From: Escherichia phage vB_EcoM_G17
Sequence record: MK327931.1
Length of the DNA: 64,000 nucleotides
Strand: one strand, 5' to 3'
In this document: in pieces, positions 1-64,000 of the stretch
Position numbering within the stretch: the stretch's first letter is position 1
How the letters are laid out: every line of letters starts with the position of its first letter
Position numbers and translations under genes: made by a program
Notes under the pieces: generated by a model
The model's input: only the letters and a program-made list of their open reading frames with translations
Told to the model about the DNA's origin: nothing
The model's database searches: none

Positions 1-170
1 ACTGCTAGAGTATAAAGAAGTAATTCATACATGTCGTAACTTGTTACATTACCATTTGGTGCAATTACATCAACACTAACACCGTGCATTTTTACTTCTG
101 TATTAAATCCATCTTTATCAGAAAGAAAATCAGTGATTTGCTTTGTAAGGATTTTAATTTGGTCTATCAT
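1..170 (-). CDS. hypothetical protein, N-terminal part only (gene runs off window start)
   Basis: ATG at 168-170 on minus strand preceded by AAGGAA Shine-Dalgarno; frame stays open to position 1; below ORF-track threshold. Confidence 0.35.
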   Translation of the reverse strand, partial: MIDQIKILTKQITDFLSDKDGFNTEVKMHGVSVDVIAPNGNVTSYDMYELLLYTLA

Positions 171-193
171 ATTTCATTTCCTTATGTGATAAA

Positions 194-212
194 AGCCTCC
201 ATAATGGAGGCT
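194..212. terminator. intergenic hairpin (agcctcc-ataat-ggaggct) with flanking T-run
   Basis: perfect 7-bp inverted repeat between two minus-strand genes. Confidence 0.4.
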
Positions 213-223
213 TTTGTATTTAC

Positions 224-805
224 TTAGAGAGATTCTTCGTATTCAGCAACAATCTCAACCATTTCATTAATGAACTTGATGTGAGAATGTGTCACTGTAC
301 GGAAGTCGTAAACAAGTGACTGTTGGAAAAATACATCTTCATCAAGAGAACCATCAAAGTTCAAATCAATGTTTTCATCGTCATTGCTTGGTGCAACTTT
401 AATATTCAGAAGATTTTCATCAATGAACTTGATGTGAGAATGTGTCACTGTACGGAAGTCGTAAACAAGTGACTGTTGGAAAAATACATCTTCATCAAGA
501 GAACCATCAAAGTTCAAATCAATGTTTTCATCGTCATTGCTTGGTGCAACTTTAATATTCAGAAGATTTTCATCAACTGCAAGTTTTACAACACAACCCA
601 GTGCAATGGCAAGAACATATGCTGGTTTCTTAGCTTTTTCATTACGGAATGGTGCACGTAGAGCACAAAAAGTACTGCTAATCTCATCATTTGGTTCTTT
701 GTATTTAACATTGACCATTAGTTCTTCGATTTTGACGCTCTCAATAACACGACCAGTTTCTGGAGCGAAGAAAGAATGTTCACGGATAGTTTGTTCGATA
801 TTCAT
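224..805 (-). CDS. hypothetical protein containing an exact 51-aa internal tandem duplication
   Basis: 193-aa ORF; residues DENLLNIKVAPSNDDENIDLNFDGSLDEDVFFQQSLVYDFRTVTHSHIKFI occur twice in tandem. Confidence 0.55.
   Translation of the reverse strand: MNIEQTIREHSFFAPETGRVIESVKIEELMVNVKYKEPNDEISSTFCALRAPFRNEKAKKPAYVLAIALGCVVKLAVDENLLNIKVAPSNDDENIDLNFDGSLDEDVFFQQSLVYDFRTVTHSHIKFIDENLLNIKVAPSNDDENIDLNFDGSLDEDVFFQQSLVYDFRTVTHSHIKFINEMVEIVAEYEESL
262..576. repeat. 153-bp direct tandem duplication (about 2 copies, 1 mismatch)
   Basis: sequence 269-421 is identical to 422-574; period 153 nt, in frame with CDS 224-805. Confidence 0.9.
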
Positions 806-808
806 ATA

Positions 809-1003
809 TTATTCCTTATTTAGATTGCTAAAAATACGAAGATTGCGGTTTGCTTTAAACTGTTTCAAATCACCAAATCTATCATCAACGATGAAAGTTG
901 CTGATTTCTTTGACTGACATATTGTACAAATCAACATACCTTGTATTGTATACTCAGTTGAGCAATTTGTACAGTACTTTTTTTCATAAAGTTCAGTACT
1001 CAT
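809..1003 (-). CDS. small Cys-rich (zinc-ribbon-like) protein
   Basis: 64-aa ORF with CxxC...CxxC spacing. Confidence 0.45.
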   Translation of the reverse strand: MSTELYEKKYCTNCSTEYTIQGMLICTICQSKKSATFIVDDRFGDLKQFKANRNLRIFSNLNKE

Positions 1004-1335
1004 AAAACCTTCACATCAGTACGTTTTTCTCTTTGTTCTTTTTTAACCTCATCAGTTCTAGTATCTTCTAATTGTAACACAACTTCTTTTAGAATGTCAA
1101 CATCAATTGTTGCTTCTACATATTGATAGTCGTTTACACCAAAAACATACTTTACTGCAACCCATACACGGTTATACCATTTTAAAAAAGGATTTAAACG
1201 CATACTTATCAGACATTGACCAAGTTTATCATCTCCATATTCCTCTGTCAAGTCAAATTGTGCAATGTGAACGCAATGCTCCATTTTATCGCCACAAGAA
1301 CAACGTAAAATATACTCTTTACTATCTTCACTCAT
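1000..1335 (-). CDS. hypothetical protein
   Basis: 111-aa ORF, tightly packed with neighbours (start/stop overlap). Confidence 0.5.
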   Translation of the reverse strand: MSEDSKEYILRCSCGDKMEHCVHIAQFDLTEEYGDDKLGQCLISMRLNPFLKWYNRVWVAVKYVFGVNDYQYVEATIDVDILKEVVLQLEDTRTDEVKKEQREKRTDVKVL

Positions 1336-1754
1336 ACTGGATAAGCCTTTAAAAATTGTTTAAGAACTCCAAACTTAGATGAATCGTAATCGTATTGATA
1401 GTTAAGCTCTCGCTTATCATTCATACGATACACCATATGAAAATTTGGATAACCAATTCTAACAGGTTTTTTAGGATTAGCAAGTAAAATTGCCCATTCT
1501 TTTACTGGAAATACGTTTTCAGTCAGCATTTTGATATTTGTTTCAAAATACTTCATGGCTTGCTTTCCGTGTTTGTAATCTTCTTCACTAATCTCTTGAC
1601 AATCAATTCTATGTGTTTCGGTATCTAACACCCATTGTTGATCTTCGGTATATAAATCAATTACATCATCAATAGTATAACTATCAGGTAAATCATAAAA
1701 TACCCAATGAGATAAACCAGAACTTACACCAATTCGAATTTTAAAGAACTTCAT
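1332..1754 (-). CDS. hypothetical protein
   Basis: 140-aa ORF, overlapping-stop packing typical of phage operons. Confidence 0.5.
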   Translation of the reverse strand: MKFFKIRIGVSSGLSHWVFYDLPDSYTIDDVIDLYTEDQQWVLDTETHRIDCQEISEEDYKHGKQAMKYFETNIKMLTENVFPVKEWAILLANPKKPVRIGYPNFHMVYRMNDKRELNYQYDYDSSKFGVLKQFLKAYPV

Positions 1755-1987
1755 TCTTTATCACCTTTTACATAATTATAACACACGACACAGTGAATTA
1801 CAAGAAGAATTATTTCCACAATGTTAAGAGACAATACATGACTCTGCGGTGTGAAAAGTGCCAATAACAACATTATAGCAGGTATTGTGAATATTTTCCA
1901 AGTTTTTTTCATTTTATTCCTTTGTATATGCATATGGTAAAAATAAAACCTCTGCATTAGGAATGCATTGTGCCAATCCTTCAACAA
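1751..1987 (-). CDS. small membrane protein
   Basis: 78-aa ORF with two hydrophobic segments. Confidence 0.4.
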   Translation of the reverse strand: MLKDWHNAFLMQRFYFYHMHIQRNKMKKTWKIFTIPAIMLLLALFTPQSHVLSLNIVEIILLVIHCVVCYNYVKGDKE

Positions 1988-2400
1988 TAGATTTGTTTTA
2001 TTACATTGCCAAACTTAGTAATTTTATGTCTAAATACTTTTTTATCAACGACAATCCAGTACATGTCCATTTTAACAGTACTGTTATCAGATGGTGTTAG
2101 TAAAGTATCGATGTCATATGTATCAAAGATTTGTCGTTCATATAATCTCCTAATAAAATATTCTCGATTCTCTCTTATATACCCAGATACACAGTTAGTT
2201 GTGGCTTGGTTAGTGAATGAAATCTCACTATTGGACACGCCATTTGCATCACACAAAGGACATATTCCCATGTACTTGGGGGTCGGGTAGGTGTCCAATT
2301 TGTATTTTTCATTACACACCATGTACTGCTGTGGCAATACATCTAATATTATTTCATATTCTTCATCAAACACCTTGAAGCATACCCAACATTTACCCAT
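1981..2400 (-). CDS. hypothetical Cys-containing protein
   Basis: 139-aa ORF. Confidence 0.5.
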   Translation of the reverse strand: MGKCWVCFKVFDEEYEIILDVLPQQYMVCNEKYKLDTYPTPKYMGICPLCDANGVSNSEISFTNQATTNCVSGYIRENREYFIRRLYERQIFDTYDIDTLLTPSDNSTVKMDMYWIVVDKKVFRHKITKFGNVIKQIYC

Positions 2401-2883
2401 TATAGTTTTCCTTTAACACCGTTCTTATATATTCGAATGTTTTAACAAACCAATCATGTTCGTCGGATACATCTACAACTTTACCACCATATACATAGTA
2501 ATGGTAAAAAGGTAACTTGCTTTTTCTTAATCTTTCGGCTAACTCTGGATTTTGAATTATCTTAGCACAAATAGCATCTTGAATAATAGAAATACAATCA
2601 TCCGTCATTTCAATTCGATCATGCATATATTGTTAGCGGCTGCTTTTGCTGCTGCACCAGATACTTTTCTAAGGTCATCATGTTTTTGCCCAGTTAAAAA
2701 CCAAAAGTAAAATGTTTCAACTGAAGGGAACCAACCATATGGTTCAAGTGTGAAGCTATGTGAAGAAAAGTTAGATAGATCTCTACCTAACTTAGTTCTA
2801 GCTTTACTATAAATGTTAATGTGTCGGTATCCATCATCAGTAGGGTCAATAAAGTCAAATGACTCTTCTGGAAACTCAAACAT
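2393..2883 (-). pseudogene. NADAR (YbiA-like) domain gene split into two overlapping ORFs by a frameshift
   Basis: ORF 2605-2883 matches the YbiA N-terminal motifs (LSNF...PYGWFPSVETFYFWF; compare E. coli YbiA FSNF...WPTSEHYFQAQKF); ORF 2393-2626 carries the AKIIQNPELAERL block (compare AKFEQHAELRALL); frames differ, stop at 2633-2635. Confidence 0.55.
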
Positions 2884-2885
2884 AA

Positions 2886-3122
2886 TTATTCTTCTTCTCC
2901 TGAAGGAGTTCCACGTAGTTTGTCAAAATCAACCCAAATACCATGCTGATTTTTAAATCTACATTTCTCATAGTACCAGCTATAGTCAGTTTCAACACCT
3001 TGTGATATAGATCTAACACTACAATCATACATATTATATAAATGATCCCTGACAATATACGTATTAATCAGAATAACAAACAATACAATAATACCACAGA
3101 CTTTAGGATGATCCATAATCAA
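2886..3122 (-). CDS. hypothetical protein with N-terminal hydrophobic segment
   Basis: 78-aa ORF. Confidence 0.4.
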   Translation of the reverse strand: MIMDHPKVCGIIVLFVILINTYIVRDHLYNMYDCSVRSISQGVETDYSWYYEKCRFKNQHGIWVDFDKLRGTPSGEEE

Positions 3123-3243
3123 ATCTAGAACGGAACTCGTTTCAGTACTGTCAATTTACTACGACCGATGGCAACAGCTTTCAGTACTGCTAATGATACC
3201 AGTAATGAAATAACAAGAACACTCAAATAAATTAGCATAATTA

Positions 3244-3821
3244 GACTCCTACACCAAAACGTAAAAGGATGTTATTAACAAACACAAAATCAAATGGAGA
3301 CTTTGGTTCAGATACCGAGTACTGAAAAGTTTCAGCGGAGAAACTTTCCCTATTGTGCCATGTTGATGAATCGATTAGTAATTGTTTATCACCAATTGAC
3401 GTTGAATGTAATGGAAAGTGTGCTGATGAATTTATGGAATACGCATTTAGTTTTCCTTGTTCATCTAATGTGATACTAAGATAATATTTTTTCTCAATAT
3501 CAGGAATAAGTTCTTTTGTATACGAATAGATTGAATCAACCCATTCATCATGTACATTTTCTGCACCAATCAGGTGTCCGAATGATAAATTACGTTTAAC
3601 TGGCTTTGATCCTGGTCGAGTTAGAATGAATTGTTTTGTTAAGTAAAAATTATTATGTTTACTTCAATATTAACATTTTTAAAATTCACAACTTTATCAT
3701 ATACATTTCGAAAAACTGTTATATCCCAAGTACTAATTTCATCCATAATACTTATCACCAGTTCTTCTAGTTCTTGGATAAATGGCAAATCATCCTGATG
3801 AAATCTAGTCATGGTTTTCAT
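3244..3821 (-). pseudogene. hypothetical gene apparently interrupted by a frameshift near 3640-3665
   Basis: 60-aa ORF 3639-3821 is followed by a 140-codon open frame (3244-3663) with no ATG/GTG/TTG start; an A5 run lies at the junction. Confidence 0.35.
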
Positions 3822-4404
3822 ATACCTTTTTCAAATTCATAATTTCTAGAATGCTGTATTCTTTATCACCAATCAAATCTTCAGTGAATGCAGTGGGGTC
3901 GGCATCGCTATACAACTTACCATTGATGATAACACAACCATTACTAAGATACAATGCACTCATGATCTGTTGTCCTTCTTTCACATTTTGTGCTAGACCT
4001 GTATTTGTTACTACAAATCCATTTGTTGCTAATGATGATGTTAGTTCTGACCATTCAACTGATATTAAGTCGCGATAGTCCTTAGATACTTTTATATTCA
4101 CAATACAAGCAACTCGTTTAATAGGTGGAGTGCTAATCGTGTACATTTGTGGTTGTTGGTAATTAGAGTTGTATGTTTGTGGTGTTTTAACAGCAGTTCC
4201 TGAATTTTGAGTTGATTTGGTAATTACTGGTTCTACACTGGGGACTATTGTTCTTAGTGATATAATACGTCCAGTTTCATCCAATTTAAGGACTAAACGA
4301 TGAGTTTCATCCTCAGAGTAATAGGGAAACAAGCCACCGGAATTCATATTTTGAAGCATTTTAATTAATTCATAAGTATTTTTTAAAAACATAGTACACC
4401 CCAT
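3805..4404 (-). CDS. hypothetical protein
   Basis: 199-aa ORF. Confidence 0.5.
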   Translation of the reverse strand: MGCTMFLKNTYELIKMLQNMNSGGLFPYYSEDETHRLVLKLDETGRIISLRTIVPSVEPVITKSTQNSGTAVKTPQTYNSNYQQPQMYTISTPPIKRVACIVNIKVSKDYRDLISVEWSELTSSLATNGFVVTNTGLAQNVKEGQQIMSALYLSNGCVIINGKLYSDADPTAFTEDLIGDKEYSILEIMNLKKVYENHD

Positions 4405-4411
4405 AGAAAAG

Positions 4412-4430
4412 GGGAGTACAAAGTACTCCC
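4412..4430 (-). terminator. rho-independent terminator hairpin
   Basis: perfect 8-bp stem gggagtac/gtactccc followed on the minus strand by a U-rich tract. Confidence 0.5.
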
Positions 4431-4439
4431 AACATTTAA

Positions 4440-4994
4440 TTATAGTTTAATTGATTCTTGAATACCAGTATCCATTGCTTTCTTGGTACGTGTATCAGAT
4501 ACTACTGTACAAAGGTGTTCAATATTTTCACTTGGAAACGTATTCGAATCAAGAATTTTGGAATTCCAGAAGCCTTTGCGGAACTTAGCATAATCAGTAC
4601 ACTGGTCAATTTTCATTTTCTGAAGATTGTTGAACTTTGTACGTCCTGCTTCAATTGTCACCATCAATTCCTGATAAATTTTAGGATCAAGATTTGGAAC
4701 CTGTTGTTGAATCTGTGACATTACAAACTTCTGGTCAACACCTTCACGCCCTTTAAAGTATGACTCAATCGTTTCTTTCAACGCATTTTTGTACTTATCT
4801 GCTACTTGAACCTTATCTTGAATAGTAAGAGTATAATTGCTAAGTTGACTTTCAGATGCATCATAGTACTTTTTAATGTTTCCTTCAAACTCAACTGCAC
4901 GATCATGTGCACCAACATACATACTAATAGAACCAAACACCATTAGTACAATAACTACCAAAATACCAATTAACGCAAGGAGTTTACCATTCAT
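4440..4994 (-). CDS. membrane-anchored protein with LemA-like N-terminus (weak)
   Basis: N-terminal TM helix (LLALIGILVVIVLMVFGSI) resembling the LemA anchor; the conserved LemA core motif was not recognised. Confidence 0.4.
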   Translation of the reverse strand: MNGKLLALIGILVVIVLMVFGSISMYVGAHDRAVEFEGNIKKYYDASESQLSNYTLTIQDKVQVADKYKNALKETIESYFKGREGVDQKFVMSQIQQQVPNLDPKIYQELMVTIEAGRTKFNNLQKMKIDQCTDYAKFRKGFWNSKILDSNTFPSENIEHLCTVVSDTRTKKAMDTGIQESIKL

Positions 4995-6085
4995 AAATCG
5001 TTATCCCTCATATAAAGGCCAATGAAAATAGACAGAATCAACAAAACAATGGAAGCACCGATAAGAACATCTTTTCTAGGTTCCATTTTTACTGACAAGT
5101 ACTCAAACTCTTTATTAGAGAGTCTCTCAAACTGTGTGTCAATATTATGTACTTCTTTAACTAGTAAGTCAAGAGTTAATTTTTCATTTAATGCATCAAT
5201 ACGCATCTTTGCATGTAACTCTTCATTCTTCATTCCTTGTGCAAATGATGTACTGTAAAATTTGACAACGTTACCATCATTGTCAATACCAAAGAACATA
5301 ATAACATCATTCTTCTTACCACCACGCCACGATGCAAGGGTAGCATCAACAAAATCCACATCTTTGTAATCATAAACTAGTACTTGGATGTTTACCTGCT
5401 TTCGTGCACCCATCGTTTTTAGCTCATTACGAAGGTATTCATCGTAACCATCAACGTTGTAATTTGTAGTGTTAATTACGTGATGTGTTTTGTAATAATC
5501 AACTACACTTGGGTATTCTGGAATAGTACTAAGATACTTTTCATCATACATGTTGTGTAGTTCTTCAGGACTAAACAATGAGTTCTTATCAGCAAATAGA
5601 TAGTTGATATATGAACTCTCTGCGGCGGCATAGTCACCAATCATAACTTGCTGCCAACGTGGTGGTGTCATTGTACCTTGACGGTTCACACGTTCAATCT
5701 CAAACTCACCTACTGTACTTTTCACATACCAATCAACTTCATATGAGTAATCAAAAACCTTATATGATTCACACTCACGATGTGATTTACCTTTACTATC
5801 ATATCGCGTATGGCACTTCTCATGCCATGTATAGTGCTTACATGAACTAGATTGTGTGCAATATTCTTTGTGGCTGTATTTTGAAGTTACTTGACCATTC
5901 AGAATCTCAACATCATAAAGCTGGCTATAGTTGATTGCGTATGAAATACCAAGAACAAGAGCCGCACCAACCAGACAACAAGCAATATGAATCAATAGTT
6001 CTTTAGTACTGATATGCTTATCGTACATGTATTTCATAACGAATACAACGATAAGAGCAGGTATTAACAGAATAATGAAATTCAT
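4991..6085 (-). CDS. Cys-rich integral membrane protein
   Basis: 364-aa ORF with N- and C-terminal TM segments and a Cys/His-rich central domain. Confidence 0.5.
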   Translation of the reverse strand: MNFIILLIPALIVVFVMKYMYDKHISTKELLIHIACCLVGAALVLGISYAINYSQLYDVEILNGQVTSKYSHKEYCTQSSSCKHYTWHEKCHTRYDSKGKSHRECESYKVFDYSYEVDWYVKSTVGEFEIERVNRQGTMTPPRWQQVMIGDYAAAESSYINYLFADKNSLFSPEELHNMYDEKYLSTIPEYPSVVDYYKTHHVINTTNYNVDGYDEYLRNELKTMGARKQVNIQVLVYDYKDVDFVDATLASWRGGKKNDVIMFFGIDNDGNVVKFYSTSFAQGMKNEELHAKMRIDALNEKLTLDLLVKEVHNIDTQFERLSNKEFEYLSVKMEPRKDVLIGASIVLLILSIFIGLYMRDNDL

Positions 6086-6088
6086 GTA

Positions 6089-6778
6089 TTAATCCATTTT
6101 AAGCTTGTTTAGACAGAATGAAATCTGGATTGCTTCACGTGCTGCATCAAACAGTGGGTGATGTAACTCCAACCCATTAATCCCACACGTATTTGCATAT
6201 GTGATAAATTTATCCAACTGTACCGAAACGATTTCATCCATTTCAATACGAGCTTCTTCATTCAATAAACGTTTCAATGTGCGTGCATTTTCAGGTGCAT
6301 CATACTTCCACAACTCACCAGCGTTCATTAGTTTTAAATGGTTTGCTTGTAAAATACTACAATCGAAGTTACATCCGTTGCCCCAGACTGAATGAGGAAC
6401 TTCTTCACCATAATCATTGTAACGTAATTCTTTCCAGAAATCAACAATACTACTGTATGCAAAAAATCGTCGTGATTGACCATTCGGTCCATACAGTTCA
6501 GGTGCTTTGAGTTTCATAGTACTGGCAACTTCAGAATATGCATTAGAGTATTCTTTCTGACATGTATTCATCCAAAAATCCATTGCACCTGCGTCTGATT
6601 TTAAACCAGCAGCAACTTGATCCTGGTATGGTAATTTAATATATAAGAACTGACGAATGTCATTTTCAGGTTTACTTGGAACTACTACTGCTGCGTAATT
6701 TGGGATAATAATATCATAACCGGAAAGTTCAGGTGTTCCAAGAGCTTCAATATCAACACTAATATGACGACGTTTCAT
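6089..6778 (-). CDS. dexA: exonuclease A-like DEDDh 3'-5' exonuclease
   Basis: motifs DIEALG, NFDCSIL and HHPLFDAARE match the DnaQ-type exo motifs I-III and resemble T4 DexA. Confidence 0.65.
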   Translation of the reverse strand: MKRRHISVDIEALGTPELSGYDIIIPNYAAVVVPSKPENDIRQFLYIKLPYQDQVAAGLKSDAGAMDFWMNTCQKEYSNAYSEVASTMKLKAPELYGPNGQSRRFFAYSSIVDFWKELRYNDYGEEVPHSVWGNGCNFDCSILQANHLKLMNAGELWKYDAPENARTLKRLLNEEARIEMDEIVSVQLDKFITYANTCGINGLELHHPLFDAAREAIQISFCLNKLKMD

Positions 6779-6802
6779 AAGTTAGTTCCTTATCTGTACA
6801 TT

Positions 6803-6845
6803 AAAAAGAGTGCGTTTTCAATAAGATTATATTAAAAACGCACTC
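6803..6845 (-). terminator. rho-independent terminator
   Basis: 11-bp inverted repeat gagtgcgtttt/aaaacgcactc followed on the minus strand by a T-run. Confidence 0.55.
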
Positions 6846-6857
6846 ATATGTCAACTA

Positions 6858-7994
6858 TTACTTGTTAGCTTTTTCGGCAATTTCACGAAGAGTGTCTTCC
6901 AGTTCATAGGAAAGTTGTGCAATTTCCTGTTTAGCACGTTCACGTTCCAATTTGCCTTTTTTCTCTTCTTCAATAACTGCTTCAATACTGTCAATCATCG
7001 TTTTATGTACATTACGCAAGGTTTTAATATCCACAATACCACGGTTGTTTGCCTTTGCTGCGTCCAACATATTTGCTGCAACCATTTTAGAGTTAGTTTC
7101 CAAAAGACGGTTTGTCTCATTATCAATTAGATTGCCTAGTTCATTATCCTTACGTTGACGCTCGGAAATTAACTGTTCAGCCAATTGAGACTTCCATGCT
7201 GGAATAACAACAGATTTTAAATCTTCAAACTTAGAAACAGTGTTCAAGTTTACTTTTTTCATACTCATCAAACGTGGACCACTTAGCTCGCACATCATGA
7301 TAAGACGACGAATCTTATCTTCTTGTTTAGAAAGTGCTTCACAAATCATCTTTTGCTCTTGAATAGCAAAAGAGTCTACATTTTTGTCTGCTTGCATTTC
7401 TAATAATAATGCATCTTGTGTTTTAGTTACTTCTTCTAAACCAACTAATGTATCACGTAATTCAAACAAATATTCTTTGTTTTCATTATATGCTTTATCA
7501 AGCCATTCACATTCTCCGTGCTGGCGATTAATACCAGTTTGAAGAGTTTTCATAATTTCGTCAATTTGCTCTTTACTGTTTTTGTACTGATCACCTACTT
7601 TCTGTTGAGCATTAACAAAGAATTTCTTAATACGACCAACAATTGATTTATCTTCTTGAAGACTGTCAATATCAACTGCACGAGTCAACGTAAGAATTGT
7701 GGTGATTGATTTACCAAACTCGGTATTGTCATCCGTTACATTAACTTTAGACATAATTTCATCAGCCAAACGCCCAACAGCAGCACCAGCAGTTGTACCA
7801 ACAGTATTGATGTTTTGAACTGTTAGAGACATAGTATTTCCCTTAACATCTTTCAGTACTGGTAGTGATTTTGTAGTTTGGTTAAAAATATCACTTGCAT
7901 CAATTGTATGACCTTTAGACGCAGTTTTAGTAGTGCGTTTTGCTGATTTAGCTGCGGTGGATGCTTTTTTAGGATTGATTTCTTTCTCGGACAT
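6858..7994 (-). CDS. coiled-coil protein, possibly TelA-like (toxic anion resistance family)
   Basis: 378-aa ORF, largely helical; C-terminal NNRGIVDIKTL block recalled as resembling a conserved TelA/YceH motif (from memory, unverified). Confidence 0.4.
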   Translation of the reverse strand: MSEKEINPKKASTAAKSAKRTTKTASKGHTIDASDIFNQTTKSLPVLKDVKGNTMSLTVQNINTVGTTAGAAVGRLADEIMSKVNVTDDNTEFGKSITTILTLTRAVDIDSLQEDKSIVGRIKKFFVNAQQKVGDQYKNSKEQIDEIMKTLQTGINRQHGECEWLDKAYNENKEYLFELRDTLVGLEEVTKTQDALLLEMQADKNVDSFAIQEQKMICEALSKQEDKIRRLIMMCELSGPRLMSMKKVNLNTVSKFEDLKSVVIPAWKSQLAEQLISERQRKDNELGNLIDNETNRLLETNSKMVAANMLDAAKANNRGIVDIKTLRNVHKTMIDSIEAVIEEEKKGKLERERAKQEIAQLSYELEDTLREIAEKANK

Positions 7995-8042
7995 TTAGTA
8001 TTCCTCGTTTAATTTAATATGATGTGCTGCTCTGTGATAAAC

Positions 8043-8075
8043 ATTATACGGGCAGCACGTATGATAGTCAAGTAT
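8043..8075 (-). promoter_or_regulatory. sigma70-type early promoter (-10 TATAAT)
   Basis: minus-strand TATAAT at 8043-8048 about 45 nt upstream of the start at 7994. Confidence 0.4.
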
Positions 8076-9207
8076 TTTTTAACTCTTTGTTACCATATGC
8101 CAGATTACGAATAATTTCTACAGTACTCTCATCCACAGCTTTACCTGTCTGTGATTGTAAACGATTGATAATCAAAGGAATAGTAATAGTTTGAAGATCT
8201 ACCATACGATTCATATCAACTTGATATTGCTTACTTGTTGCAATAATGCTCGTTTCAGTCATGGAGGTGGTGATTCCCATTTTCATAATACGTTCTAATG
8301 TTAATTCATATTCAAACGCATCATCCACACAACGTAGTGCGTATTCACAACCCAACTTACCATATTCAAGTTCATTTTTGATTTCATTAACTTCGTTTCT
8401 AAGTTCTGAAAACATCGTACTAAGACCACTAAACTTATTAGTGTCATACTTAACTGCTTCATTTAGTGCTTTCATCACTTTTGGCAAATCTGATGGTTGC
8501 ACTTTGATATCAGTTTTACCAAACAATTTCTGTGTAAAGGTCGGCTTCAATGGGAACAACGTCTCCAACGCAACAGTAAGGTTATTCATAAGCATTCTAA
8601 TATAATCACTATGCTGTTGTAATGCTGAGTTAAGATCCAATTGACGTTCTGAAATTTGTTGAATCTTAGTTCCAATTTCTTGTGCACAAACTGGTAAGTT
8701 TACAAACCAGTCTAGTACTTTTACTGAATTCTTTTCAATAGTACTAGGGAATTCAACCCATCTTTCAATGTCATCAATTCTGCTATCGTCTGGGTTGATA
8801 GGTTTTTTCTTAAGAACAATAGGTGCAGGTACATCTGGTGATGTTTGTACCAAGTCTAAACGTGGTTTGGCACGACCTTCTTTCCATTCACGATATTCAC
8901 GCTCTAATGGCGGTACTGGCATGTTAGGATCAATTCTAATATTACTAAAATGAATTTTATCCTTCATTAAATCAAGAACTTTCAGACGTTTATTATCAAA
9001 ATAGATTTCATCTAATGACAGAGTTTTTACATCAAATAACGGATTACCCAGCGAGTCATAGGTGCGACGTACAATTACATTGTAAATGTATTTTTTGTTT
9101 GATGAACGGTCATATTGTTTCAATAAAGAGTTCAGTACATAATTATAGTTAAATTCTTGAATCTCAACTTCTTTGCCATTTTCAATGAAAAAATATTTAC
9201 CTTTCAT
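8068..9207 (-). CDS. hypothetical protein
   Basis: 379-aa ORF. Confidence 0.55.
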   Translation of the reverse strand: MKGKYFFIENGKEVEIQEFNYNYVLNSLLKQYDRSSNKKYIYNVIVRRTYDSLGNPLFDVKTLSLDEIYFDNKRLKVLDLMKDKIHFSNIRIDPNMPVPPLEREYREWKEGRAKPRLDLVQTSPDVPAPIVLKKKPINPDDSRIDDIERWVEFPSTIEKNSVKVLDWFVNLPVCAQEIGTKIQQISERQLDLNSALQQHSDYIRMLMNNLTVALETLFPLKPTFTQKLFGKTDIKVQPSDLPKVMKALNEAVKYDTNKFSGLSTMFSELRNEVNEIKNELEYGKLGCEYALRCVDDAFEYELTLERIMKMGITTSMTETSIIATSKQYQVDMNRMVDLQTITIPLIINRLQSQTGKAVDESTVEIIRNLAYGNKELKNT

Positions 9208-9284
9208 TATAAAACCTCATAATCAATTAAAATTTACGCTATGGTGATATTGTACATACTTCGACTACACATGTCAACACCTGA

Positions 9285-9316
9285 AAAGAAAAAAGGACGC
9301 ACCTTAGTGCATCCTT
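9285..9316 (-). terminator. rho-independent terminator
   Basis: about 10-bp stem (aaggacgcac / gtgcatcctt, one G-U) followed on the minus strand by UUCUUUUC. Confidence 0.45.
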
Positions 9317-10122
9317 TTGTTACTTTTATCCTTGTACCATACAAATGTCTTGACAGGTGGATATTTTTCATTCTTTGGTGGTTCAGGCATGTCGTATACA
9401 GTTGCATTTCTAAACTTAAGAATGTATGTGTCCATTAAACGGATTATACAATAGTTTAAACATTTTTGTGCTCTTTCTTTCCAAAAATGTTTATATGGTT
9501 CTGGACAACCAAGATAATCAAGTTTATACATACTCATAGCAACTTGCATAAATCTTTGGGCCGAGAATTTTCGCTTATCAATCTTACTTGCTCTGTGTTG
9601 GTCACATGTCCAACTTGATACACCAGGCAAGTGACAAAACAAATCAAAACTAACCATACTATCAAAGTATTTGTTATGACCATGTAACTCACCATAAAAT
9701 ACAGCTTCTGACACAGTATCATATAATGAGAAATTTGAATGTATATGTTCATTATCAAAAATACTTTTTAAATCTTTATAAGTTTCTGGAACAGGTGGCT
9801 CAGGTAATACTTCACCGAATACTTCAACACACCATATCTTCCATAAACCTTTTGTAAATTTATTTTCTAATTCTCTATCACTATCAATATAAAAAGTTTT
9901 TTCATTTATGAAAACTTTTCTAGCCATGTATGCTTTAAAAATTGCATCTGGATCAATGTCTTCACGATTTACATCATCCCAGCCTTTACCAATTCTTGAA
10001 ATTTCAAATCTACGCATATACATACGACATGCTAAATCTTTAGTAAGGCTGCGACGATACTTTTCATCCTGATGTAATTTGGTTGTTTCGTGAAGAGATT
10101 TAAGCATATTTAAAATTCTCAT
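9304..10122 (-). CDS. hypothetical protein
   Basis: 272-aa ORF. Confidence 0.55.
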   Translation of the reverse strand: MRILNMLKSLHETTKLHQDEKYRRSLTKDLACRMYMRRFEISRIGKGWDDVNREDIDPDAIFKAYMARKVFINEKTFYIDSDRELENKFTKGLWKIWCVEVFGEVLPEPPVPETYKDLKSIFDNEHIHSNFSLYDTVSEAVFYGELHGHNKYFDSMVSFDLFCHLPGVSSWTCDQHRASKIDKRKFSAQRFMQVAMSMYKLDYLGCPEPYKHFWKERAQKCLNYCIIRLMDTYILKFRNATVYDMPEPPKNEKYPPVKTFVWYKDKSNKRMH

Positions 10123-10799
10123 CGCAACACCAAATATTTCCCGTTTCTTCCAATTACATATTGATCACCACTTCGTAGTACTGTATAGCTTTCCCCTAGT
10201 ATGGAACTAAGACGCGAAGTGTCTAATTGTGTATCATTCTTTAATAACTTTTTCACATATGTTTCTGAAACAAAACCGCTTCCAGTACTGTAATGTAATT
10301 TACCATATGCTGTTTTTAATGTCAACATGTTTCCTTCTTTGATTACTGAAACACCAGCATAATCAAGGAACTCACTAATTGAACTAGGAATACCCAAATC
10401 AATTCTCTGCTGTATTTCTTCAAAATCAACATCGATTGGGTCATTAACACCATATAGTTGTATTTTCCAACCTGGGTCTGGACAAATATTTTCAATAGTT
10501 TTAATTAAACGTAAAAGTTTTTCAGGGAATTCAGCATTTCGTTCCATTTCAACATAAACTTGATATCGACCATCTAAATTTGGTGTTTCTGCTGCTTCTG
10601 TATCAGCTACATCAATAGGTGATTTTTCAATAAAAGAAGATAAATCATATGCTGCATCAAAATTGTTAAGTACCTGAAACATAATAACAATATTACTATC
10701 TTCAATTTTAGGAGTATATTCATCAACACTAATGATAGGATGAATCAAATCTTTGAGAACTTGCGGACGTAAGCCTTGTTCATTTAATTTCTTTTTCAT
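10119..10799 (-). CDS. hypothetical protein
   Basis: 226-aa ORF, stop/start overlap with neighbours. Confidence 0.55.
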   Translation of the reverse strand: MKKKLNEQGLRPQVLKDLIHPIISVDEYTPKIEDSNIVIMFQVLNNFDAAYDLSSFIEKSPIDVADTEAAETPNLDGRYQVYVEMERNAEFPEKLLRLIKTIENICPDPGWKIQLYGVNDPIDVDFEEIQQRIDLGIPSSISEFLDYAGVSVIKEGNMLTLKTAYGKLHYSTGSGFVSETYVKKLLKNDTQLDTSRLSSILGESYTVLRSGDQYVIGRNGKYLVLR

Positions 10800-11362
10800 T
10801 ACATTCCACCTTCTTGTGTCTCATCCGTTACTTCTACATCTAAATCCACATCATCACCAGTTACAGGTTCTTCAATATTCTCAGGAGAATTCATTGGATT
10901 ACTATTGAATTCTGCTGCCATTAGTTTATATTCATCAAAACTTTCTGGATTAATCAAGTTTCGTGGAATCTGCACTCTAACCAATAGTACTGGTATTCTT
11001 TCATTTTTTGGTATACGTACCGATCCTGATTGTGTCGCAACACTTTTCATATCAGCTTGTCGATTAGGTTCTTTGATAGGAGTTATTTCATAATCAGCTT
11101 TAACATATACTTTAGTACCATGCTTCTCCAAAATAGAGAATGCTGTCGGATCAGGGAAGTTTTCACGATAGTATTTAAAAGTTACAGTACACCAATACTT
11201 ACTTACAATTGGCCCCTCTACCAACTCACCCTCAATAATTCCTTTATACGCATATAAATCATTATCATCGAAATATTTCTCTACAGCAAGAAGTATATCT
11301 AACATACCACTGTTATCATACAACTGCTGAATAGCATTATCTGTATAATCTAAATCGTCCAT
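10799..11362 (-). CDS. hypothetical acidic protein
   Basis: 187-aa ORF. Confidence 0.55.
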   Translation of the reverse strand: MDDLDYTDNAIQQLYDNSGMLDILLAVEKYFDDNDLYAYKGIIEGELVEGPIVSKYWCTVTFKYYRENFPDPTAFSILEKHGTKVYVKADYEITPIKEPNRQADMKSVATQSGSVRIPKNERIPVLLVRVQIPRNLINPESFDEYKLMAAEFNSNPMNSPENIEEPVTGDDVDLDVEVTDETQEGGM

Positions 11363-11427
11363 ATTTTATATTATCCTTAAAAACTAGCACATATAATACT
11401 ATTTACTACTTTTAAAATACAACAAAA

Positions 11428-11446
11428 GGGGTTTGAATCAAACCCC
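11428..11446 (-). terminator. rho-independent terminator
   Basis: stem ggggttt/aaacccc followed on the minus strand by UUUUGUUGUAUUUU. Confidence 0.5.
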
Positions 11447-11458
11447 AATTTAAAAGTT

Positions 11459-12103
11459 TTATTTGTAATATTTACCTAGTACTGAATAAATTTTCAATCT
11501 AAGATCTGTCCAGTTCTCAATGTATTCAAAATTACCAGTGTTCTTATACATTGAATTATGAGAACATCCCATCATAACTGACGGAATGCCAAGTCCCATT
11601 GCAGTTTCAATATTATTGATATAATCATCAATCATAAGTTTTACATCATATCTAGACTGTAAATCCTCTAGTGCTTGTTTCTTTGATTCATTCATTTCGA
11701 TAATAATAATCTCATCAAAACAGTTTTCACCAAATTCACGCATTAGGTTTACATTACGTAAAACTTCACCATAACCTTTTTTACCACATTTCGTTAGTAC
11801 TACAAATTTTTCTTTATGAAAACGATCACGTAGCTCTTGTACAATATCAACTGTATTTGGTTCGACTGGTTTTAACAACCCAAACAAATATGATTGTTGG
11901 TTGAATTGTTCAAGAATTTTTTTAACTTCTTGTTGGGGGACACCCAACCAATCGGATAAATCATATTCTAATGGGTATGGTGTTGATGGTGTGATATTAT
12001 AAGTTTGTTTTACAAACTCAGAAAGCATACCCATATGGTCCAATAGAACTTCATCACAATCAAAAACTATACAACGTGGTTTCATTACATGTTCCCCGAA
12101 CAA
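11459..12103 (-). CDS. HAD-superfamily hydrolase (5'-nucleotidase-like)
   Basis: HAD motif I FDCDEVL near the N-terminus, conserved T/S and K, C-terminal DD motif (MIDDY). Confidence 0.55.
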   Translation of the reverse strand: MFGEHVMKPRCIVFDCDEVLLDHMGMLSEFVKQTYNITPSTPYPLEYDLSDWLGVPQQEVKKILEQFNQQSYLFGLLKPVEPNTVDIVQELRDRFHKEKFVVLTKCGKKGYGEVLRNVNLMREFGENCFDEIIIIEMNESKKQALEDLQSRYDVKLMIDDYINNIETAMGLGIPSVMMGCSHNSMYKNTGNFEYIENWTDLRLKIYSVLGKYYK

Positions 12104-13074
12104 ATTAGGTCAATCTCACACAGTAAAGCACTAAGATTCATTTCACGGTCTGATACTGTTGCTTGCTTAACAACTGCATCACGAATTTTAACTTTAATCT
12201 TCATCAGTGTGATTTCATCAGTACTGAACATTTCAGCATTTCTGTACAAGTAAGAGAAAAATGCATCCATCTCATCATCAGGGATATTTTGTACAATTTG
12301 TTCACGCATTTGGCGAATGTTGCCTGCCTTTAATGCTTCAACAATTGCAGTACGATACCCTGCTGAATTTTCAATACTATCTTCAAGTTTTACTAGCTTA
12401 CCATCAACAACTGAACTTTGCAATACGTTTAGTGTTTTACGGAAATCAGGATAGGAAGCATTGATGTACTTTTGAACTTGTTCAACACTATCATCACTAC
12501 TCAAATCAACACCTTCTGCTAGAAGAATATTATAAATTCGAGTCATGAATTGTTCCATATCATGCTTTTCGATTGTAATAACTTGAACACGAGAAATGAT
12601 AGGTTTTTGAATTTTATGTGGTTCGTTACTTGTTAAAATAAAGCGAGCATTTTCATGATAGTCTTCCATTACACGTTTCAAACTACCTTGTGCTTTGTGG
12701 TTCATCTGCTCCATTTCTTCAAGAACAAAAATACGATATCTACCAAAACATGATAGCTTTGCTGCGGCATCGATTTTGTCACGAACAGCATCAATGCCTT
12801 CATCGGACATGTTAAGCGTGGTCACATCACTTGGATCAAGGTGTCCATTTTGAACTAGTCCATTAATTAGTACTTTGATCGCAGATGTTTTACCAGTTCC
12901 TGCTGGGCCAAAAAACCCAATATGTGGAATGTCACCAGTCTTAATCCATTCTTCCATTTTCTGGCGTAGTGCATCGTTTTTTGATACATAATCTTCCATT
13001 GATTGTGGGCGATATTTTTCAGTCCATAGTGTGGTCATTTGTATTTCCTTATGTGTACGTGTTATAGAATCCAA
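12085..13074 (-). CDS. 44: sliding-clamp loader large subunit (gp44-like, RFC-type AAA+)
   Basis: WTEKYRP N-terminal motif, Walker A GPAGTGKTS, Walker B-like VLEEME, SRV sensor (RFC box pattern). Confidence 0.8.
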   Translation of the reverse strand: MDSITRTHKEIQMTTLWTEKYRPQSMEDYVSKNDALRQKMEEWIKTGDIPHIGFFGPAGTGKTSAIKVLINGLVQNGHLDPSDVTTLNMSDEGIDAVRDKIDAAAKLSCFGRYRIFVLEEMEQMNHKAQGSLKRVMEDYHENARFILTSNEPHKIQKPIISRVQVITIEKHDMEQFMTRIYNILLAEGVDLSSDDSVEQVQKYINASYPDFRKTLNVLQSSVVDGKLVKLEDSIENSAGYRTAIVEALKAGNIRQMREQIVQNIPDDEMDAFFSYLYRNAEMFSTDEITLMKIKVKIRDAVVKQATVSDREMNLSALLCEIDLICSGNM

Positions 13075-13334
13075 TCGGCTGAATTATATAATAAAGCCGT
13101 GAAAAGTTCTTCTGTCATTTCCAATTGATTTAATAAAAAATTAAAAGAATTTGCCTTATTTTTAATCCCAGTACTTTCAGCTTGGGCTGATGCAACTAAT
13201 AAAACTTTAAACATATCATGTGAAACTTCATATACATATTTGGTATTTTTTCTATCTTCAAACATGAATCTTCCGTTTTTAGATACTAATGTTACATCCT
13301 TGAAACTAAATTTTCCATCATCAGTTATCATCAA
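13062..13334 (-). CDS. hypothetical protein
   Basis: 90-aa ORF. Confidence 0.45.
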   Translation of the reverse strand: MMITDDGKFSFKDVTLVSKNGRFMFEDRKNTKYVYEVSHDMFKVLLVASAQAESTGIKNKANSFNFLLNQLEMTEELFTALLYNSADWIL

Positions 13335-13387
13335 AATCTGTCCAAATAAAAAGCCCAGATATTCATCCGAGCTTTAATTATATTTTA

Positions 13388-13714
13388 TTAACGACCAAAG
13401 GTTAGCATTTTAGTTCGTGGATCTTCATCTGAAACTAAACTAACTGCGGCTGGATAATCAACCAAGTTTAATTCAATACCATCAACTTCAATAGTTCTTG
13501 ACCATCGACCATGATCAATTAAAATCCATTGACCTTCTTTAATATCAGTAATGTCTTCGCCTACAGAATAAACTTTTGCCCAGCGAGAACGAATACCTCT
13601 AATTTTACCGTCATCGTTTGTTAAAACGATACCACCTGCTGTTTTGCGTTCACCATGTTCCAGTTCAGTTACCAGTACTTTACCTTTACATGCAGTCATT
13701 ACTTTATTAGTCAT
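13388..13714 (-). CDS. GroES-like co-chaperonin (Cpn10 family)
   Basis: KVLVTELEHGERKTAGGIVL ... VYSVGED ... EGQWILIDHG matches the Cpn10 pattern. Confidence 0.65.
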   Translation of the reverse strand: MTNKVMTACKGKVLVTELEHGERKTAGGIVLTNDDGKIRGIRSRWAKVYSVGEDITDIKEGQWILIDHGRWSRTIEVDGIELNLVDYPAAVSLVSDEDPRTKMLTFGR

Positions 13715-13722
13715 TTAATATA

Positions 13723-14067
13723 TTACTCCTGATCTTTGGTTCTAGCTCGACGTGGTGCTTTCTTCTCTTCAGAAACCTCAGCTTCTTGTTCTTCGGGCTT
13801 AACTTCAAAACTCTCATCATCCCATACTTCATCCGTACCATGTTCAGTACTATGAAGTTGATGTTCAGGGATATAATCAGGAATTTGCATTTCTCGTTCT
13901 TTTTCTTGAATCAACTCTTCACGAGTTTTAATAATTGTTCCACCTGAACCGATTTTATCACCACGTGCGTTTAAATTAGCATTACCTAATGCTACCTGAT
14001 GTTGATTTTGGTACTTGAGCATATCCATGTCAATTGTTGTACCACGATAAGTTGTATGTTTAGACAT
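13723..14067 (-). CDS. hypothetical acidic protein
   Basis: 114-aa ORF. Confidence 0.5.
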   Translation of the reverse strand: MSKHTTYRGTTIDMDMLKYQNQHQVALGNANLNARGDKIGSGGTIIKTREELIQEKEREMQIPDYIPEHQLHSTEHGTDEVWDDESFEVKPEEQEAEVSEEKKAPRRARTKDQE

Positions 14068-14112
14068 ATCAAAATCCTTTTATTGTATGTGTGATATAAG
14101 CCTACAATAAAC

Positions 14113-14145
14113 ATTATATCACATGTTTTTCTACCATTTCAAAAA
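14113..14145 (-). promoter_or_regulatory. early promoter with extended -10 (TGTGATATAAT)
   Basis: minus-strand TGnTATAAT at 14113-14123, upstream of the start at 14067. Confidence 0.45.
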
Positions 14146-14649
14146 TTCGTTAACATCAAGTTCATACTTCAATGAATCTACCATATGTAGTCCAATCAAA
14201 AACAAACAGTATGATGCAACAGAGCTTCCACGACCTAGACCCCAAAAGATCTCATTTTCTTCCATATAATCAACAAGCCATATCATACATCTTAGTAGCT
14301 TTGTCATATTATAATATTCATATAAATCAAGTTCATACTCAACACGTTTTCGTGCTTCATCGGATGTGCATTTTTGTAAGAAAAAGTCACGCAGATTTAT
14401 ATTGTCGTATACTGGATCATATCGCCACAGTTCATGATTTTTATCATGCTCAATTGTATAATCCAGCATACGTTGTTCTAAGCCAAATTTTTTACAGTTA
14501 TCATTGAATTTCAACCTTTCAGGTTCATCAATTTCCTGCAATTGTAAGTACTGGATATCTGCACCGCAATTGATTGCATAAACAACTGCGTTAAGATTAC
14601 ATTTCACATCACCATTGGGACTTATAAATCTGTTTCCTTGTACTTTCAT
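14131..14649 (-). CDS. small protein homologous to the region of DNA polymerase III alpha (DnaE) just before the catalytic aspartates
   Basis: C-terminal FWGLGRGSSVASYCLFLIGLHMVDSLKYELDVNEFL aligns with E. coli DnaE [35 protein letters not shown]; preceding YELDLYEYYNMTKLL matches ELQVINQMGFPGYFL; the ORF stops before the PDFDVDF catalytic motif. Confidence 0.5.
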   Translation of the reverse strand: MKVQGNRFISPNGDVKCNLNAVVYAINCGADIQYLQLQEIDEPERLKFNDNCKKFGLEQRMLDYTIEHDKNHELWRYDPVYDNINLRDFFLQKCTSDEARKRVEYELDLYEYYNMTKLLRCMIWLVDYMEENEIFWGLGRGSSVASYCLFLIGLHMVDSLKYELDVNEFLKW

Positions 14650-14920
14650 TTTTCTTCTTCTGGGCCTCTTCGTTGTCAGTTAGATATGAATCCATATCGA
14701 AGATACATGGATCTTCTTCGTCATAAACAGTTTTTTCTTTTTGTCCTTGGCGAAGTTCTAGTTCAGCATAACATTGATTTAAGACAGTTTGCATATTACC
14801 AATAATCATGTCGCTTAGGCCAGCAGCACGAGCAGAAGTTAAACGCATTGACTGTTCATTAATTTTTAACTGTAGTTCTTTTTCCGTCATTCCAGACGGG
14901 TCAAAAAACGGATTAAACAT
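14609..14920 (-). CDS. hypothetical protein
   Basis: 103-aa ORF overlapping its downstream neighbour. Confidence 0.4.
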   Translation of the reverse strand: MFNPFFDPSGMTEKELQLKINEQSMRLTSARAAGLSDMIIGNMQTVLNQCYAELELRQGQKEKTVYDEEDPCIFDMDSYLTDNEEAQKKKNESTRKQIYKSQW

Positions 14921-14921
14921 A

Positions 14922-17315
14922 TTAACCTCCTATGTTATTGTTTTGCAATGTAATCAAAAATGTATCTGAAACATAATTCACTGATTCATGCGAAAAGTAT
15001 CCGAATTCAACCGATGTGATTTCGAACTCTACACCTACCATTGTACCATGTTCATTGTTCTGAAGTAAAGTGTTGAAAAATGCTTCACCTTTGCCTGGTT
15101 GACAATATGCAACTGGAATGATAGGCATGAATTTTTTCTGTATACCATCTTCAATGTATGGGTGATTCATAAATCTTGGGACCGTATCAAGCATTTCATC
15201 ACTGATACTTGGTATCGCATCAACGTATAGACCACGATTTTGTAAATCGGTTGGGTCTTTTACTAAGTTGGTTGTGTCTTCACCAATAGCCTGAAAAATA
15301 TTTTGTCGTAAACCAAATAATTCACCAAGCTGACCGTTGTCGATTTGAGTATATTGACGTGGATTTTTGGATACAGATACTAAAGAACCTTCAGGTAAAA
15401 CCTCTCTATATAATAGATCATATTGTAAGTTACCTTGATTGTCAAGTGCTGATATTATTTTATAATTACCCATTACCATTTTAAATTTTCCATTTGGAAT
15501 AGTAGTTCCATTTGGGTTAATTATACTATTTCTCAATACTTTCTTGATATCAGAAAGGTTAGTATATGGATACGTTTGACTTAGGAAGTTTTCTTTCAAT
15601 AACATCTTCGGTATTTTCTGAAGACCATATCTATTGTCAGATTGTCGGAAAAATAGTTGATTAGTGAATGATGAAGTACTTATACATTTAAACCATTCTC
15701 TCTCAAATGCAACCGAAGGTAATACATGTGCACTCAAATAATTCTGTCCGAATCCTCTTACAATCTTAAGGTTAAATATTTTTCTTGCTTCACCACCTTC
15801 AGTACTAAATGCTTTAACATAAAACGATAATTTAATATCATCATTTTCACTAAAATCAATACTTTTGGCATATGCAGTTCCTACAAGATATCCATCTGGT
15901 GTCAAATCTATCCCATACTTTCTAATGTCATCACCACCATCTAAAACATACGAAACTTGATTAGAGCTATCAGTTTCAATTTTAGGATATATACTGTCTC
16001 CAAAATATTCACCAACATGTATGGTTCCTAAATCACTATCAGTAATAAAGTTTATATTATTACCTTCTTCTGCGTTTATCAAAACCCTGAACATTTTTTG
16101 CATACCAATGATATTATCACCAAGAGTAGAGTCATAATATCCTAAATCAATCCAATCACTACTATCATAAACGGGCTTAATTGTTCCATTATCGTATTCA
16201 CCACTAATTACGTATGGATACACAACATTATCTTTTAATTGATATAAATGATTGGGTAGTGGTTTTTCTGAAATAGAATATATAGTATCTATGTCTTCAG
16301 GACAAACCCACATTTGATATGCTTTATATCGTTGATTGATAGCAAACCTTTCACTTTCTTCGGTGTATGTACTTAATATATCAACAATCTCAACTTTAAA
16401 ATATGCATCACAAGCATCTGAGTCATATAAAAATGTTTGCAATAATTGCCCATTTGGGTTGAACACCATTCCAGTGTCAATTAAATTACCATTTCTATTT
16501 TGAATATTAACTTTTACTTCTTTGTTTATACCAGAAATAGGCCATGTTGATTGTGCTGGCTTGAATACTGCGAAATCATTCGTAATATGTTTATCTGGAA
16601 CTTCAGAAATATCCATGTCAATCAAACGATATGCTGGAAAAAAGACACGAGGTGTAATATCAGTAGTCATGTCAGTACCCAAAATGAAAGGTCGTCTTCT
16701 TCCAAATCCTTGAACGAACAATGTACTGTTGGAGCCATACTCAACATCACCAATACAATAAAGCTTTTTGTCATCACCAATCTCAACTCCGGGTGTAACC
16801 CAAACTTCTTGACTATCATATGTTATTGATGTATCAGTTAATCCTAGAACACCACTTGGTGAAATATTTCCAAAATACATAACATTTACTGCTTGTAAAT
16901 AAAAATTTATAATTTCTGTATTATTATAGGTTCCATCATTTTTACAATGAATTTTTATAAAATAAACATCTTCACTATTAGTACTTGCAGATAAGTTAAA
17001 TTCATTTTTGCTGATTTTACACTTATGCTTACCATTTACTAATTTATTACCAGTTGTACCATCTGAAATAGGAACAAAAGTATTTTCGTCATTACCAACA
17101 TAAAAAGTATAATGTGGTTCTGGATCAAATACAGCACCTGAACTATCCAAGCATTGTATGTTAAGAATCATTTCTAAGTATTCATCTTCATTTAATACAT
17201 AGCTATCATCCGTTGTGCTTTCTTTATTGATACTCAAACGCACAAGAATGTCTTGTCCTTCTTGTATATATCGAGCATCGGCTTTTATATCCCATCGTGG
17301 GGTAAAAGTTGTCAT
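14922..17315 (-). CDS. large late protein, putative virion structural protein
   Basis: about 800-aa ORF; exact TATAAATA late-promoter box at 17354-17361; likely start is the second ATG (17315), which has a GGAG Shine-Dalgarno. Confidence 0.5.
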   Translation of the reverse strand: MTTFTPRWDIKADARYIQEGQDILVRLSINKESTTDDSYVLNEDEYLEMILNIQCLDSSGAVFDPEPHYTFYVGNDENTFVPISDGTTGNKLVNGKHKCKISKNEFNLSASTNSEDVYFIKIHCKNDGTYNNTEIINFYLQAVNVMYFGNISPSGVLGLTDTSITYDSQEVWVTPGVEIGDDKKLYCIGDVEYGSNSTLFVQGFGRRRPFILGTDMTTDITPRVFFPAYRLIDMDISEVPDKHITNDFAVFKPAQSTWPISGINKEVKVNIQNRNGNLIDTGMVFNPNGQLLQTFLYDSDACDAYFKVEIVDILSTYTEESERFAINQRYKAYQMWVCPEDIDTIYSISEKPLPNHLYQLKDNVVYPYVISGEYDNGTIKPVYDSSDWIDLGYYDSTLGDNIIGMQKMFRVLINAEEGNNINFITDSDLGTIHVGEYFGDSIYPKIETDSSNQVSYVLDGGDDIRKYGIDLTPDGYLVGTAYAKSIDFSENDDIKLSFYVKAFSTEGGEARKIFNLKIVRGFGQNYLSAHVLPSVAFEREWFKCISTSSFTNQLFFRQSDNRYGLQKIPKMLLKENFLSQTYPYTNLSDIKKVLRNSIINPNGTTIPNGKFKMVMGNYKIISALDNQGNLQYDLLYREVLPEGSLVSVSKNPRQYTQIDNGQLGELFGLRQNIFQAIGEDTTNLVKDPTDLQNRGLYVDAIPSISDEMLDTVPRFMNHPYIEDGIQKKFMPIIPVAYCQPGKGEAFFNTLLQNNEHGTMVGVEFEITSVEFGYFSHESVNYVSDTFLITLQNNNIGG

Positions 17316-17353
17316 TATAATTCTCCATAGCCAAGCTGCCATTATCTATAGAT

Positions 17354-17361
17354 TATTTATA
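17354..17361 (-). promoter_or_regulatory. T4-type late promoter box TATAAATA
   Basis: exact TATAAATA on the minus strand immediately upstream of the 800-aa ORF. Confidence 0.55.
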
Positions 17362-17371
17362 TAAAGGACAA

Positions 17372-17392
17372 GGAAGACCCATAAGGTCTTCC
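17372..17392 (-). terminator. hairpin downstream of gp52 (ggaagacc-cataa-ggtcttcc)
   Basis: perfect 8-bp stem. Confidence 0.4.
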
Positions 17393-17402
17393 ATTAAATA
17401 TA

Positions 17403-18815
17403 TCAATTGTCTGATTTAGGAGTAAAGTCAATCTTTCTTAGTTCTTTTAGTTCAGATTTATAAATGTCCCAAATTAAGTCATGATTAGATAACAGTTCAT
17501 TGTACTTATCCATCAAATCAAGATTATCTTGAATATCTTGTAGTACTGATTGATAATTATCTTGCGTCCAGCGATATGAAGGGAAGTTTACAATGCTTTG
17601 AATATTCTCTTCCGTTGCTTCAATTTCGGTATTTAACGATTTAACGAATTCAACCATTTCAGCACGGTTTGCAAATCCTTTTACCTTAGCAATCATATCA
17701 TTATCGAAACATTCTTTAATTAGAATTTTATAACGAACTTCAGCAGCACAATCATCAAGTTTCTTTTCATAACGCTTGATGTAATATTTGAAACGGAAAT
17801 CAACGAAGTCTTTAATCAAATCCATCGTAGTATCGTAAACTTTCACTTTGCCATTTTCACCTAGAACAGTTAAATGTTGAGTCATTTTTTTGTTAATGCC
17901 AAAATACTCAATAACATCCATCTCTGTCCATTTAGCTGACGTTCCACGTGGAAGTTTAATGGTAATATCAATTACATCAGTACTATCATTGTCATAATCA
18001 CGAATCTCACCATCATCACTCATTTTGATTAGTTTTTCGATGAATTTCTCAATACTGTAATTAGGTGGTAAGCCTGTTACTTTAACAGTGCTTGCATCAA
18101 TAACCTCAGCTTTACCATAGAATTCATACTTATTTTCATCAAGCTTAGTCACAACATCACTTGCACCACATGAAACATAATATGGGGTCATTTCTTTTAG
18201 TGGTTTTTTATCAATAGCACGAATGCAATTATCAATAATATCTTCAATTTTATGTGGTAGAATTGTACTCTTATAACCAACTGACATACTATCATTACCA
18301 AACAATGATAATGGAATAATAGGCAAGAAATGAACAGGTTCATATGTTGTCCCGTCATAGTTCTCTTTCATTGGTATAATATCAGCATCACGCAAAACAA
18401 GCATCTCAGTACTCTTATTCTTTTTAACATAAGTGTAACGAGCAGATGCTGGCGTACTGTTTACTTGTGTACCAAAACCACCACGTTTTCCAATAAGAGG
18501 ATAGTTGTTAGCTACTGGAGATGCTAGATTTTGAAGTGTTCCTGATGCTGACGTGTCCCCATGAAGATAGATACCATCACTAATCATTTTTCCAGCACAT
18601 GATACTGTTTTAATTTCCCCACTAATTTTAGATAATGTGAAGATTGCTTTACGTTGTGAACTCTTTAGACCATCAATTCCAGGAATAGCACGGTCTAGTG
18701 TATACATCGAATATTCTAGTGATGTTGTATTCACATAATCAGAACTGTTATAATCTAGTAGAGTTAGTGTTTGGTTATCGATATTATTATTTTCTGTTTT
18801 TTTACTTTTAGCCAT
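17403..18815 (-). CDS. 52: DNA topoisomerase II medium subunit (gp52-like, GyrA-type)
   Basis: YSMYTLDRAIPGIDGLKSSQRK active-site region typical of type IIA topoisomerase A subunits. Confidence 0.85.
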   Translation of the reverse strand: MAKSKKTENNNIDNQTLTLLDYNSSDYVNTTSLEYSMYTLDRAIPGIDGLKSSQRKAIFTLSKISGEIKTVSCAGKMISDGIYLHGDTSASGTLQNLASPVANNYPLIGKRGGFGTQVNSTPASARYTYVKKNKSTEMLVLRDADIIPMKENYDGTTYEPVHFLPIIPLSLFGNDSMSVGYKSTILPHKIEDIIDNCIRAIDKKPLKEMTPYYVSCGASDVVTKLDENKYEFYGKAEVIDASTVKVTGLPPNYSIEKFIEKLIKMSDDGEIRDYDNDSTDVIDITIKLPRGTSAKWTEMDVIEYFGINKKMTQHLTVLGENGKVKVYDTTMDLIKDFVDFRFKYYIKRYEKKLDDCAAEVRYKILIKECFDNDMIAKVKGFANRAEMVEFVKSLNTEIEATEENIQSIVNFPSYRWTQDNYQSVLQDIQDNLDLMDKYNELLSNHDLIWDIYKSELKELRKIDFTPKSDN

Positions 18816-18865
18816 TCCATTGTCTCTTGGTAAAAGGGGAACACCATGTTCCCCATTAGTCTATA

Positions 18866-20830
18866 TTATTCCATCCAGTTCTTACGATCATCTGCACGTT
18901 TCTTGTTGAAAATCAAATCAAGAGTTTCTCCAAGACGTCCATCATCGGTGATCGCTACTGCAACACTATTAGTGAATGCATCACGGAAGTTTGCTTTTTC
19001 TAAAGTTCCTAAACCTTTTGCACGCGTTGCTTTCCAGCCTTTCCAATCATCTGGGTTATATTCATGCACATTATGACCATAGTAGTATTTTGATTCTTTA
19101 CCTTTCTCAAGAATGATAAATGGTGTTTTGAATACATACACAAATGGATTTTCTGGGTCTTGAAACAATTCAGGCCAGAATTTAAATAAGAAGTTACACA
19201 CTAGAGCACCAATGTTCTTCCCATCTTCATCTTCATCAGCACAGATGTAAAGCTTACCATAGTTTAGTTCAGAACGTTCTGCTTTAACACCTGGAACTAA
19301 GTTGATACTAGCCATTATATCATGTAAAGCCATTGAATCCATTAATTCTTTGGTTTTCTCAGTACCACTGACGTTCATAATTTTCCCACGCAATGGTAGA
19401 ATACCATGAATACTTGGTATACGAGCACTAGCCATGTTGGAAATTGCAGAGTCACCTTCTGCAATCAATAGAATACACTGTGAACGGTCTGTTCCAGTAC
19501 TATCCAATAGTTTTGCAACTTTACCTTTTAGAAGTTTCTTTGCTAGGCGACGATCTTCTTCTGCATCTTTCTTATTTGTACGGGCAGCACAACGTTCGAA
19601 GATTTCATCAACCCATTCTTTGTTCTTCTTAACTAATTCATCAAACCATTCGGTACTCATAGCTTGTTGAATTGGACGGATTACGTTTTCATTAGTTAGT
19701 TTAGATTTAATCTGTGAGTTGAATGAAGGTGCTTTCATAGTTGTGACATTATAAATCAACAAACCTTCTTCAATATCAGAACGATTAGGTTTCATCCTAC
19801 GTTTCTTAGATTCTTTCTCTAGTGCAGTTCCTACACCGAGTGAGAAGAATTTCTTGAATGTATCAAGATGTGTACCACCATCAAATGCAGGAGCATTGTT
19901 AACCAACCCATGCATATGGAAATTCGTGTTCATGCCAGCTACTGCATTAGGAACAATATAAAAAGTACTGTTAAAATTGAATGAATCATCTTTAACATTC
20001 AACTGCATTAATTTAGATGCATTGAAGAGTGCTTTTTCAGTGTTTCCTTTAATAGCAATACGTTTCCCGTTCAGAAAGATTTTATAAGTTGGGTTAGCTG
20101 CTGCCATTTCTTTAAGAATACTATAAAGTAATTCGGTTGGTAGTTTTCTGTTTGGAAAAACTTCTTTACTCAAAGTAAAACGAATTGTTGTTCCAGTTTT
20201 ATCGGTTTGTACCTTTCTAATAGTAGGTTCGTGTACATGAAGCTCAGGGAACATAATAGTTCCTTCCTCAAACTTCTGATTGAACTTATAAAACCCATCA
20301 TAACCATCATTACTACTTTGTGTTTTATACGGACGACCTTGGCGATGAATTTCTAACTCTGCCTTAGAACTGACAATCATTGCAACAGAACCACCTAAAC
20401 CATTCTGACCAATCGTTTCATCACGTTTTGAATCGTCAAAGTTACGGCCTGTTTTTGTTTCAGTCATTACCATAGTACACAAGTTTTTCTGATACTCTGG
20501 AACATAATCAATTGGAATACCACGTCCATTGTCACTAATTTCAAATGATAGTTCTTCTTCATTGAAATCAACTTTCAAAACAGGTTCTTTGGTTCCAGCT
20601 TTTTTAAATTCATCTAAGCTGTTATCAATAATTTCACGTGTAGCAGTAAGAATTGCAGGAACCCATTCTACGTTCTTAACCTCATAACCTGATTCGCCAA
20701 AAATCAGTACTTGACTTTCATGCACTGAACGAGAACCAAGATACATCTCGGTACGCAAACGAGCATGTTGATAATCATTTAGTCGTTGAACATCATGTTC
20801 CTGTAGAACAGCACTTTCTTTCTTAGCCAT
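18866..20830 (-). CDS. 39: DNA topoisomerase II large subunit (gp39-like; ATPase plus Toprim)
   Basis: GHKL ATPase region and Toprim motif LLIAEGDSA; 654 aa, i.e. unsplit gp39+gp60 equivalent. Confidence 0.9.
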   Translation of the reverse strand: MAKKESAVLQEHDVQRLNDYQHARLRTEMYLGSRSVHESQVLIFGESGYEVKNVEWVPAILTATREIIDNSLDEFKKAGTKEPVLKVDFNEEELSFEISDNGRGIPIDYVPEYQKNLCTMVMTETKTGRNFDDSKRDETIGQNGLGGSVAMIVSSKAELEIHRQGRPYKTQSSNDGYDGFYKFNQKFEEGTIMFPELHVHEPTIRKVQTDKTGTTIRFTLSKEVFPNRKLPTELLYSILKEMAAANPTYKIFLNGKRIAIKGNTEKALFNASKLMQLNVKDDSFNFNSTFYIVPNAVAGMNTNFHMHGLVNNAPAFDGGTHLDTFKKFFSLGVGTALEKESKKRRMKPNRSDIEEGLLIYNVTTMKAPSFNSQIKSKLTNENVIRPIQQAMSTEWFDELVKKNKEWVDEIFERCAARTNKKDAEEDRRLAKKLLKGKVAKLLDSTGTDRSQCILLIAEGDSAISNMASARIPSIHGILPLRGKIMNVSGTEKTKELMDSMALHDIMASINLVPGVKAERSELNYGKLYICADEDEDGKNIGALVCNFLFKFWPELFQDPENPFVYVFKTPFIILEKGKESKYYYGHNVHEYNPDDWKGWKATRAKGLGTLEKANFRDAFTNSVAVAITDDGRLGETLDLIFNKKRADDRKNWME

Positions 20831-20864
20831 TTGAATTCCTTATCATGTCTCTTTGTCATAAAAC

Positions 20865-20897
20865 ATTGTATCACCAATGTTTTGTTTGTCTCAAAAA
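20865..20897 (-). promoter_or_regulatory. possible early promoter (TGaTACAAT)
   Basis: minus-strand extended -10-like element about 30 nt upstream of the gp39 start. Confidence 0.3.
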
Positions 20898-20927
20898 AAA
20901 ATATCGGAACAATTTGTCCCGATATAT
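20893..20927 (-). terminator. rho-independent terminator
   Basis: imperfect hairpin atatcgg...ccgatat followed on the minus strand by U9. Confidence 0.6.
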
Positions 20928-20929
20928 TA

Positions 20930-21720
20930 TTATTTTACTAACATAAGTTGAAGTTCGGCACTTGGACTTGATTCATCATCACTCCAGTACTTATGAACCT
21001 TATCTGGACTCGCCTTTGCAAGTACTTCACCACCACCAACAATATAAACTTGATGGGAACCAATTAAACGGGTCCAGAATTTAATTGCATCATCAGTATG
21101 CAGACTATCACTCAGAACTTTAATACCATGTGATATCATATCCATAAAAATATTATAAATTATACCTTTAGTTCCAGTTTTAGATGCAGTTGCGGCAATT
21201 TCAAAAACGTTTTGAACACCAAGTACTGCATCATTGGATAAATGCCCACTAACTATAGCAAGCTGTTTACCAGACTTATCGTAAGCGATAAATCCAGTAC
21301 CGTTTTTGTTCATATATACATCATAGTCTTTATGTTCTGCGAACTTAACCATGTTGTGCTTACCTGTCATTTCGGCAGTTTTATCGACAAACTCGTCTCG
21401 GTCTTGACCTTGAAAACTATCGAAACGTTGTGGCATTTCATCCAACTTATCTTTGTCGTCTTCACATGAATCCATTATATCACAAGTTCTGTCGTCTGTA
21501 TCAGCTAATTCTGCATCTTGTACAATATCGACTAAACTACGCATACTTGCTTCTTTTACTTTATTAGGAAGTTTAGAACTTTTTTTAAGATTTCCTTCCT
21601 TTTCATCAGCGGCATTCCATTCTTTAGCAGCACTTTGCGAAATTCCAGCTTTCTTTGCAAATTCTGGATTGTGTGCGGCGGCTGCGAAGAATTTAGCCTG
21701 ACTTTTACTCTTACTTGGCA

Positions 21721-21721
<1 letters not shown>
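20930..21721 (-). CDS. hypothetical protein with a DUF3008-like N-terminus (recalled from memory)
   Basis: 263-aa ORF; N-terminal KSKSQAKFFAAAA pattern. Confidence 0.45.
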
Positions 21722-23886
<2,165 letters not shown>

Positions 23887-23898
23887 TAAGTCTATATT

Positions 23899-24961
<1,063 letters not shown>

Positions 24962-25005
24962 GTAATAAAAGCTCCAATATGATTTTAATGTTTTGTTCGA
25001 TAGTA

Positions 25006-25038
25006 ATTATAGGATAGAACATTAGTTCTGTCAAGCAC
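25006..25038 (-). promoter_or_regulatory. early promoter (-10 TATAAT)
   Basis: minus-strand TATAAT at 25006-25011, about 40 nt upstream of the IF3 start. Confidence 0.4.
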
Positions 25039-25225
25039 TATCATTGTGTTTTTTAATTGCTTCACAGATTGCTTGAACTTGAACAAGATAAGTTTTTGCA
25101 AATTCTGCTTGGGTTCGCACACGGGGGTTCGGTGCGTCTTTGATCATAAGTTCTAGGTCATAAACTACCTTATCAAAAACTCCCTTGTCTTCAATAATAC
25201 GATCATAAAATGTTTTGTCAGTCAT
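25031..25225 (-). CDS. hypothetical protein
   Basis: 64-aa ORF. Confidence 0.4.
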   Translation of the reverse strand: MTDKTFYDRIIEDKGVFDKVVYDLELMIKDAPNPRVRTQAEFAKTYLVQVQAICEAIKKHNDSA

Positions 25226-25248
25226 GTCAAGAACTCCATGTTATAAAA

Positions 25249-25839
25249 TTATAATTTAACGTAAGATACTACAGATGCATCAGAAACAGAAGGAACATTA
25301 AGATACACGTTCTCATACTCAATAAAATCAACAGTACTCGTAGTAAGAGCATTCTTGATACGTTGTATGGTTTTTTGTACAGTAATTTCTTCATTTTCTA
25401 GTGCATTAGTGCCATTACCTTTCAATGAATCATTGATTAGTGTTTGGATAATCTCAGCAGCTTTTGCTGTTTTCATATCTTCAGTAGTTAGTGCTGCTTG
25501 TTCTGCAACACTCAAAGTACTAAGAAAAGGTTGATAACTAATATATCCAACGGTGATTGTTGCACCAGTTGGAATCGTTTTTGCAGTTCCTGGTGTAGCA
25601 AATTCAACATTGCTATAAACTGGTACTGAATAAGTTGAAAGCAAACGAGAAAGTTGTAGGTAACGCAAAAGTGCAATTGACTTATCAATAGTTTGCTGGT
25701 CAGTCGGTGCGGTTGTTGGGGAAGATGAATCATAATCACCATACATATAATATGGGATATTATCTAGGTTCGTCCCTGCAACTTCAATTTTAAATACTTG
25801 TAGTAAATTGTTCATTGTATATTCTTCTCCATAATACAA
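25249..25839 (-). CDS. hypothetical protein
   Basis: 196-aa ORF (start may be the internal ATG at 25815). Confidence 0.5.
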   Translation of the reverse strand: MYYGEEYTMNNLLQVFKIEVAGTNLDNIPYYMYGDYDSSSPTTAPTDQQTIDKSIALLRYLQLSRLLSTYSVPVYSNVEFATPGTAKTIPTGATITVGYISYQPFLSTLSVAEQAALTTEDMKTAKAAEIIQTLINDSLKGNGTNALENEEITVQKTIQRIKNALTTSTVDFIEYENVYLNVPSVSDASVVSYVKL

Positions 25840-25898
25840 AACACTTTTGATTATTTATTATTAAAAATCAAAAATATTTACGTATAACATTTAGTCTT

Positions 25899-27242
25899 TT
25901 AGAATCGTGCATTTTGTCTCAACATAACACTATAACGTGGACGTGTCATGGCAGTGTATAAAATTCTACACTTAGTATCATTTGTACCAATACGTTCAAT
26001 AAAATCAGTATCAAACCAAATGTTATCAAAAGTACTTCCTTGCGATTTATGAACAGTTGTTGCGTAAGGATAATTGATAATATGCAATTTATTCTTTATT
26101 ACATAGTAATCCTGCCACATATATGGTTTCTTTGTCAATGGATTTATTTCTTTTTTCTCAATATCCTTAACAAGTTTATCTAGTTTTTCGTCCATTGCAA
26201 TTCTTGTTTCTGGTCCTACGCCTAAAATATAACTACCATTAGGTAAACGGAATTGCCAACAATCTATTCCCATGAAACTTTCACGTTTCACTTCAGGACA
26301 TTGTATAATTTGTTGTACTACATATGGACTATTCTCAGTTATGCTTTCAAAAACAATTGGTTCACCTTTAGTAAATTCATCTGGTACTTCAAATAGTTGA
26401 CTTCTAATGTAAATATTAGCCAAATTAACTCGATAGTTAGTATATGCTAAGATTTTATTTTCATTTACGAAATCAAATATTTTTTTAGATGAACCCTTGT
26501 TTTCCATAATAAATTCACGATAAACATCTAAAAATAAATCTTCATCATCAATAGGTGTAATAGTGCTTAAACCATATGTCTGATGCATAATATCAAATGG
26601 ATTTTTACTAGTTCCAATACACTCTCGAATAGCAGTTGCAACTGCCAAAATCGGATTATCCAATGCTTGACGTAAAACCTCAGTTAACTCATATTGAACA
26701 GGTACATCAAACGTAGGAGACAATTTAGTCTCTCCCATTGTACCTTCGGACTCAACTGGGGGCAATTGACAACGATCACCAATGAATAAAACTGCTCGAC
26801 GGACACGCCACAATTGATCCTGAATATGTTGGAATAATTCTTCTGAAATCATACTACACTCATCAACAATAAGAATGTCAACGTTAGTATTACTAACTTT
26901 ACTTTGGGGATCATGTTTCAGTACTTGACGATTCTTTTCATATACTAATTTTAGTCCTAAAAAAGAGTGTATTGTACTAACTTGTGCATCTTCCTTAGTA
27001 AGACCAGCATTATTGATTAGCATATTACGAATAACAGCATTGGCTTTATGTGTAGGTGAAGTTACTGCAATATTATAGTTTTTACATAGTGCTTTTACAA
27101 TCTCAGCAGTAGTGAATGTTTTTCCAGTTCCTGCTGGGGCAGACAAAACCGAAATGGTCTTACCTGCATAGTTGTAAACACGATCTATAAAATCATCAAA
27201 GATTTCTTGTTGCTTATCCGTAAGCTTAATTTTACTCATCAT
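25899..27242 (-). CDS. dda: Dda-like SF1 DNA helicase
   Basis: Walker A APAGTGKTF, Walker B IVDECSM, GDRCQLPPV motif; 447 aa. Confidence 0.85.
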   Translation of the reverse strand: MMSKIKLTDKQQEIFDDFIDRVYNYAGKTISVLSAPAGTGKTFTTAEIVKALCKNYNIAVTSPTHKANAVIRNMLINNAGLTKEDAQVSTIHSFLGLKLVYEKNRQVLKHDPQSKVSNTNVDILIVDECSMISEELFQHIQDQLWRVRRAVLFIGDRCQLPPVESEGTMGETKLSPTFDVPVQYELTEVLRQALDNPILAVATAIRECIGTSKNPFDIMHQTYGLSTITPIDDEDLFLDVYREFIMENKGSSKKIFDFVNENKILAYTNYRVNLANIYIRSQLFEVPDEFTKGEPIVFESITENSPYVVQQIIQCPEVKRESFMGIDCWQFRLPNGSYILGVGPETRIAMDEKLDKLVKDIEKKEINPLTKKPYMWQDYYVIKNKLHIINYPYATTVHKSQGSTFDNIWFDTDFIERIGTNDTKCRILYTAMTRPRYSVMLRQNARF

Positions 27243-27269
27243 TCCCTCGACTGATTTTTACATTTCAAG

Positions 27270-28572
<1,303 letters not shown>

Positions 28573-28657
28573 ATTACTTCTTTCTCCATATAAACTATGT
28601 AAAACGTAAAATTGGGTAAATACTTTATAAAAATAACAATAAGATTGGAGATTAACA

Positions 28658-30060
<1,403 letters not shown>

Positions 30061-30095
30061 AATAAAAGGAGCAACATTTTGTTGCTCCTTTTTTA

Positions 30096-30097
<2 letters not shown>
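30061..30097. terminator. bidirectional rho-independent terminator
   Basis: ggagcaac-atttt-gttgctcc with A-run upstream and T-run downstream, between convergent genes. Confidence 0.7.
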
Positions 30098-31571
<1,474 letters not shown>

Positions 31572-31717
31572 CTAGTGCCATCACTTAAGATTATACCATT
31601 ATCACAAACATCAATCACAGTACCCGTTACCTTTACACCACCAGTAAGATAAAAATCATATATAACGTTAGCATCTATTGTAAAAATATCTTTCATATAT
31701 TATACCCATAAGAAAAG

Positions 31718-31734
31718 GGATTCATAGAATCCCT
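31718..31734 (-). terminator. terminator hairpin after nrdB
   Basis: perfect 7-bp stem gggattc/gaatccc followed on the minus strand by UUUUCUU. Confidence 0.5.
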
Positions 31735-31746
31735 GTTAGTTTGAAT

Positions 31747-32871
31747 TTATAGTTTGAATGGTGTGAATGTATCTACTTGGATATCATTCACAATACCACC
31801 AATGATATAAGAACTTATTTCAGTTTCTTGTGGTGCAACTTGTACTGAACCACCACTAACCCAATGCTCAGTCCAAGGTAGTGGGTTACTCTTAGATACG
31901 GTATATGGACATTTAATTCCTAGTGCAGTCATACGCTTAGAACCAATCCAACGAACATATTGTTTTAGGATTTCTGCATTCAGCCCAATGATTGAACCAT
32001 CTTTAAAGAGGAAGTCTGCCCAAGCTTCTTCTTGACGGATAGCAGACATAAACATTTCCAGTACTTCATCATAACACTCTTCTGCTATTTTTACCATATC
32101 TGGATCTTCTTTTTTCAGAAGACGTAGAATCATTTGGGTTGCTGCTAGGTGTAGGTTTTCATCACGACAGATTAGACGGATAATCTTAGCATTACCTTCC
32201 ATTAGATTGTTTTCAGCAAACGCCCAAGAACACGCAAAGCTTGCATAAAAACGAACACCTTCAAGAATGTTAATACTATTCAGACACAACCAAAGTTTTT
32301 TCTTTAGTTCGTACAAACTAATTTCAACTGTTTCACCATTGATTGTATGTGTCCCAACGCCCAATGCACGGTATAAAGTTCCTAATACATCAAGTTCATC
32401 GTAGTATTTGGAAACATCAGCCGCACAATCTGTGATTTCTGGAATGTCCAACATAGTATCAAATACTTCAGATGGATTAGGATAAATGTTACGAATAATG
32501 TGAGTGTATGATTTGCTATGAATCGCACCTTCAAAGAATGCCCATGTCTCTATAAAGTTCTCTAGTTCAGGTAGAGATGCATATGGAAGTAACATTAGGT
32601 TTGGACCACGACCTTGTACGGAATCAAGAAGAATTTGACGTTTCAAGTTAGAGGTAAAAATGTGCTTCTCGGAATCATTAAGGTTGGCAAAATCAATTTT
32701 ATCTTTAGATACGTCAACTTCACCAGGAGTCCAGAAGAAACTTTTCTGTTGCTCTGTTAGTTTTTCAAGTGTAGAGTATTTGTTACTTTCAAAGCGTTGG
32801 ATATCAACACTTTCATCAAAAAACATATTTTTTTCTAGGTGAGACTTCTCGTTAATTTTGAAAACTGACAT
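31747..32871 (-). CDS. nrdB: ribonucleotide reductase small (beta) subunit, class Ia
   Basis: 374-aa ORF with overall R2-like sequence; immediately downstream of nrdA. Confidence 0.85.
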   Translation of the reverse strand: MSVFKINEKSHLEKNMFFDESVDIQRFESNKYSTLEKLTEQQKSFFWTPGEVDVSKDKIDFANLNDSEKHIFTSNLKRQILLDSVQGRGPNLMLLPYASLPELENFIETWAFFEGAIHSKSYTHIIRNIYPNPSEVFDTMLDIPEITDCAADVSKYYDELDVLGTLYRALGVGTHTINGETVEISLYELKKKLWLCLNSINILEGVRFYASFACSWAFAENNLMEGNAKIIRLICRDENLHLAATQMILRLLKKEDPDMVKIAEECYDEVLEMFMSAIRQEEAWADFLFKDGSIIGLNAEILKQYVRWIGSKRMTALGIKCPYTVSKSNPLPWTEHWVSGGSVQVAPQETEISSYIIGGIVNDIQVDTFTPFKL

Positions 32872-32902
32872 ATATATTCCTTTATATATTTTGAAATAAT
32901 AA

Positions 32903-32920
32903 TCCCGCCGAAGCGGGATC
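32903..32920 (-). promoter_or_regulatory. intercistronic C(UUCG)G tetraloop hairpin between nrdA and nrdB
   Basis: minus-strand transcript reads aucccgc-uucg-gcgggau. Confidence 0.55.
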
Positions 32921-32925
32921 TTAAA

Positions 32926-35244
32926 TTAGATTTTACAACTATCACAATCACCTTCATCCAAATCAGGAAGTGATGGTAATACAAATTGTCCAGATTCTGG
33001 TTTGGCAGCTTCTTTCAGTACTTTTTCAACGTCTACTTCATCTGAACCATCATTTGTATTATGATAATAAAGATTTTTCAAACCAACTTTATATGCATAC
33101 ATAAGTTCAGTTAGAAGAGTTGACATTGGCAACTTACCATCAGGGAAGTGTATTGGGTTATAACTAGTATTAACACTGATACTTTGGTCAATGTATTTTT
33201 GTAGAACACCACAGATTTGTAGATAACCAATGTTATCTTTCTGATCCCATAGTAAATCATATTTGTTTTTCAACTTATTGATTTCTGGAACTACTTGTTT
33301 AAGAATACCATCCTTAGATAGTTTCTTCGTTACAAGAGAACGTGGCTTTTCAATACCGTTAGTACTGTTACTGATTTGTGCACTTGTTTCTGCTGGCATT
33401 AATGCCATTGTTGTTGCGTTACGAATACCATATTCTTTGATATCGGCACGTAAGGATTCCCAATCTTGTTTTAGTTCTTTAGTTACTAATTCATCAATGT
33501 CCGATTTATAAGTATCGATTGGAAGGATACCTTTGGCATATTTTAGATTATCAAATCCTTCACACTTACCTTTCTCTTTAGCAAGCTGTACAGAAGATTT
33601 AATTAGATAGTAAGACCATGCCTCGGCCCACTCGTTAACTGTTTCTAGTGCTGCTTCATTATAACGTAAACCACGTTTAGCAAGGAAGTATGCAAAGTTA
33701 ATAATACCAACACCTAGTGGACGATACATTTTTGTAGCACGGTCAGCATGAACTACTGGGTAGTCTTGATAGTCTAATAGAGAATCAAGAGCACGAACAG
33801 AAAGATCACATGCCGTTTCCATATCTTCTGGACGGTCAAAGTTACCCCAGTTGATTGCACTCAATGTACATAAACTAATCAAACCTTCCCCAGTATTAAT
33901 GTCATCAAATGGCACAGATGGTAGTGCGATTTCTTGACACAAGTTGGATTGTTCAATAGGTGCAATAGATTCAATAAATGTTGAATGAGTGTTTGCATGG
34001 TCAATATTTTGAATATAGATACGCCCAGTTTCAGCACGCTCAGTCATTAAAGTACTGAATACTTCAACAGCAGGTACGGATTTTTTACGGATGCTTTGGT
34101 CAGCTTCGTATTTTTTATATAACTTTTCAAATTCTTTTTGATCAGAGCAGAATGCTTCATATAGCCCAGGGACTTCATTAGGACTAAAGAATGTAATATT
34201 CTTTCCATCAACCAAACGTTGATACAAAGTTTTGTTTACTTGGAAACAATAGTCCAGTTGACGCACACGGTTAAACTCAGTACCTTTGTTATTTTTAAGG
34301 ACTACCAAGTTATCAAATTCCAAATGCCACAATGGGAAGTGAACAGTTGCTGCACCACCACGAACACCACCTTGTGAACAGCTTTTAACAGTCTTAGCAG
34401 TAGCTGCAATGAACGGAATCAGCCCAGTGTGTACTGCATCACCTGAACGAATCTCGGAGTCCAGAGCACGAATGCGGCCCATATTAATACCAAGACCAGC
34501 TTTACGTGAAATATAACGTAGAATAGCGTGGTTAGAGGAACCAATACTATCCAAGCTGTCACCAACGTTTAGTACTACACAAGAGCTAAACTGACGTGTA
34601 TTTGTACGTAGACCAGCCATAATAGGCGTAGGAAGACTAATGTCAAAGTTACTTACTGCATCATAAAACTTTTTAACATATGACATACGAACAGAACGAT
34701 CATACTCCATAAAGATGATTGCTGCAATAGTCATATATGCCATTTGTGGAGTTTCATAAATTTTCTTAGTAACGCGATTTTTGTAAAGGTATTTTCCTTC
34801 CCATTGACGCATTGCAACATAAGTAAATTTATCGTCACGTTTATGTTTGATATAACGTCCAAGCTCTTCTATTTCTTGAAGAGTATATTTCTCAAGAATT
34901 TCAGGATCATATATTTTGGTATCAACCATTTCTTGAAGATGAGCAGTATATTTAATTGGGTCATACTGCCCATATACTTGCTTACGAATACTATAGTTTA
35001 ATAGTCTTCCAGCAACATATTGGTAATTAGGTGTATCTTCTGAAATAAGTTCTGCTGCTGCTTTAATAAGAATATCATGAATAGTACTAGTTTCAATACC
35101 TTCATAAAACTGAAGCTGTGCTCGGATTTCAATTTCAGAAACTGAAATACCACTTAAACCTTCAGCAGCGAAAAATAAAATTTGATGGATCTTATCCAAT
35201 GATAACGGCTCTTTCATTCCATTACGCTTGGTTACGTTAATCAT
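32926..35244 (-). CDS. nrdA: ribonucleotide reductase large (alpha) subunit, class Ia
   Basis: N-terminal ATP-cone, catalytic core, C-terminal Cys pair (CDSCKI); 772 aa. Confidence 0.9.
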   Translation of the reverse strand: MINVTKRNGMKEPLSLDKIHQILFFAAEGLSGISVSEIEIRAQLQFYEGIETSTIHDILIKAAAELISEDTPNYQYVAGRLLNYSIRKQVYGQYDPIKYTAHLQEMVDTKIYDPEILEKYTLQEIEELGRYIKHKRDDKFTYVAMRQWEGKYLYKNRVTKKIYETPQMAYMTIAAIIFMEYDRSVRMSYVKKFYDAVSNFDISLPTPIMAGLRTNTRQFSSCVVLNVGDSLDSIGSSNHAILRYISRKAGLGINMGRIRALDSEIRSGDAVHTGLIPFIAATAKTVKSCSQGGVRGGAATVHFPLWHLEFDNLVVLKNNKGTEFNRVRQLDYCFQVNKTLYQRLVDGKNITFFSPNEVPGLYEAFCSDQKEFEKLYKKYEADQSIRKKSVPAVEVFSTLMTERAETGRIYIQNIDHANTHSTFIESIAPIEQSNLCQEIALPSVPFDDINTGEGLISLCTLSAINWGNFDRPEDMETACDLSVRALDSLLDYQDYPVVHADRATKMYRPLGVGIINFAYFLAKRGLRYNEAALETVNEWAEAWSYYLIKSSVQLAKEKGKCEGFDNLKYAKGILPIDTYKSDIDELVTKELKQDWESLRADIKEYGIRNATTMALMPAETSAQISNSTNGIEKPRSLVTKKLSKDGILKQVVPEINKLKNKYDLLWDQKDNIGYLQICGVLQKYIDQSISVNTSYNPIHFPDGKLPMSTLLTELMYAYKVGLKNLYYHNTNDGSDEVDVEKVLKEAAKPESGQFVLPSLPDLDEGDCDSCKI

Positions 35245-35284
35245 GTGTCATCCTTGTTTTTTGATGTAAATTTCTTTTTTTAGT

Positions 35285-35310
35285 GGAAGAAAAAGGCGGG
35301 ACGCCTTTTA
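35285..35310 (-). terminator. rho-independent terminator
   Basis: stem aaaggcg/cgccttt followed on the minus strand by UUUUUCUUC. Confidence 0.5.
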
Positions 35311-35889
35311 AGGTTTGTCCCACCCACGATATACAAATTCTATATGATATCCTGAATTTAAATAATCCGAGTTAACTATGTTAAATTGCATATTTCCAGT
35401 TGTAGAATCATATGCAGGATCTTCAAATGAGATAGAAATAATTGCGTCAGTTCTATTTGTATTATTTGACTGTGCAATCATCGTGTTTGTACCAGCAGCT
35501 ACAATTTGAATAGTTCCTGATTCCAAAACCGTTTCGGTATCATCATATGCAATATAATCGATGAATACTCTACTTTCACTTTCAAGAATAACTTCTATAC
35601 TTTCTTGATTTTGTGGAAGATCAACTTTAAACGGTCTGTTAATTATTTTTGATACCGTTCTCCACGGTGAAAATTCTGTAATTATTTCTACGTTTTCTTT
35701 ACCTGAATTTGGATCAGTAGTCCAAGTTCTACCTGCAACTAAGCTGGCGGGGTCAGATGATGATGGAAGGCCAATAAAAACACGACCCACATCAGTACTG
35801 AATCCTATCTGACCTTTTTCTAATGCATCAGGTAAGTCTCTCTGTTTACCAGTTCTTACTTGTTGTAAAGCAATTTGTTGTTGTGCCAT
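35308..35889 (-). CDS. hypothetical protein
   Basis: 193-aa ORF. Confidence 0.5.
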   Translation of the reverse strand: MAQQQIALQQVRTGKQRDLPDALEKGQIGFSTDVGRVFIGLPSSSDPASLVAGRTWTTDPNSGKENVEIITEFSPWRTVSKIINRPFKVDLPQNQESIEVILESESRVFIDYIAYDDTETVLESGTIQIVAAGTNTMIAQSNNTNRTDAIISISFEDPAYDSTTGNMQFNIVNSDYLNSGYHIEFVYRGWDKP

Positions 35890-35917
35890 AAAAACTATCT
35901 CCTATAGTATTATAGGA

Positions 35918-36490
35918 TTATTTAGCTTTTTCTTTAACTTCCGCAATACGCTCATTAATTAGTTGAGATACAACTGAGCTATCTACAGAAGATAAAATTT
36001 GTTCTGGTACTAAAGATTTTAAATGTTTAACATAGTTGGAAACACTTTTAAATTCTTTAGTCTGTAATGCTTCTTTGATAATGTCCAAATCTTCTTTAGA
36101 TGAAACAACACGCTCAATAACGACTTCATCTTCTTCCAATTCAGGAGCAAGTTCTTCTGCAATAATTTCAACTTCTTCAGAAACTTTAACTTGTTCTTCA
36201 CTATCAACAACATACTCTTGGATAACTTCTGGTGGTACATTGCGTGATACTTCATCAACACTAATATCTTGTGCAATTTGTTCTTTAATTTCTTCAACAG
36301 GTTTAGCACCACGTTGTTTATAATCTTTGATATTTAGAATTAGCTTATTTGATAAATCAAGTTTATCAATCTCTTCTTCACTAAGTTTAATTACTTCTTC
36401 TAAATCATAACCTTTACTTACTAGTGCACGAATTGTATATAGATCTTGTTTCATTTTTTTATGCTGCTCCATTTGATTCAATTTCTCCAC
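35918..36490 (-). CDS. acidic coiled-coil protein
   Basis: 190-aa Glu-rich ORF. Confidence 0.5.
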   Translation of the reverse strand: MEKLNQMEQHKKMKQDLYTIRALVSKGYDLEEVIKLSEEEIDKLDLSNKLILNIKDYKQRGAKPVEEIKEQIAQDISVDEVSRNVPPEVIQEYVVDSEEQVKVSEEVEIIAEELAPELEEDEVVIERVVSSKEDLDIIKEALQTKEFKSVSNYVKHLKSLVPEQILSSVDSSVVSQLINERIAEVKEKAK

Positions 36491-37178
36491 GTAAAATATA
36501 GTATTGTTCTACACGTTCAATCCACATATTGACTGCATCTTTGAAGTCTTGACCTTCTATGACAAACTCTTGATATTGTAGATTGTTAGGATCTTTTCTT
36601 ACACAGATGAAAATCACACCACGTTCTATATTAGTACCAAACATTTGATTATGGGCTAATGCATATGCTGCAATTTGCATACGATAATTTTCGATTTGTC
36701 CCCACTTCTTAACTTTACGGGAATTTTTATAATCCATAATGGTTGGGATTCCATCATGAACACCTACTAAATCAGTTGTTCCGGCCCATAAACCTTCATA
36801 GTACAATGGGACTTCCTGTCCCCATACTTCATTAATTCTAGGCCATGCTTCTTGCTGAATTTTGTCAGCCATTCTACGTGCAAGAACTCGAATTGGCATA
36901 CCGCCTTCATGGTCTGGCTTTCCTTCCAATCTAAATTCCAAGTTCTCATGCATAAAAGTACCAACTGTACATGCTTCTAATGTAATCTCATTAGCCTTTT
37001 CTTCACCAACAAATTCTCTCCATTTCTTTAAACCTTCGTCATTCGAGGTCGCACTTAGAATTGTTGTTACTGACGGCAGATTACCTGTTGGAGTTGAATA
37101 AAGGCGACCTTCTGGGCCGCCTTCAATTCTATTGTAACCAACATATGTATATCTGCTAACAATTGGTGGTGTGTACAT
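36459..37178 (-). CDS. PD-(D/E)xK nuclease (RecB/Cas4-like fold)
   Basis: TTDLVG ... MDYKNSRK ... QIAAYALA pattern (D, DxK, QxxxY). Confidence 0.5.
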   Translation of the reverse strand: MYTPPIVSRYTYVGYNRIEGGPEGRLYSTPTGNLPSVTTILSATSNDEGLKKWREFVGEEKANEITLEACTVGTFMHENLEFRLEGKPDHEGGMPIRVLARRMADKIQQEAWPRINEVWGQEVPLYYEGLWAGTTDLVGVHDGIPTIMDYKNSRKVKKWGQIENYRMQIAAYALAHNQMFGTNIERGVIFICVRKDPNNLQYQEFVIEGQDFKDAVNMWIERVEQYYILRGEIESNGAA

Positions 37179-37217
37179 CCGTGTACTCCTAATTATAGCA
37201 TTATATTTTAATTTGTC

Positions 37218-37553
37218 TCAGTTTTTTTGTTTATTTGCTGTCACAGCAGCTTTTGTGGCCCAATCTTCAACTTGCTCTTCAGAATCTTGCTCGACTTCTT
37301 CTGAACCTTCTGCTGAATTTCCTGCAAAAGTTACAACATCAGAATTAGCATCCTGTACAAAAGGAAGGGAATTCAAAATGTCCATCATTACATTGTATGG
37401 AACATCGATGTTGGTTCTCTTTTTAATTTCAGAAATCAAAGATTGAACATTTACTTCTTCTCGACCCGTGGACACTAAAGACAACGCAATAGTAGTAATC
37501 ATATTGCGTATATCTTTACCAGGAGCCTCTTCAGTAAGATCACGAAATCTCAT
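37218..37553 (-). CDS. hypothetical protein
   Basis: 111-aa ORF. Confidence 0.45.
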   Translation of the reverse strand: MRFRDLTEEAPGKDIRNMITTIALSLVSTGREEVNVQSLISEIKKRTNIDVPYNVMMDILNSLPFVQDANSDVVTFAGNSAEGSEEVEQDSEEQVEDWATKAAVTANKQKN

Positions 37554-37569
37554 GTAGAATTGTCCTTAA

Positions 37570-38226
37570 TTATTTTTTAACGTATCCTAGAACACGTTTA
37601 ACTTTCTTTTCATTCTCAGAAAGCCATGTTTTCATTTCTTCTTTTGAACTAAAGTATTTAGTACCCACAGTTCCGCGAATACTTTCCATTTTTACACCAA
37701 CTTTACTTGGTTTAACAGATTCTTTCATTTCACGTTCAGTTGGTACTGGCTCAGAGATAATGTCTTCTTCAAAGTCTGCGTCTGCATCCATATCAAAAGT
37801 TGGGGTATCTGCTGCAATATCAATATCAACATCTTCACTTCCAATATCAGAAACATCTGGACCGTCAGTGATATCACCAGTTAGTTTAAGTGTTTCAGTA
37901 CTGATTTTGTCTTTTACATCCATTAAGGTAGTAACTGCATGTTGTAGTAGATGGCGAACATTATCACTAAAATTTTGTGCAGCATCTAGACCTTGCTCGG
38001 CTTTAATACGGTCAAGTAATGGGCCTAGTACGTCAACACCCATGTTGTTAATAACCTCAGATTGACGTTGGAGTTTATCCACAATCTCACCTTTTACTGA
38101 AAGAACAATTTCTGCTTTTTCAATATTAGATTCATTTAGTTGAATAAACTTCATAGCTTCTGCACGAGAAGCTGCTTCCATTAGTTTTTTATATTTTGAC
38201 ATTTGTATTTCCTTATAAAATATCAC
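37570..38226 (-). CDS. hypothetical acidic protein
   Basis: 218-aa ORF. Confidence 0.5.
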   Translation of the reverse strand: MIFYKEIQMSKYKKLMEAASRAEAMKFIQLNESNIEKAEIVLSVKGEIVDKLQRQSEVINNMGVDVLGPLLDRIKAEQGLDAAQNFSDNVRHLLQHAVTTLMDVKDKISTETLKLTGDITDGPDVSDIGSEDVDIDIAADTPTFDMDADADFEEDIISEPVPTEREMKESVKPSKVGVKMESIRGTVGTKYFSSKEEMKTWLSENEKKVKRVLGYVKK

Positions 38227-38234
38227 TCATTTAT

Positions 38235-38906
38235 TTACTTTATATAACCTTCGCCTTTTAGAAAGTTTAATACACGCTCTTTTAATTTATACGCTTCAGC
38301 TTTCTTTTCTGCAATAATTATATCTAAATCTTTTGCTTCATCATACTTCGATTCATTAAGTACGCGTTGACGTTTCTGGGCTGCTTTCAATGCTTCACTA
38401 ATCACATTCGTGTATTGAAGACCCGAACTGATTATACCAAGTACTTTTGCATCTGTCAACATTCTTCCTTCATTAAGAAGATTAACTAATGTAAGTGCTG
38501 CTTCATACATCATAATATTATTCATGATAATTTGTGAACTATGATTACACTTAATGCTATAAACTTTAGTAGATTTAGTACCTTGTACTTTTTCTTCCAC
38601 TAAACTCCAATTAGTTTTTGGTTTAAGAGGTGCTTGTGATGGTCGTGGCGAAGGTACTGGTGAATTCCCTGATAAATGTTCATTATACGGAGAATTGTAT
38701 TGAACCATATGTGGATGTTGTGGTTCACCATAATCCATACCTGCTTCATTTAATGAAGTTAAAATAGAAGCCATAGCACCGATATCACCACCAGTTTTAT
38801 ATGGAACCCCCGATGCGTTATGTGTTTCACCAGCTTCAATGTCATTCAATCCACTTAACAAATCAGCCATCTGATTAACTGATTGTTGATCATATTCGTA
38901 ATTCAT
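38235..38906 (-). CDS. hypothetical protein
   Basis: 223-aa ORF. Confidence 0.5.
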   Translation of the reverse strand: MNYEYDQQSVNQMADLLSGLNDIEAGETHNASGVPYKTGGDIGAMASILTSLNEAGMDYGEPQHPHMVQYNSPYNEHLSGNSPVPSPRPSQAPLKPKTNWSLVEEKVQGTKSTKVYSIKCNHSSQIIMNNIMMYEAALTLVNLLNEGRMLTDAKVLGIISSGLQYTNVISEALKAAQKRQRVLNESKYDEAKDLDIIIAEKKAEAYKLKERVLNFLKGEGYIK

Positions 38907-39121
38907 TTACTACTCCTAACTGTTTGGTAAGATTCAGTACCGTCATCATTTTCTATTTTATTTAGAACACCACGTGATACCATCTTATCAGCTAATTCCT
39001 GATAATATTCATTTACCTTTTCAACTGGAACAGTACCGCGTGCTTTTATCTTTTGTAATAGTTTATATTCTTCATTAGAAACCATTGTATTGTGACCATG
39101 CACATTTAGTACTGTTCTCAT
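38903..39121 (-). CDS. hypothetical protein
   Basis: 72-aa ORF, overlapping-stop packing. Confidence 0.4.
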   Translation of the reverse strand: MRTVLNVHGHNTMVSNEEYKLLQKIKARGTVPVEKVNEYYQELADKMVSRGVLNKIENDDGTESYQTVRSSK

Positions 39122-40119
39122 TAACGACCTCGCATACGATGACAGAAATCGATAATTTGGTCTACCATGTCATCATTATCAGATTGTGATGTGTTTGCCA
39201 TAACACTTTCATCACCATAGATATCATCTTCTTTTTCAATATCAGAAATTGCATGTATCATTTCGCCCATACCAGGTGCGTGATGTGACAATGGTGATGG
39301 TGTATCAGGATTACTATCAGGCTCTAAACTGGAATTAGCCATAAGTTCACTGTTAATTTCTTGTGGAGATTTTTCTTCACGAATTGGATTATTTTGATTA
39401 TCAATAGGATTAACATCACTCAAAGGAAAAACGTTCAACTCATTTGGCTTAGTCCCACTTTTAGTAATAACTAATGATTGCTCCGGTGTTTGTCCTGGGT
39501 CAACACCAACTACAGGTTCAACCGAATCTGTCCCGCTTTGTGTACCAGGAACACTAACTTTCATATTATTAGCATTTCTTTGCAACTCAGCTTGTTTCAT
39601 TTTAGCTTGAGTTTGTGGATTGACTTGTTGTTGACCCTGAGAAACATTCATTTTAGCAATTTGTTTTGCTTGCATTTGTGTGGCTTGATTTTGTAAATCT
39701 TCAAATACAATTGCTTTTAATTCTTGTGTGGTTAGTTTTGTTATATCTGAATATGTATAATTTTTATGATACTCTTCTGCTAATTGCTTTAGTGACATTG
39801 AATCAACAATACTATGAAGTTCAGTGCTTTCATTAATATGTTTGTTAACATTTTTAGTACTAAAATAATTATAACATTCACTCATCTGTGCTTTGTATTT
39901 TTGTAAAATTTGGAATATTTCACGATTGTCAGAATTATCAATCGCAGAATTTAAAGTGATAAAATCACCTGCATCCATATTATCAAGAATAACAGAAACA
40001 TCAACATTCAAATTATGTGCATCTGCGAACTTTTGAAGTTCAGTTGCTGTTTGGTTTATATCCATAATTTCTCCATATAAAATAAAAAGACCTCTGTCTT
40101 GCTTTATGATATTTATCAC
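39121..40119 (-). CDS. hypothetical Gln/Asn-rich protein
   Basis: 332-aa ORF. Confidence 0.5.
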   Translation of the reverse strand: MINIIKQDRGLFILYGEIMDINQTATELQKFADAHNLNVDVSVILDNMDAGDFITLNSAIDNSDNREIFQILQKYKAQMSECYNYFSTKNVNKHINESTELHSIVDSMSLKQLAEEYHKNYTYSDITKLTTQELKAIVFEDLQNQATQMQAKQIAKMNVSQGQQQVNPQTQAKMKQAELQRNANNMKVSVPGTQSGTDSVEPVVGVDPGQTPEQSLVITKSGTKPNELNVFPLSDVNPIDNQNNPIREEKSPQEINSELMANSSLEPDSNPDTPSPLSHHAPGMGEMIHAISDIEKEDDIYGDESVMANTSQSDNDDMVDQIIDFCHRMRGR

Positions 40120-40121
40120 AA

Positions 40122-40514
40122 TTAAGAAAAGGTCTGTTTGCTGATGCTAATGTTAATATCATCACCAGATGTGATAAATTTTGTTATTCGTTTTCCATTT
40201 AATTCGGTTGGTAGAACCAATGGTATACCATTCAAACGAAGTTCGACATCCATTGGTAATGCGAATTTGAATGTGCTTATGGTACATTTTCCCCAAGAAA
40301 TTGGCATGTTATAAAAAGATGAATTATTATCTTTATATAAATCGACTTCATTTTTAACAACGCTTACCATCATTGGATAGTCATATACCATAATAGCTTC
40401 CAACAACCTAGACAAGTTCATAGCACCAGTGAACTTAGAATCTATGATTGTTGGGGTTTTACCATCACCAATATCTACTACAGTGTGAATTGTGTAGAAT
40501 GTATATGGTTTCAT
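40122..40514 (-). CDS. hypothetical protein
   Basis: 130-aa ORF. Confidence 0.45.
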   Translation of the reverse strand: MKPYTFYTIHTVVDIGDGKTPTIIDSKFTGAMNLSRLLEAIMVYDYPMMVSVVKNEVDLYKDNNSSFYNMPISWGKCTISTFKFALPMDVELRLNGIPLVLPTELNGKRITKFITSGDDINISISKQTFS

Positions 40515-40705
40515 TCTTTGTCCTTATCTTTTTTCTCTACGACTTTGTATCCAAAGAAGTTAGTAGGAGGCAATCTACGATGTAATGGATAATGTAAACC
40601 AGTACTGACTGATGCAATAGCACCTGCTGAAGTAGCTCCAGAAGATGCATTTTCTTTGATATTCTTTTTCTTCATATTAATTTCCTTTATTACGTTTTTC
40701 ATCAA
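40511..40705 (-). CDS. hypothetical protein
   Basis: 64-aa ORF. Confidence 0.35.
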   Translation of the reverse strand: MMKNVIKEINMKKKNIKENASSGATSAGAIASVSTGLHYPLHRRLPPTNFFGYKVVEKKDKDKE

Positions 40706-40949
40706 GTGCTATATTCTCTAACCCTTTTTGAAACTTTTTATAATCTCGGTTTTTTATACTTAGAAATAAGCGTTTTTTTAAATCTTCAGCATCAGTTTGG
40801 TTAAACTCATCTTCAATGCTCTCCAATAAATGAATCACAGAGTTTATTGCGTGGTCGGCACGATTACTAAAACTCTGTAATGTATCTTTCTCTGGCGTAT
40901 AGTCAACTATACTATCAAGTAGATTCTTTTTATTGGATTTACTAGACAT
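40677..40949 (-). CDS. hypothetical protein
   Basis: 90-aa ORF. Confidence 0.4.
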   Translation of the reverse strand: MSSKSNKKNLLDSIVDYTPEKDTLQSFSNRADHAINSVIHLLESIEDEFNQTDAEDLKKRLFLSIKNRDYKKFQKGLENIALDEKRNKGN

Positions 40950-40952
40950 TTA

Positions 40953-42473
40953 TCATTTCCTTTGATTTAACCATTGCTTCATTGCATGAACACGATCAGT
41001 ACCAGCATGTGTCTGTGGATTCTGTATTTCGTTTTGTGTCGTAGAGTTAGGAGCACTATCAGTATTTAGTGTTACTGTATTGTCAGGTTGCACAGATGGT
41101 GATTTAGCTGCACCAGAAAGCGAATGACGTAATGTTTGCATAGTGCTGGGTGGTAACGCCATGTTCCCTCCACCAATCTTAGAAACACCGCTGTGACGGA
41201 ATCCATTACCTTCGGTTTCCATTTGTTGTACTGTAGTTGCGTGGTCAAGAACTCTCAATGAATCAATATCATATGACATACGCAAACGGGAACCTACTGC
41301 ACTACTGTTACGTGTTTTTTGGAAATCAAACCATAGTTCGCCAGTTTCTTTTTTTGCTTCAATATAAATTACGTTATCAGCAGTATAAATTTTTGAAATA
41401 CCACCAGCAATCTGACTTTGACTTTTCTTATCTTCGTCCATACCACTACGGTTAAACTGAGATGCAGTGAAAACAGTCAAATCCATTTTGGATGCAAGAG
41501 CACGTAATTCTTCTGATACAAATTTATCTTTAGTAAATGTATTGGATTTATCATTTGGTCCAAGACGATTAGAAGTTAATAGATCCAAATAGTCCACGCA
41601 TACATAATCAAGTTTGATTTCCATCTTAATTTGTAATTCACGTAGATAACTTTCAATATCGTCTGTGGTTGTTACAGATTCAGGTAAGCGTTTAATACGC
41701 AACATACCACTGTTTTTACCTTCAACTTTAACAGCAAATCCAATCTTTTCAGCTTCATTTTTTACGTTACTGAGTTTTGATTCAGTCATCATACCATAGA
41801 TACGAACAGCAACCAACTCTTCAGCTAGTTCAAGTGAAATGTATGCACCATTCATTCCAGCTTTCGCAAAGTTAACTGCTAAATTTTGCAGTACTACTGA
41901 TTTACCACCACCTGATGCAGCAGCAAAGATCTCTAACTCTCTACGCCCAAATCCACCGAAAAGTTTGTAATCAAGAGTTTCCCAACCACTCTTAAATGAT
42001 CCTTGCATTGTACTGAGTGAGCGGATTGTATCTTCAGGGTTTTCAAAAATATCCAAACCTAACTCATTCTGTACCGTTACCAACATTGCTTCTCGGATTA
42101 GTTCTTCGATTCCACCATATTTTTTCTGATGGACAAGTTCCATTCCTTTTTCAACGGCTAAAGCTAATGCTTTATGGCGACAAAATTCACCACAGGTATC
42201 AAGTACTGATTGTTTATGTAATTCTTGAACTTCATATTGATCGTATTGATAACCACCTTTAACTTCAATATCTTTCAAAGTAGGTGATGAACTATATTTT
42301 GCAGCATAATCATGCACGTATTGAATACTTTCATGAAATGTTTTATCAAAATATTCTGGTTTAAGGATATTTTTACAACGTACATATAAATCAGGATTAC
42401 TGAAAATCTGAGATAATAAGTATTGTTGTGCATTAATCCCATATTGTTTCACATCCACTGTGCTTTGAATCAT
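40953..42473 (-). CDS. 41: replicative DNA helicase (gp41-like, DnaB family)
   Basis: Walker A AASGGGKS, RecA-like core, 506 aa, adjacent to primase. Confidence 0.85.
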   Translation of the reverse strand: MIQSTVDVKQYGINAQQYLLSQIFSNPDLYVRCKNILKPEYFDKTFHESIQYVHDYAAKYSSSPTLKDIEVKGGYQYDQYEVQELHKQSVLDTCGEFCRHKALALAVEKGMELVHQKKYGGIEELIREAMLVTVQNELGLDIFENPEDTIRSLSTMQGSFKSGWETLDYKLFGGFGRRELEIFAAASGGGKSVVLQNLAVNFAKAGMNGAYISLELAEELVAVRIYGMMTESKLSNVKNEAEKIGFAVKVEGKNSGMLRIKRLPESVTTTDDIESYLRELQIKMEIKLDYVCVDYLDLLTSNRLGPNDKSNTFTKDKFVSEELRALASKMDLTVFTASQFNRSGMDEDKKSQSQIAGGISKIYTADNVIYIEAKKETGELWFDFQKTRNSSAVGSRLRMSYDIDSLRVLDHATTVQQMETEGNGFRHSGVSKIGGGNMALPPSTMQTLRHSLSGAAKSPSVQPDNTVTLNTDSAPNSTTQNEIQNPQTHAGTDRVHAMKQWLNQRK

Positions 42474-42495
42474 CTATGTTCCCTCATTATATGTA

Positions 42496-43551
42496 TTACA
42501 TCCATTTATCCGTTTGAGCTTTAATATAAAATGGCTCATCTACTATACTATCATGTATTAATTGTAAACAAAATAACCTACCAAATCGTGCACAAGCTTC
42601 TTCAAAGTCTTTGATATGACGTATTGTACTACCTTCTCTTACAGCACCAAAGTCTGGGAAGGAAACACTGAATCCATTTTCAAGTGCTTGGTCTATAGTT
42701 ATTAATCCATCTTTATCTCTATCTGGAACAATAACTATTTTTTTACCTTTTTGCTGTGCATCTTTTAATACATCAATCTGTACGTTTGATAATTTAAAGT
42801 TATTAGCAGATACACCACCCATTAATGCTGCGTCTAACGGACCCTCACATACTAAAATTGTTTTTATTCGTTCATCTTTTAATAAATCATAGTTATATAG
42901 TATATTAGTACTTACTTGATTTATGAACCTGTATGTACTTCCAGGATCTTTTAATTTATGTCGTGCAGTATAACCAATAATTTTACCATTCATGAAATAT
43001 GGAATAATAAATCTGTCATACATTTTATGTTCTTTATTAGGTGACCAATATAATTCTAAGTCTAACAGATATGGGTTTCTTTCATTGACATTATGCAAAA
43101 CACTTATAAATTCTTGTGGAATTTTATCTTCAGGTAAAGAAGCCCATTCCCAAAATGTTTTTGCATTTGATGGCAAATCACGTACTGTTACTCGGTCATA
43201 CAATTTTGATGCAACAGTTTCTTGTGCAGCAAAATCACCGCTGTCAACCATTTCTTTAATATAAAACTTAACTAATTCTATTTCTTTATCTTGTGCACCA
43301 AAAGAAATGAGCAAAGACTCCATATCTTTGCTCATATATTTTCCTGGTTGCCAACCAGTTTTTAAACTACAGTTAAAGCAGTTATATGAAACGGAACCAT
43401 CTGCATTGAACATATGATTACCACGGTGCTTTGTATCCGGCCTTGAATGTCCTCTGAACACACAAGCTGGACAGTTGTGTTGTGACCATGTACCAATCGC
43501 AGGTACTGGATCATTCATAATTTGTGCCATTATGTTTTGTACAGCGTTCAT
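42496..43551 (-). CDS. 61: DNA primase (gp61-like)
   Basis: N-terminal zinc-binding Cys/His cluster (CPAC ... CFNC) plus Toprim-like core; 351 aa. Confidence 0.8.
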   Translation of the reverse strand: MNAVQNIMAQIMNDPVPAIGTWSQHNCPACVFRGHSRPDTKHRGNHMFNADGSVSYNCFNCSLKTGWQPGKYMSKDMESLLISFGAQDKEIELVKFYIKEMVDSGDFAAQETVASKLYDRVTVRDLPSNAKTFWEWASLPEDKIPQEFISVLHNVNERNPYLLDLELYWSPNKEHKMYDRFIIPYFMNGKIIGYTARHKLKDPGSTYRFINQVSTNILYNYDLLKDERIKTILVCEGPLDAALMGGVSANNFKLSNVQIDVLKDAQQKGKKIVIVPDRDKDGLITIDQALENGFSVSFPDFGAVREGSTIRHIKDFEEACARFGRLFCLQLIHDSIVDEPFYIKAQTDKWM

Positions 43552-43580
43552 AAGTTAATCCTTGTCTTTTCTTACAAATG

Positions 43581-43613
43581 ATTATAGCACACCTTCTAGT
43601 TTTGTCTCATCTA
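43581..43613 (-). promoter_or_regulatory. early promoter with extended -10 (TGTGCTATAAT)
   Basis: minus-strand GTGTGCTATAAT about 30 nt upstream of the primase start. Confidence 0.5.
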
Positions 43614-44584
43614 CGTATCAAAATTTTAGGTACTGTTAGGAAAGGGTCATACACTTTTCGGACAGCAGCATAGTCATATGGTACTGGAACAATTTTGGGA
43701 TGAATAGCAACCACCAAACGTAACCACATATAATTTCCTTTAAAATTAAATGCTTGTATTCCGTCAAGTTCTTTTGGAAAACCTTCTGAATCAATTCCAT
43801 TTTCAATATAATCCTTTCCATCTAATTTAATAATAAACCATTTATAGTTTTCATTATCATTAGGTACGTTGTTACACAAGCACCCTTGTAGCTGTATTCT
43901 ACCAATAAATTTATCAAAATAGATTGCAATACTACTTAATCCATCTACTAATCCAAACTGCATTTGTGCTGGTAGTGGAGTTGATGCGAGAATATCATAT
44001 TCACCAATCATACCATTTCCAATTGGTTCATGATATAAACGCTTTATAGTTGTCCATGCTGGATTTTTATTAACTGATATTTCAGTACTGGGGACAAATA
44101 CAGGTGCTGCTTGGTCTGAAATTATTAGCTCTGCTGATGCCTCAAAGTTCATCCCTGTATATAGATATTGTGTTGGTTCTATAAGTGAACCATCCATTGT
44201 TACTTTAGTAATGCTCCATCTATATTTTGAACCAGGACTGGTATCTTGAATAACTCCTGCTGGAACAATACATCCATAATATACTTTCTTTTTATTTCCT
44301 AATGTTTGTCTTGCTTGTCCACTTTCTGATAACCAACTGGGTTCTTGTTTTTCTAATACAACATCAAATAGTTTAGTATTATTTCGTGCATCAAAAATCA
44401 TAAATGTAAGATATTCATTATCTTTCAATAAAGTATATTTTCCATCAGCGTTGTGAACAGTAAAAGATAAATTATTATTTGCCCCTCTATATATAGTTAG
44501 TTTTTCATTGCTATATGGCATATTAAAATTGCCCAATGATACTTCCTGATTATAAGGGTACATAAACACGCCGTGATGAGCCAT
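43607..44584 (-). CDS. late protein, putative virion structural protein
   Basis: start moved to the internal ATG at 44584 (GGAAGGA Shine-Dalgarno); palindromic late-promoter-like box upstream. Confidence 0.45.
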   Translation of the reverse strand: MAHHGVFMYPYNQEVSLGNFNMPYSNEKLTIYRGANNNLSFTVHNADGKYTLLKDNEYLTFMIFDARNNTKLFDVVLEKQEPSWLSESGQARQTLGNKKKVYYGCIVPAGVIQDTSPGSKYRWSITKVTMDGSLIEPTQYLYTGMNFEASAELIISDQAAPVFVPSTEISVNKNPAWTTIKRLYHEPIGNGMIGEYDILASTPLPAQMQFGLVDGLSSIAIYFDKFIGRIQLQGCLCNNVPNDNENYKWFIIKLDGKDYIENGIDSEGFPKELDGIQAFNFKGNYMWLRLVVAIHPKIVPVPYDYAAVRKVYDPFLTVPKILIRR

Positions 44585-44608
44585 AGTTTTTCCTTCCATA
44601 AATAATAG

Positions 44609-44622
44609 GTATAAATTTATAC
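44609..44622. promoter_or_regulatory. palindromic late-promoter-like element GTATAAATTTATAC (TATAAATT on both strands)
   Basis: perfect 14-nt palindrome between divergent genes; 7/8 match to TATAAATA in each direction. Confidence 0.4.
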
Positions 44623-44641
44623 TAATATTTATGGAACTAAT

Positions 44642-44995
44642 ATGAATCAATATAACACTATTCCACCATTCATTACTGTAATCCAGTATGATGGTAAAAC
44701 GTTTGTTGGTATCATCAAAATCAAAAGCAAACAGTATACAACTCTTTACTGTTTCGATGATATGGATGATTCAATGCAAGACGAATTGTTAGGTATAGCA
44801 CACGATTGGTGGTGGCAAAGTAATAGAACCATTCCAGTTTGTCTATTCTTTCAAGAAGAGATGGAGAAATTTGAACCGTACACACAGAGATTCGATACAC
44901 CGTCGGTGAATTTCGTATGTGGTCCAGTAGTTTCTTTAAGCAATTTGCCACAGAAACGCATCAAGCGTCGTAATGTGGCTCTTAAGAAGAAGTAA
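44642..44995 (+). CDS. hypothetical protein (plus strand)
   Basis: 117-aa ORF downstream of the palindromic box. Confidence 0.45.
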   Translation: MNQYNTIPPFITVIQYDGKTFVGIIKIKSKQYTTLYCFDDMDDSMQDELLGIAHDWWWQSNRTIPVCLFFQEEMEKFEPYTQRFDTPSVNFVCGPVVSLSNLPQKRIKRRNVALKKK

Positions 44996-45620
44996 GATGT
45001 TCAACTAAAGCATTTAGTTGTACAACAATCATTAAGCTATATGCGTAAGCATGTGGCTTTTTGAAATATCGTAATTTATTTCCTGCTTGGTCAGTGCCTA
45101 TAGTACTATAATCCCATATGGTAGCTTTAACTTCGTCCCATGTGTTCATACTTTGGCACTGCCTTTTTCCTGGGCGAATCATTGCAATAAACATTGCTAG
45201 TTCGTCTATAGATTTAGGCTTCCATACATTTAATAAAGTTACATGTTTTTTAATTTGCGATAGATGTTCTACAATTTCGGGTTCTAACAATAGATCCCAA
45301 TTTGGTTCCTGATTCATTAGTTCTTTTAAATGCTCTCTATCACGAACATACATGTAAGCTGACTGTGAAAGAATATCAACTTTTTGATACCCTAACCTTT
45401 CAGCTTCTTTATATTGTATACTTGCCAATCCAGTGATTGGATCAATAGGTATATTATCAAAATGAACACCACTATTATGGGGGATTAAACCATCCTCCGT
45501 AATTTTTTCAGTACTTCGCACACATGGAAGTTTAGCGATTACGCTTTTACTATCCTTGAAGTCAATGTCAATATCAGTTCGGGCTTTTCTATAATGTTTA
45601 GAATCGGTCGAATCCTGCAT
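44982..45620 (-). CDS. small protein resembling the fingers region of DNA polymerase III alpha (DnaE)
   Basis: ELAMFIAMIRPGK (compare DMIALVALFRPGP), KKPHAYAYSLMIVVQ (compare NKSHSAAYALVSYQ) and YQKVDIL (compare KFDFLGL) in DnaE order. Confidence 0.45.
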   Translation of the reverse strand: MQDSTDSKHYRKARTDIDIDFKDSKSVIAKLPCVRSTEKITEDGLIPHNSGVHFDNIPIDPITGLASIQYKEAERLGYQKVDILSQSAYMYVRDREHLKELMNQEPNWDLLLEPEIVEHLSQIKKHVTLLNVWKPKSIDELAMFIAMIRPGKRQCQSMNTWDEVKATIWDYSTIGTDQAGNKLRYFKKPHAYAYSLMIVVQLNALVEHLTSS

Positions 45621-45927
45621 TTTTTATTTGCTCCTGTAACTGTTTAACTGTATTAGTCAAAGTTGATATTTGATTCTCTAATAATCTACAATTTTGTTTT
45701 GTCTTTGCCAATTCTTGACTTAAACTGAAAAAGCGTTCTTCGTGTCTTTCTACCAAAGAAATAATTTTTTCAATACGAGCAGGATCATGAACTTGAAATG
45801 TTTTACCATCTAAAGTTATTTCAGTAATAGATCCTTGTCTAAGTAGAGATATTTGTTTTGATTTTTGTTCTTTAGGTACAGGTACATACCCTTCTGGTAT
45901 TTTATTATATATACTTTTTCCATTCAT
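45598..45927 (-). CDS. hypothetical protein
   Basis: 109-aa ORF. Confidence 0.45.
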   Translation of the reverse strand: MNGKSIYNKIPEGYVPVPKEQKSKQISLLRQGSITEITLDGKTFQVHDPARIEKIISLVERHEERFFSLSQELAKTKQNCRLLENQISTLTNTVKQLQEQIKNAGFDRF

Positions 45928-46634
45928 AATCCTGCCTCACATAGCATAATCTTAATTTCATCACAATCCTTTTTGTATTTTATAGTTTTGATTTCAAAAT
46001 AACTTGGATCGATGTATTTAAGTATATATTCAATTTCTGAGTTTGATAGTTTTTTAAAAAACTTATTAGTACTTTTTTTAGGAGCAAGCCAGATAATCCA
46101 AGGTGAAATTTTACCACTCTCAATCCATGCAATTGCACGGGCAGAACTTACATTTTCAAAGAAAGTATTCCATTGTACATTCAAATTTTCAGCCCATTCA
46201 ACCAGTGAGATAACACTTCTTGCAATTGCTTCTTTTGGGTGCTCGGCACGAATTGTTTTTAATATCCATTCATCTTTTGCTTTATATGTACTCCATTCCG
46301 TGATTGGTTTGTTATTGATAATCAAGTACTTTACAAACTCGTCCACATTAATAATATCTCTATTATTCAAATAGTATTCGGCAAAACTATAAAAATCATT
46401 AAAGTACTTTGACTTTATAAAAGCAATAAAAGGCTCTACGCCTTTTTTAAATGGGAACTTATTCAATTCCATAAATTGCATATATATACGAAAAGCCTCC
46501 ATCATCTGGCGGCTTTGGCGGTCTTCGTATCGGTCACGTTTTATACATTTATGTGTGTTTACAGTTTCTTCACGTTTAAATTCACGATCACAAAATCTAC
46601 AGGTATATACTTTATTACTTGATTTCTTTGCCAT
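45924..46634 (-). CDS. hypothetical protein with N-terminal C2H2-like zinc finger
   Basis: CRFCDREF ... HKC near the N-terminus; 236 aa. Confidence 0.5.
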   Translation of the reverse strand: MAKKSSNKVYTCRFCDREFKREETVNTHKCIKRDRYEDRQSRQMMEAFRIYMQFMELNKFPFKKGVEPFIAFIKSKYFNDFYSFAEYYLNNRDIINVDEFVKYLIINNKPITEWSTYKAKDEWILKTIRAEHPKEAIARSVISLVEWAENLNVQWNTFFENVSSARAIAWIESGKISPWIIWLAPKKSTNKFFKKLSNSEIEYILKYIDPSYFEIKTIKYKKDCDEIKIMLCEAGL

Positions 46635-47460
46635 ATTTTTTACATTCTTCTTTAAACAATTTCATCATAGATTTCTTTTCATTATCTTGAAAACCATTAT
46701 TGTCAAGAAATGTCTCAAATGTTTTTTTATCATACTGCAATAGAACAATTTTGTACTCATCTTCATTCATTTGAGTAGATATAGTATCAGGTTGTGAGCT
46801 TTTAATTAACTCAAATAATTCGTTATTTGCCTTTTTGAAATTCTTAGAAAAGTTTAACCAGTTACGTGGCATTTCTTGTCCACCAATCATATCATGGACT
46901 GAACACATAAGCTGATATACTAATTCTGGATGTTCTTTCATATCCCAAAATCCATCATTAACCATATCATTTAGCATAATAAGTTGGTATTTGACAACTT
47001 CAGTATCTACTAATGAAACAATTTCTGAACCTGATACGCCAAATTCGACCATTGAGGATATTAATTTTTGTGCGTCATCTTTTGATTGGACTGCAAATTT
47101 AATACGCCAATCATAATCACTATGACAGTACTTAGTTACTGATGAAACATTTGTCCCTGAAGACTTTAATTCAGTAACTAGTTCAGTCAGTGCTTCTTTA
47201 CCACCAGATTTCCATTTTCCAAATACACTTTCAACTTTACTACTAGGGTAGGTTACTTGTAACGAATCATCTAAAGAGCTTACCCATCGCAAAACAGTAT
47301 ATGGAGTAAACTCTTTTCGTTCTTTTTCGGTCATGTCATTATAGTACTTATAATCAGCACGGTCAATGTGTTTTAGAAATTCAGCAATAGAAAAAGAATG
47401 CTGTGTTGGTTTTTCATCATCATCGACCGACTTATTTTTAATATCACTGAAATCAAACAC
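46615..47460 (-). CDS. hypothetical protein
   Basis: 281-aa ORF. Confidence 0.5.
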   Translation of the reverse strand: MFDFSDIKNKSVDDDEKPTQHSFSIAEFLKHIDRADYKYYNDMTEKERKEFTPYTVLRWVSSLDDSLQVTYPSSKVESVFGKWKSGGKEALTELVTELKSSGTNVSSVTKYCHSDYDWRIKFAVQSKDDAQKLISSMVEFGVSGSEIVSLVDTEVVKYQLIMLNDMVNDGFWDMKEHPELVYQLMCSVHDMIGGQEMPRNWLNFSKNFKKANNELFELIKSSQPDTISTQMNEDEYKIVLLQYDKKTFETFLDNNGFQDNEKKSMMKLFKEECKKYGKEIK

Positions 47461-47464
47461 TATT

Positions 47465-47962
47465 TTATACTCCTAGATACAAATCTTGAATTTTTTCGTT
47501 TTCATCTGCAAAGTACACACATGGTGGATTTTCACCACTATGTAGTGGGACGCATAGTAAATTCTTTTTAGGTAACATTGGTATCTGCCACTTTGTAGTT
47601 AATGCAAATACACGTAGTACTTTGACTGGTTCAAACTTAGGATACATTGAACGGATAGGATTGTAAACAAAAGCTTTTGGTTCTTTCATGTTAAGAATGT
47701 TTTCAATTGTACACATCTCAACCATACCAGTTTCTTCATCACCTAACATAATTTGCCATCCTAGAGGCACTTGAATAATCTTTTCACCAATTTGAAGATC
47801 AGCACTAATACTATTAAATGATACGGTGTTTAGAATATGTCTAAAATAAAAATCAGATTCACCATTTGGGCTTAGATCCAAAACACAATACATTTCTTCA
47901 GGGATATGTTCTGTTACTAAATCCATGTCAAAAGAATTATTTTCAGGTGTTAATACGTTCAT
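47465..47962 (-). CDS. hypothetical protein
   Basis: 165-aa ORF. Confidence 0.5.
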   Translation of the reverse strand: MNVLTPENNSFDMDLVTEHIPEEMYCVLDLSPNGESDFYFRHILNTVSFNSISADLQIGEKIIQVPLGWQIMLGDEETGMVEMCTIENILNMKEPKAFVYNPIRSMYPKFEPVKVLRVFALTTKWQIPMLPKKNLLCVPLHSGENPPCVYFADENEKIQDLYLGV

Positions 47963-47971
47963 GTCATCTCC

Positions 47972-48400
47972 TTAGTACTGCGAATCTTCTTCGTCATCAT
48001 AATATTCTTCATCATCTTGGTCTTCTACCCCATAAAATTCAAGTCCATAAGTTTCACACATCTCTTGAATTTTATCTACATCAGTATCCAGATATGAATC
48101 AAAATTACCACTTAGACTTACTACATCAATAAAAGTTTTCGTGTCAGTACTTGCATAGATGATATCATATTTCAATGATTCTACTTTAGAATCAATTCGT
48201 GTCTGTAATTCATAGATATTAATCCAAGAATCACTATCAATATTACATCTCCATACGTTAGTATCATCCGTTTCTAGCTCAGGTATATAGTCAAGAGAAG
48301 ATACCATGTCATCCATAATACCATCATCGTTCAACAATACATCCATAACTTCTAAAGTTTCTTGGTCACAAATAAAAGCAATACTAGATCTCAATTCCAT
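47972..48400 (-). CDS. hypothetical acidic protein
   Basis: 142-aa ORF, Asp/Glu-rich. Confidence 0.5.
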   Translation of the reverse strand: MELRSSIAFICDQETLEVMDVLLNDDGIMDDMVSSLDYIPELETDDTNVWRCNIDSDSWINIYELQTRIDSKVESLKYDIIYASTDTKTFIDVVSLSGNFDSYLDTDVDKIQEMCETYGLEFYGVEDQDDEEYYDDEEDSQY

Positions 48401-48434
48401 TTTATTTTACATCCTTGTTGTTGTCATATGACAC

Positions 48435-48467
48435 ATTATATCACAAACAGCGGGTTTATCCCGCTGT
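48435..48467 (-). promoter_or_regulatory. early promoter with extended -10 (TGTGATATAAT)
   Basis: minus-strand TGnTATAAT about 30 nt upstream of the start at 48400. Confidence 0.45.
48448..48466 (-). terminator. terminator hairpin at the end of uvsW
   Basis: stem cagcggg/cccgctg overlapping the uvsW stop. Confidence 0.4.
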
Positions 48468-49940
48468 GTTTTCCCAATCTTTAACATCTATTATACTATG
48501 AGGATATTGTGCTTCCTTATAGTAAGCTAAACGTTCTCGTAAATGCTTAGCACTATACTTATTAGAACCACTAATATCATATATTTCTACGTGGTCTTTA
48601 TCTTCTGCTCGGCGTAATCCACGTCCAATTGACTGTATAGTTCTTACAAAACTTTTTCCTGGCTCAATCAATACTACATTATATAACCTTGAAATACTAA
48701 TACCAGTACTGGCAACGCCGTATGTCGCAATAAGTATTTTATTATCAGCCCAACGAATTTCACCATAAGATGATTCTCGATCTTTCTTTTTAGTTTCTCC
48801 ACGAACGAATTCTGATTTGGGAATGCCTAAAAATTCACATAGCAACTCACCTGCTTCAAGTCTATCTACTAAAACTAAAGTGTTTCCTGATTCAGATAAC
48901 GCAGATATCAATGACGCTACATATGCCATCCTATCTCTGTCAGTTACTAAGTATTTCAACTCTTCAGCATATGATGCAAACTTCATACTACTTTTTAGTT
49001 TGATGCAATTCACATTACATGTACTTAGTATTTGTTTATCTTGTAATTCCTTTGCAGTTATTTTAAATATAACATCACCAACATTACATTTGATTTTCGC
49101 GGCAACTACCGGATCTTTAGGAATTGTTCCAGTAAGACCCCAACGTAATGGTACGTTATTCATAACTTTAGAAAGTACTTGAACTAATGCGTCACCGCCT
49201 GCACCTTGACACTCATCAACGATAACACAAACTACTCCATCGATAAAATCATTCACGTCTTGTTCAGTTAATTCAATTTCACCTTTCTTGGTTTTCTTCC
49301 ATAGAGAGTTAAATGATTGCCAAGTCGTAATAGTATGTTGGTGACCAAAATCTTTTTGTGAACCATAGAACATGCCAGTATCCAACCCACACATAATGTA
49401 GTCATCATATGTTTGTTGTACTAAGTCAGTACTTGGTACTATTATAACAGAACGTCCATACTCTTGCACTTTCTTTGACAATGCAGCAGTAATGAGAGTT
49501 TTACCTGCACCAGTAGCTGCCAATAGCAGTCCGTGTGGATTAGCCAAACATGCATTAACCGCATTAACTTGATGTTCACGTAGTTTTATGGATTTACCTT
49601 CCATGTGGTGTCCTGCACCGAATACAACATCACTAAAAATATCTTCATCAATGGGGTCAAATTTAAATCCATAATCTACCCTATGATCTACTAATTCAAT
49701 GTCAATCTTAGCTTCATCAAGAATAGGCAATAACTTATCTAACATATGATAATAAGTTGTTCCGCCTAAATTCATAAACTGAACTTTACCATCCCAACGT
49801 CCAATACGTCCTGCTGGTGTGAACTTTGCATATGGTAACACATATTCAGTTGCACGAATCATCTTTTGTCTAATTGAGGGATCAAGTCCCTCAAATTTAC
49901 AATTCACCTCATCCAATAAGGTTAACTTACAAGTTTTCAT
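48456..49940 (-). CDS. uvsW: UvsW-like SF2 helicase
   Basis: Walker A ATGAGKT, Walker B IVDECQ, helicase C-terminal motifs; 494 aa. Confidence 0.8.
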   Translation of the reverse strand: MKTCKLTLLDEVNCKFEGLDPSIRQKMIRATEYVLPYAKFTPAGRIGRWDGKVQFMNLGGTTYYHMLDKLLPILDEAKIDIELVDHRVDYGFKFDPIDEDIFSDVVFGAGHHMEGKSIKLREHQVNAVNACLANPHGLLLAATGAGKTLITAALSKKVQEYGRSVIIVPSTDLVQQTYDDYIMCGLDTGMFYGSQKDFGHQHTITTWQSFNSLWKKTKKGEIELTEQDVNDFIDGVVCVIVDECQGAGGDALVQVLSKVMNNVPLRWGLTGTIPKDPVVAAKIKCNVGDVIFKITAKELQDKQILSTCNVNCIKLKSSMKFASYAEELKYLVTDRDRMAYVASLISALSESGNTLVLVDRLEAGELLCEFLGIPKSEFVRGETKKKDRESSYGEIRWADNKILIATYGVASTGISISRLYNVVLIEPGKSFVRTIQSIGRGLRRAEDKDHVEIYDISGSNKYSAKHLRERLAYYKEAQYPHSIIDVKDWENTAG

Positions 49941-49955
49941 CCATGATTACCTTTA

Positions 49956-50774
49956 TTAATTAGTTCGAGTATTATATTCGTACTCAAATGTATATACTAA
50001 ATCTTTATCACAGTTAGGGTTACTTGCATCTAAAATGTCACTATTAGTAATCATCCATTCAATGTAATTCAATGGAACTGTACTCATTGGCTCACCTTTG
50101 TGTTTACCAAATGGCATGAATTGATAACGCATTGGTGTGTTGCAGAAAGTTACAATTTGCTCACCAATATCACCATTAGGTTCGATATGTCCACGTTCGA
50201 TTGCAATTTCAACTAATTTGATTAGAACCTGATAACACATAAACACATCGTCTTTTGCTGCGTGTGCATTAACAGGTCGATGAACATCACGATAACATCC
50301 AAACTTATACCACAAATAACTTAGAGTTAAGTTTTTAAATTCAATATCTTCTGCGAACATTTTCTTAGCAAGACGAAGGGTACAAATCCATTTATTTTCA
50401 TCAAGTAAGTACTGTGAAATTGAGTTACGATATTTATATTCGTTATCTACCATCATTCTACGGTCAAATTGTACATTATGACCAACAAAATACTTACGGC
50501 ATCCCATAAGTGCATCAATGTTATCTAAATCATCTTTATACCCAACACAATTAGCTACATCCTCAGTACTGATAAAGTGCACAGCAGATGCCTCTGGTGG
50601 AATATCTTTCAAGGGTTTGTATCTCAATGTATAGTTATCAATAGTATCAATGTTTTCATGTGAAGTATGTGGATACGAGATACTAAATTCAATAATATCA
50701 TCTTCACTCTCAACCCCAGTAGTTTCAGTATCTAGAACTGCTACATTTGATAAAAACTCATTTAATTTTGTCAT
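49956..50774 (-). CDS. DEDDh 3'-5' exonuclease (DnaQ/RNase T-like)
   Basis: LDTETTG (exo I), GHNVQFDRRM (exo II), HAAKDDVFMC (exo III). Confidence 0.7.
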   Translation of the reverse strand: MTKLNEFLSNVAVLDTETTGVESEDDIIEFSISYPHTSHENIDTIDNYTLRYKPLKDIPPEASAVHFISTEDVANCVGYKDDLDNIDALMGCRKYFVGHNVQFDRRMMVDNEYKYRNSISQYLLDENKWICTLRLAKKMFAEDIEFKNLTLSYLWYKFGCYRDVHRPVNAHAAKDDVFMCYQVLIKLVEIAIERGHIEPNGDIGEQIVTFCNTPMRYQFMPFGKHKGEPMSTVPLNYIEWMITNSDILDASNPNCDKDLVYTFEYEYNTRTN

Positions 50775-50821
50775 TTTATTCTCGCATAGAAAAAGGACGC
50801 GATATGCGTCCTTAATGATAA

Positions 50822-51283
50822 TTATTCTAAACGTGCATCCTCAATACCAGCGGCACGTAGTCTCACAATATTGTTTAACTGAAAAGCTTTCATCTCTAAG
50901 GATTTAACAATACTTGAATATGTATTTCTTATATAAGATACCTCGTTTATAAGTTCTGCTAACTCACAAACATCTTTATCACCTTCAACATACTTTTTAC
51001 AGTCAGATGAAGATAGTGCACGGCGGTATCCTTCGAGAAAGTATTTGAACTTCTCGGCTTGTACCTGACGCATTTCAATTTCTAACATTTCCAATACTGC
51101 TTCAAGTTCTTGAAGCTGGCTTAGACGCGTCTCATGCCAGCCAGGAATCTCTTGAGCAATTTTTTCAATGATGCCAATCTTCTTTACTTCACGACGAGCT
51201 TCTTCAACTTCGTTGTTAAAGAACTCAATCATTTCAATAATTTTAGATTTATCATCTTTGATAATCCAATGCCAAGGTTTCAT
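50822..51283 (-). CDS. uvsY: UvsY-like recombination mediator
   Basis: size, position next to uvsX, and C-terminal similarity to T4 UvsY (DKDV..., amphipathic C-terminal helix). Confidence 0.5.
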   Translation of the reverse strand: MKPWHWIIKDDKSKIIEMIEFFNNEVEEARREVKKIGIIEKIAQEIPGWHETRLSQLQELEAVLEMLEIEMRQVQAEKFKYFLEGYRRALSSSDCKKYVEGDKDVCELAELINEVSYIRNTYSSIVKSLEMKAFQLNNIVRLRAAGIEDARLE

Positions 51284-52401
51284 TATTCCTCACTAATATC
51301 CACATCAGTACCAAAAGTTTCATCACCTTTTTCTTCTTCTTTAACTTCTTCAATCAAAGGATGATTTTTAAATTGATGCATTACCAAATCAAGACATGAA
51401 TCTTCATTACGCATCCACTCTTTGCGATATTTTAGAATCTGTTCGCCAGTTACAATATCAACATACAATAGACGGTTACCTGATTTAGTGATTAGACCGT
51501 ATTTTTCAAACATATCTAGTAGACCACTACGTGGGTCCATACCTTTATCCCAAGGAATTTTAATTTCTACATCTTCGAACGGCTTGTTGTAACGAGTCTT
51601 CATGACTTTACATTTAGCACGAATACCATTTACTTCGGAAGTTTTATTTCCGTCTTCATCTTCTTTAAGTTTTAATTTACCCATTGCGATAACCATAGAT
51701 GAAGCATAAATCAAGCCACTACCACCTGAAACTTTAGGATCTGGGTTAAACATGTCCTGAGATTCATAACTGTGGTTAACGCAAACCATACCAATGTTCA
51801 ATGAACCAATAGAGTTTACACAGTTTGTGATATATGCTTTAAGCTGTTTGGGTTTATGACCCATGTCACCTTTAAGGTTACCCGCTTTCATTTGATCATT
51901 GGCTACTTCAGTGTTTAGCATACCAATTGAATCAATAATAAACAATACTTTTTGACGTTCATCTTTAGGTGTATTTTCGTATTCTTTACGATATCCTTCA
52001 ATGAACTCATAGGTGAATTTTGCAACGTCACCAATCATACCCATATTGACTTTCAAAAGTTTTTCTTCAGAAGTGTCAACACCAAGTGCTTGAAGCCAAT
52101 CTGAATCCAATGCGTTCTCTGAGTCAATCATAACAACAAAGATGCCTTGTTTTTGAGCTTCACGTGCAATATTACCAGATACGATAAAAGATTTACCACT
52201 ACCTGATTCACCAGCAAACATCGTTACTTTGCCTAGTGGGATACCACGGTCAAAATAGCCACTGATGCGATAATTTAGTGCATAGTTACCAGTACTAACC
52301 CATGTATCTGGATCATGAAAACCAACACTAACACCAGTATTCTTTTTAACACTACCAGTACTGTTTTTAAGAATGTTCGCAAAACCACTTGTCATTTTCA
52401 T
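51283..52401 (-). CDS. uvsX: UvsX recombinase (RecA family)
   Basis: Walker A GESGSGKS, RecA core; 372 aa. Confidence 0.85.
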   Translation of the reverse strand: MKMTSGFANILKNSTGSVKKNTGVSVGFHDPDTWVSTGNYALNYRISGYFDRGIPLGKVTMFAGESGSGKSFIVSGNIAREAQKQGIFVVMIDSENALDSDWLQALGVDTSEEKLLKVNMGMIGDVAKFTYEFIEGYRKEYENTPKDERQKVLFIIDSIGMLNTEVANDQMKAGNLKGDMGHKPKQLKAYITNCVNSIGSLNIGMVCVNHSYESQDMFNPDPKVSGGSGLIYASSMVIAMGKLKLKEDEDGNKTSEVNGIRAKCKVMKTRYNKPFEDVEIKIPWDKGMDPRSGLLDMFEKYGLITKSGNRLLYVDIVTGEQILKYRKEWMRNEDSCLDLVMHQFKNHPLIEEVKEEEKGDETFGTDVDISEE

Positions 52402-52470
52402 AATTCGCTCCTTGAATTTTATGAAATAAAACGGGGCAAACTCCGTTGCCCCTTAACTTTTCAAAAACTA

Positions 52471-53523
52471 TTACTTACCTTGTTGTTTCAAACGAGCAAC
52501 TAGTGCAGATGCAGATAGTTGTTCTTTTGGTGCTTCAGGAGTGGTTGCTGCTGGGGTAGCGACTGGAGTTACTGGAGCAGCTTGTGGGGCTGGTGTAACT
52601 GGAGCAGTAGGTGCTACTGGTGCAGGTGCTGACTCTTGTTGTACTGGAGCAGGAGTTGGTTTTGATTCAGTAACAGTTCCAGAGTTAGGTTTTGGTACAC
52701 CTGCTGGACGATATGCAAATGCCCAACGTGCTGGATCATATGCTTCACCATTTACTGATGCTTCGAACATTTCTTCAATTGCTTTCAACTCTTCTGGAGT
52801 TGGTTGTTTTGGCATAAAATCATTTAGATTGTATAGGCCATATTTTTCAATTGCTGCTAGTTCTTCTTCGTTTAGTGGACGCTCAGACATGGAGAATTGA
52901 GACATGTCGTAGCTATTATAACCACCACCATTCTTAGTTTTAACAATACCAAAATCACGACCTTGAACGTAGTGAGTTGGAGACTCTTTGATGCCTGGGT
53001 TTAGCAGGATGGATTTAACTTTATCAAAGATATCTTTGTTAGCCAGAATACGACGAATTGGATTTTCTGGTGCAATGTCGTCTTTTACTGCAACGCTATC
53101 AGGAGCAATAAAACATTGCATTAGATAGGTTTTCTTCTTCCAGTAACGACCAGCCATTGCTTTTAGTTCTTCGTTCCCTGTTTCATTCGCACTTTGGAAC
53201 CATTGACGTACTTCTTTCAGAACCGGACAGGATTTAGGAACCCACATTTCGTTACAAGGTACTTGAACGGTAACTTTATCAGTGTGCATACCGACTACAC
53301 CATTGAAAGTTAGGTTAATCATGTCACGTTCACGCCAGAAGAATGGGTTAGACTCATCTGCATCTGGTAGAAAACGTAGGTTTAGTGGTTCGTTATAAGG
53401 TACGTTCCAGAAAGCTAAGAACGAATCAGCTTTACGCTCGCCAGTAAATGTACCATTCTTTTGAGCTTCTGCTTTTTCTTGTTCTGCTTTTAGGTGTGCA
53501 CGAATTTCAGCTAGAGATTTCAT
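52471..53523 (-). CDS. 32: single-stranded DNA-binding protein (gp32-like)
   Basis: N-terminal LRFLPDADESNPFF block resembling T4 gp32 (IRFLPSKNDEQAPF); Pro/Thr/Ala-rich C-terminal linker. Confidence 0.6.
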   Translation of the reverse strand: MKSLAEIRAHLKAEQEKAEAQKNGTFTGERKADSFLAFWNVPYNEPLNLRFLPDADESNPFFWRERDMINLTFNGVVGMHTDKVTVQVPCNEMWVPKSCPVLKEVRQWFQSANETGNEELKAMAGRYWKKKTYLMQCFIAPDSVAVKDDIAPENPIRRILANKDIFDKVKSILLNPGIKESPTHYVQGRDFGIVKTKNGGGYNSYDMSQFSMSERPLNEEELAAIEKYGLYNLNDFMPKQPTPEELKAIEEMFEASVNGEAYDPARWAFAYRPAGVPKPNSGTVTESKPTPAPVQQESAPAPVAPTAPVTPAPQAAPVTPVATPAATTPEAPKEQLSASALVARLKQQGK

Positions 53524-53610
53524 ATATATCTTCCTTGATTTTGGGTTTCTTTGTTATTTGTTAATTGGCTTCAATGTTTCAGAAACTTCATTGTTCCTTC
53601 AACGTTTTAC

Positions 53611-53643
53611 ATTATAGCACAGGTTTTTATACTGTCCCATATT
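53611..53643 (-). promoter_or_regulatory. early promoter with extended -10 (TGTGCTATAAT), proximal to gp32
   Basis: minus-strand CTGTGCTATAAT; leaves an A-rich leader of about 85 nt. Confidence 0.5.
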
Positions 53644-53650
53644 TTTTTAA

Positions 53651-58908
<5,258 letters not shown>

Positions 58909-58917
58909 TCATTGATA

Positions 58918-58950
58918 ATTATAGCACATCTTGAATCACTTTCCCAGATT
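58918..58950 (-). promoter_or_regulatory. early promoter with extended -10 (TGTGCTATAAT)
   Basis: minus-strand GATGTGCTATAAT. Confidence 0.5.
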
Positions 58951-59015
58951 TGATAAATAATATCATAGAAATTCATTAAATATCTCAGTAAATTTAAATG
59001 CTAGTGATATTTTTT

Positions 59016-59023
59016 GATAAATA
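59016..59023 (+). promoter_or_regulatory. late-promoter-like box GATAAATA upstream of the plus-strand paralog pair
   Basis: 7/8 match to TATAAATA about 45 nt upstream of the ATG at 59070. Confidence 0.3.
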
Positions 59024-59069
59024 ACTTTAAGCAGGATATACCTGCACAAAATTTGACAAGGAGATTTTC

Positions 59070-59669
59070 ATGAGTCTTAATTCTTTTAACCGTAACTATG
59101 GTATGTCTAGCGTTGCTCGCGAATGGTGGGGTGGTAATAACGGTTTCGTTACCATCGTAATCGATCTACCAACTGATGTTGAACTAGGTACTACCAAAGT
59201 TACTTCTGACGGTTCTGATGTTCAAGCTGAAGCGTATCAAACTGCTCTAAGTAATGCTCAATATAACCTATTCATGGTTACCCAACTACTACAACAACGT
59301 GCAGTTCTAGTTACTACCTCTCTACTAGCTCTTGATTCAGAAGTTGTTATTCCTGCTGATTTCAAAAATGCTAATCCAAACGTAGTTGCATTCGGTACTA
59401 GTGGTGCTGATGTAGCAGGTGGTGCTAATTCTGTTGCATTGACTTTCATCTGTGAACGTCAAGACGTATTTAACAAGCAAGAAGTTCGTCCTGGTTCAGC
59501 ATGTCCTGCTCCAGTTGATCCAACTGTTGACCTAGCTAAGTCTATCGCTCAAGCTAAAGTTTTCCGTACCAAAACTTTCGTAAGTCAAGGTACTGATGGT
59601 GTTGGTGATGCAGGTGCATCTACTGCTGTAGCAATTAAAGTACGTGCTGCTCTTCCTGTTCAACTATAA
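59070..59669 (+). CDS. hypothetical protein, paralog 1 of plus-strand pair
   Basis: 199-aa ORF with AAGGAG Shine-Dalgarno; shares QQRAVLVTTS and ERQDVFNK blocks with the next gene. Confidence 0.55.
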   Translation: MSLNSFNRNYGMSSVAREWWGGNNGFVTIVIDLPTDVELGTTKVTSDGSDVQAEAYQTALSNAQYNLFMVTQLLQQRAVLVTTSLLALDSEVVIPADFKNANPNVVAFGTSGADVAGGANSVALTFICERQDVFNKQEVRPGSACPAPVDPTVDLAKSIAQAKVFRTKTFVSQGTDGVGDAGASTAVAIKVRAALPVQL

Positions 59670-59683
59670 TAGGAGGATAGATT

Positions 59684-60373
59684 ATGTCATATACTAATAC
59701 TTCTTTTGAACGTATCAATGGTTATTCCTTTGAACGTATTCTAGGTTACTTTTGTGGCACTAACGCCCTAGCATCCATTGCTATCAGTAAGCTAGGAAAC
59801 GTAAACGTTCTAGTTACTGGTGCAGTTTCTTCTTATGCTGGTCTACAACGTTTTCTAAACACTGATATTCCAGAAGAAATTCTAGCATATCTAAATGATA
59901 AAGGTATCAAACGTATTGATGGAACTGCATTTGTTCTTGGCACACTAGAAGCTGATTACAATGCATCTTATGCAGCACAAACTAACGTTAAACGTATTGT
60001 CGATGTTGTTCAACAACGTGCGGTTATCATCGCTACCTCTAACATCGCAGGTAATGGTCTTGAAGTATTTCCAGTTACTGGTTTCACCAACGCACCTGAT
60101 GGTGTATTGAGTGCAGGTTCAGTTAGTATTGCTGATGCTTCCGTTGTAACCTTCCTAGTTGAACGTGCTGGTGTCTTTAACAAAGATCTTAAATCACCAC
60201 AAGGTGTACCAAGTACTGAATCCGAAGAAGGCCGTCTACTAATTGATGATCTAACTGGTGTTCCGCTACTTGCTAAAGATGGTGTTACTGAAGTTTATCT
60301 ACGTTCCCAGTCTGCTGATGCAGCAGGGGATTTCGGTGTTAAACTTTTCCAATACATCCCAGCATTGGTTTAA
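59684..60373 (+). CDS. hypothetical protein, paralog 2 of plus-strand pair
   Basis: 229-aa ORF with AGGAGG Shine-Dalgarno; QQRAVIIATS and ERAGVFNK blocks. Confidence 0.55.
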   Translation: MSYTNTSFERINGYSFERILGYFCGTNALASIAISKLGNVNVLVTGAVSSYAGLQRFLNTDIPEEILAYLNDKGIKRIDGTAFVLGTLEADYNASYAAQTNVKRIVDVVQQRAVIIATSNIAGNGLEVFPVTGFTNAPDGVLSAGSVSIADASVVTFLVERAGVFNKDLKSPQGVPSTESEEGRLLIDDLTGVPLLAKDGVTEVYLRSQSADAAGDFGVKLFQYIPALV

Positions 60374-60384
60374 TATTTTACAAA

Positions 60385-60420
60385 AGAAAAGGAGAGCAAA
60401 TGCTCTCCTTTTTTTATTTT
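60385..60420. terminator. bidirectional rho-independent terminator
   Basis: ggagagca-aa-tgctctcc with A-run upstream and T-run downstream. Confidence 0.7.
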
Positions 60421-61157
60421 TATCTATATGAACGAAATCCTTCAGGTAAACCAGGTAGCTTGTCTAATCCTTCGTTCGCACTCACTAGCTTTGTGTCGTA
60501 ATCATCACTGAAATCATCCGTAGCAAGTTTACGCCCCAAGTCTCTAACAAAGTTATCTATGATTTCTTCTTCATCATTACCTGGATGACCTTCGGCTTTC
60601 AACTTTTTCCAGAAATATTCGTTATAGTCAAAAACAAACTCAACTTCATTTGTTTCAGGATCAAGAACCACATCCAAATCAATCCAAGGCTCTTTTCGAA
60701 GTGTATATATCTCCTTTGAATATTCACTTTGAGTGATTTCTTCATAACGATATGCAAATTCTATAGCCTTAAGCCTTTTTTCATCACCGTCTGGCATTAA
60801 CTCAATGATTTCCATATCATATTCTTTTTCAGTAATAGAACCAGTACTTAGTTTTGCATCAAGAACTTTAACATTATACTGTTCACGAGTAATTTTAGAA
60901 TATTTTAGTTCAACATCAAGTACAGTAATTAGATATTCCAAATCTCCAATTACGCTATATTTCTTTTTAATATCCAATTGGGCCAGTTCAACTTCATATG
61001 GAGTTAGATATGTCAATTCAGCAACTTTCATATCAGCTTCATAATCATCATTGTAGTAGTATGCTTTAGCTATCTCTTTTGCCTTTCCAGAAAGTCCCCA
61101 GTGAGCAGGGACCATCCAAAATGGAATAAATTTCTTTTTAGCCATTTTTCTTACCAA
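60420..61157 (-). CDS. hypothetical protein (in the late unit with the GroES-like gene)
   Basis: 245-aa ORF. Confidence 0.5.
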   Translation of the reverse strand: MVRKMAKKKFIPFWMVPAHWGLSGKAKEIAKAYYYNDDYEADMKVAELTYLTPYEVELAQLDIKKKYSVIGDLEYLITVLDVELKYSKITREQYNVKVLDAKLSTGSITEKEYDMEIIELMPDGDEKRLKAIEFAYRYEEITQSEYSKEIYTLRKEPWIDLDVVLDPETNEVEFVFDYNEYFWKKLKAEGHPGNDEEEIIDNFVRDLGRKLATDDFSDDYDTKLVSANEGLDKLPGLPEGFRSYR

Positions 61158-61437
61158 AAATCTCTTCGATTTTCATTACATAATATGTATCTTCACCACC
61201 ACCAAGATCTTCAGTCAGAGGTGTGTTCAAAGATGAACGACCAAACACAACCATATCACCTTCTTTAATATTATGTTCTGCAAGTTGTCCGTTCGGAAGA
61301 ATTTTACCTGGACCAACGGAAATTACCATCCCAATACATGGTGGTTCAACATTACCTAGAATAATACCACCAGTACTTTTATTCTGTGCTTCAATTTGTC
61401 GAACAAGAACGTAATCATTAATCATTTTAATTTTCAT
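61138..61437 (-). CDS. GroES-like co-chaperonin (gp31-like, Cpn10 family)
   Basis: MKIKMINDYVLVRQIEAQNKSTGGIIL ... GMVISVGPG ... EGDMVVFG; start taken at the internal ATG. Confidence 0.6.
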   Translation of the reverse strand: MKIKMINDYVLVRQIEAQNKSTGGIILGNVEPPCIGMVISVGPGKILPNGQLAEHNIKEGDMVVFGRSSLNTPLTEDLGGGEDTYYVMKIEEIFGKKNG

Positions 61438-61438
61438 A

Positions 61439-61645
61439 TTAGTAACCTCCAGTATTTGCAAACCATTTTCCACGGAAATAAAGATTAGCACCCTTATCAC
61501 CTGGAGTGAACACTTCCAACTTCATAGTTTTTTCACCATTACATTTAGGACAATCATGAGGTTCATCACGATTTGCAATTTTAACAATTTTTTCCATGCT
61601 ATGTTTGCATTCTTCTTTTTCACAACGATATGTATATAATGGCAT
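61439..61645 (-). CDS. FmdB-family zinc-ribbon protein
   Basis: MPLYTYRCEKEECKH ... CPKCNG pattern. Confidence 0.5.
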   Translation of the reverse strand: MPLYTYRCEKEECKHSMEKIVKIANRDEPHDCPKCNGEKTMKLEVFTPGDKGANLYFRGKWFANTGGY

Positions 61646-61680
61646 TTTGTATTCCTTTACTTTTTAAATCAAACTAATTT

Positions 61681-61699
61681 GGGGAACATAGTGTTCCCC
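61681..61699 (-). terminator. hairpin after gp45 / in the late leader (ggggaac-atagt-gttcccc)
   Basis: perfect 7-bp stem. Confidence 0.35.
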
Positions 61700-61701
61700 G
61701 T

Positions 61702-61709
61702 TATTTATA
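61702..61709 (-). promoter_or_regulatory. T4-type late promoter box TATAAATA
   Basis: exact TATAAATA on the minus strand, overlapping the gp45 stop, upstream of the zinc-ribbon/GroES-like genes. Confidence 0.5.
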
Positions 61710-62441
61710 TTAGCAGCCTGTTACGTAAAATTTGTATACTGCAATTCCAGTATCTAGTGTTACATTTAGCATACCAGTTTTAGTAATACCAAGTGATACT
61801 GATTCGGCATTAGATACGCGAGATAATGCTTGAAGTACGCGATCAATATTATAACCAAAACCAAGACCTAATTCACCTTCAGTTTTAGAAAAAGCTAGAG
61901 AACCAACGTGGTTACTTTTGTTTTTCTCACCAACGTGAAAGTATAGGGTGTCGCCTTCAGTATACGGAGTTACAAGAGAACTAAAAGATTTAAATACACC
62001 AGAAAAACTCTTTAGTTCCTGAACTTTTGCTGCACTAGGAATAACCTGTACGTCATATGGTTGTTCATGAAAACGTGGTTGAACTGGAATAAGTTTTTCA
62101 GCTTGTACCATAAATGTAGTGCTTGCATCTTCAGATTTAAATGCCAGACTTTTAACTGAACCATCTTTAACATTTGATGTGATTGTGGTTCCTTCGGTAC
62201 TGTATGTTTTTAGAGACATTAGACCCTGAAGAAGACCTAGATTACCTAAGCCAAAACGACCCTGAACTTCAGGAACATCTTCTTTAGTATATGCTCGCAT
62301 TACAAGAGTTCGGTCATCTGTGTACGCTTCTAGATATACACGTTGTCCTTCACCACGGTCTTCACTGCTTACTGCAATACAAGAGAAGTCAATACCACTG
62401 GTTGTGTTTACGAGGTCACGTAGTACGTTGCGTAGATCCAT
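61710..62441 (-). CDS. 45: sliding clamp (gp45-like)
   Basis: size and position next to the polymerase; NTTSGIDF and LGLLQGLMSL blocks resemble T4 gp45 (ATINSGIML, LNGFLGILSL). Confidence 0.5.
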   Translation of the reverse strand: MDLRNVLRDLVNTTSGIDFSCIAVSSEDRGEGQRVYLEAYTDDRTLVMRAYTKEDVPEVQGRFGLGNLGLLQGLMSLKTYSTEGTTITSNVKDGSVKSLAFKSEDASTTFMVQAEKLIPVQPRFHEQPYDVQVIPSAAKVQELKSFSGVFKSFSSLVTPYTEGDTLYFHVGEKNKSNHVGSLAFSKTEGELGLGFGYNIDRVLQALSRVSNAESVSLGITKTGMLNVTLDTGIAVYKFYVTGC

Positions 62442-62542
62442 TATATAATTCTCCGTTTTATTTGTTAATCAAAAAATGTTTTTATGTAAGATTACTACAA
62501 GCACCATTATATCTCAAAAATGATGCTTGTCTCAATTTTTTA

Positions 62543-62839
62543 TCAGTATTTTGTATTCCAACGTTGAAGATAAGGCTTATCAATTGTAGAACTCATGCCA
62601 ATTTTATCGCGTAATTTTTTCAAGTCTTTTAATGTATGTACATCATCGACAAAAACAACTTTACGCTTTTTCACAAGAGTGTAAACATCAGCAATCTCTC
62701 CGTCAACTTCCACTGAACCAGTGCGAGTAAAACCCGCACCAATTAGAACTACTTCTTCATCATTATCATATGCTAGTACAGAATTAATGATACCATTACC
62801 TTCTAATACTTCACCAATACGCTTATATATATTACTCAT
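62543..62839 (-). CDS. hypothetical protein
   Basis: 98-aa ORF between clamp and polymerase. Confidence 0.4.
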   Translation of the reverse strand: MSNIYKRIGEVLEGNGIINSVLAYDNDEEVVLIGAGFTRTGSVEVDGEIADVYTLVKKRKVVFVDDVHTLKDLKKLRDKIGMSSTIDKPYLQRWNTKY

Positions 62840-62992
62840 TATTTTTACCTTGTAATGAAGTCCATTCTACATATTTTTCCCATGCCTCATTTACACTTTC
62901 TTCAGTAAGATTCAACATCTCATTAGTGAAAGTATCGTTTACTTCATCATAGTTTAGTTCAATTTCATTTACAATAACCATATTATTACTCC

Positions 62993-64000
62993 TTACCAAG
63001 TGAAGAATCCATTGTTTACTGACGCAGTACTTTTTTCATGAATACCAATATCCATATCCAAAATACCAAAAATATTCTCTAATTTTTTAGTTAGAACAAT
63101 CTCTTCCATTTTTTCAGTATCAAATGGTAGTTCCAAGAACCATTCTGGTAGATACTCAACACAGTCAATTGGATATCCAACAGCTTTAATTCCCATAGGA
63201 TTATCTTTTAAGTTACAGACAATTACTTTTGTTCCATCTGTTACTTCTGGAACAGATTTATCATCATAAACTTCACGTAGACGGTTCCATTGGATACCAG
63301 CAAGAACGTGACCAACTTTACACTTACCAGTTAGCTGATATTCAGCCTCTAAATTAGTGTAGTTTTTTACAGTTTTTGGTGAACCTTTTTCATGTACAGG
63401 CATATCCTTAAATACGTCCTTAAACTCACGTACACGCTGTTTTAGCTGCTGTTCACTCTCACCTACCAGTAATGCGATTAGAGTCTCTTCTAGGAAGTTC
63501 TGGATGTATTTTGGCGTGTCTGAGCGTTTAATTTCAAGACCCATCGCTTTGATTTCACCTGGTTTACCATCAATATCTTTACGGAACCCATCTTCCCAGT
63601 ACTTCAGAATTGCATAACGTTTTTTCTTCAAGAATAGGCCACGTGAACCAACCATCTCAAGGTCTGCACCAACAATCTTACCTTTTTCAATACCAGTGTT
63701 GAACATCTCATGCATAAATGATGGGAAAGATTCACCAACTTCTTCACCAATTTTAATATACATATCAACAATCTCTTCTTTAGATAGATTATATGGAATA
63801 CCTTGTTCTTTCAGATAATGCGTTACACTAAAGTAAACTGAGTCAGTATCACCATAAATTACTGAACCACCTTGGTGATTATATACACCAGTAGTAATCT
63901 CATTGATACGACTTGCCATATGTTTGGTCATAGAACGTCCAGTTAATGTTACGGATTGACCTAAACGTTTGTCAAAGAAACGAGAACCTTTGTTCAATAG
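62993..64000 (-). CDS. 43: DNA polymerase (family B, gp43-like), C-terminal part; gene continues beyond the window end
   Basis: Pol B motif C YGDTDS near the start of the fragment; frame open to position 64000. Confidence 0.85.
   Translation of the reverse strand, partial: LLNKGSRFFDKRLGQSVTLTGRSMTKHMASRINEITTGVYNHQGGSVIYGDTDSVYFSVTHYLKEQGIPYNLSKEEIVDMYIKIGEEVGESFPSFMHEMFNTGIEKGKIVGADLEMVGSRGLFLKKKRYAILKYWEDGFRKDIDGKPGEIKAMGLEIKRSDTPKYIQNFLEETLIALLVGESEQQLKQRVREFKDVFKDMPVHEKGSPKTVKNYTNLEAEYQLTGKCKVGHVLAGIQWNRLREVYDDKSVPEVTDGTKVIVCNLKDNPMGIKAVGYPIDCVEYLPEWFLELPFDTEKMEEIVLTKKLENIFGILDMDIGIHEKSTASVNNGFFTW

What the first reader, a model, noticed from the sequence alone, without database searches (positions are those of the whole stretch)
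36459..37178. PD-(D/E)xK nuclease of uncertain role
The 239-aa ORF shows D ... DYK ... QxxxY spacing typical of RecB/Cas4/lambda-exonuclease-like nucleases. It could be a recombination exonuclease or an anti-defence nuclease.
Basis: inference. Interest (0 to 1): 0.35.

Follow-up and report, generated by a model that had tools for sequence, protein, structure and literature searches.

The report
MGME1-like exonuclease of jumbo coliphage
This is a real, already annotated DNA-cutting enzyme gene of a giant E. coli phage, related to the human mitochondrial DNA-maintenance exonuclease MGME1 rather than to CRISPR Cas4, so it is an ordinary member of a large known phage family whose role during infection has never been tested.

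Summary
A 239-aa ORF lies at 36459-37178 on the minus strand and carries D136, D149-Y-K151 and Q168-x3-Y172. The window is 100% identical to the Asteriusvirus jumbo coliphages slurp01 and Sharanji (121Q/PBECO4 group), where the gene is annotated "exonuclease" or "PD-(D/E)XK nuclease superfamily protein".

The gene belongs to PHROG 298 (E 2e-64), a family of thousands of stand-alone phage proteins of about 220-240 aa. Its only close solved relative is human mitochondrial MGME1/Ddk1: profile E 7e-16, and Foldseek E 5e-11 with TM 0.68-0.81 using an AlphaFold model of pLDDT 95. All MGME1 catalytic and DNA-contact residues are invariant in the phage family.

The gene fails the Cas4 definition, which requires a four-cysteine Fe-S module. 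The published "vCas4" label for this exact gene in phage Sharanji is therefore not supported. It has no SSAP partner of the lambda Exo/RecE type.

It lies in the replication and nucleotide-metabolism block, between the DnaB-type helicase and RNR. The phage also carries FEN, RNase HI, SbcCD, UvsX and gp32. The most likely function is a metal-dependent exonuclease that needs free ssDNA ends and trims flaps, tails or linear DNA during replication and recombination. The in-vivo role is inferred. The MGME1-phage link was published in 2013, so interest is low.

The parts
36459..37178 (-). CDS of the 239-aa MGME1/Ddk1-like PD-(D/E)xK exonuclease. It is identical to Sharanji gp312 (WNN14593.1) and SHEFM2K M2K_0462.
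   Evidence: ORF listing; 100% identity to 21 phage records; annotation; PHROG 298 E 2.2e-64; PDB profile hit to MGME1 only, E 6.6e-16; fold match to MGME1, E 4.7e-11
37065..37073 (-). S36-V37-T38 of the invariant PSVTTIL motif. S36 and T38 correspond to the DNA-phosphate-binding Ser132 and Thr134 of human MGME1.
   Evidence: HMMER alignments; residue roles from PMC6237815; 39/39 invariant; invariant in the 6-way alignment with human MGME1
36927..37037 (-). Predicted helical arch (helices 48-57 and 59-84), equivalent to MGME1 helices alpha2 and alpha3. It contains W53 (= pin residue Trp152), H77 (= His180, metal ligand, motif Ia) and E81 (= Glu184). The first helix is about 7 residues shorter than in human MGME1. 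The second pin residue (Phe173) is replaced by C/A/T/S (one Q) at position 70.
   Evidence: DSSP of the AF2 model; alignment gaps; conservation counts; MGME1 structure description
36813..36815 (-). E122, motif I glutamate (= Glu223 of MGME1)
   Evidence: 39/39 invariant
36771..36773 (-). D136, motif II aspartate (= Asp238, ligand of both metal ions)
   Evidence: 39/39 invariant
36726..36734 (-). D149-Y150-K151, motif III (= Asp251-Trp252-Lys253).
   Evidence: sequence read directly; (D and K 39/39 invariant; the middle residue is Y, H or F)
36663..36677 (-). Q168-I-A-A-Y172, motif IV QhxxY (= Gln271...Tyr275, phosphate contacts)
   Evidence: Q and Y 39/39 invariant
37079..37178 (-). N-terminal residues 1-33, a predicted small beta-meander with invariant Y12, R25 and Y27 (a GRxY signature). 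It is specific to the phage proteins and lies outside the region aligned to human MGME1.
   Evidence: DSSP strands 16-19, 25-29 and 32-36; invariant columns; PDB alignments start at residue 33-34; the G-R-x-Y pattern is seen in five phage lineages
37186..37190 (-). AGGAG Shine-Dalgarno sequence 8 nt upstream of the ATG
   Evidence: sequence read directly
36459..36472 (-). 14-nt overlap between the end of the nuclease CDS and the ATG of the next ORF (35918-36472, 184 aa, acidic). This suggests translational coupling. The downstream ORF is not conserved next to distant homologues.
   Evidence: annotations; sequence; local BLASTP found no counterpart in L007, L010 or L011

Best explanation
The gene encodes an active, stand-alone, Fe-S-free PD-(D/E)xK DNA exonuclease of the MGME1/Ddk1-like family (PHROG 298). 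By homology with human MGME1, it should bind two Mg2+/Mn2+ ions through H77, D136 and D149 and the backbone carbonyl of Y150. K151 would position the attacking water, and E122 would support the second metal. A free single-stranded DNA end would pass under a helical arch (helices 48-57 and 59-84) and be held by S36, T38, Q168 and Y172. The enzyme would therefore need DNA ends, prefer ssDNA, and nibble ssDNA tails and flaps into short oligonucleotides. In the phage it is most likely expressed with the replication and nucleotide-metabolism genes and trims ssDNA flaps or tails on replication and recombination-dependent-replication intermediates. It would work alongside the phage's FEN, RNase HI, SbcCD, UvsX, gp32 and helicases, for example by shortening long flaps or tails that FEN handles poorly. 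It may also help degrade unwound linear DNA. What is shown: the ORF, family membership, a complete conserved active site, the predicted MGME1-like fold, absence of Fe-S cysteines, and the genomic context. What is inferred: substrate preference, polarity and the in-vivo role.
For: Family: PHROG 298 E 2.2e-64; PDDEXK_1 above threshold. A profile of 39 homologues hits only MGME1 chains in the PDB at E 6.6e-16, over profile positions 33-232 of 233. Fold: the AF2 model has pLDDT 95.1. The top nine Foldseek PDB hits are all human MGME1 (E 4.7e-11 to 3e-9, TM 0.64-0.69 by query and 0.65-0.81 by target). The next hits are 3l0a at 4.7e-6, DinG (9kqh) at 2.5e-5, RecE at 4e-5, Cas4 at 5e-4 and lambda Exo at 2e-3. 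After the N-terminal meander, the secondary-structure order (six helices, five strands) equals that described for HsMGME1. Active site: S36, T38, W53, H77, E81, E122, D136, D149, K151, Q168 and Y172 map to MGME1 S132, T134, W152, H180, E184, E223, D238, D251, K253, Q271 and Y275. All are 39/39 invariant and are also invariant across four other phage lineages plus human MGME1. Mutating the human equivalents reduces or abolishes cleavage (PMC6237815). Context: the gene lies on the same strand as, and between, primase plus DnaB-type helicase and RNR. The window also holds a clamp loader, topo II, Dda/Pif1-type and UvsW-type helicases, RNase HI, a FEN-type exonuclease, UvsX and a gp32-like SSB. 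In Ackermannviridae the homologue sits between uvsY and a helicase, next to the clamp and clamp loader. In cyanophage and Cr30 it sits by phoH, with thymidylate synthase or ligase nearby. In distant jumbo phages the order nuclease-...-nrdA-nrdB is kept at 46-49% identity. MGME1 biochemistry (metal-dependent, ssDNA-preferring, needs free ends, no RNase activity) comes from PMC3597694 and PMC6237815.
Against: No experiment on any phage member was found. Identity to human MGME1 is only about 23%, so polarity and substrate range could differ. Only one of the two 'structural pin' aromatics is conserved (W53 yes; position 70 is C/A/T/S/Q), and the first arch helix is shorter, so duplex unwinding or flap handling may differ. 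The phage already encodes FEN, RNase HI, two DnaQ-type exonucleases and SbcCD, so no replication or recombination step obviously lacks a nuclease. The conserved linkage to RNR may reflect inherited synteny rather than function. Expression timing is unknown, and promoter-like matches are not above chance.
Confidence: 0.8

Rival explanations
1. Nucleotide-salvage or DNA-clearance nuclease. Its main job would be to degrade host or other linear DNA, after unwinding by a phage helicase, to feed the dNTP pool. This parallels MGME1 acting with Twinkle and POLG exonuclease to destroy linear mtDNA. It uses the same biochemistry as the best explanation with a different in-vivo emphasis, and the two are not mutually exclusive.
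For: The gene lies two ORFs upstream of nrdA/nrdB and a PRA-PH/MazG-type pyrophosphohydrolase. The nuclease-to-RNR order is conserved in PA5oct-like and metagenomic 296-544 kb phage contigs at 43-49% identity. Cyanophage homologues sit near thymidylate synthase, NrdC and PhoH. A pelagiphage paper refers to a homologous 'genome maintenance exonuclease 1' gene as putatively recycling dNTPs (PMC12404659). An abstract listed (PMC6584726) concerns degradation of mtDNA fragments after replication stalling in mitochondria; a role of MGME1 in degrading linear mtDNA is stated here from general knowledge.
Against: By general knowledge (not from a tool result), MGME1-type enzymes release short oligonucleotides rather than mononucleotides and need ssDNA ends, so other nucleases and a helicase would be required. 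Linkage to RNR can be explained by inherited synteny of the whole block. In Ackermannviridae the neighbours are recombination and replisome genes, not nucleotide-metabolism genes.
Confidence: 0.3
2. Viral solo Cas4 (vCas4) that interacts with the host CRISPR adaptation machinery or induces autoimmunity, as proposed for this exact gene (WNN14593.1) in the Sharanji genome paper.
For: There are weak partial matches to Cas4 models: TIGR00372 at 27.1 bits (E 3e-6), PADLOC Cas4 models at E 8e-7 to 1e-2, and PHROG 1706 at E 3e-8. They cover only the shared core, about residues 108-218 for TIGR00372/PADLOC and 68-227 for PHROG 1706. The claim is published in PMC11895373.
Against: The TIGR00372 score of 27.1 is far below its cutoff of 65. 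All Cas4 family members have an Fe-S module with four conserved cysteines (PMC5704561). This protein has two cysteines (C70, C192), neither of them invariant. No column other than 192 reaches 30% Cys, and three homologues have no cysteine at all. Cas4 structures rank far below MGME1 in fold search (E 5e-4 and TM about 0.32, against E 5e-11 and TM about 0.7). No Cas4 chain appears in the PDB profile search. No cas genes or CRISPR context occur in any of the neighbourhoods examined.
Confidence: 0.04
3. A lambda Exo/RecE-type processive dsDNA 5'-3' exonuclease forming a two-component recombinase with a single-strand annealing protein.
For: It has the same superfamily and catalytic motifs. RecE (3h4r, E 4e-5) and lambda Exo (3sm4, E 2e-3) are fold matches. 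PHROG exonuclease families 69, 3953 and 1674 match weakly.
Against: There is no YqaJ/lambda-Exo Pfam match. TM-scores to RecE and lambda Exo are 0.28-0.5, against about 0.7-0.8 for MGME1. The flanking ORFs have no Pfam match and no SSAP signature. The downstream ORF is not conserved with the nuclease. The phage uses a UvsX/RecA-type recombinase with gp32 and SbcCD. MGME1 is a monomer, unlike the toroidal RecE and lambda Exo (PMC6237815). The oligomeric state here was not tested.
Confidence: 0.05
4. A sequence-specific restriction-type endonuclease. Some records label homologues 'restriction endonuclease type II-like'.
For: Annotation strings in several phage records, for example CBB, pEa_SNUABM_50, Vibrio phage 2.275.O and Munch. 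These names probably derive from the superfamily name.
Against: It carries the RecB/RecE-type accessory motifs (H motif, QhxxY) typical of exonucleases, and the full set of MGME1 DNA-end-binding residues. No adjacent methyltransferase is present in this window. The family is conserved across phages of unrelated hosts at one copy per genome within replication modules.
Confidence: 0.02

Closest known systems
[quoted passage not shown]
   Same: It is the only significant sequence-profile match in the PDB (E 6.6e-16, nearly full length) and the best fold match (E 4.7e-11, TM up to 0.81). Helix and strand order are identical. All catalytic and phosphate-contact residues and one pin residue (W152 = W53) are conserved. 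There is no Fe-S cluster, and it is a stand-alone single-domain protein.
   Different: Identity is only about 23%. The phage protein has no mitochondrial targeting or disordered N-terminal region. Instead it has a conserved ~33-residue N-terminal beta-meander (GRxY). Its first arch helix is shorter, and the second pin aromatic (F173) is not conserved. It is encoded by a phage next to a T4-type replisome rather than working with POLG and Twinkle. Activity and polarity are untested.
PHROG 298 / Pfam PDDEXK_1 phage 'exonuclease' of cyanomyoviruses, Ackermannviridae, Rak2/121Q-like and PA5oct-like jumbo phages, Cr30, Rhizobium, Stenotrophomonas and PhiW-14 phages
   Same: It is a direct member: E 2.2e-64 to the PHROG, 981 phage records with a homologue, and the same length and motifs. 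The grouping of Ddk1/MGME1 with such phage exonucleases, and a proposed phage origin, were published in 2013 (PMC3597694).
   Different: Nothing substantive. The 121Q-like branch is 29-45% identical to the other phage lineages compared and keeps a clade-specific position upstream of RNR.
CRISPR-associated Cas4 (TIGR00372; for example SSO0001 4IC1 and type I-C Cas4 8D3L)
   Same: It shares the PD-(D/E)xK core with the RecB-type motifs. Weak sub-threshold HMM matches cover about residues 108-218 for the Cas4 models, up to 68-227 for PHROG 1706. Both are end-dependent DNA nucleases.
   Different: It lacks the four-cysteine Fe-S module that defines Cas4, scores below the family cutoff (27 vs 65 bits), has much weaker fold similarity, and has no cas or CRISPR neighbourhood.
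RecE and lambda exonuclease (YqaJ-type recombination exonucleases)
   Same: It has the same superfamily and the same two-metal chemistry and motifs I-IV (PMC6237815; PMC3597694). Both are phage-encoded.
   Different: Fold similarity is lower (TM 0.28-0.5). There is no SSAP partner and no YqaJ Pfam match. Those enzymes are toroidal oligomers acting on dsDNA ends, whereas MGME1-type enzymes are monomers that prefer ssDNA.

Membership tests
MGME1/Ddk1-like nucleases (including PHROG 298 phage exonucleases) | PD-(D/E)xK motifs I (E), II (D) and III (D-x-K), plus the RecB/RecE-type motif IV (QhxxY) and the motif Ia/V histidine | tested here: met
   E122, D136, D149-x-K151, Q168-x3-Y172 and H77 align to MGME1 E223, D238, D251-x-K253, Q271-x3-Y275 and H180. 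All are 39/39 invariant.
MGME1/Ddk1-like nucleases (including PHROG 298 phage exonucleases) | Significant full-length sequence similarity to MGME1, stronger than to other PD-(D/E)xK families | tested here: met
   The profile-vs-PDB search returns only MGME1 chains at E about 1e-15 over positions 33-232. No Cas4, RecB, RecE or lambda Exo chain appears at E<=1. PHROG 298 scores E 2.2e-64 against 3e-8 for the next family.
MGME1/Ddk1-like nucleases (including PHROG 298 phage exonucleases) | MGME1 fold: six helices and five strands, with a helical arch (alpha2-alpha3) over the active site | tested here: met
   This rests on a predicted model only (pLDDT 95.1). The top nine Foldseek hits are MGME1, TM 0.64-0.81. 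Helices 48-57 and 59-84 correspond to alpha2 and alpha3, with alpha2 about 7 residues shorter.
MGME1/Ddk1-like nucleases (including PHROG 298 phage exonucleases) | Two-residue aromatic 'structural pin' (Trp152 and Phe173) for duplex unwinding and flap cleavage | tested here: inconclusive
   W53 (= W152) is invariant. The position equivalent to F173 is C/A/T/S/Q and never aromatic. This is a feature described for the human enzyme and may not define the wider family.
MGME1/Ddk1-like nucleases (including PHROG 298 phage exonucleases) | Metal-dependent DNase that prefers ssDNA, requires free ends, has no RNase activity and acts as a monomer | not testable with these tools
   These biochemical properties are known for the human enzyme (PMC3597694; PMC6237815). 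They need an in-vitro assay.
Cas4 (CRISPR-associated or solo/viral Cas4) | [quoted passage not shown] | tested here: not met
   The definition comes from PMC5704561. The protein has only C70 and C192. Only the C192 column is Cys-rich (30 of 39), and three homologues have no Cys.
Cas4 (CRISPR-associated or solo/viral Cas4) | Score above the curated cutoff of the Cas4 equivalog model TIGR00372 | tested here: not met
   27.1 bits against a cutoff of 65, and only model positions 58-137 of 180 match.
Cas4 (CRISPR-associated or solo/viral Cas4) | Genomic association with cas1/cas2 or CRISPR arrays (not obligatory for solo-Cas4) | tested here: not met
   No cas genes are annotated in the 64-kb window or its flanks, nor in six other neighbourhoods examined.
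Lambda Exo/RecE (YqaJ-type) two-component recombination exonucleases | Match to the YqaJ/RecE nuclease family | tested here: not met
   The Pfam scan at E<=1 returns only PDDEXK_1 and a sub-threshold DUF2800 match. Fold matches are E 4e-5 (RecE) and 2e-3 (lambda Exo), with TM 0.28-0.5.
Lambda Exo/RecE (YqaJ-type) two-component recombination exonucleases | Adjacent single-strand annealing protein partner (Red-beta, RecT, Erf or Sak type) | tested here: not met
   Both flanking ORFs (35918-36472 and 37218-37553) have no Pfam match. No neighbour is annotated as an SSAP. The phage's recombinase is UvsX/RecA-type.
RecB/AddAB-type helicase-nucleases | Nuclease domain fused to, or in complex with, SF1 helicase domains | tested here: not met
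   The protein is a single 239-aa domain. Nearly all of the 150 best family representatives are 200-290 aa stand-alone proteins or shorter fragments.

The most novel reading that the evidence does not exclude
The phage enzyme could be the functional as well as the evolutionary counterpart of MGME1. It would act as a module with the phage's DnaB/Twinkle-class SF4 helicase and the proofreading polymerase, either to trim long SSB-coated flaps or to destroy linear DNA. The mitochondrial Twinkle-POLG-MGME1 'degradosome' and flap pathway would then have been inherited as a working unit from a phage of the T4-like/jumbo lineage, not recruited piecemeal. The phage-specific N-terminal GRxY beta-meander could be the docking element for the replisome.
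Probability: 0.15. Interest if true: 0.5.

Novelty: already known. Interest (0 to 1): 0.2.

Why it matters
For genome annotation, this gene should be named "MGME1/Ddk1-like PD-(D/E)xK exonuclease". The names "Cas4/vCas4" and "type II restriction endonuclease" are not supported. The anti-CRISPR or autoimmunity role suggested for it in the Sharanji paper lacks support.

More broadly, the family is very common in T4-like, cyanophage, Ackermannviridae and jumbo phages: 981 phage genomes and thousands of metagenomic clusters. No biochemical or genetic study of a phage member was found. A simple characterisation would fill a gap in the T4-derived picture of phage replication and recombination, because T4 does not appear among the matching records. 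It would also give a tractable bacterial-virus model for the human disease gene MGME1.

None of this is surprising to a specialist. The gene is annotated, and its kinship with MGME1 was published in 2013.

Tried and rejected
1. **Sole flap or primer remover.** I considered that the nuclease replaces a missing T4 RNase H/FEN. This is rejected for this phage, because the window encodes a FEN-type 5'-3' exonuclease (57865-58851, PF02739) and an RNase HI (27270-27698).

2. **Resection nuclease replacing gp46/47.** Rejected, because SbcC/SbcD homologues and endonuclease VII lie just outside the window in the same genome.

3. **Acidic downstream ORF as a conserved partner or inhibitor.** The 184-aa ORF at 35918-36472 overlaps the nuclease stop. 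It has no Pfam match and no counterpart next to distant homologues, so it was dropped.

4. **Own promoter.** A TGnTATAAT-like motif (37192-37200, minus strand) abuts the Shine-Dalgarno sequence. Promoter-like matches in the region are not above shuffled expectation (11 vs 12.2), and a start there would remove the RBS, so it was not taken as evidence.

5. **Virion-packaged nuclease.** Many neighbours are labelled "virion structural protein". Text searches of the phAPEC6 proteome paper found no statement that this nuclease is virion-associated, and searches of the PA5oct omics paper for "exonuclease" and "nuclease" found nothing.

6. **MGME1-phage link as a new finding.** Rejected, because Szczesny et al. 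2013 already reported it.

7. **Direct scan of the T4 genome.** Not completed; only the first 1 kb was fetched. The absence from T-even phages is inferred from the hit distribution: only 62 Escherichia-phage records match, and those listed are 121Q-like or Ackermannviridae-sized.
Full report
**1. The observation**

The finding's coordinates coincide exactly with an ORF on the minus strand (ATG at 37178-37176, TAA at 36461-36459) that encodes 239 aa. An AGGAG Shine-Dalgarno sequence lies 8 nt upstream of the ATG.

The ORF is not a chance reading frame. The window is 34% GC and the stop-codon probability is about 0.08 per codon. The longest stop-free run in 20 shuffles was 178 codons. The protein also has thousands of homologues.

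**2. Where the window comes from**

Window 30000-45000 is 100% identical to Escherichia phages vB_Eco_slurp01 and Sharanji, and 99.5-99.9% identical to SHEFM2K, PBECO4 and other jumbo phages of this group (genus Asteriusvirus, about 350 kb). The protein is 100% identical in 21 phage records. There it is annotated "exonuclease", "PD-(D/E)XK nuclease superfamily protein" or "hypothetical protein". It is Sharanji gp312 (WNN14593.1) and SHEFM2K M2K_0462.

**3. What the protein is**

- **Family libraries.** Pfam gives PDDEXK_1 just above its gathering score (24.2 vs 22 bits). PHROGs gives family 298 "exonuclease" at E 2.2e-64 over residues 2-232, and all other families are at E 3e-8 or weaker. NCBIfam and PADLOC give only sub-threshold partial Cas4 matches (TIGR00372 at 27.1 bits vs cutoff 65).
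- **Solved structures, by sequence.** The single sequence already finds human MGME1 as its only PDB match (E 0.0045). A profile of 39 homologues spanning 44-100% identity (alignment A1) finds MGME1 chains at E 6.6e-16 to 2.3e-14 over profile positions 33-232. The only other entry in that search is a polysaccharide lyase at E 0.0089 (9ozd), taken as a chance match.
- **Solved structures, by fold.** An AlphaFold2 model built on A1 is very confident (mean pLDDT 95.1, pTM 0.89). Foldseek against the PDB returns nine MGME1 chains first (E 4.7e-11 to 3.1e-9; TM 0.64-0.69 normalised by query and 0.65-0.81 by target). Next come the uncharacterised exonuclease 3L0A (4.7e-6), a DinG chain 9KQH (2.5e-5), RecE (4e-5), Cas4 (5e-4), EXO5, ACE1 and lambda exonuclease (2e-3).
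- **Secondary structure.** After a phage-specific N-terminal beta-meander (residues about 16-36), the order is six helices and five strands. This is the topology described for HsMGME1, including the alpha2/alpha3 helical arch, here helices 48-57 and 59-84.

**4. The active site**

I used the HMMER alignments and checked their numbering against the residue numbers in the MGME1 structure paper (PMC6237815). The correspondences are:

| Phage | Human MGME1 | Role in MGME1 |
|---|---|---|
| S36, T38 | S132, T134 | phosphate contacts |
| W53 | W152 | structural pin |
| H77 | H180 | metal ligand A |
| E81 | E184 | DNA-binding residue (E184A slightly weakens cleavage) |
| E122 | E223 | motif I |
| D136 | D238 | binds both metals |
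| D149 | D251 | metal ligand |
| K151 | K253 | orients the nucleophilic water |
| Q168, Y172 | Q271, Y275 | motif IV, phosphate contacts |

All of these are invariant in 39 of 39 homologues. They are also invariant in a six-way alignment with homologues from an Ackermannviridae phage, a cyanomyovirus, a PA5oct-like phage, Caulobacter phage Cr30 and the human enzyme. In the human enzyme, H180Q, E223Q, D238N, D251N, Q271A and Y275A reduce or abolish cleavage. The phage protein is therefore almost certainly an active nuclease using the same two-metal mechanism.

Three differences stand out. The residue equivalent to the second pin aromatic (F173) is C/A/T/S/Q in the phage family. The first arch helix is shorter by two gaps totalling seven residues. 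The phage proteins carry a conserved N-terminal module with invariant Y12, R25 and Y27 (a GRxY signature) that lies outside the region aligned to MGME1.

**5. What it is not**

- **Cas4.** The Sharanji genome paper names this exact protein a "solo Cas4 (vCas4)" that may engage host CRISPR-Cas and induce autoimmunity (PMC11895373; identity of the gene confirmed). Cas4 family members are defined by an Fe-S-binding module with four conserved cysteines (PMC5704561). This protein has two cysteines, neither invariant, and some homologues have none. It scores far below the Cas4 model cutoff, and its fold is much closer to MGME1 than to Cas4. No cas or CRISPR context is present in any neighbourhood examined. 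The vCas4 label is not supported.
- **Lambda Exo/RecE type.** There is no YqaJ match. The flanking ORFs have no Pfam match and no SSAP annotation. The phage's recombinase is UvsX/RecA-type.
- **Restriction enzyme.** "Type II restriction endonuclease-like" labels in some records probably reflect a superfamily name, not evidence.

**6. Context**

The gene sits in a long minus-strand block. Primase (42496-43551) and a DnaB-type helicase (40953-42473) lie upstream. After two small ORFs downstream come nrdA (32926-35244), nrdB (31747-32871) and a PRA-PH/MazG-type pyrophosphohydrolase.

The same window encodes the following:
- clamp loader and topoisomerase II;
- a Dda/Pif1-type helicase (25899-27242) and a UvsW-type helicase (48456-49940);
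- RNase HI (27270-27698) and DHFR;
- two DnaQ-type 3'-5' exonucleases (6089-6778 and 49956-50774);
- UvsX (51283-52401) and a gp32-like SSB (52471-53523);
- a FEN-type 5'-3' exonuclease (57865-58851);
- large terminase and the start of a DNA polymerase gene.

SbcC/SbcD and endonuclease VII lie just beyond the window in the same genome. The phage therefore has a complete T4-style replication and recombination toolkit in addition to this enzyme. Simple "it replaces X" hypotheses fail for this phage.

The nuclease's stop overlaps by 14 nt the start of an acidic 184-aa ORF (pI 4.6). That ORF is not found next to distant homologues.

**7. Distribution and neighbourhoods elsewhere**

- 981 of 50,697 phage records carry a homologue (tblastn, E<=1e-5). 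They are cyanomyoviruses (Synechococcus, Prochlorococcus and "Cyanophage" records, about 450), Ackermannviridae and jumbo phages of Salmonella, Escherichia, Klebsiella and Dickeya, and phages of Vibrio, Rhizobium, Stenotrophomonas, Caulobacter, Delftia and others.
- Only 62 Escherichia-phage records match. The listed ones are 121Q-like or ~155-kb Ackermannviridae-sized genomes. This implies that T-even phages lack it, but I did not scan T4 directly.
- An exhaustive profile search of 1.84 billion cluster representatives finds 8,443 clusters at E<=1e-3, 3,556 at E<=1e-10 and 781 at E<=1e-30. Most of the best 150 are stand-alone proteins of about 220-240 aa, and many of the rest are fragments.
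- In Salmonella phage SKML-39 the gene lies between uvsY and a helicase, next to the clamp and clamp loader.
- In cyanophage S-RIM2 it lies between phoH and gp33, near thymidylate synthase and nrdC.
- In Cr30 it lies near phoH and ligase.
- In PA5oct-like Deifobo and in 296-kb and 544-kb metagenomic phage contigs, the order nuclease, then 2-4 genes, then nrdA, then nrdB is retained at 43-49% identity.
- Every context is DNA replication, recombination or nucleotide metabolism.

**8. Mechanism and role**

*Shown:* an intact, conserved MGME1-type active site and a predicted MGME1 fold with the arch.

*From established knowledge of MGME1:* it is metal-dependent, has no RNase activity, strongly prefers ssDNA and requires free ends (PMC3597694). 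ssDNA passes under the helical arch, and catalysis uses two metals (PMC6237815).

*Inferred for the phage:* the enzyme trims ssDNA flaps or tails on replication and recombination-dependent-replication intermediates. A plausible niche is long, SSB-coated flaps or tails that FEN-type enzymes handle poorly. That would be analogous to the roles of MGME1 and DNA2 in mitochondria, a comparison I make from general knowledge.

A non-exclusive alternative is degradation of unwound linear (host) DNA for nucleotide supply. The deeply conserved position next to RNR suggests this, as does the dNTP-recycling idea mentioned for a pelagiphage homologue (PMC12404659). However, the RNR linkage could simply be inherited synteny.

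I put about 0.8 on the identity and biochemical mechanism. For the in-vivo role I put roughly 0.5 on replication/recombination intermediate processing and 0.3 on DNA clearance or salvage.

**9. Novelty**

The gene is annotated in public records. The family is a defined PHROG, and JGI already labels many homologues "genome maintenance exonuclease 1". The kinship of Ddk1/MGME1 with exonucleases of cyanobacterial and proteobacterial Caudovirales, and a proposed phage origin analogous to POLRMT, POLG and Twinkle, were published in 2013 (PMC3597694). The finding is therefore already known.

This analysis adds three things: a residue-level and fold-level assignment for the jumbo-phage protein, a correction of the published vCas4 interpretation, and the observation that no phage member of the family was found to be characterised experimentally in the literature searched.

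Noticed in passing
window 36459-37178 (-), equal to Sharanji gp312 / WNN14593.1: The Sharanji genome paper (PMC11895373) calls this exact gene a 'solo Cas4 (vCas4)' that may induce CRISPR autoimmunity. The protein lacks the four-cysteine Fe-S module and scores 27 vs 65 bits on the Cas4 model, so the published label looks wrong.
   Followed up: yes
window 35918-36472 (-): An acidic 184-aa ORF (pI 4.6, 23% D+E, no Pfam match) has a start codon that overlaps the nuclease stop by 14 nt, which suggests translational coupling. No counterpart was found beside distant homologues in L007, L010 or L011. Its function is unknown.
   Followed up: partly
window 57865-58851 (-), 27270-27698 (-), 6089-6778 (-), 49956-50774 (-): The same window encodes four more nucleases: a FEN-type 5'-3' exonuclease (PF02739), an RNase HI (PF00075) and two DnaQ-like 3'-5' exonucleases (Rv2179c-like and RNase_T). 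SbcCD and endonuclease VII lie just outside the window in the same genome. The division of labour among them is unknown.
   Followed up: partly
window 14131-14649 (-), 44982-45620 (-), 62993-63997 (-): Three separate ORFs are annotated 'DNA polymerase' in the SHEFM2K record (PHROGs 11127, 11778 and 262). Two of them are small (172 and 212 aa). They may be split or accessory polymerase pieces, or over-annotation.
   Followed up: no
window 37218-44650 (-) and elsewhere: Many small ORFs interspersed among replication genes are labelled 'virion structural protein' in the pharokka-annotated SHEFM2K record, through PHROGs seeded by Rak2-like phages. This is odd for a replication block. It may reflect packaged non-structural proteins or label propagation.
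   Followed up: no
window 30096-30833 (-); L010 13876-14268: A PRA-PH/MazG-type nucleotide pyrophosphohydrolase is kept next to the RNR genes both here and in a distant 544-kb metagenomic phage contig (32% identity over 62 aa). This suggests a conserved nucleotide-pool module.
   Followed up: partly
window 6858-7994 (-), 24458-24961 (-), 23899-24444 (-), about 61138-61440 (-): The SHEFM2K annotation carries several host-like auxiliary genes: a 'tellurite resistance protein', a 'translation initiation factor', an 'ATP-dependent protease' and a GroES co-chaperonin.
   Followed up: no
window 37192-37200 (-): An extended -10-like TGcTATAAT motif lies directly against the Shine-Dalgarno sequence of the nuclease gene. 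Promoter-like matches in the region are not above shuffled expectation (11 vs 12.2), so it is probably not meaningful.
   Followed up: yes
protein P0001 (identical to the window protein); P0044: NCBI holds the identical protein under an E. coli locus tag (GNZ01_06015), probably a phage contig inside a bacterial assembly. P0044 is a 399-aa metagenomic protein whose first 182 residues are 81% identical to this nuclease. It may be a fusion or a frameshift.
   Followed up: no
L005 3435-6173 (Salmonella phage SKML-39): In Ackermannviridae the homologue is inserted between a uvsY-like gene and a ~500-aa helicase. From memory, these are neighbours in T4. This hints at a recombination link for that lineage.
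   Followed up: partly

What the first reader, a model, noticed from the sequence alone, without database searches (positions are those of the whole stretch)
44982..45620. Second DnaE-like fragment: fingers-region homolog encoded 30 kb from the first
This 212-aa ORF carries three blocks in DnaE order: YQKVDIL (KFDFLGL), ELAMFIAMIRPGK (DMIALVALFRPGP) and KKPHAYAYSLMIVVQ (NKSHSAAYALVSYQ). With ORF 14131-14649 it means two non-adjacent pieces of a Pol III alpha-like protein on the same strand, neither with the catalytic aspartates.
Basis: partly seen in the sequence, partly recalled or inferred. Interest (0 to 1): 0.75.

Follow-up and report, generated by a model that had tools for sequence, protein, structure and literature searches.

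The report
Split mini DNA polymerase III, catalytic half

Summary
The window is an Asteriusvirus jumbo coliphage, 100% identical to slurp01 and about 99.8% to PBECO4. The 212-aa ORF at 44982-45620 (minus strand) is real. It is PBECO4 gp488 and PHROG 11778 ("DNA polymerase").

- **Motifs:** TDIDIDF aligns to E. coli PDFDVDF (D401/D403), and the "YQKVDIL" block itself holds the D555 equivalent. All three catalytic aspartates (D16, D18, D82) are therefore present, and they are invariant across the family.
- **Partner:** ORF 14131-14649 supplies the preceding half of the palm (GRGSS loop) and always ends at EFLK, where ORF2 takes over.
- **Missing parts:** the thumb, PHP domain, clamp-binding region and OB fold are absent.
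- **Linkage:** the two genes co-occur in the same phage genera, and their neighbourhoods (primase/DnaB; clamp loader) are conserved in PA5oct-like phages. Natural single-chain fusions of 336-376 aa exist in metagenomes.
- **Prior work:** Iyer et al. 2021 already described this "minimal split Pol III alpha" of group 2.2 jumbo phages.

The finding is real, but its interpretation needs correcting, and activity is untested.

The parts
44982..45620 (-). ORF2 (212 aa; PBECO4 gp488). This is the C-terminal piece of the split minimal Pol III alpha: the second half of the Pol-beta-like palm, with the three catalytic aspartates, plus a reduced fingers domain.
   Evidence: - ORF listing.
- PHROG 11778 'DNA polymerase', E 2.1e-108.
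- AF2 model, pLDDT 94.
- hhalign to DnaE.
45561..45575 (-). Codons for D16-I-D18-I-D20 (the DxDxD motif). This is the equivalent of E. coli DnaE D401-F-D403-V-D405, the two metal-binding aspartates.
   Evidence: - Sequence read directly.
- Invariant in 57 homologues.
- Aligned to PDIDIDF of M. tuberculosis DnaE1 and to PDFDVDF of E. coli.
- In the natural fusion P0304, the Pfam PF07733 match runs through this motif.
45375..45377 (-). Codon for D82 in YQKVDIL. This is the equivalent of E. coli D555 (KFDFLGL), the third catalytic aspartate.
   Evidence: - hhalign.
- E. coli motif position.
- Invariant column.
45165..45176 (-). Codons for R149-P150-G151-K152, the fingers motif equivalent to E. 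coli FRPGP (638-642).
   Evidence: - hhalign.
- R149, P150 and K152 are invariant.
- Pfam DNA_pol3_finger is hit weakly here. The score is below the gathering cut-off, and 24 of 57 family members hit it.
45039..45062 (-). Codons for K187-K-P-H190-A-Y-A-Y194, the fingers motif equivalent to E. coli NKSHSAAY (757-764).
   Evidence: - hhalign alternative alignment, FKKPHAYAYSL to FNKSHSAAYAL.
- hmmsearch segment against M. tuberculosis DnaE1 773-787.
- H190 and Y194 are invariant.
14131..14649 (-). ORF1 (172 aa; PBECO4 gp449). This is the N-terminal piece: a phage-specific N-terminal region plus the first half of the palm, ending at EFLKW (equivalent to E. coli FERFLNP, 388-394).
   Evidence: - ORF listing.
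- Pfam PF07733, E 1.9e-9, above the gathering cut-off.
- PHROG 11127.
- Profile hits to PDB DnaE chains at residues 320-393.
- hhalign, probability 86.6%.
- AF2 model, pLDDT 87.5.
14221..14235 (-). Codons for G139-R-G-S-S143, the nucleotide-triphosphate-binding GS loop of the Pol-beta-like fold. Equivalent to E. coli GRGSG (361-365).
   Evidence: - Invariant in 53 homologues.
- Aligned to GPGRGSGAGS of E. coli DnaE.

Best explanation
ORF 44982-45620 encodes the catalytic, C-terminal subunit of a two-subunit, minimal C-family (Pol III alpha-type) nucleotidyl transferase of a RaK2/121Q-like jumbo phage.

**Shown**
- ORF2 has the DnaE/PolC fold for the second half of the palm. This includes the beta-strand with DxD, an HxxGV strand, and the strand carrying the third Asp.
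- It also has a cut-down fingers domain with the RPG and KxH..Y motifs.
- ORF1, 30 kb away, has the first half of the palm with the GRGSS triphosphate-binding loop. It stops exactly where ORF2 begins in DnaE coordinates.
- The thumb (E. coli ~430-508), the PHP domain, the HhH/clamp-binding region and the OB fold are absent.
- The two genes occur in the same phage genera, and fused single-chain relatives exist.

**Inferred**
- The two proteins assemble non-covalently, without an intein, so that an active site forms at their interface.
- The complex polymerises dNTPs on a primed template.
- It works as a second, accessory polymerase beside the phage's complete family-B polymerase.

My preferred role is short primer extension or gap filling coupled to priming. 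The reasons are that ORF2 lies two genes from the primase/DnaB pair, ORF1 lies near the clamp loader, and one fused relative is translationally coupled to a ColE2-Rep-type initiator primase.
For: - **Identity of the phage and gene:**
- **Fold:**
- **Residue mapping:**
  - hhalign of the joined family against DnaE gives probability 97.3% and E 1.7e-11.
  - It aligns GRGSS to GRGSG, RTDIDIDF to SMPDFDVDF, PHNSGV to KHAGGV, YQKVDIL to LVKFDFL, and IRPG to FRPG.
  - It leaves an ~80-residue gap where the thumb would be. E. coli positions were read.
- **Purifying selection:**
  - D16, D18, D20, H48, G51, D82, R149, P150, K152, H190 and Y194 are invariant in 57 ORF2 homologues.
  - G-RGSS is invariant, and every ORF1 homologue ends at EFLK/EFLR.
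  - 540 cluster representatives at 50% identity match, nearly all about 190-215 aa.
- **Functional linkage:**
  - ORF2 is found in 95 phage records. ORF1 is found in the same genera with matching counts: Escherichia 33/33, Pseudomonas 11/11, Salmonella 8/8, Erwinia 8/8, Xanthomonas 4/4, Yersinia 4/4.
  - Natural fusions P0304, P0390 and P0391 (375-376 aa, from independent assemblies) and P0370 (336 aa) carry ORF1-like then ORF2-like parts in DnaE order.
  - ORF1+ORF2 joined in silico aligns to P0304 in one HSP, 5-374 against 10-374, E 2e-49.
  - The Pfam PF07733 match on P0304 runs across the junction into DFDID.
- **Context:**
  - Neighbourhoods are conserved in Pseudomonas phage Paride. ORF2 lies between a helicase and primase/DnaB, and ORF1 lies beside the clamp loader. 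The neighbouring genes are homologous.
  - The start of P0370 overlaps the stop of a PF03090 (ColE2 Rep-type AEP initiator primase) gene.
- **Main polymerase:** the phage has a full family-B polymerase of 1001 aa with exonuclease and polymerase domains.
- **Prior description:** Iyer et al. 2021, PMC7824862.
Against: - No biochemical or genetic data exist for any member. Three literature searches on the system found none.
Physical assembly therefore rests on the fusions and the co-occurrence.
- Sequence-only evidence for ORF2 is weak:
  - Pfam DNA_pol3_finger scores 13.5 bits against a 22-bit cut-off.
  - The profile search against PDB sequences gives E 1.1.
  - The assignment leans on the predicted structure and on profile-profile alignment.
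- Loss of the thumb, HhH and OB domains removes most of DnaE's DNA-binding surface. Processive templated synthesis is therefore not assured.
- The primer-extension role is inferred from gene neighbourhood only.
- In RsoM2USA the genes flanking the two pieces are not homologous to those in this window.
Confidence: 0.7

Rival explanations
1. The two ORFs are catalytically dead DnaE fragments that act on, or mimic part of, the host Pol III holoenzyme as a decoy or inhibitor.
For: - The pieces are small and lack the PHP, thumb, clamp-binding and tau-binding regions.
- Phages often encode inhibitors of host replication (general knowledge).
Against: - All three catalytic aspartates and the GS loop are present and invariant.
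- The regions of DnaE that contact epsilon, beta and tau (PHP, beta-binding motif, C-terminal domain) are exactly the ones missing. There is nothing to act as a decoy with.
- The family occurs in phages of very different hosts (Pseudomonas, Ralstonia, Agrobacterium, Vibrio) with the same conserved active-site residues.
Confidence: 0.04
2. The module is an active Pol-beta-fold nucleotidyl transferase, but not a templated DNA polymerase. It could be a terminal transferase, a tailing enzyme, or a maker of a nucleotide signal or modified-base intermediate.
For: - The thumb and the duplex-binding HhH/OB elements are missing.
- The Pol-beta-like fold is used by many non-polymerase transferases (general knowledge).
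- The phage already has a complete family-B replicase.
Against: - The fingers motifs are retained and invariant: RPG, and KxH..Y including the His aligned to E. coli H760. From my own knowledge, these position the incoming dNTP and template in C-family polymerases.
- The genes lie in replication modules next to primase, DnaB and the clamp loader.
- A fused relative is coupled to an initiator primase.
Confidence: 0.15
3. ORF2 works alone or with another partner. ORF1 is an independent protein, and their shared descent from DnaE is only history.
For: - ORF2 alone holds all three carboxylates and the fingers.
- The word-indexed search found more ORF2-like clusters than ORF1-like ones: 785 against 176.
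- The gene distance varies from 4 kb to 182 kb, and the gene order differs between phages.
Against: - Genus-by-genus co-occurrence is near perfect.
- Four fusion proteins join the parts in DnaE order.
- The split point is exact and conserved.
- In the Pol-beta fold the GS loop and its helix are part of the same active site (general knowledge).
- The difference in cluster counts can be explained by the poorly conserved N-terminal 95 residues of ORF1, which share few exact words with the query.
Confidence: 0.08
4. The ORFs are decaying pseudogene remnants of a once complete phage dnaE.
For: They are short, scattered pieces of a normally 1160-aa protein.
Against: - Both are intact ORFs of constant length across hundreds of cluster representatives, with invariant active-site residues down to about 40% identity.
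- Synteny is conserved between phage families.
Confidence: 0.02

Closest known systems
Minimal split DNA polymerase III alpha of group 2.2 jumbo phages (Iyer, Anantharaman, Krishnan, Burroughs & Aravind 2021, Viruses 13:63; PMC7824862)
   Same: This is the same thing.
- Two stand-alone proteins are encoded by distant genes.
- The N-terminal unit is the NTP-binding part. The C-terminal unit is the Mg2+- and template-binding part.
- It is found beside a family-B polymerase in RaK2/121Q-type phages, and no other Pol III domains are present.
   Different: Nothing of substance differs.
- the residue-level map (D16/D18/D82);
- the exact, conserved break point;
- the loss of the thumb;
- natural single-chain fusions, one of them next to a ColE2-Rep-type primase;
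- the conserved primase/DnaB and clamp-loader neighbourhoods.
Bacterial C-family replicative polymerases DnaE and PolC (E. coli DnaE, Taq DnaE 2hpi, G. kaustophilus PolC 3f2b)
   Same: - The Pol-beta-like palm has a GS loop, a DxD and a third Asp.
- The fingers motifs RPG and KSH..Y are shared.
- They are the best structural matches.
   Different: - The phage pair totals 384 aa, against 1160 aa in E. coli.
- It is split in the middle of the palm.
- It has no PHP domain, no thumb, no HhH/beta-binding region, no OB fold and no tau-binding C-terminus.
- The ORF2 profile did not pull full-length DnaE into its best 150 hits.
Cyanobacterial split dnaE joined by a split intein (Synechocystis DnaE-n/DnaE-c; my own knowledge, cf. 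PMC2677866 listed)
   Same: A Pol III alpha gene is broken into two genes far apart on the chromosome.
   Different: - No intein is present here. ORF1 ends two residues after EFLK, and ORF2 has only 15 residues before the DxD. That leaves no room for the ~100-aa N-intein and ~35-aa C-intein halves.
- No Hint or intein Pfam hit was found.
- The break point is inside the palm, not the fingers.
- Assembly must therefore be non-covalent.
Natural single-chain mini Pol III proteins from metagenomes (P0304, P0390, P0391 of 375-376 aa; P0370 of 336 aa)
   Same: - They have the same two modules in the same order and nothing else.
- P0304 is 33% identical to ORF1+ORF2 over the full length.
- The same active-site residues are present.
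   Different: - They are one polypeptide.
- P0370 lacks the ORF1 N-terminal region and reads DYDIE instead of DIDID.
- P0370 sits on an 8-kb contig beside a ColE2-Rep-type primase gene, not in a known jumbo phage.
Bacillus subtilis DnaE (DnaE3) as the RNA-primer extender that hands over to PolC (my own knowledge; a functional analogy only)
   Same: It is a second C-family polymerase that works next to the main replicase and the primase.
   Different: - No activity data exist for the phage enzyme.
- The main phage replicase is family B, not PolC.
- The analogy rests on gene neighbourhood only.

Membership tests
C-family DNA polymerase catalytic core (DnaE/PolC) | Pol-beta-like palm with a G[GS] nucleotide-binding loop | tested here: met
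   - The loop is on ORF1, not on the ORF of the finding.
- GRGSS is invariant.
- It aligns to E. coli GRGSG, residues 361-365.
C-family DNA polymerase catalytic core (DnaE/PolC) | Three catalytic carboxylates (E. coli D401, D403, D555) | tested here: met
   ORF2 D16, D18 and D82 are invariant and align to D401, D403 and D555.
C-family DNA polymerase catalytic core (DnaE/PolC) | Fingers domain (Pfam DNA_pol3_finger, PF17657) | tested here: inconclusive
   - The motifs RPG and KxH..Y are present and invariant, and the fold matches.
- The Pfam score is 13.5 bits against a 22-bit cut-off. Only 24 of 57 members hit at E<=1.
- The domain is about 127 aa, against about 350 aa in E. coli.
C-family DNA polymerase catalytic core (DnaE/PolC) | N-terminal PHP domain | tested here: not met
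   - Neither piece nor the fusions give a PHP hit. E. coli DnaE gives 2.2e-42.
- Iyer et al. report no other Pol III domains in these genomes.
- I scanned only this window, by tblastn, not the whole genome.
C-family DNA polymerase catalytic core (DnaE/PolC) | Thumb domain inserted in the palm, and C-terminal HhH/beta-clamp-binding and OB-fold domains | tested here: not met
   - The alignment leaves E. coli ~430-508 unmatched.
- ORF2 ends at the equivalent of E. coli residue ~770-790.
- No HHH_6, OB or C-terminal domain hits were found.
C-family DNA polymerase catalytic core (DnaE/PolC) | Template-directed DNA polymerase activity | not testable with these tools
   No experimental report was found.
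Split minimal Pol III alpha of group 2.2 jumbo phages (Iyer et al. 2021) | Two stand-alone proteins from distant genes: an N-terminal NTP-binding unit and a C-terminal Mg2+/template-binding unit | tested here: met
   - ORF1 (172 aa) and ORF2 (212 aa) lie 30.3 kb apart on the same strand.
- Their residue content matches the description.
Split minimal Pol III alpha of group 2.2 jumbo phages (Iyer et al. 2021) | Occurs in RaK2/121Q-type myophages together with a classic family-B polymerase | tested here: met
   - The window is an Asteriusvirus.
- PBECO4 gp512 is a 1001-aa polymerase with DNA_pol_B_exo1 and DNA_pol_B domains.
- Homologues occur in RaK2, PA5oct, Atu_ph07, XacN1 and RsoM2USA.
Intein-split DnaE (cyanobacterial type) | Split-intein halves flanking the break point | tested here: not met
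   - ORF1 ends at ...EFLKW, and ORF2 starts 15 residues before the DxD.
- No intein or Hint family hit was found.

The most novel reading that the evidence does not exclude
The 384-aa two-piece module, and its 336-376-aa single-chain relatives, may be a self-sufficient DNA polymerase. That would make it the smallest C-family polymerase known. Its proposed job is to extend primers laid down by a dedicated primase, both in jumbo phages (DnaG-type primase/DnaB next to ORF2) and in small ColE2-like replicons (a ColE2-Rep-type AEP primase translationally coupled to P0370). In those replicons it would replace the host Pol I step. On this reading the mini enzyme is a portable 'primer-extension cassette', and possibly a model of the ancestral Pol III core, as Iyer et al. 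suggested.
Probability: 0.3. Interest if true: 0.65.

Novelty: already known. Interest (0 to 1): 0.32.

Why it matters
If the pair is active, it would be the smallest known C-family polymerase, and one whose active site is built from two polypeptides. That would define the minimal catalytic core of the bacterial replicase fold and give a natural system for studying palm-domain assembly. It would also raise the question of why jumbo phages that already have a full family-B replicase keep a second polymerase.

For this scan, the main value is corrective. The fragment is not a dead fingers remnant but the catalytic half, and the system has been in the literature since 2021. It is also partly annotated in RefSeq and PHROGs as 'DNA polymerase'.

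Tried and rejected
- **Single-sequence searches of PDB sequences** gave nothing useful for either ORF.
- **The ORF2 profile against PDB sequences** gave only a sub-threshold, though collinear, hit to M. tuberculosis DnaE1 (E 1.1).
- **hhalign of the ORF2 family against E. coli DnaE alone** was weak (E 0.022; short pieces only). The alignment became convincing only after I joined the ORF1 and ORF2 family alignments with the natural fusions and used a two-sequence DnaE template. In that run the last block (KKPHAYAY) was misplaced. I rely for that block.
- **The promoter/terminator scan** around ORF2 was no better than shuffles.
- **Expression timing:** the PA5oct omics paper gives no gene-level timing for these genes and has no supplement held.
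- **Other papers** contain nothing on this system: the CRISPRi-ART paper and the 2026 survey of bacterial polymerases.
- **RsoM2USA neighbours** of the two pieces are not homologous to those in the window.
- **P0404 and the Bacillus phage PK-3 hit** turned out to be ordinary DnaE, one truncated and one full length. They are not further mini or split forms.
- **Intein-mediated joining** was considered and rejected, because the termini leave no room and no Hint hit was found.
- **A third piece in the window** was sought with tblastn and not found, at limited sensitivity.
- **A model of the ORF1-ORF2 complex** could not be made.
Full report
**1. Where the window comes from**

Window 44000-47500 is 100% identical to Escherichia phage slurp01 and 99.8% identical to PBECO4. 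Both are Asteriusvirus jumbo myophages of about 348 kb. In the PBECO4 RefSeq record, the ORF of the finding is gp488 and the companion ORF is gp449. Both are labelled 'DNA polymerase'.

**2. The observation**

- ORF 44982-45620 is on the minus strand. It is 212 aa long and starts at the first possible ATG, with a GGAG 10 nt upstream.
I located the E. coli motifs on the real sequence: PDFDVDF at 400-406, KFDFLGL at 553-559, FRPGP at 638-642 and NKSHS at 757-761.
- hhalign pairs YQKVDIL with LVKFDFL, and ...IRPG with ...FRPG. It pairs FKKPHAYAYSL with FNKSHSAAYAL.
- ORF 14131-14649 (172 aa, same strand, 30.3 kb away) matches Pfam DNA_pol3_alpha at 1.9e-9, above the curated cut-off.
- Each ORF fills a phage family of its own, both called 'DNA polymerase': PHROG 11778 and PHROG 11127.

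**3. Is the homology real?**

Sequence evidence alone is thin for ORF2:
- Pfam DNA_pol3_finger scores 13.5 bits against a cut-off of 22.
- Single-sequence and profile searches against PDB sequences are not significant.

Structure settles the question:
- With a 57-sequence alignment, AlphaFold2 gives pLDDT 94.1.

**4. The catalytic aspartates are there**

- In 57 ORF2 homologues down to about 41% identity, the invariant columns include D16, D18, D20, H48, G51, D82, R149, P150, K152, H190 and Y194.
- The N-terminal TDIDIDF matches PDIDIDF of M. tuberculosis DnaE1.
- I joined the ORF1 and ORF2 family alignments, added four natural fusion proteins, and compared the result with DnaE (E. coli plus Bacillus phage PK-3). 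hhalign then gives one alignment of 344 columns, with probability 97.3% and E 1.7e-11. It pairs the following:

| Phage pieces | E. coli DnaE |
|---|---|
| GLGRGSSVAS...EFLKW | GPGRGSGAGS...ERFLNP |
| RTDIDIDF | SMPDFDVDF |
| PHNSGV | KHAGGV |
| YQKVDIL | LVKFDFL |
| IRPG | FRPG |

- About 80 residues of E. coli (~430-508, the thumb) have no counterpart.
- D401, D403 and D555 are the established catalytic residues of E. coli DnaE (my own knowledge of Pritchard & McHenry 1999 and Lamers et al. 2006).
The claim 'neither with the catalytic aspartates' is wrong.

**5. How the two pieces fit**

- In 53 ORF1 homologues, G-RGSS is invariant and every sequence ends at EFLK/EFLR plus a few residues.
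- This aligns to E. coli 320-394, ending at FERFLNP.
- ORF2 starts 15 residues before the DxD (E. coli 401).
- The break therefore lies inside the Pol-beta-like palm, between the GS-loop helix and the DxD strand. It is at the same place in the whole family.
- There is no room for intein halves, and no intein hit was found.

**6. Do they work together?**

*Co-occurrence.* ORF2 homologues occur in 95 phage records, whichever family member is used as the query. ORF1 homologues occur in the same genera with matching counts: Escherichia 33/33, Pseudomonas 11/11, Salmonella 8/8, Erwinia 8/8, Xanthomonas 4/4 and Yersinia 4/4. They also hit Streptomyces and Bacillus phages, which have ordinary full-length DnaE.

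*Fusions.* A full HMMER scan of 1.84 billion representatives with the ORF2 profile found 540 matches. Nearly all are 180-220 aa, but two are longer.
- P0304 (375 aa) matches the ORF1 profile at residues 7-189 (E 1.4e-31) and the ORF2 profile at 190-370.
- P0370 (336 aa) matches the ORF1 profile at 36-113 and the ORF2 profile at 108-318.
- P0304 has two further relatives from independent assemblies, P0390 and P0391 (376 aa), so it is not an assembly accident.
- ORF1+ORF2 joined in silico aligns to P0304 in one HSP, 5-374 against 10-374, at 33% identity and E 2e-49.
- Pfam DNA_pol3_alpha runs across the junction of P0304, covering residues 97-207 and so including DFDID at 191-195.
- The fusions hit exactly the two loci in the window and nothing else.

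These 'Rosetta stone' fusions are the best available evidence that the two gene products make one enzyme. They also show that no third piece is needed.

**7. Context**

- ORF2 is the last gene of a tightly packed leftward array that begins with a DEAD/DEAH helicase gene. It is followed by a convergent small ORF, a virion protein gene, a gene annotated as primase (which had no Pfam hit) and a DnaB-like helicase gene.
- ORF1 lies three small genes upstream of the clamp loader.
- The same neighbourhoods occur in Pseudomonas phage Paride, a PA5oct-like phage whose ORF2 is 41% identical. The flanking genes are homologous: E 7e-24, 7e-39 and 1e-16.
- The distance between the two genes varies widely:

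| Phage | Distance |
|---|---|
| RsoM2USA (opposite order) | 4.2 kb |
| This phage | 30 kb |
| RaK2 | 33 kb |
| PA5oct type | 43 kb |
| Atu_ph07 | 182 kb |

- The split is therefore old, and close linkage is not needed.
- The phage also encodes a complete family-B polymerase (1001 aa, exonuclease plus polymerase domains) and a stand-alone DnaQ/RNase T-type exonuclease.
- The fused P0370 sits on an 8-kb contig, with its start overlapping the stop of a gene for a PF03090 protein. PF03090 is the ColE2 Rep-type initiator primase family of the AEP superfamily.

**8. Mechanism**

*Shown:* the fold, the active-site residues, the complementary break point, the co-occurrence, the fusions and the replication-gene context.

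*Inferred:* the two proteins assemble non-covalently. ORF1 supplies the triphosphate-binding GS loop. ORF2 supplies the metal-binding carboxylates and the nucleotide- and template-binding fingers. The complex adds dNTPs to a primer.

The module has lost the thumb, HhH and OB domains, and the phage has a full family-B replicase. I therefore think an accessory role is most likely: short primer extension or gap filling coupled to the primase. Iyer et al. proposed cooperation with the family-B enzyme in synthesis of one strand or in repair. None of this has been tested.

**9. Comparison with what is known, and novelty**

- Iyer et al. 2021 (PMC7824862) describe exactly this. [quoted passage not shown]
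- RefSeq, PHROGs and several GenBank records already label the genes as DNA polymerase or Pol III alpha.
- Genome papers on Asteriusvirus phages list a 'DNA polymerase III DnaE' or 'two DNA polymerases' without further analysis.
- I found no experimental work.
- The finding is therefore already known.

**10. Verdict**

The feature is real and the homology is confirmed. The system is already published as a computational prediction. Interest is moderate to low for discovery purposes, but the enzyme remains an attractive, untested biochemical target.

Noticed in passing
window 49956-50774 (-): A stand-alone 272-aa DnaQ/RNase T-type 3'-5' exonuclease (PBECO4 gp495, labelled 'DNA polymerase exonuclease subunit'; Pfam RNase_T 6.7e-15). 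It lies about 4.3 kb upstream of ORF2 in the same transcription direction. It could proofread for the mini Pol III, which has no PHP domain, but this was not tested.
   Followed up: partly
window 62994-64000 (-), cut by the window end: The 3' part of the phage's family-B DNA polymerase gene (PBECO4 gp512). The full protein is 1001 aa, with DNA_pol_B_exo1 and DNA_pol_B domains. The phage therefore has a complete main replicase besides the mini Pol III.
   Followed up: yes
L007 1516-4181 (JGI metagenome contig, 7992 bp): The fused mini Pol III P0370 (336 aa) starts 4 nt before the stop of a 552-aa gene for a PF03090 'Replicase' protein (ColE2 Rep-type AEP initiator primase) with an HTH. This looks like a primase-polymerase pair on a small element. 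The same contig has a PG_binding_1 protein, a DUF4238 protein and a methyltransferase.
   Followed up: partly
window 44642-44995 (+): A small convergent ORF (117 aa, no Pfam hit) overlaps the 3' end of ORF2 by 14 nt. The same arrangement and a homologous protein (35% identity, E 7e-24) exist in Pseudomonas phage Paride. It is therefore a real conserved gene of unknown function, tied to the end of ORF2.
   Followed up: partly
window 45924-46634 (-): A 236-aa protein with an N-terminal CxxC...HxC zinc-finger-like motif lies one gene upstream of ORF2 (the 109-aa ORF 45598-45927 lies between them). It is homologous to the gene directly upstream of ORF2 in Paride (31% identity, E 7e-39). It has no Pfam hit. 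It may be a replication accessory protein.
   Followed up: partly
window 14131-14649 (ORF1), PHROG hits: ORF1 also weakly matches the C-terminal ends of two ~460-position PHROG profiles: 13169 at positions 339-409 of 463, and 7513 at 363-438 of 461. It also matches the start of a 782-position profile, 11165 at positions 37-111. This hints that DnaE genes of other phages may be broken at or near the same point in the palm.
   Followed up: no
Agrobacterium phage Atu_ph07 (MF403008.1) 58325-58864 and 240850-241167; Ralstonia phage RsoM2USA (L006) 1795-2376 and 6565-7086: The two pieces are 182 kb apart in Atu_ph07. In RsoM2USA they are only 4.2 kb apart, and the N-piece comes first in the direction of transcription, the opposite of the order in this window.
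   Followed up: partly
window 13388-13714 (-) and about 61139-61474 (-): Two GroES-like co-chaperonin genes are annotated in this stretch of the PBECO4 record. One is labelled 'head morphogenesis' and lies two genes downstream of ORF1. The other is labelled 'co-chaperonin GroES'.
   Followed up: no

Follow-up and report, generated by a model that had tools for sequence, protein, structure and literature searches.

A gene on the reverse strand of a 64,000-nucleotide stretch of DNA from Escherichia phage vB_EcoM_G17 (MK327931.1; the whole stretch is referred to here as the window) probably encodes an ExoX-like 3'-5' exonuclease that trims DNA ends and acts with the UvsW-like helicase encoded next to it in recombination, repair and recombination-dependent replication; we place the probability of this overall reading at roughly 0.6. 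That the protein is an ExoX-family 3'-5' DNA exonuclease is highly likely, and that its main role lies in the recombination and repair module with UvsW has about an even chance. Positions of the gene, its domains and motifs, its neighbours and the other nucleases of the window are collected in the table.

Features of the window, with positions counted from its first nucleotide
Feature	Position	Strand	Remarks
Other exonuclease	6089-6778	-	Pfam PF16473, Rv2179c-like 3'-5' exoribonuclease, E 4e-9; PHROG 255 'exonuclease', E 2e-32
RNase HI	~27270-27700	-	
PD-(D/E)XK exonuclease	~36460-37180	-	PBECO4 gp475; PHROG 298
UvsW-like SF2 helicase	48456..49940	-	494 aa; T4 UvsW match; ResIII plus Helicase_C
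Predicted ExoX-like 3'-5' exonuclease gene	49956..50774	-	ORF, ATG start, 272 aa plus stop
C-terminal ExoX-type domain	49959..50189	-	Residues 196-272
FGKHKG motif	50094-50111	-	In the C-terminal domain, which also carries Y237/W240
N-terminal DnaQ-fold DEDDh nuclease domain	50190..50774	-	Residues 1-195
Exo III	50247-50264	-	H171-x4-D176
Exo II	50463-50480	-	H99-N100...D104
Exo I	50724-50732	-	D15/E17
Terminator-like hairpin	50793..50813	-	AAGGACGC-loop-GCGTCCTT then T-run; between uvsY stop and exonuclease ATG
UvsY-like recombination mediator	50822..51283	-	PHROG 231, E 2e-25; Pfam UvsY, E 2e-5
UvsX/RecA-like recombinase	51283..52401	-	PHROG 97, E 5e-71; Pfam RecA
gp32-like ssDNA-binding protein	52471..53523	-	PHROG 1192, E 1.9e-101; Pfam gp32
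T4 RNase H/FEN-like 5'-3' exonuclease	~57860-58760	-	

The gene is real, as an earlier sequence-only reading of this DNA had claimed: its product carries a Pfam RNase_T/DEDDh domain (PF00929) at residues 13-184 with a score above the curated cutoff (E 6.7e-15), and its database homologues number 730 at E<=1e-5, so that the match lies far beyond chance. The source of the window is an Asteriusvirus jumbo coliphage, a group with genomes of about 350 kb. Over 5.6 kb around the gene, the DNA matches Escherichia phage Sharanji and vB_Eco_slurp01 at 100% identity, and PBECO4, 121Q, phAPEC6 and other Asteriusvirus jumbo coliphages at 99-100%; the protein itself is 100% identical in Sharanji (exoX), slurp01 and PBECO4 (gp495). 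It is matched over its full length by PHROG 192 (residues 1-269, E 1.9e-61), whose orthologues in Asteriusvirus, Alcyoneusvirus and other Rak2-like jumbo phages (PBECO4 gp495, 121Q gp9, K64-1 gp150 and GAP32) share the gene order of the window, with no difference, the window being one of these phages.

The gene is thus already known as an annotation in published genomes, dozens of them from Asteriusvirus and Rak2-like phages, under labels that include 'exoX: exodeoxyribonuclease (10)', 'exodeoxyribonuclease X', 'DNA polymerase III epsilon subunit', 'putative exonuclease' and, as the RefSeq and PHROG-derived label, 'DNA polymerase exonuclease subunit'. The Sharanji paper counts it among the repair proteins, with no more than the name 'exodeoxyribonuclease (WNN14613.1)' (PMC11895373). 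A literature search found no paper characterising the exonuclease of this phage clade biochemically or genetically, and neither the PA5oct omics paper nor a jumbo-phage comparative paper discusses the gene. This prior annotation, the C-terminal domain of the protein and the conserved, non-inserted position of the gene had all been missed by the sequence-only reading.

The nuclease domain has the full set of residues expected of its superfamily. All three exo motifs are complete and conserved in an alignment of 68 family members that range from 83% down to 25% identity, which answers the concern that the motif residues might not hold up on alignment. D15, E17, H99, N100, H171 and D176 are invariant in this alignment, as are G223, G227 and Y237 in the C-terminal part, and D104 is an aspartate in 67 of the 68 sequences. 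The catalytic residues, the profile score and the RNase H-like alpha/beta fold of the AF2 model (pLDDT 95.4, pTM 0.90) together place the protein in the DnaQ-like DEDDh superfamily.

The C-terminal domain falls in a different Pfam class from that of E. coli ExoX; residues 219-242 match QSregVF_b, whose cutoff of 22 bits they pass with 25.1, rather than ExoX-like_C, which stays below threshold (16 against 26.5). Searches of PDB sequences with the domain, as a single sequence or as a profile, gave no match; the best profile alignment, to plastid PAP3/pTAC10 (PDB 8qma_F, residues 227-252), is non-significant at E 0.12 and was discarded. This weak alignment spans the Y-x2-W...D-x-D-L segment of the domain. 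Nothing functional was found in the literature on DUF3820, QSregVF, PF12843 or PF20600. We know of no solved structure or assigned function for the ExoX-type C-terminal domain, even in E. coli.

Placement within the DEDDh enzymes is best seen when the HMM of the phage family is scored on the products of the exoX, dnaQ, rnt and orn genes of E. coli MG1655. ExoX scores 137 bits and is matched end to end (residues 3-218 of 220), DnaQ 75 bits and RNase T 39 bits over their nuclease domains only (residues 5-178 and 20-201, respectively), and Orn 17 bits over the Exo I region only (residues 6-37). Pairwise BLASTP also aligns the phage protein with ExoX end to end, at 24% identity and E 9e-18, and pairs MPFGKHKGEPMSTVP-LNYIEWMITN of the phage protein with FTFGKYRGKAVSDVAERDPGYLRWLFNN of ExoX. 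On the C-terminus of ExoX, a profile built from the C-terminal 77 residues only reaches 31-35 bits, whereas none of 2000 shuffles exceeds 7.7, and ExoX is also the best PDB sequence match of the whole protein. It is the end-to-end match, the ExoX-type C-terminus and this PDB match that lead us to the ExoX branch.

The relationship is a distant one. The NCBIfam ExoX equivalog NF005937 gives 55.1 bits, well short of its 202-bit cutoff, and the NCBIfam RNase T and Orn models show no match at E<=0.01. Comparison of the AF2 model with known structures gives the highest figures for the exonuclease domains of Pol III epsilon (1j53; 20.6) and PolC (20.5), followed by ExoX (4fzx; 19.5), the DinG exonuclease domain (19.2), TREX1 (about 17.4), RNase T (16.8) and, at 13.1 each, REXO2/Orn and T4 DexA; the modelled fold would thus be that of a DNA-type DEDDh enzyme, in a comparison that has no power to separate ExoX from epsilon. 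By sequence, the protein belongs to the ExoX branch as a distant member and has the two-domain architecture of ExoX, and it is not an orthologue of the bacterial enzyme. Recent capture of a host exoX gene is unlikely at only 24% protein identity.

E. coli ExoX (b1844; PDB 4FZX; NF005937) shares with the phage protein both the DEDDh nuclease and a C-terminal domain of the form FGK(Y/H)(R/K)G...Y(L/I)xW, and its catalytic residues D6, E8, D85, H134 and D139 correspond with D15, E17, D104, H171 and D176. The phage protein is 52 residues longer, in part through an insertion of ~15-20 residues that follows Exo II (around 108-127), is confined to the jumbo-phage clade and is absent from shorter homologues and from ExoX. 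In ExoX a complementary-strand site formed by R87, K101 and R104 makes the enzyme competent on dsDNA (PMC3753628). These residues correspond with R106, R134 and K137 of the phage protein, and a basic residue (Lys or Arg) occupies positions 134 and 137 in 64 of the 68 aligned sequences. Where ExoX has the wedge Leu12-Gln13, the phage protein has Val21-Glu22; in the family the first position is V, L, I or A, which preserves its hydrophobic character, and the second is mostly Asp, a difference that may mean that melting of dsDNA ends is not the same as in ExoX. By analogy with ExoX, we predict 3'-5' activity on ssDNA and probably also on duplex ends. The phage protein retains the basic residues with which ExoX holds the complementary strand. 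The genetic contexts differ, the phage gene lying in a UvsX/UvsY/UvsW block whereas ExoX is a host enzyme, with roles in mismatch repair, UV repair and recombination (PMC3753628).

The gene does lie between uvsW and the uvsY-like gene, as the sequence-only reading had it, but it cannot be described as inserted there, since the order is ancestral and shows no recent insertion. The helicase gene, on the same strand, starts 15 nt after the stop codon of the exonuclease, and its product has T4 UvsW as best PDB match (2oca, E 1.9e-24), with residues 39-459 collinear with 37-457. In the PBECO4 RefSeq record the helicase starts later (468 aa), leaving a 93-nt gap, and this start is probably mis-called. 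The order gp32-UvsX-UvsY-exonuclease-UvsW is found in all 19 IMG/VR loci (50-100% identity) that were obtained by searching viral contigs with a 14-sequence alignment; with the single exonuclease protein as query, the identical 121Q locus alone was recovered. In the Alcyoneusvirus K64-1, a Klebsiella phage at 61% identity, the order is gp32-UvsX-(homing endonuclease)-UvsY-exonuclease-helicase, and the order is kept even in a metagenomic relative at 40% identity (Logan SRR21686213, locus L008).

Several features of the neighbouring genes may be recorded here. The block attracts selfish elements, as judged from the UvsW-like helicase gene of the 40%-identity relative (L008 6832-10638), which is split by an intein/LAGLIDADG element together with a TnsA-like ORF, and from the gene annotated 'endonuclease' between uvsX and uvsY in K64-1 (L004 3334-4482). 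Directly downstream of the helicase gene of the window is a 142-aa ORF (47972-48400, minus strand; PHROG 16541) whose product has a strongly acidic C-terminal tail, EDQDDEEYYDDEEDSQY; T4 has small uvsW-associated ORFs at the corresponding position. The gp32-like protein ends in a long low-complexity tail rich in Pro, Ala, Thr and Val (…PTPAPVQQESAPAPVAPTAPVTPAPQAAPVTPVATPAATTPEAP…; 52471-52700, minus strand), and it is here that the GC content of the window peaks locally (0.389 at 52-54 kb). T4 gp32 has an acidic C-terminal tail instead.

Beyond about 40% identity the linkage is lost, and coupling to UvsW is therefore not obligatory. In relatives at ~30-35% identity the association with uvsY and uvsW is gone; the homologue adjoins DNA ligase in the PA5oct-like phage Paride and PrkA/SpoVR-type or topoisomerase genes in metagenomic giants, and is found in the early regions of small Pseudomonas siphophages. 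The position of the gene is thus ancestral for the enterobacterial Rak2-like lineage, on the evidence of these comparisons, and not universal for the family. Within the block the exonuclease is the fastest-diverging gene, with 50-62% identity across 18 related viral contigs compared with 76-81% for UvsW, 64-77% for UvsY and 66-92% for UvsX. When 50,697 phage records were surveyed by tblastn, homologues came from jumbo phages and from siphophages, those of Pseudomonas among them; T4-like phages were absent both from the tally of organisms and from the 40 matches listed. In T4, uvsW and uvsY also lie close together, with small ORFs alone between them and no known ExoX-like gene.

The space between uvsY and the exonuclease gene is occupied by a hairpin that is unique in the window. 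As RNA it reads AAGGACGC-AUAUC-GCGUCCUU followed by UUUCU, it is matched by a terminator scan, and its fold has an energy of -13 kcal/mol (z -2.55). The same stem, with variable loop and T-run, is present in K64-1 (L004 4953-4976) and in 18 of the 19 related viral loci (L017-L035); the exception is GAP32, in which ~950 bp are inserted at the hairpin site. The stem is invariant across genera whose flanking proteins share only 50-77% identity, and such invariance without covariation could mean that it is recognised in a sequence-specific manner rather than serving as a plain terminator. The start codon of the exonuclease follows the hairpin within about 25 nt, which leaves no room for a promoter, so that the exonuclease and uvsW would be expressed by read-through. 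A sigma-70 promoter scan was at chance level (25 found, 25.1 expected), and Rfam gave nothing credible in 48-54 kb. The hairpin may attenuate expression of the exonuclease and UvsW relative to the stoichiometric proteins gp32, UvsX and UvsY; a role in the mRNA stability of the upstream transcript is equally possible.

The phage carries a large nuclease complement, comprising PD-(D/E)XK, RNase HI and FEN-like enzymes, two DEDD enzymes and the exonuclease domain of a family-B polymerase. The claim of two exonucleases holds, the gene at 6089-6778 being real and belonging to a separate DEDD family; its product is of the T4 DexA/Rv2179c-like type, with a Pfam and PHROG assignment different from that of the ExoX-like exonuclease, and the ExoX-like family profile detects no sequence relationship to it. 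Two ORFs on the minus strand are annotated 'DNA polymerase', those of PBECO4 gp449 (~14131-14649, 172 aa), whose Pfam similarity to the Pol III alpha NTPase region is weak (E 1.9e-9), and of PBECO4 gp488 (~44980-45620, 212 aa), with no Pfam match; each is in its own small PHROG and is too short to be a polymerase.

One alternative to a role in recombination is a general nuclease that degrades DNA, whether host DNA for nucleotide salvage or competing or defence-related DNA, with its place in the block being historical. The many unrelated contexts of the homologues in other phages fit such a role, as do the faster divergence of the gene and its position behind a terminator-like hairpin; a 350-kb genome also implies a high nucleotide demand, and the window encodes RNR and DHFR as well as the other nucleases. 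Against this, ExoX-type enzymes are distributive end-trimmers and as such poorly suited to bulk degradation (PMC3753628), and the gene order is strictly kept in the lineage down to 40% identity. PADLOC matched only a generic CRISPR-associated DEDDh domain model, and with no specific evidence in its favour we set aside a defence or anti-defence function. We consider a general degradative role improbable.

Several GenBank and PHROG labels ('DNA polymerase exonuclease subunit', 'DNA polymerase III epsilon subunit') would make the protein a separate proofreading subunit of the phage replicase, in the manner of Pol III epsilon. The replicase (PBECO4 gp512), however, is a family-B polymerase of the T4/RB69 type with a DNA_pol_B_exo1 domain of its own, in which the exonuclease motifs FDIE (DxE), FDIPY (FD) and Y-x3-D, aligned to RB69 gp43, are intact. 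The C-terminal segment with which epsilon (DnaQ; PDB 1J53) binds alpha and the clamp has no counterpart in the phage protein, whose C-terminal domain is instead of the ExoX type, and the NCBIfam DnaQ equivalog cutoffs are all missed by a wide margin. The Pol III alpha-like ORF is much too small to supply the polymerase, and the exonuclease gene sits with the recombination genes, some 12 kb away from polB; the latter begins near window position 63000, with its 3' end at the right window edge. A proofreading subunit is therefore quite improbable, and the 'polymerase subunit' and 'Pol III epsilon' labels are probably misnomers; the functional label on PHROG 192 looks unreliable, although membership of that family is direct.

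The suggestion of an RNase T or oligoribonuclease analogue, which would mature phage tRNAs or clear short RNA or primer fragments, draws on the name of the Pfam family (RNase_T), the 'RNase' label of the Salmonella phage Munch homologue in its GenBank record, the tRNAs encoded by the phage (PMC11895373) and the frequent activity of DEDDh enzymes on both RNA and DNA, but it is most improbable for a protein that lacks family-level similarity to RNase T and Orn, favours ExoX over both domains and has a C-terminal domain of the ExoX type.

Our preferred reading, an ExoX-like exonuclease acting in recombination, is consistent with the fixed position of the gene between uvsY and a UvsW-type helicase gene and with the 15-nt gap that separates it from the latter; it is from these features that we infer a role in the recombination machinery. 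The order gp32-uvsX-uvsY-exonuclease-uvsW is locked in close and moderately distant relatives, and recombination, including recombination-dependent replication as the sequence-only reading had proposed, is the best-supported role. The protein would be a 3'-5' exonuclease that depends on metal, belongs to the ExoX branch of the DnaQ/DEDDh superfamily and removes nucleotides from free 3' ends of ssDNA and, by analogy with ExoX, probably of duplex DNA too, as part of the phage machinery for recombination, repair and recombination-dependent replication. Its probable partner is the UvsW-like helicase; on branched DNA remodelled by UvsW, the substrates for trimming by the exonuclease would be 3' tails, flaps or mismatched invading ends.

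A more elaborate version, conceivable but rather doubtful, is that the two proteins form a dedicated machine, a split analogue of WRN, DinG or MrfAB that would process 3' ends at D-loops and stalled forks during the recombination-dependent replication of very large phage genomes; here the KHKG-containing C-terminal domain might be a docking module for UvsW, gp32 or UvsY, and the hairpin might set the ratio of enzyme to filament proteins.

The importance of these findings goes little beyond the tidying of annotation, and their value lies in a better label and in a testable hypothesis of a helicase-exonuclease pair. 'ExoX-like 3'-5' exonuclease' fits the protein better than 'Pol III epsilon' or 'DNA polymerase exonuclease subunit', and the partners of the phage C-terminal domain might reveal what the ExoX-type domain binds. 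We know of no such exonuclease gene in T4, the model for UvsX/UvsY/UvsW recombination; the jumbo phages thus add a predicted 3'-end-trimming activity to the classical module, and this addition is genetically testable.

Coupling of a DEDDh 3'-5' exonuclease to a repair or recombination helicase has parallels in B. subtilis MrfA/MrfB, in the DinG exonuclease-helicase and in WRN, in all of which the two are genetically coupled, as here. Of these, MrfA/MrfB provides a working analogy for a helicase and DEDDh-exonuclease pair (PMC11194089), and the phage exonuclease and UvsW-type helicase could be a two-gene counterpart of that pair or of the fusions represented by DinG and WRN. The likeness is one of analogy only, since the phage helicase is a UvsW-type SF2 enzyme and not MrfA, DinG or RecQ, and MrfB, as far as compared, is without the ExoX-type C-terminal domain.
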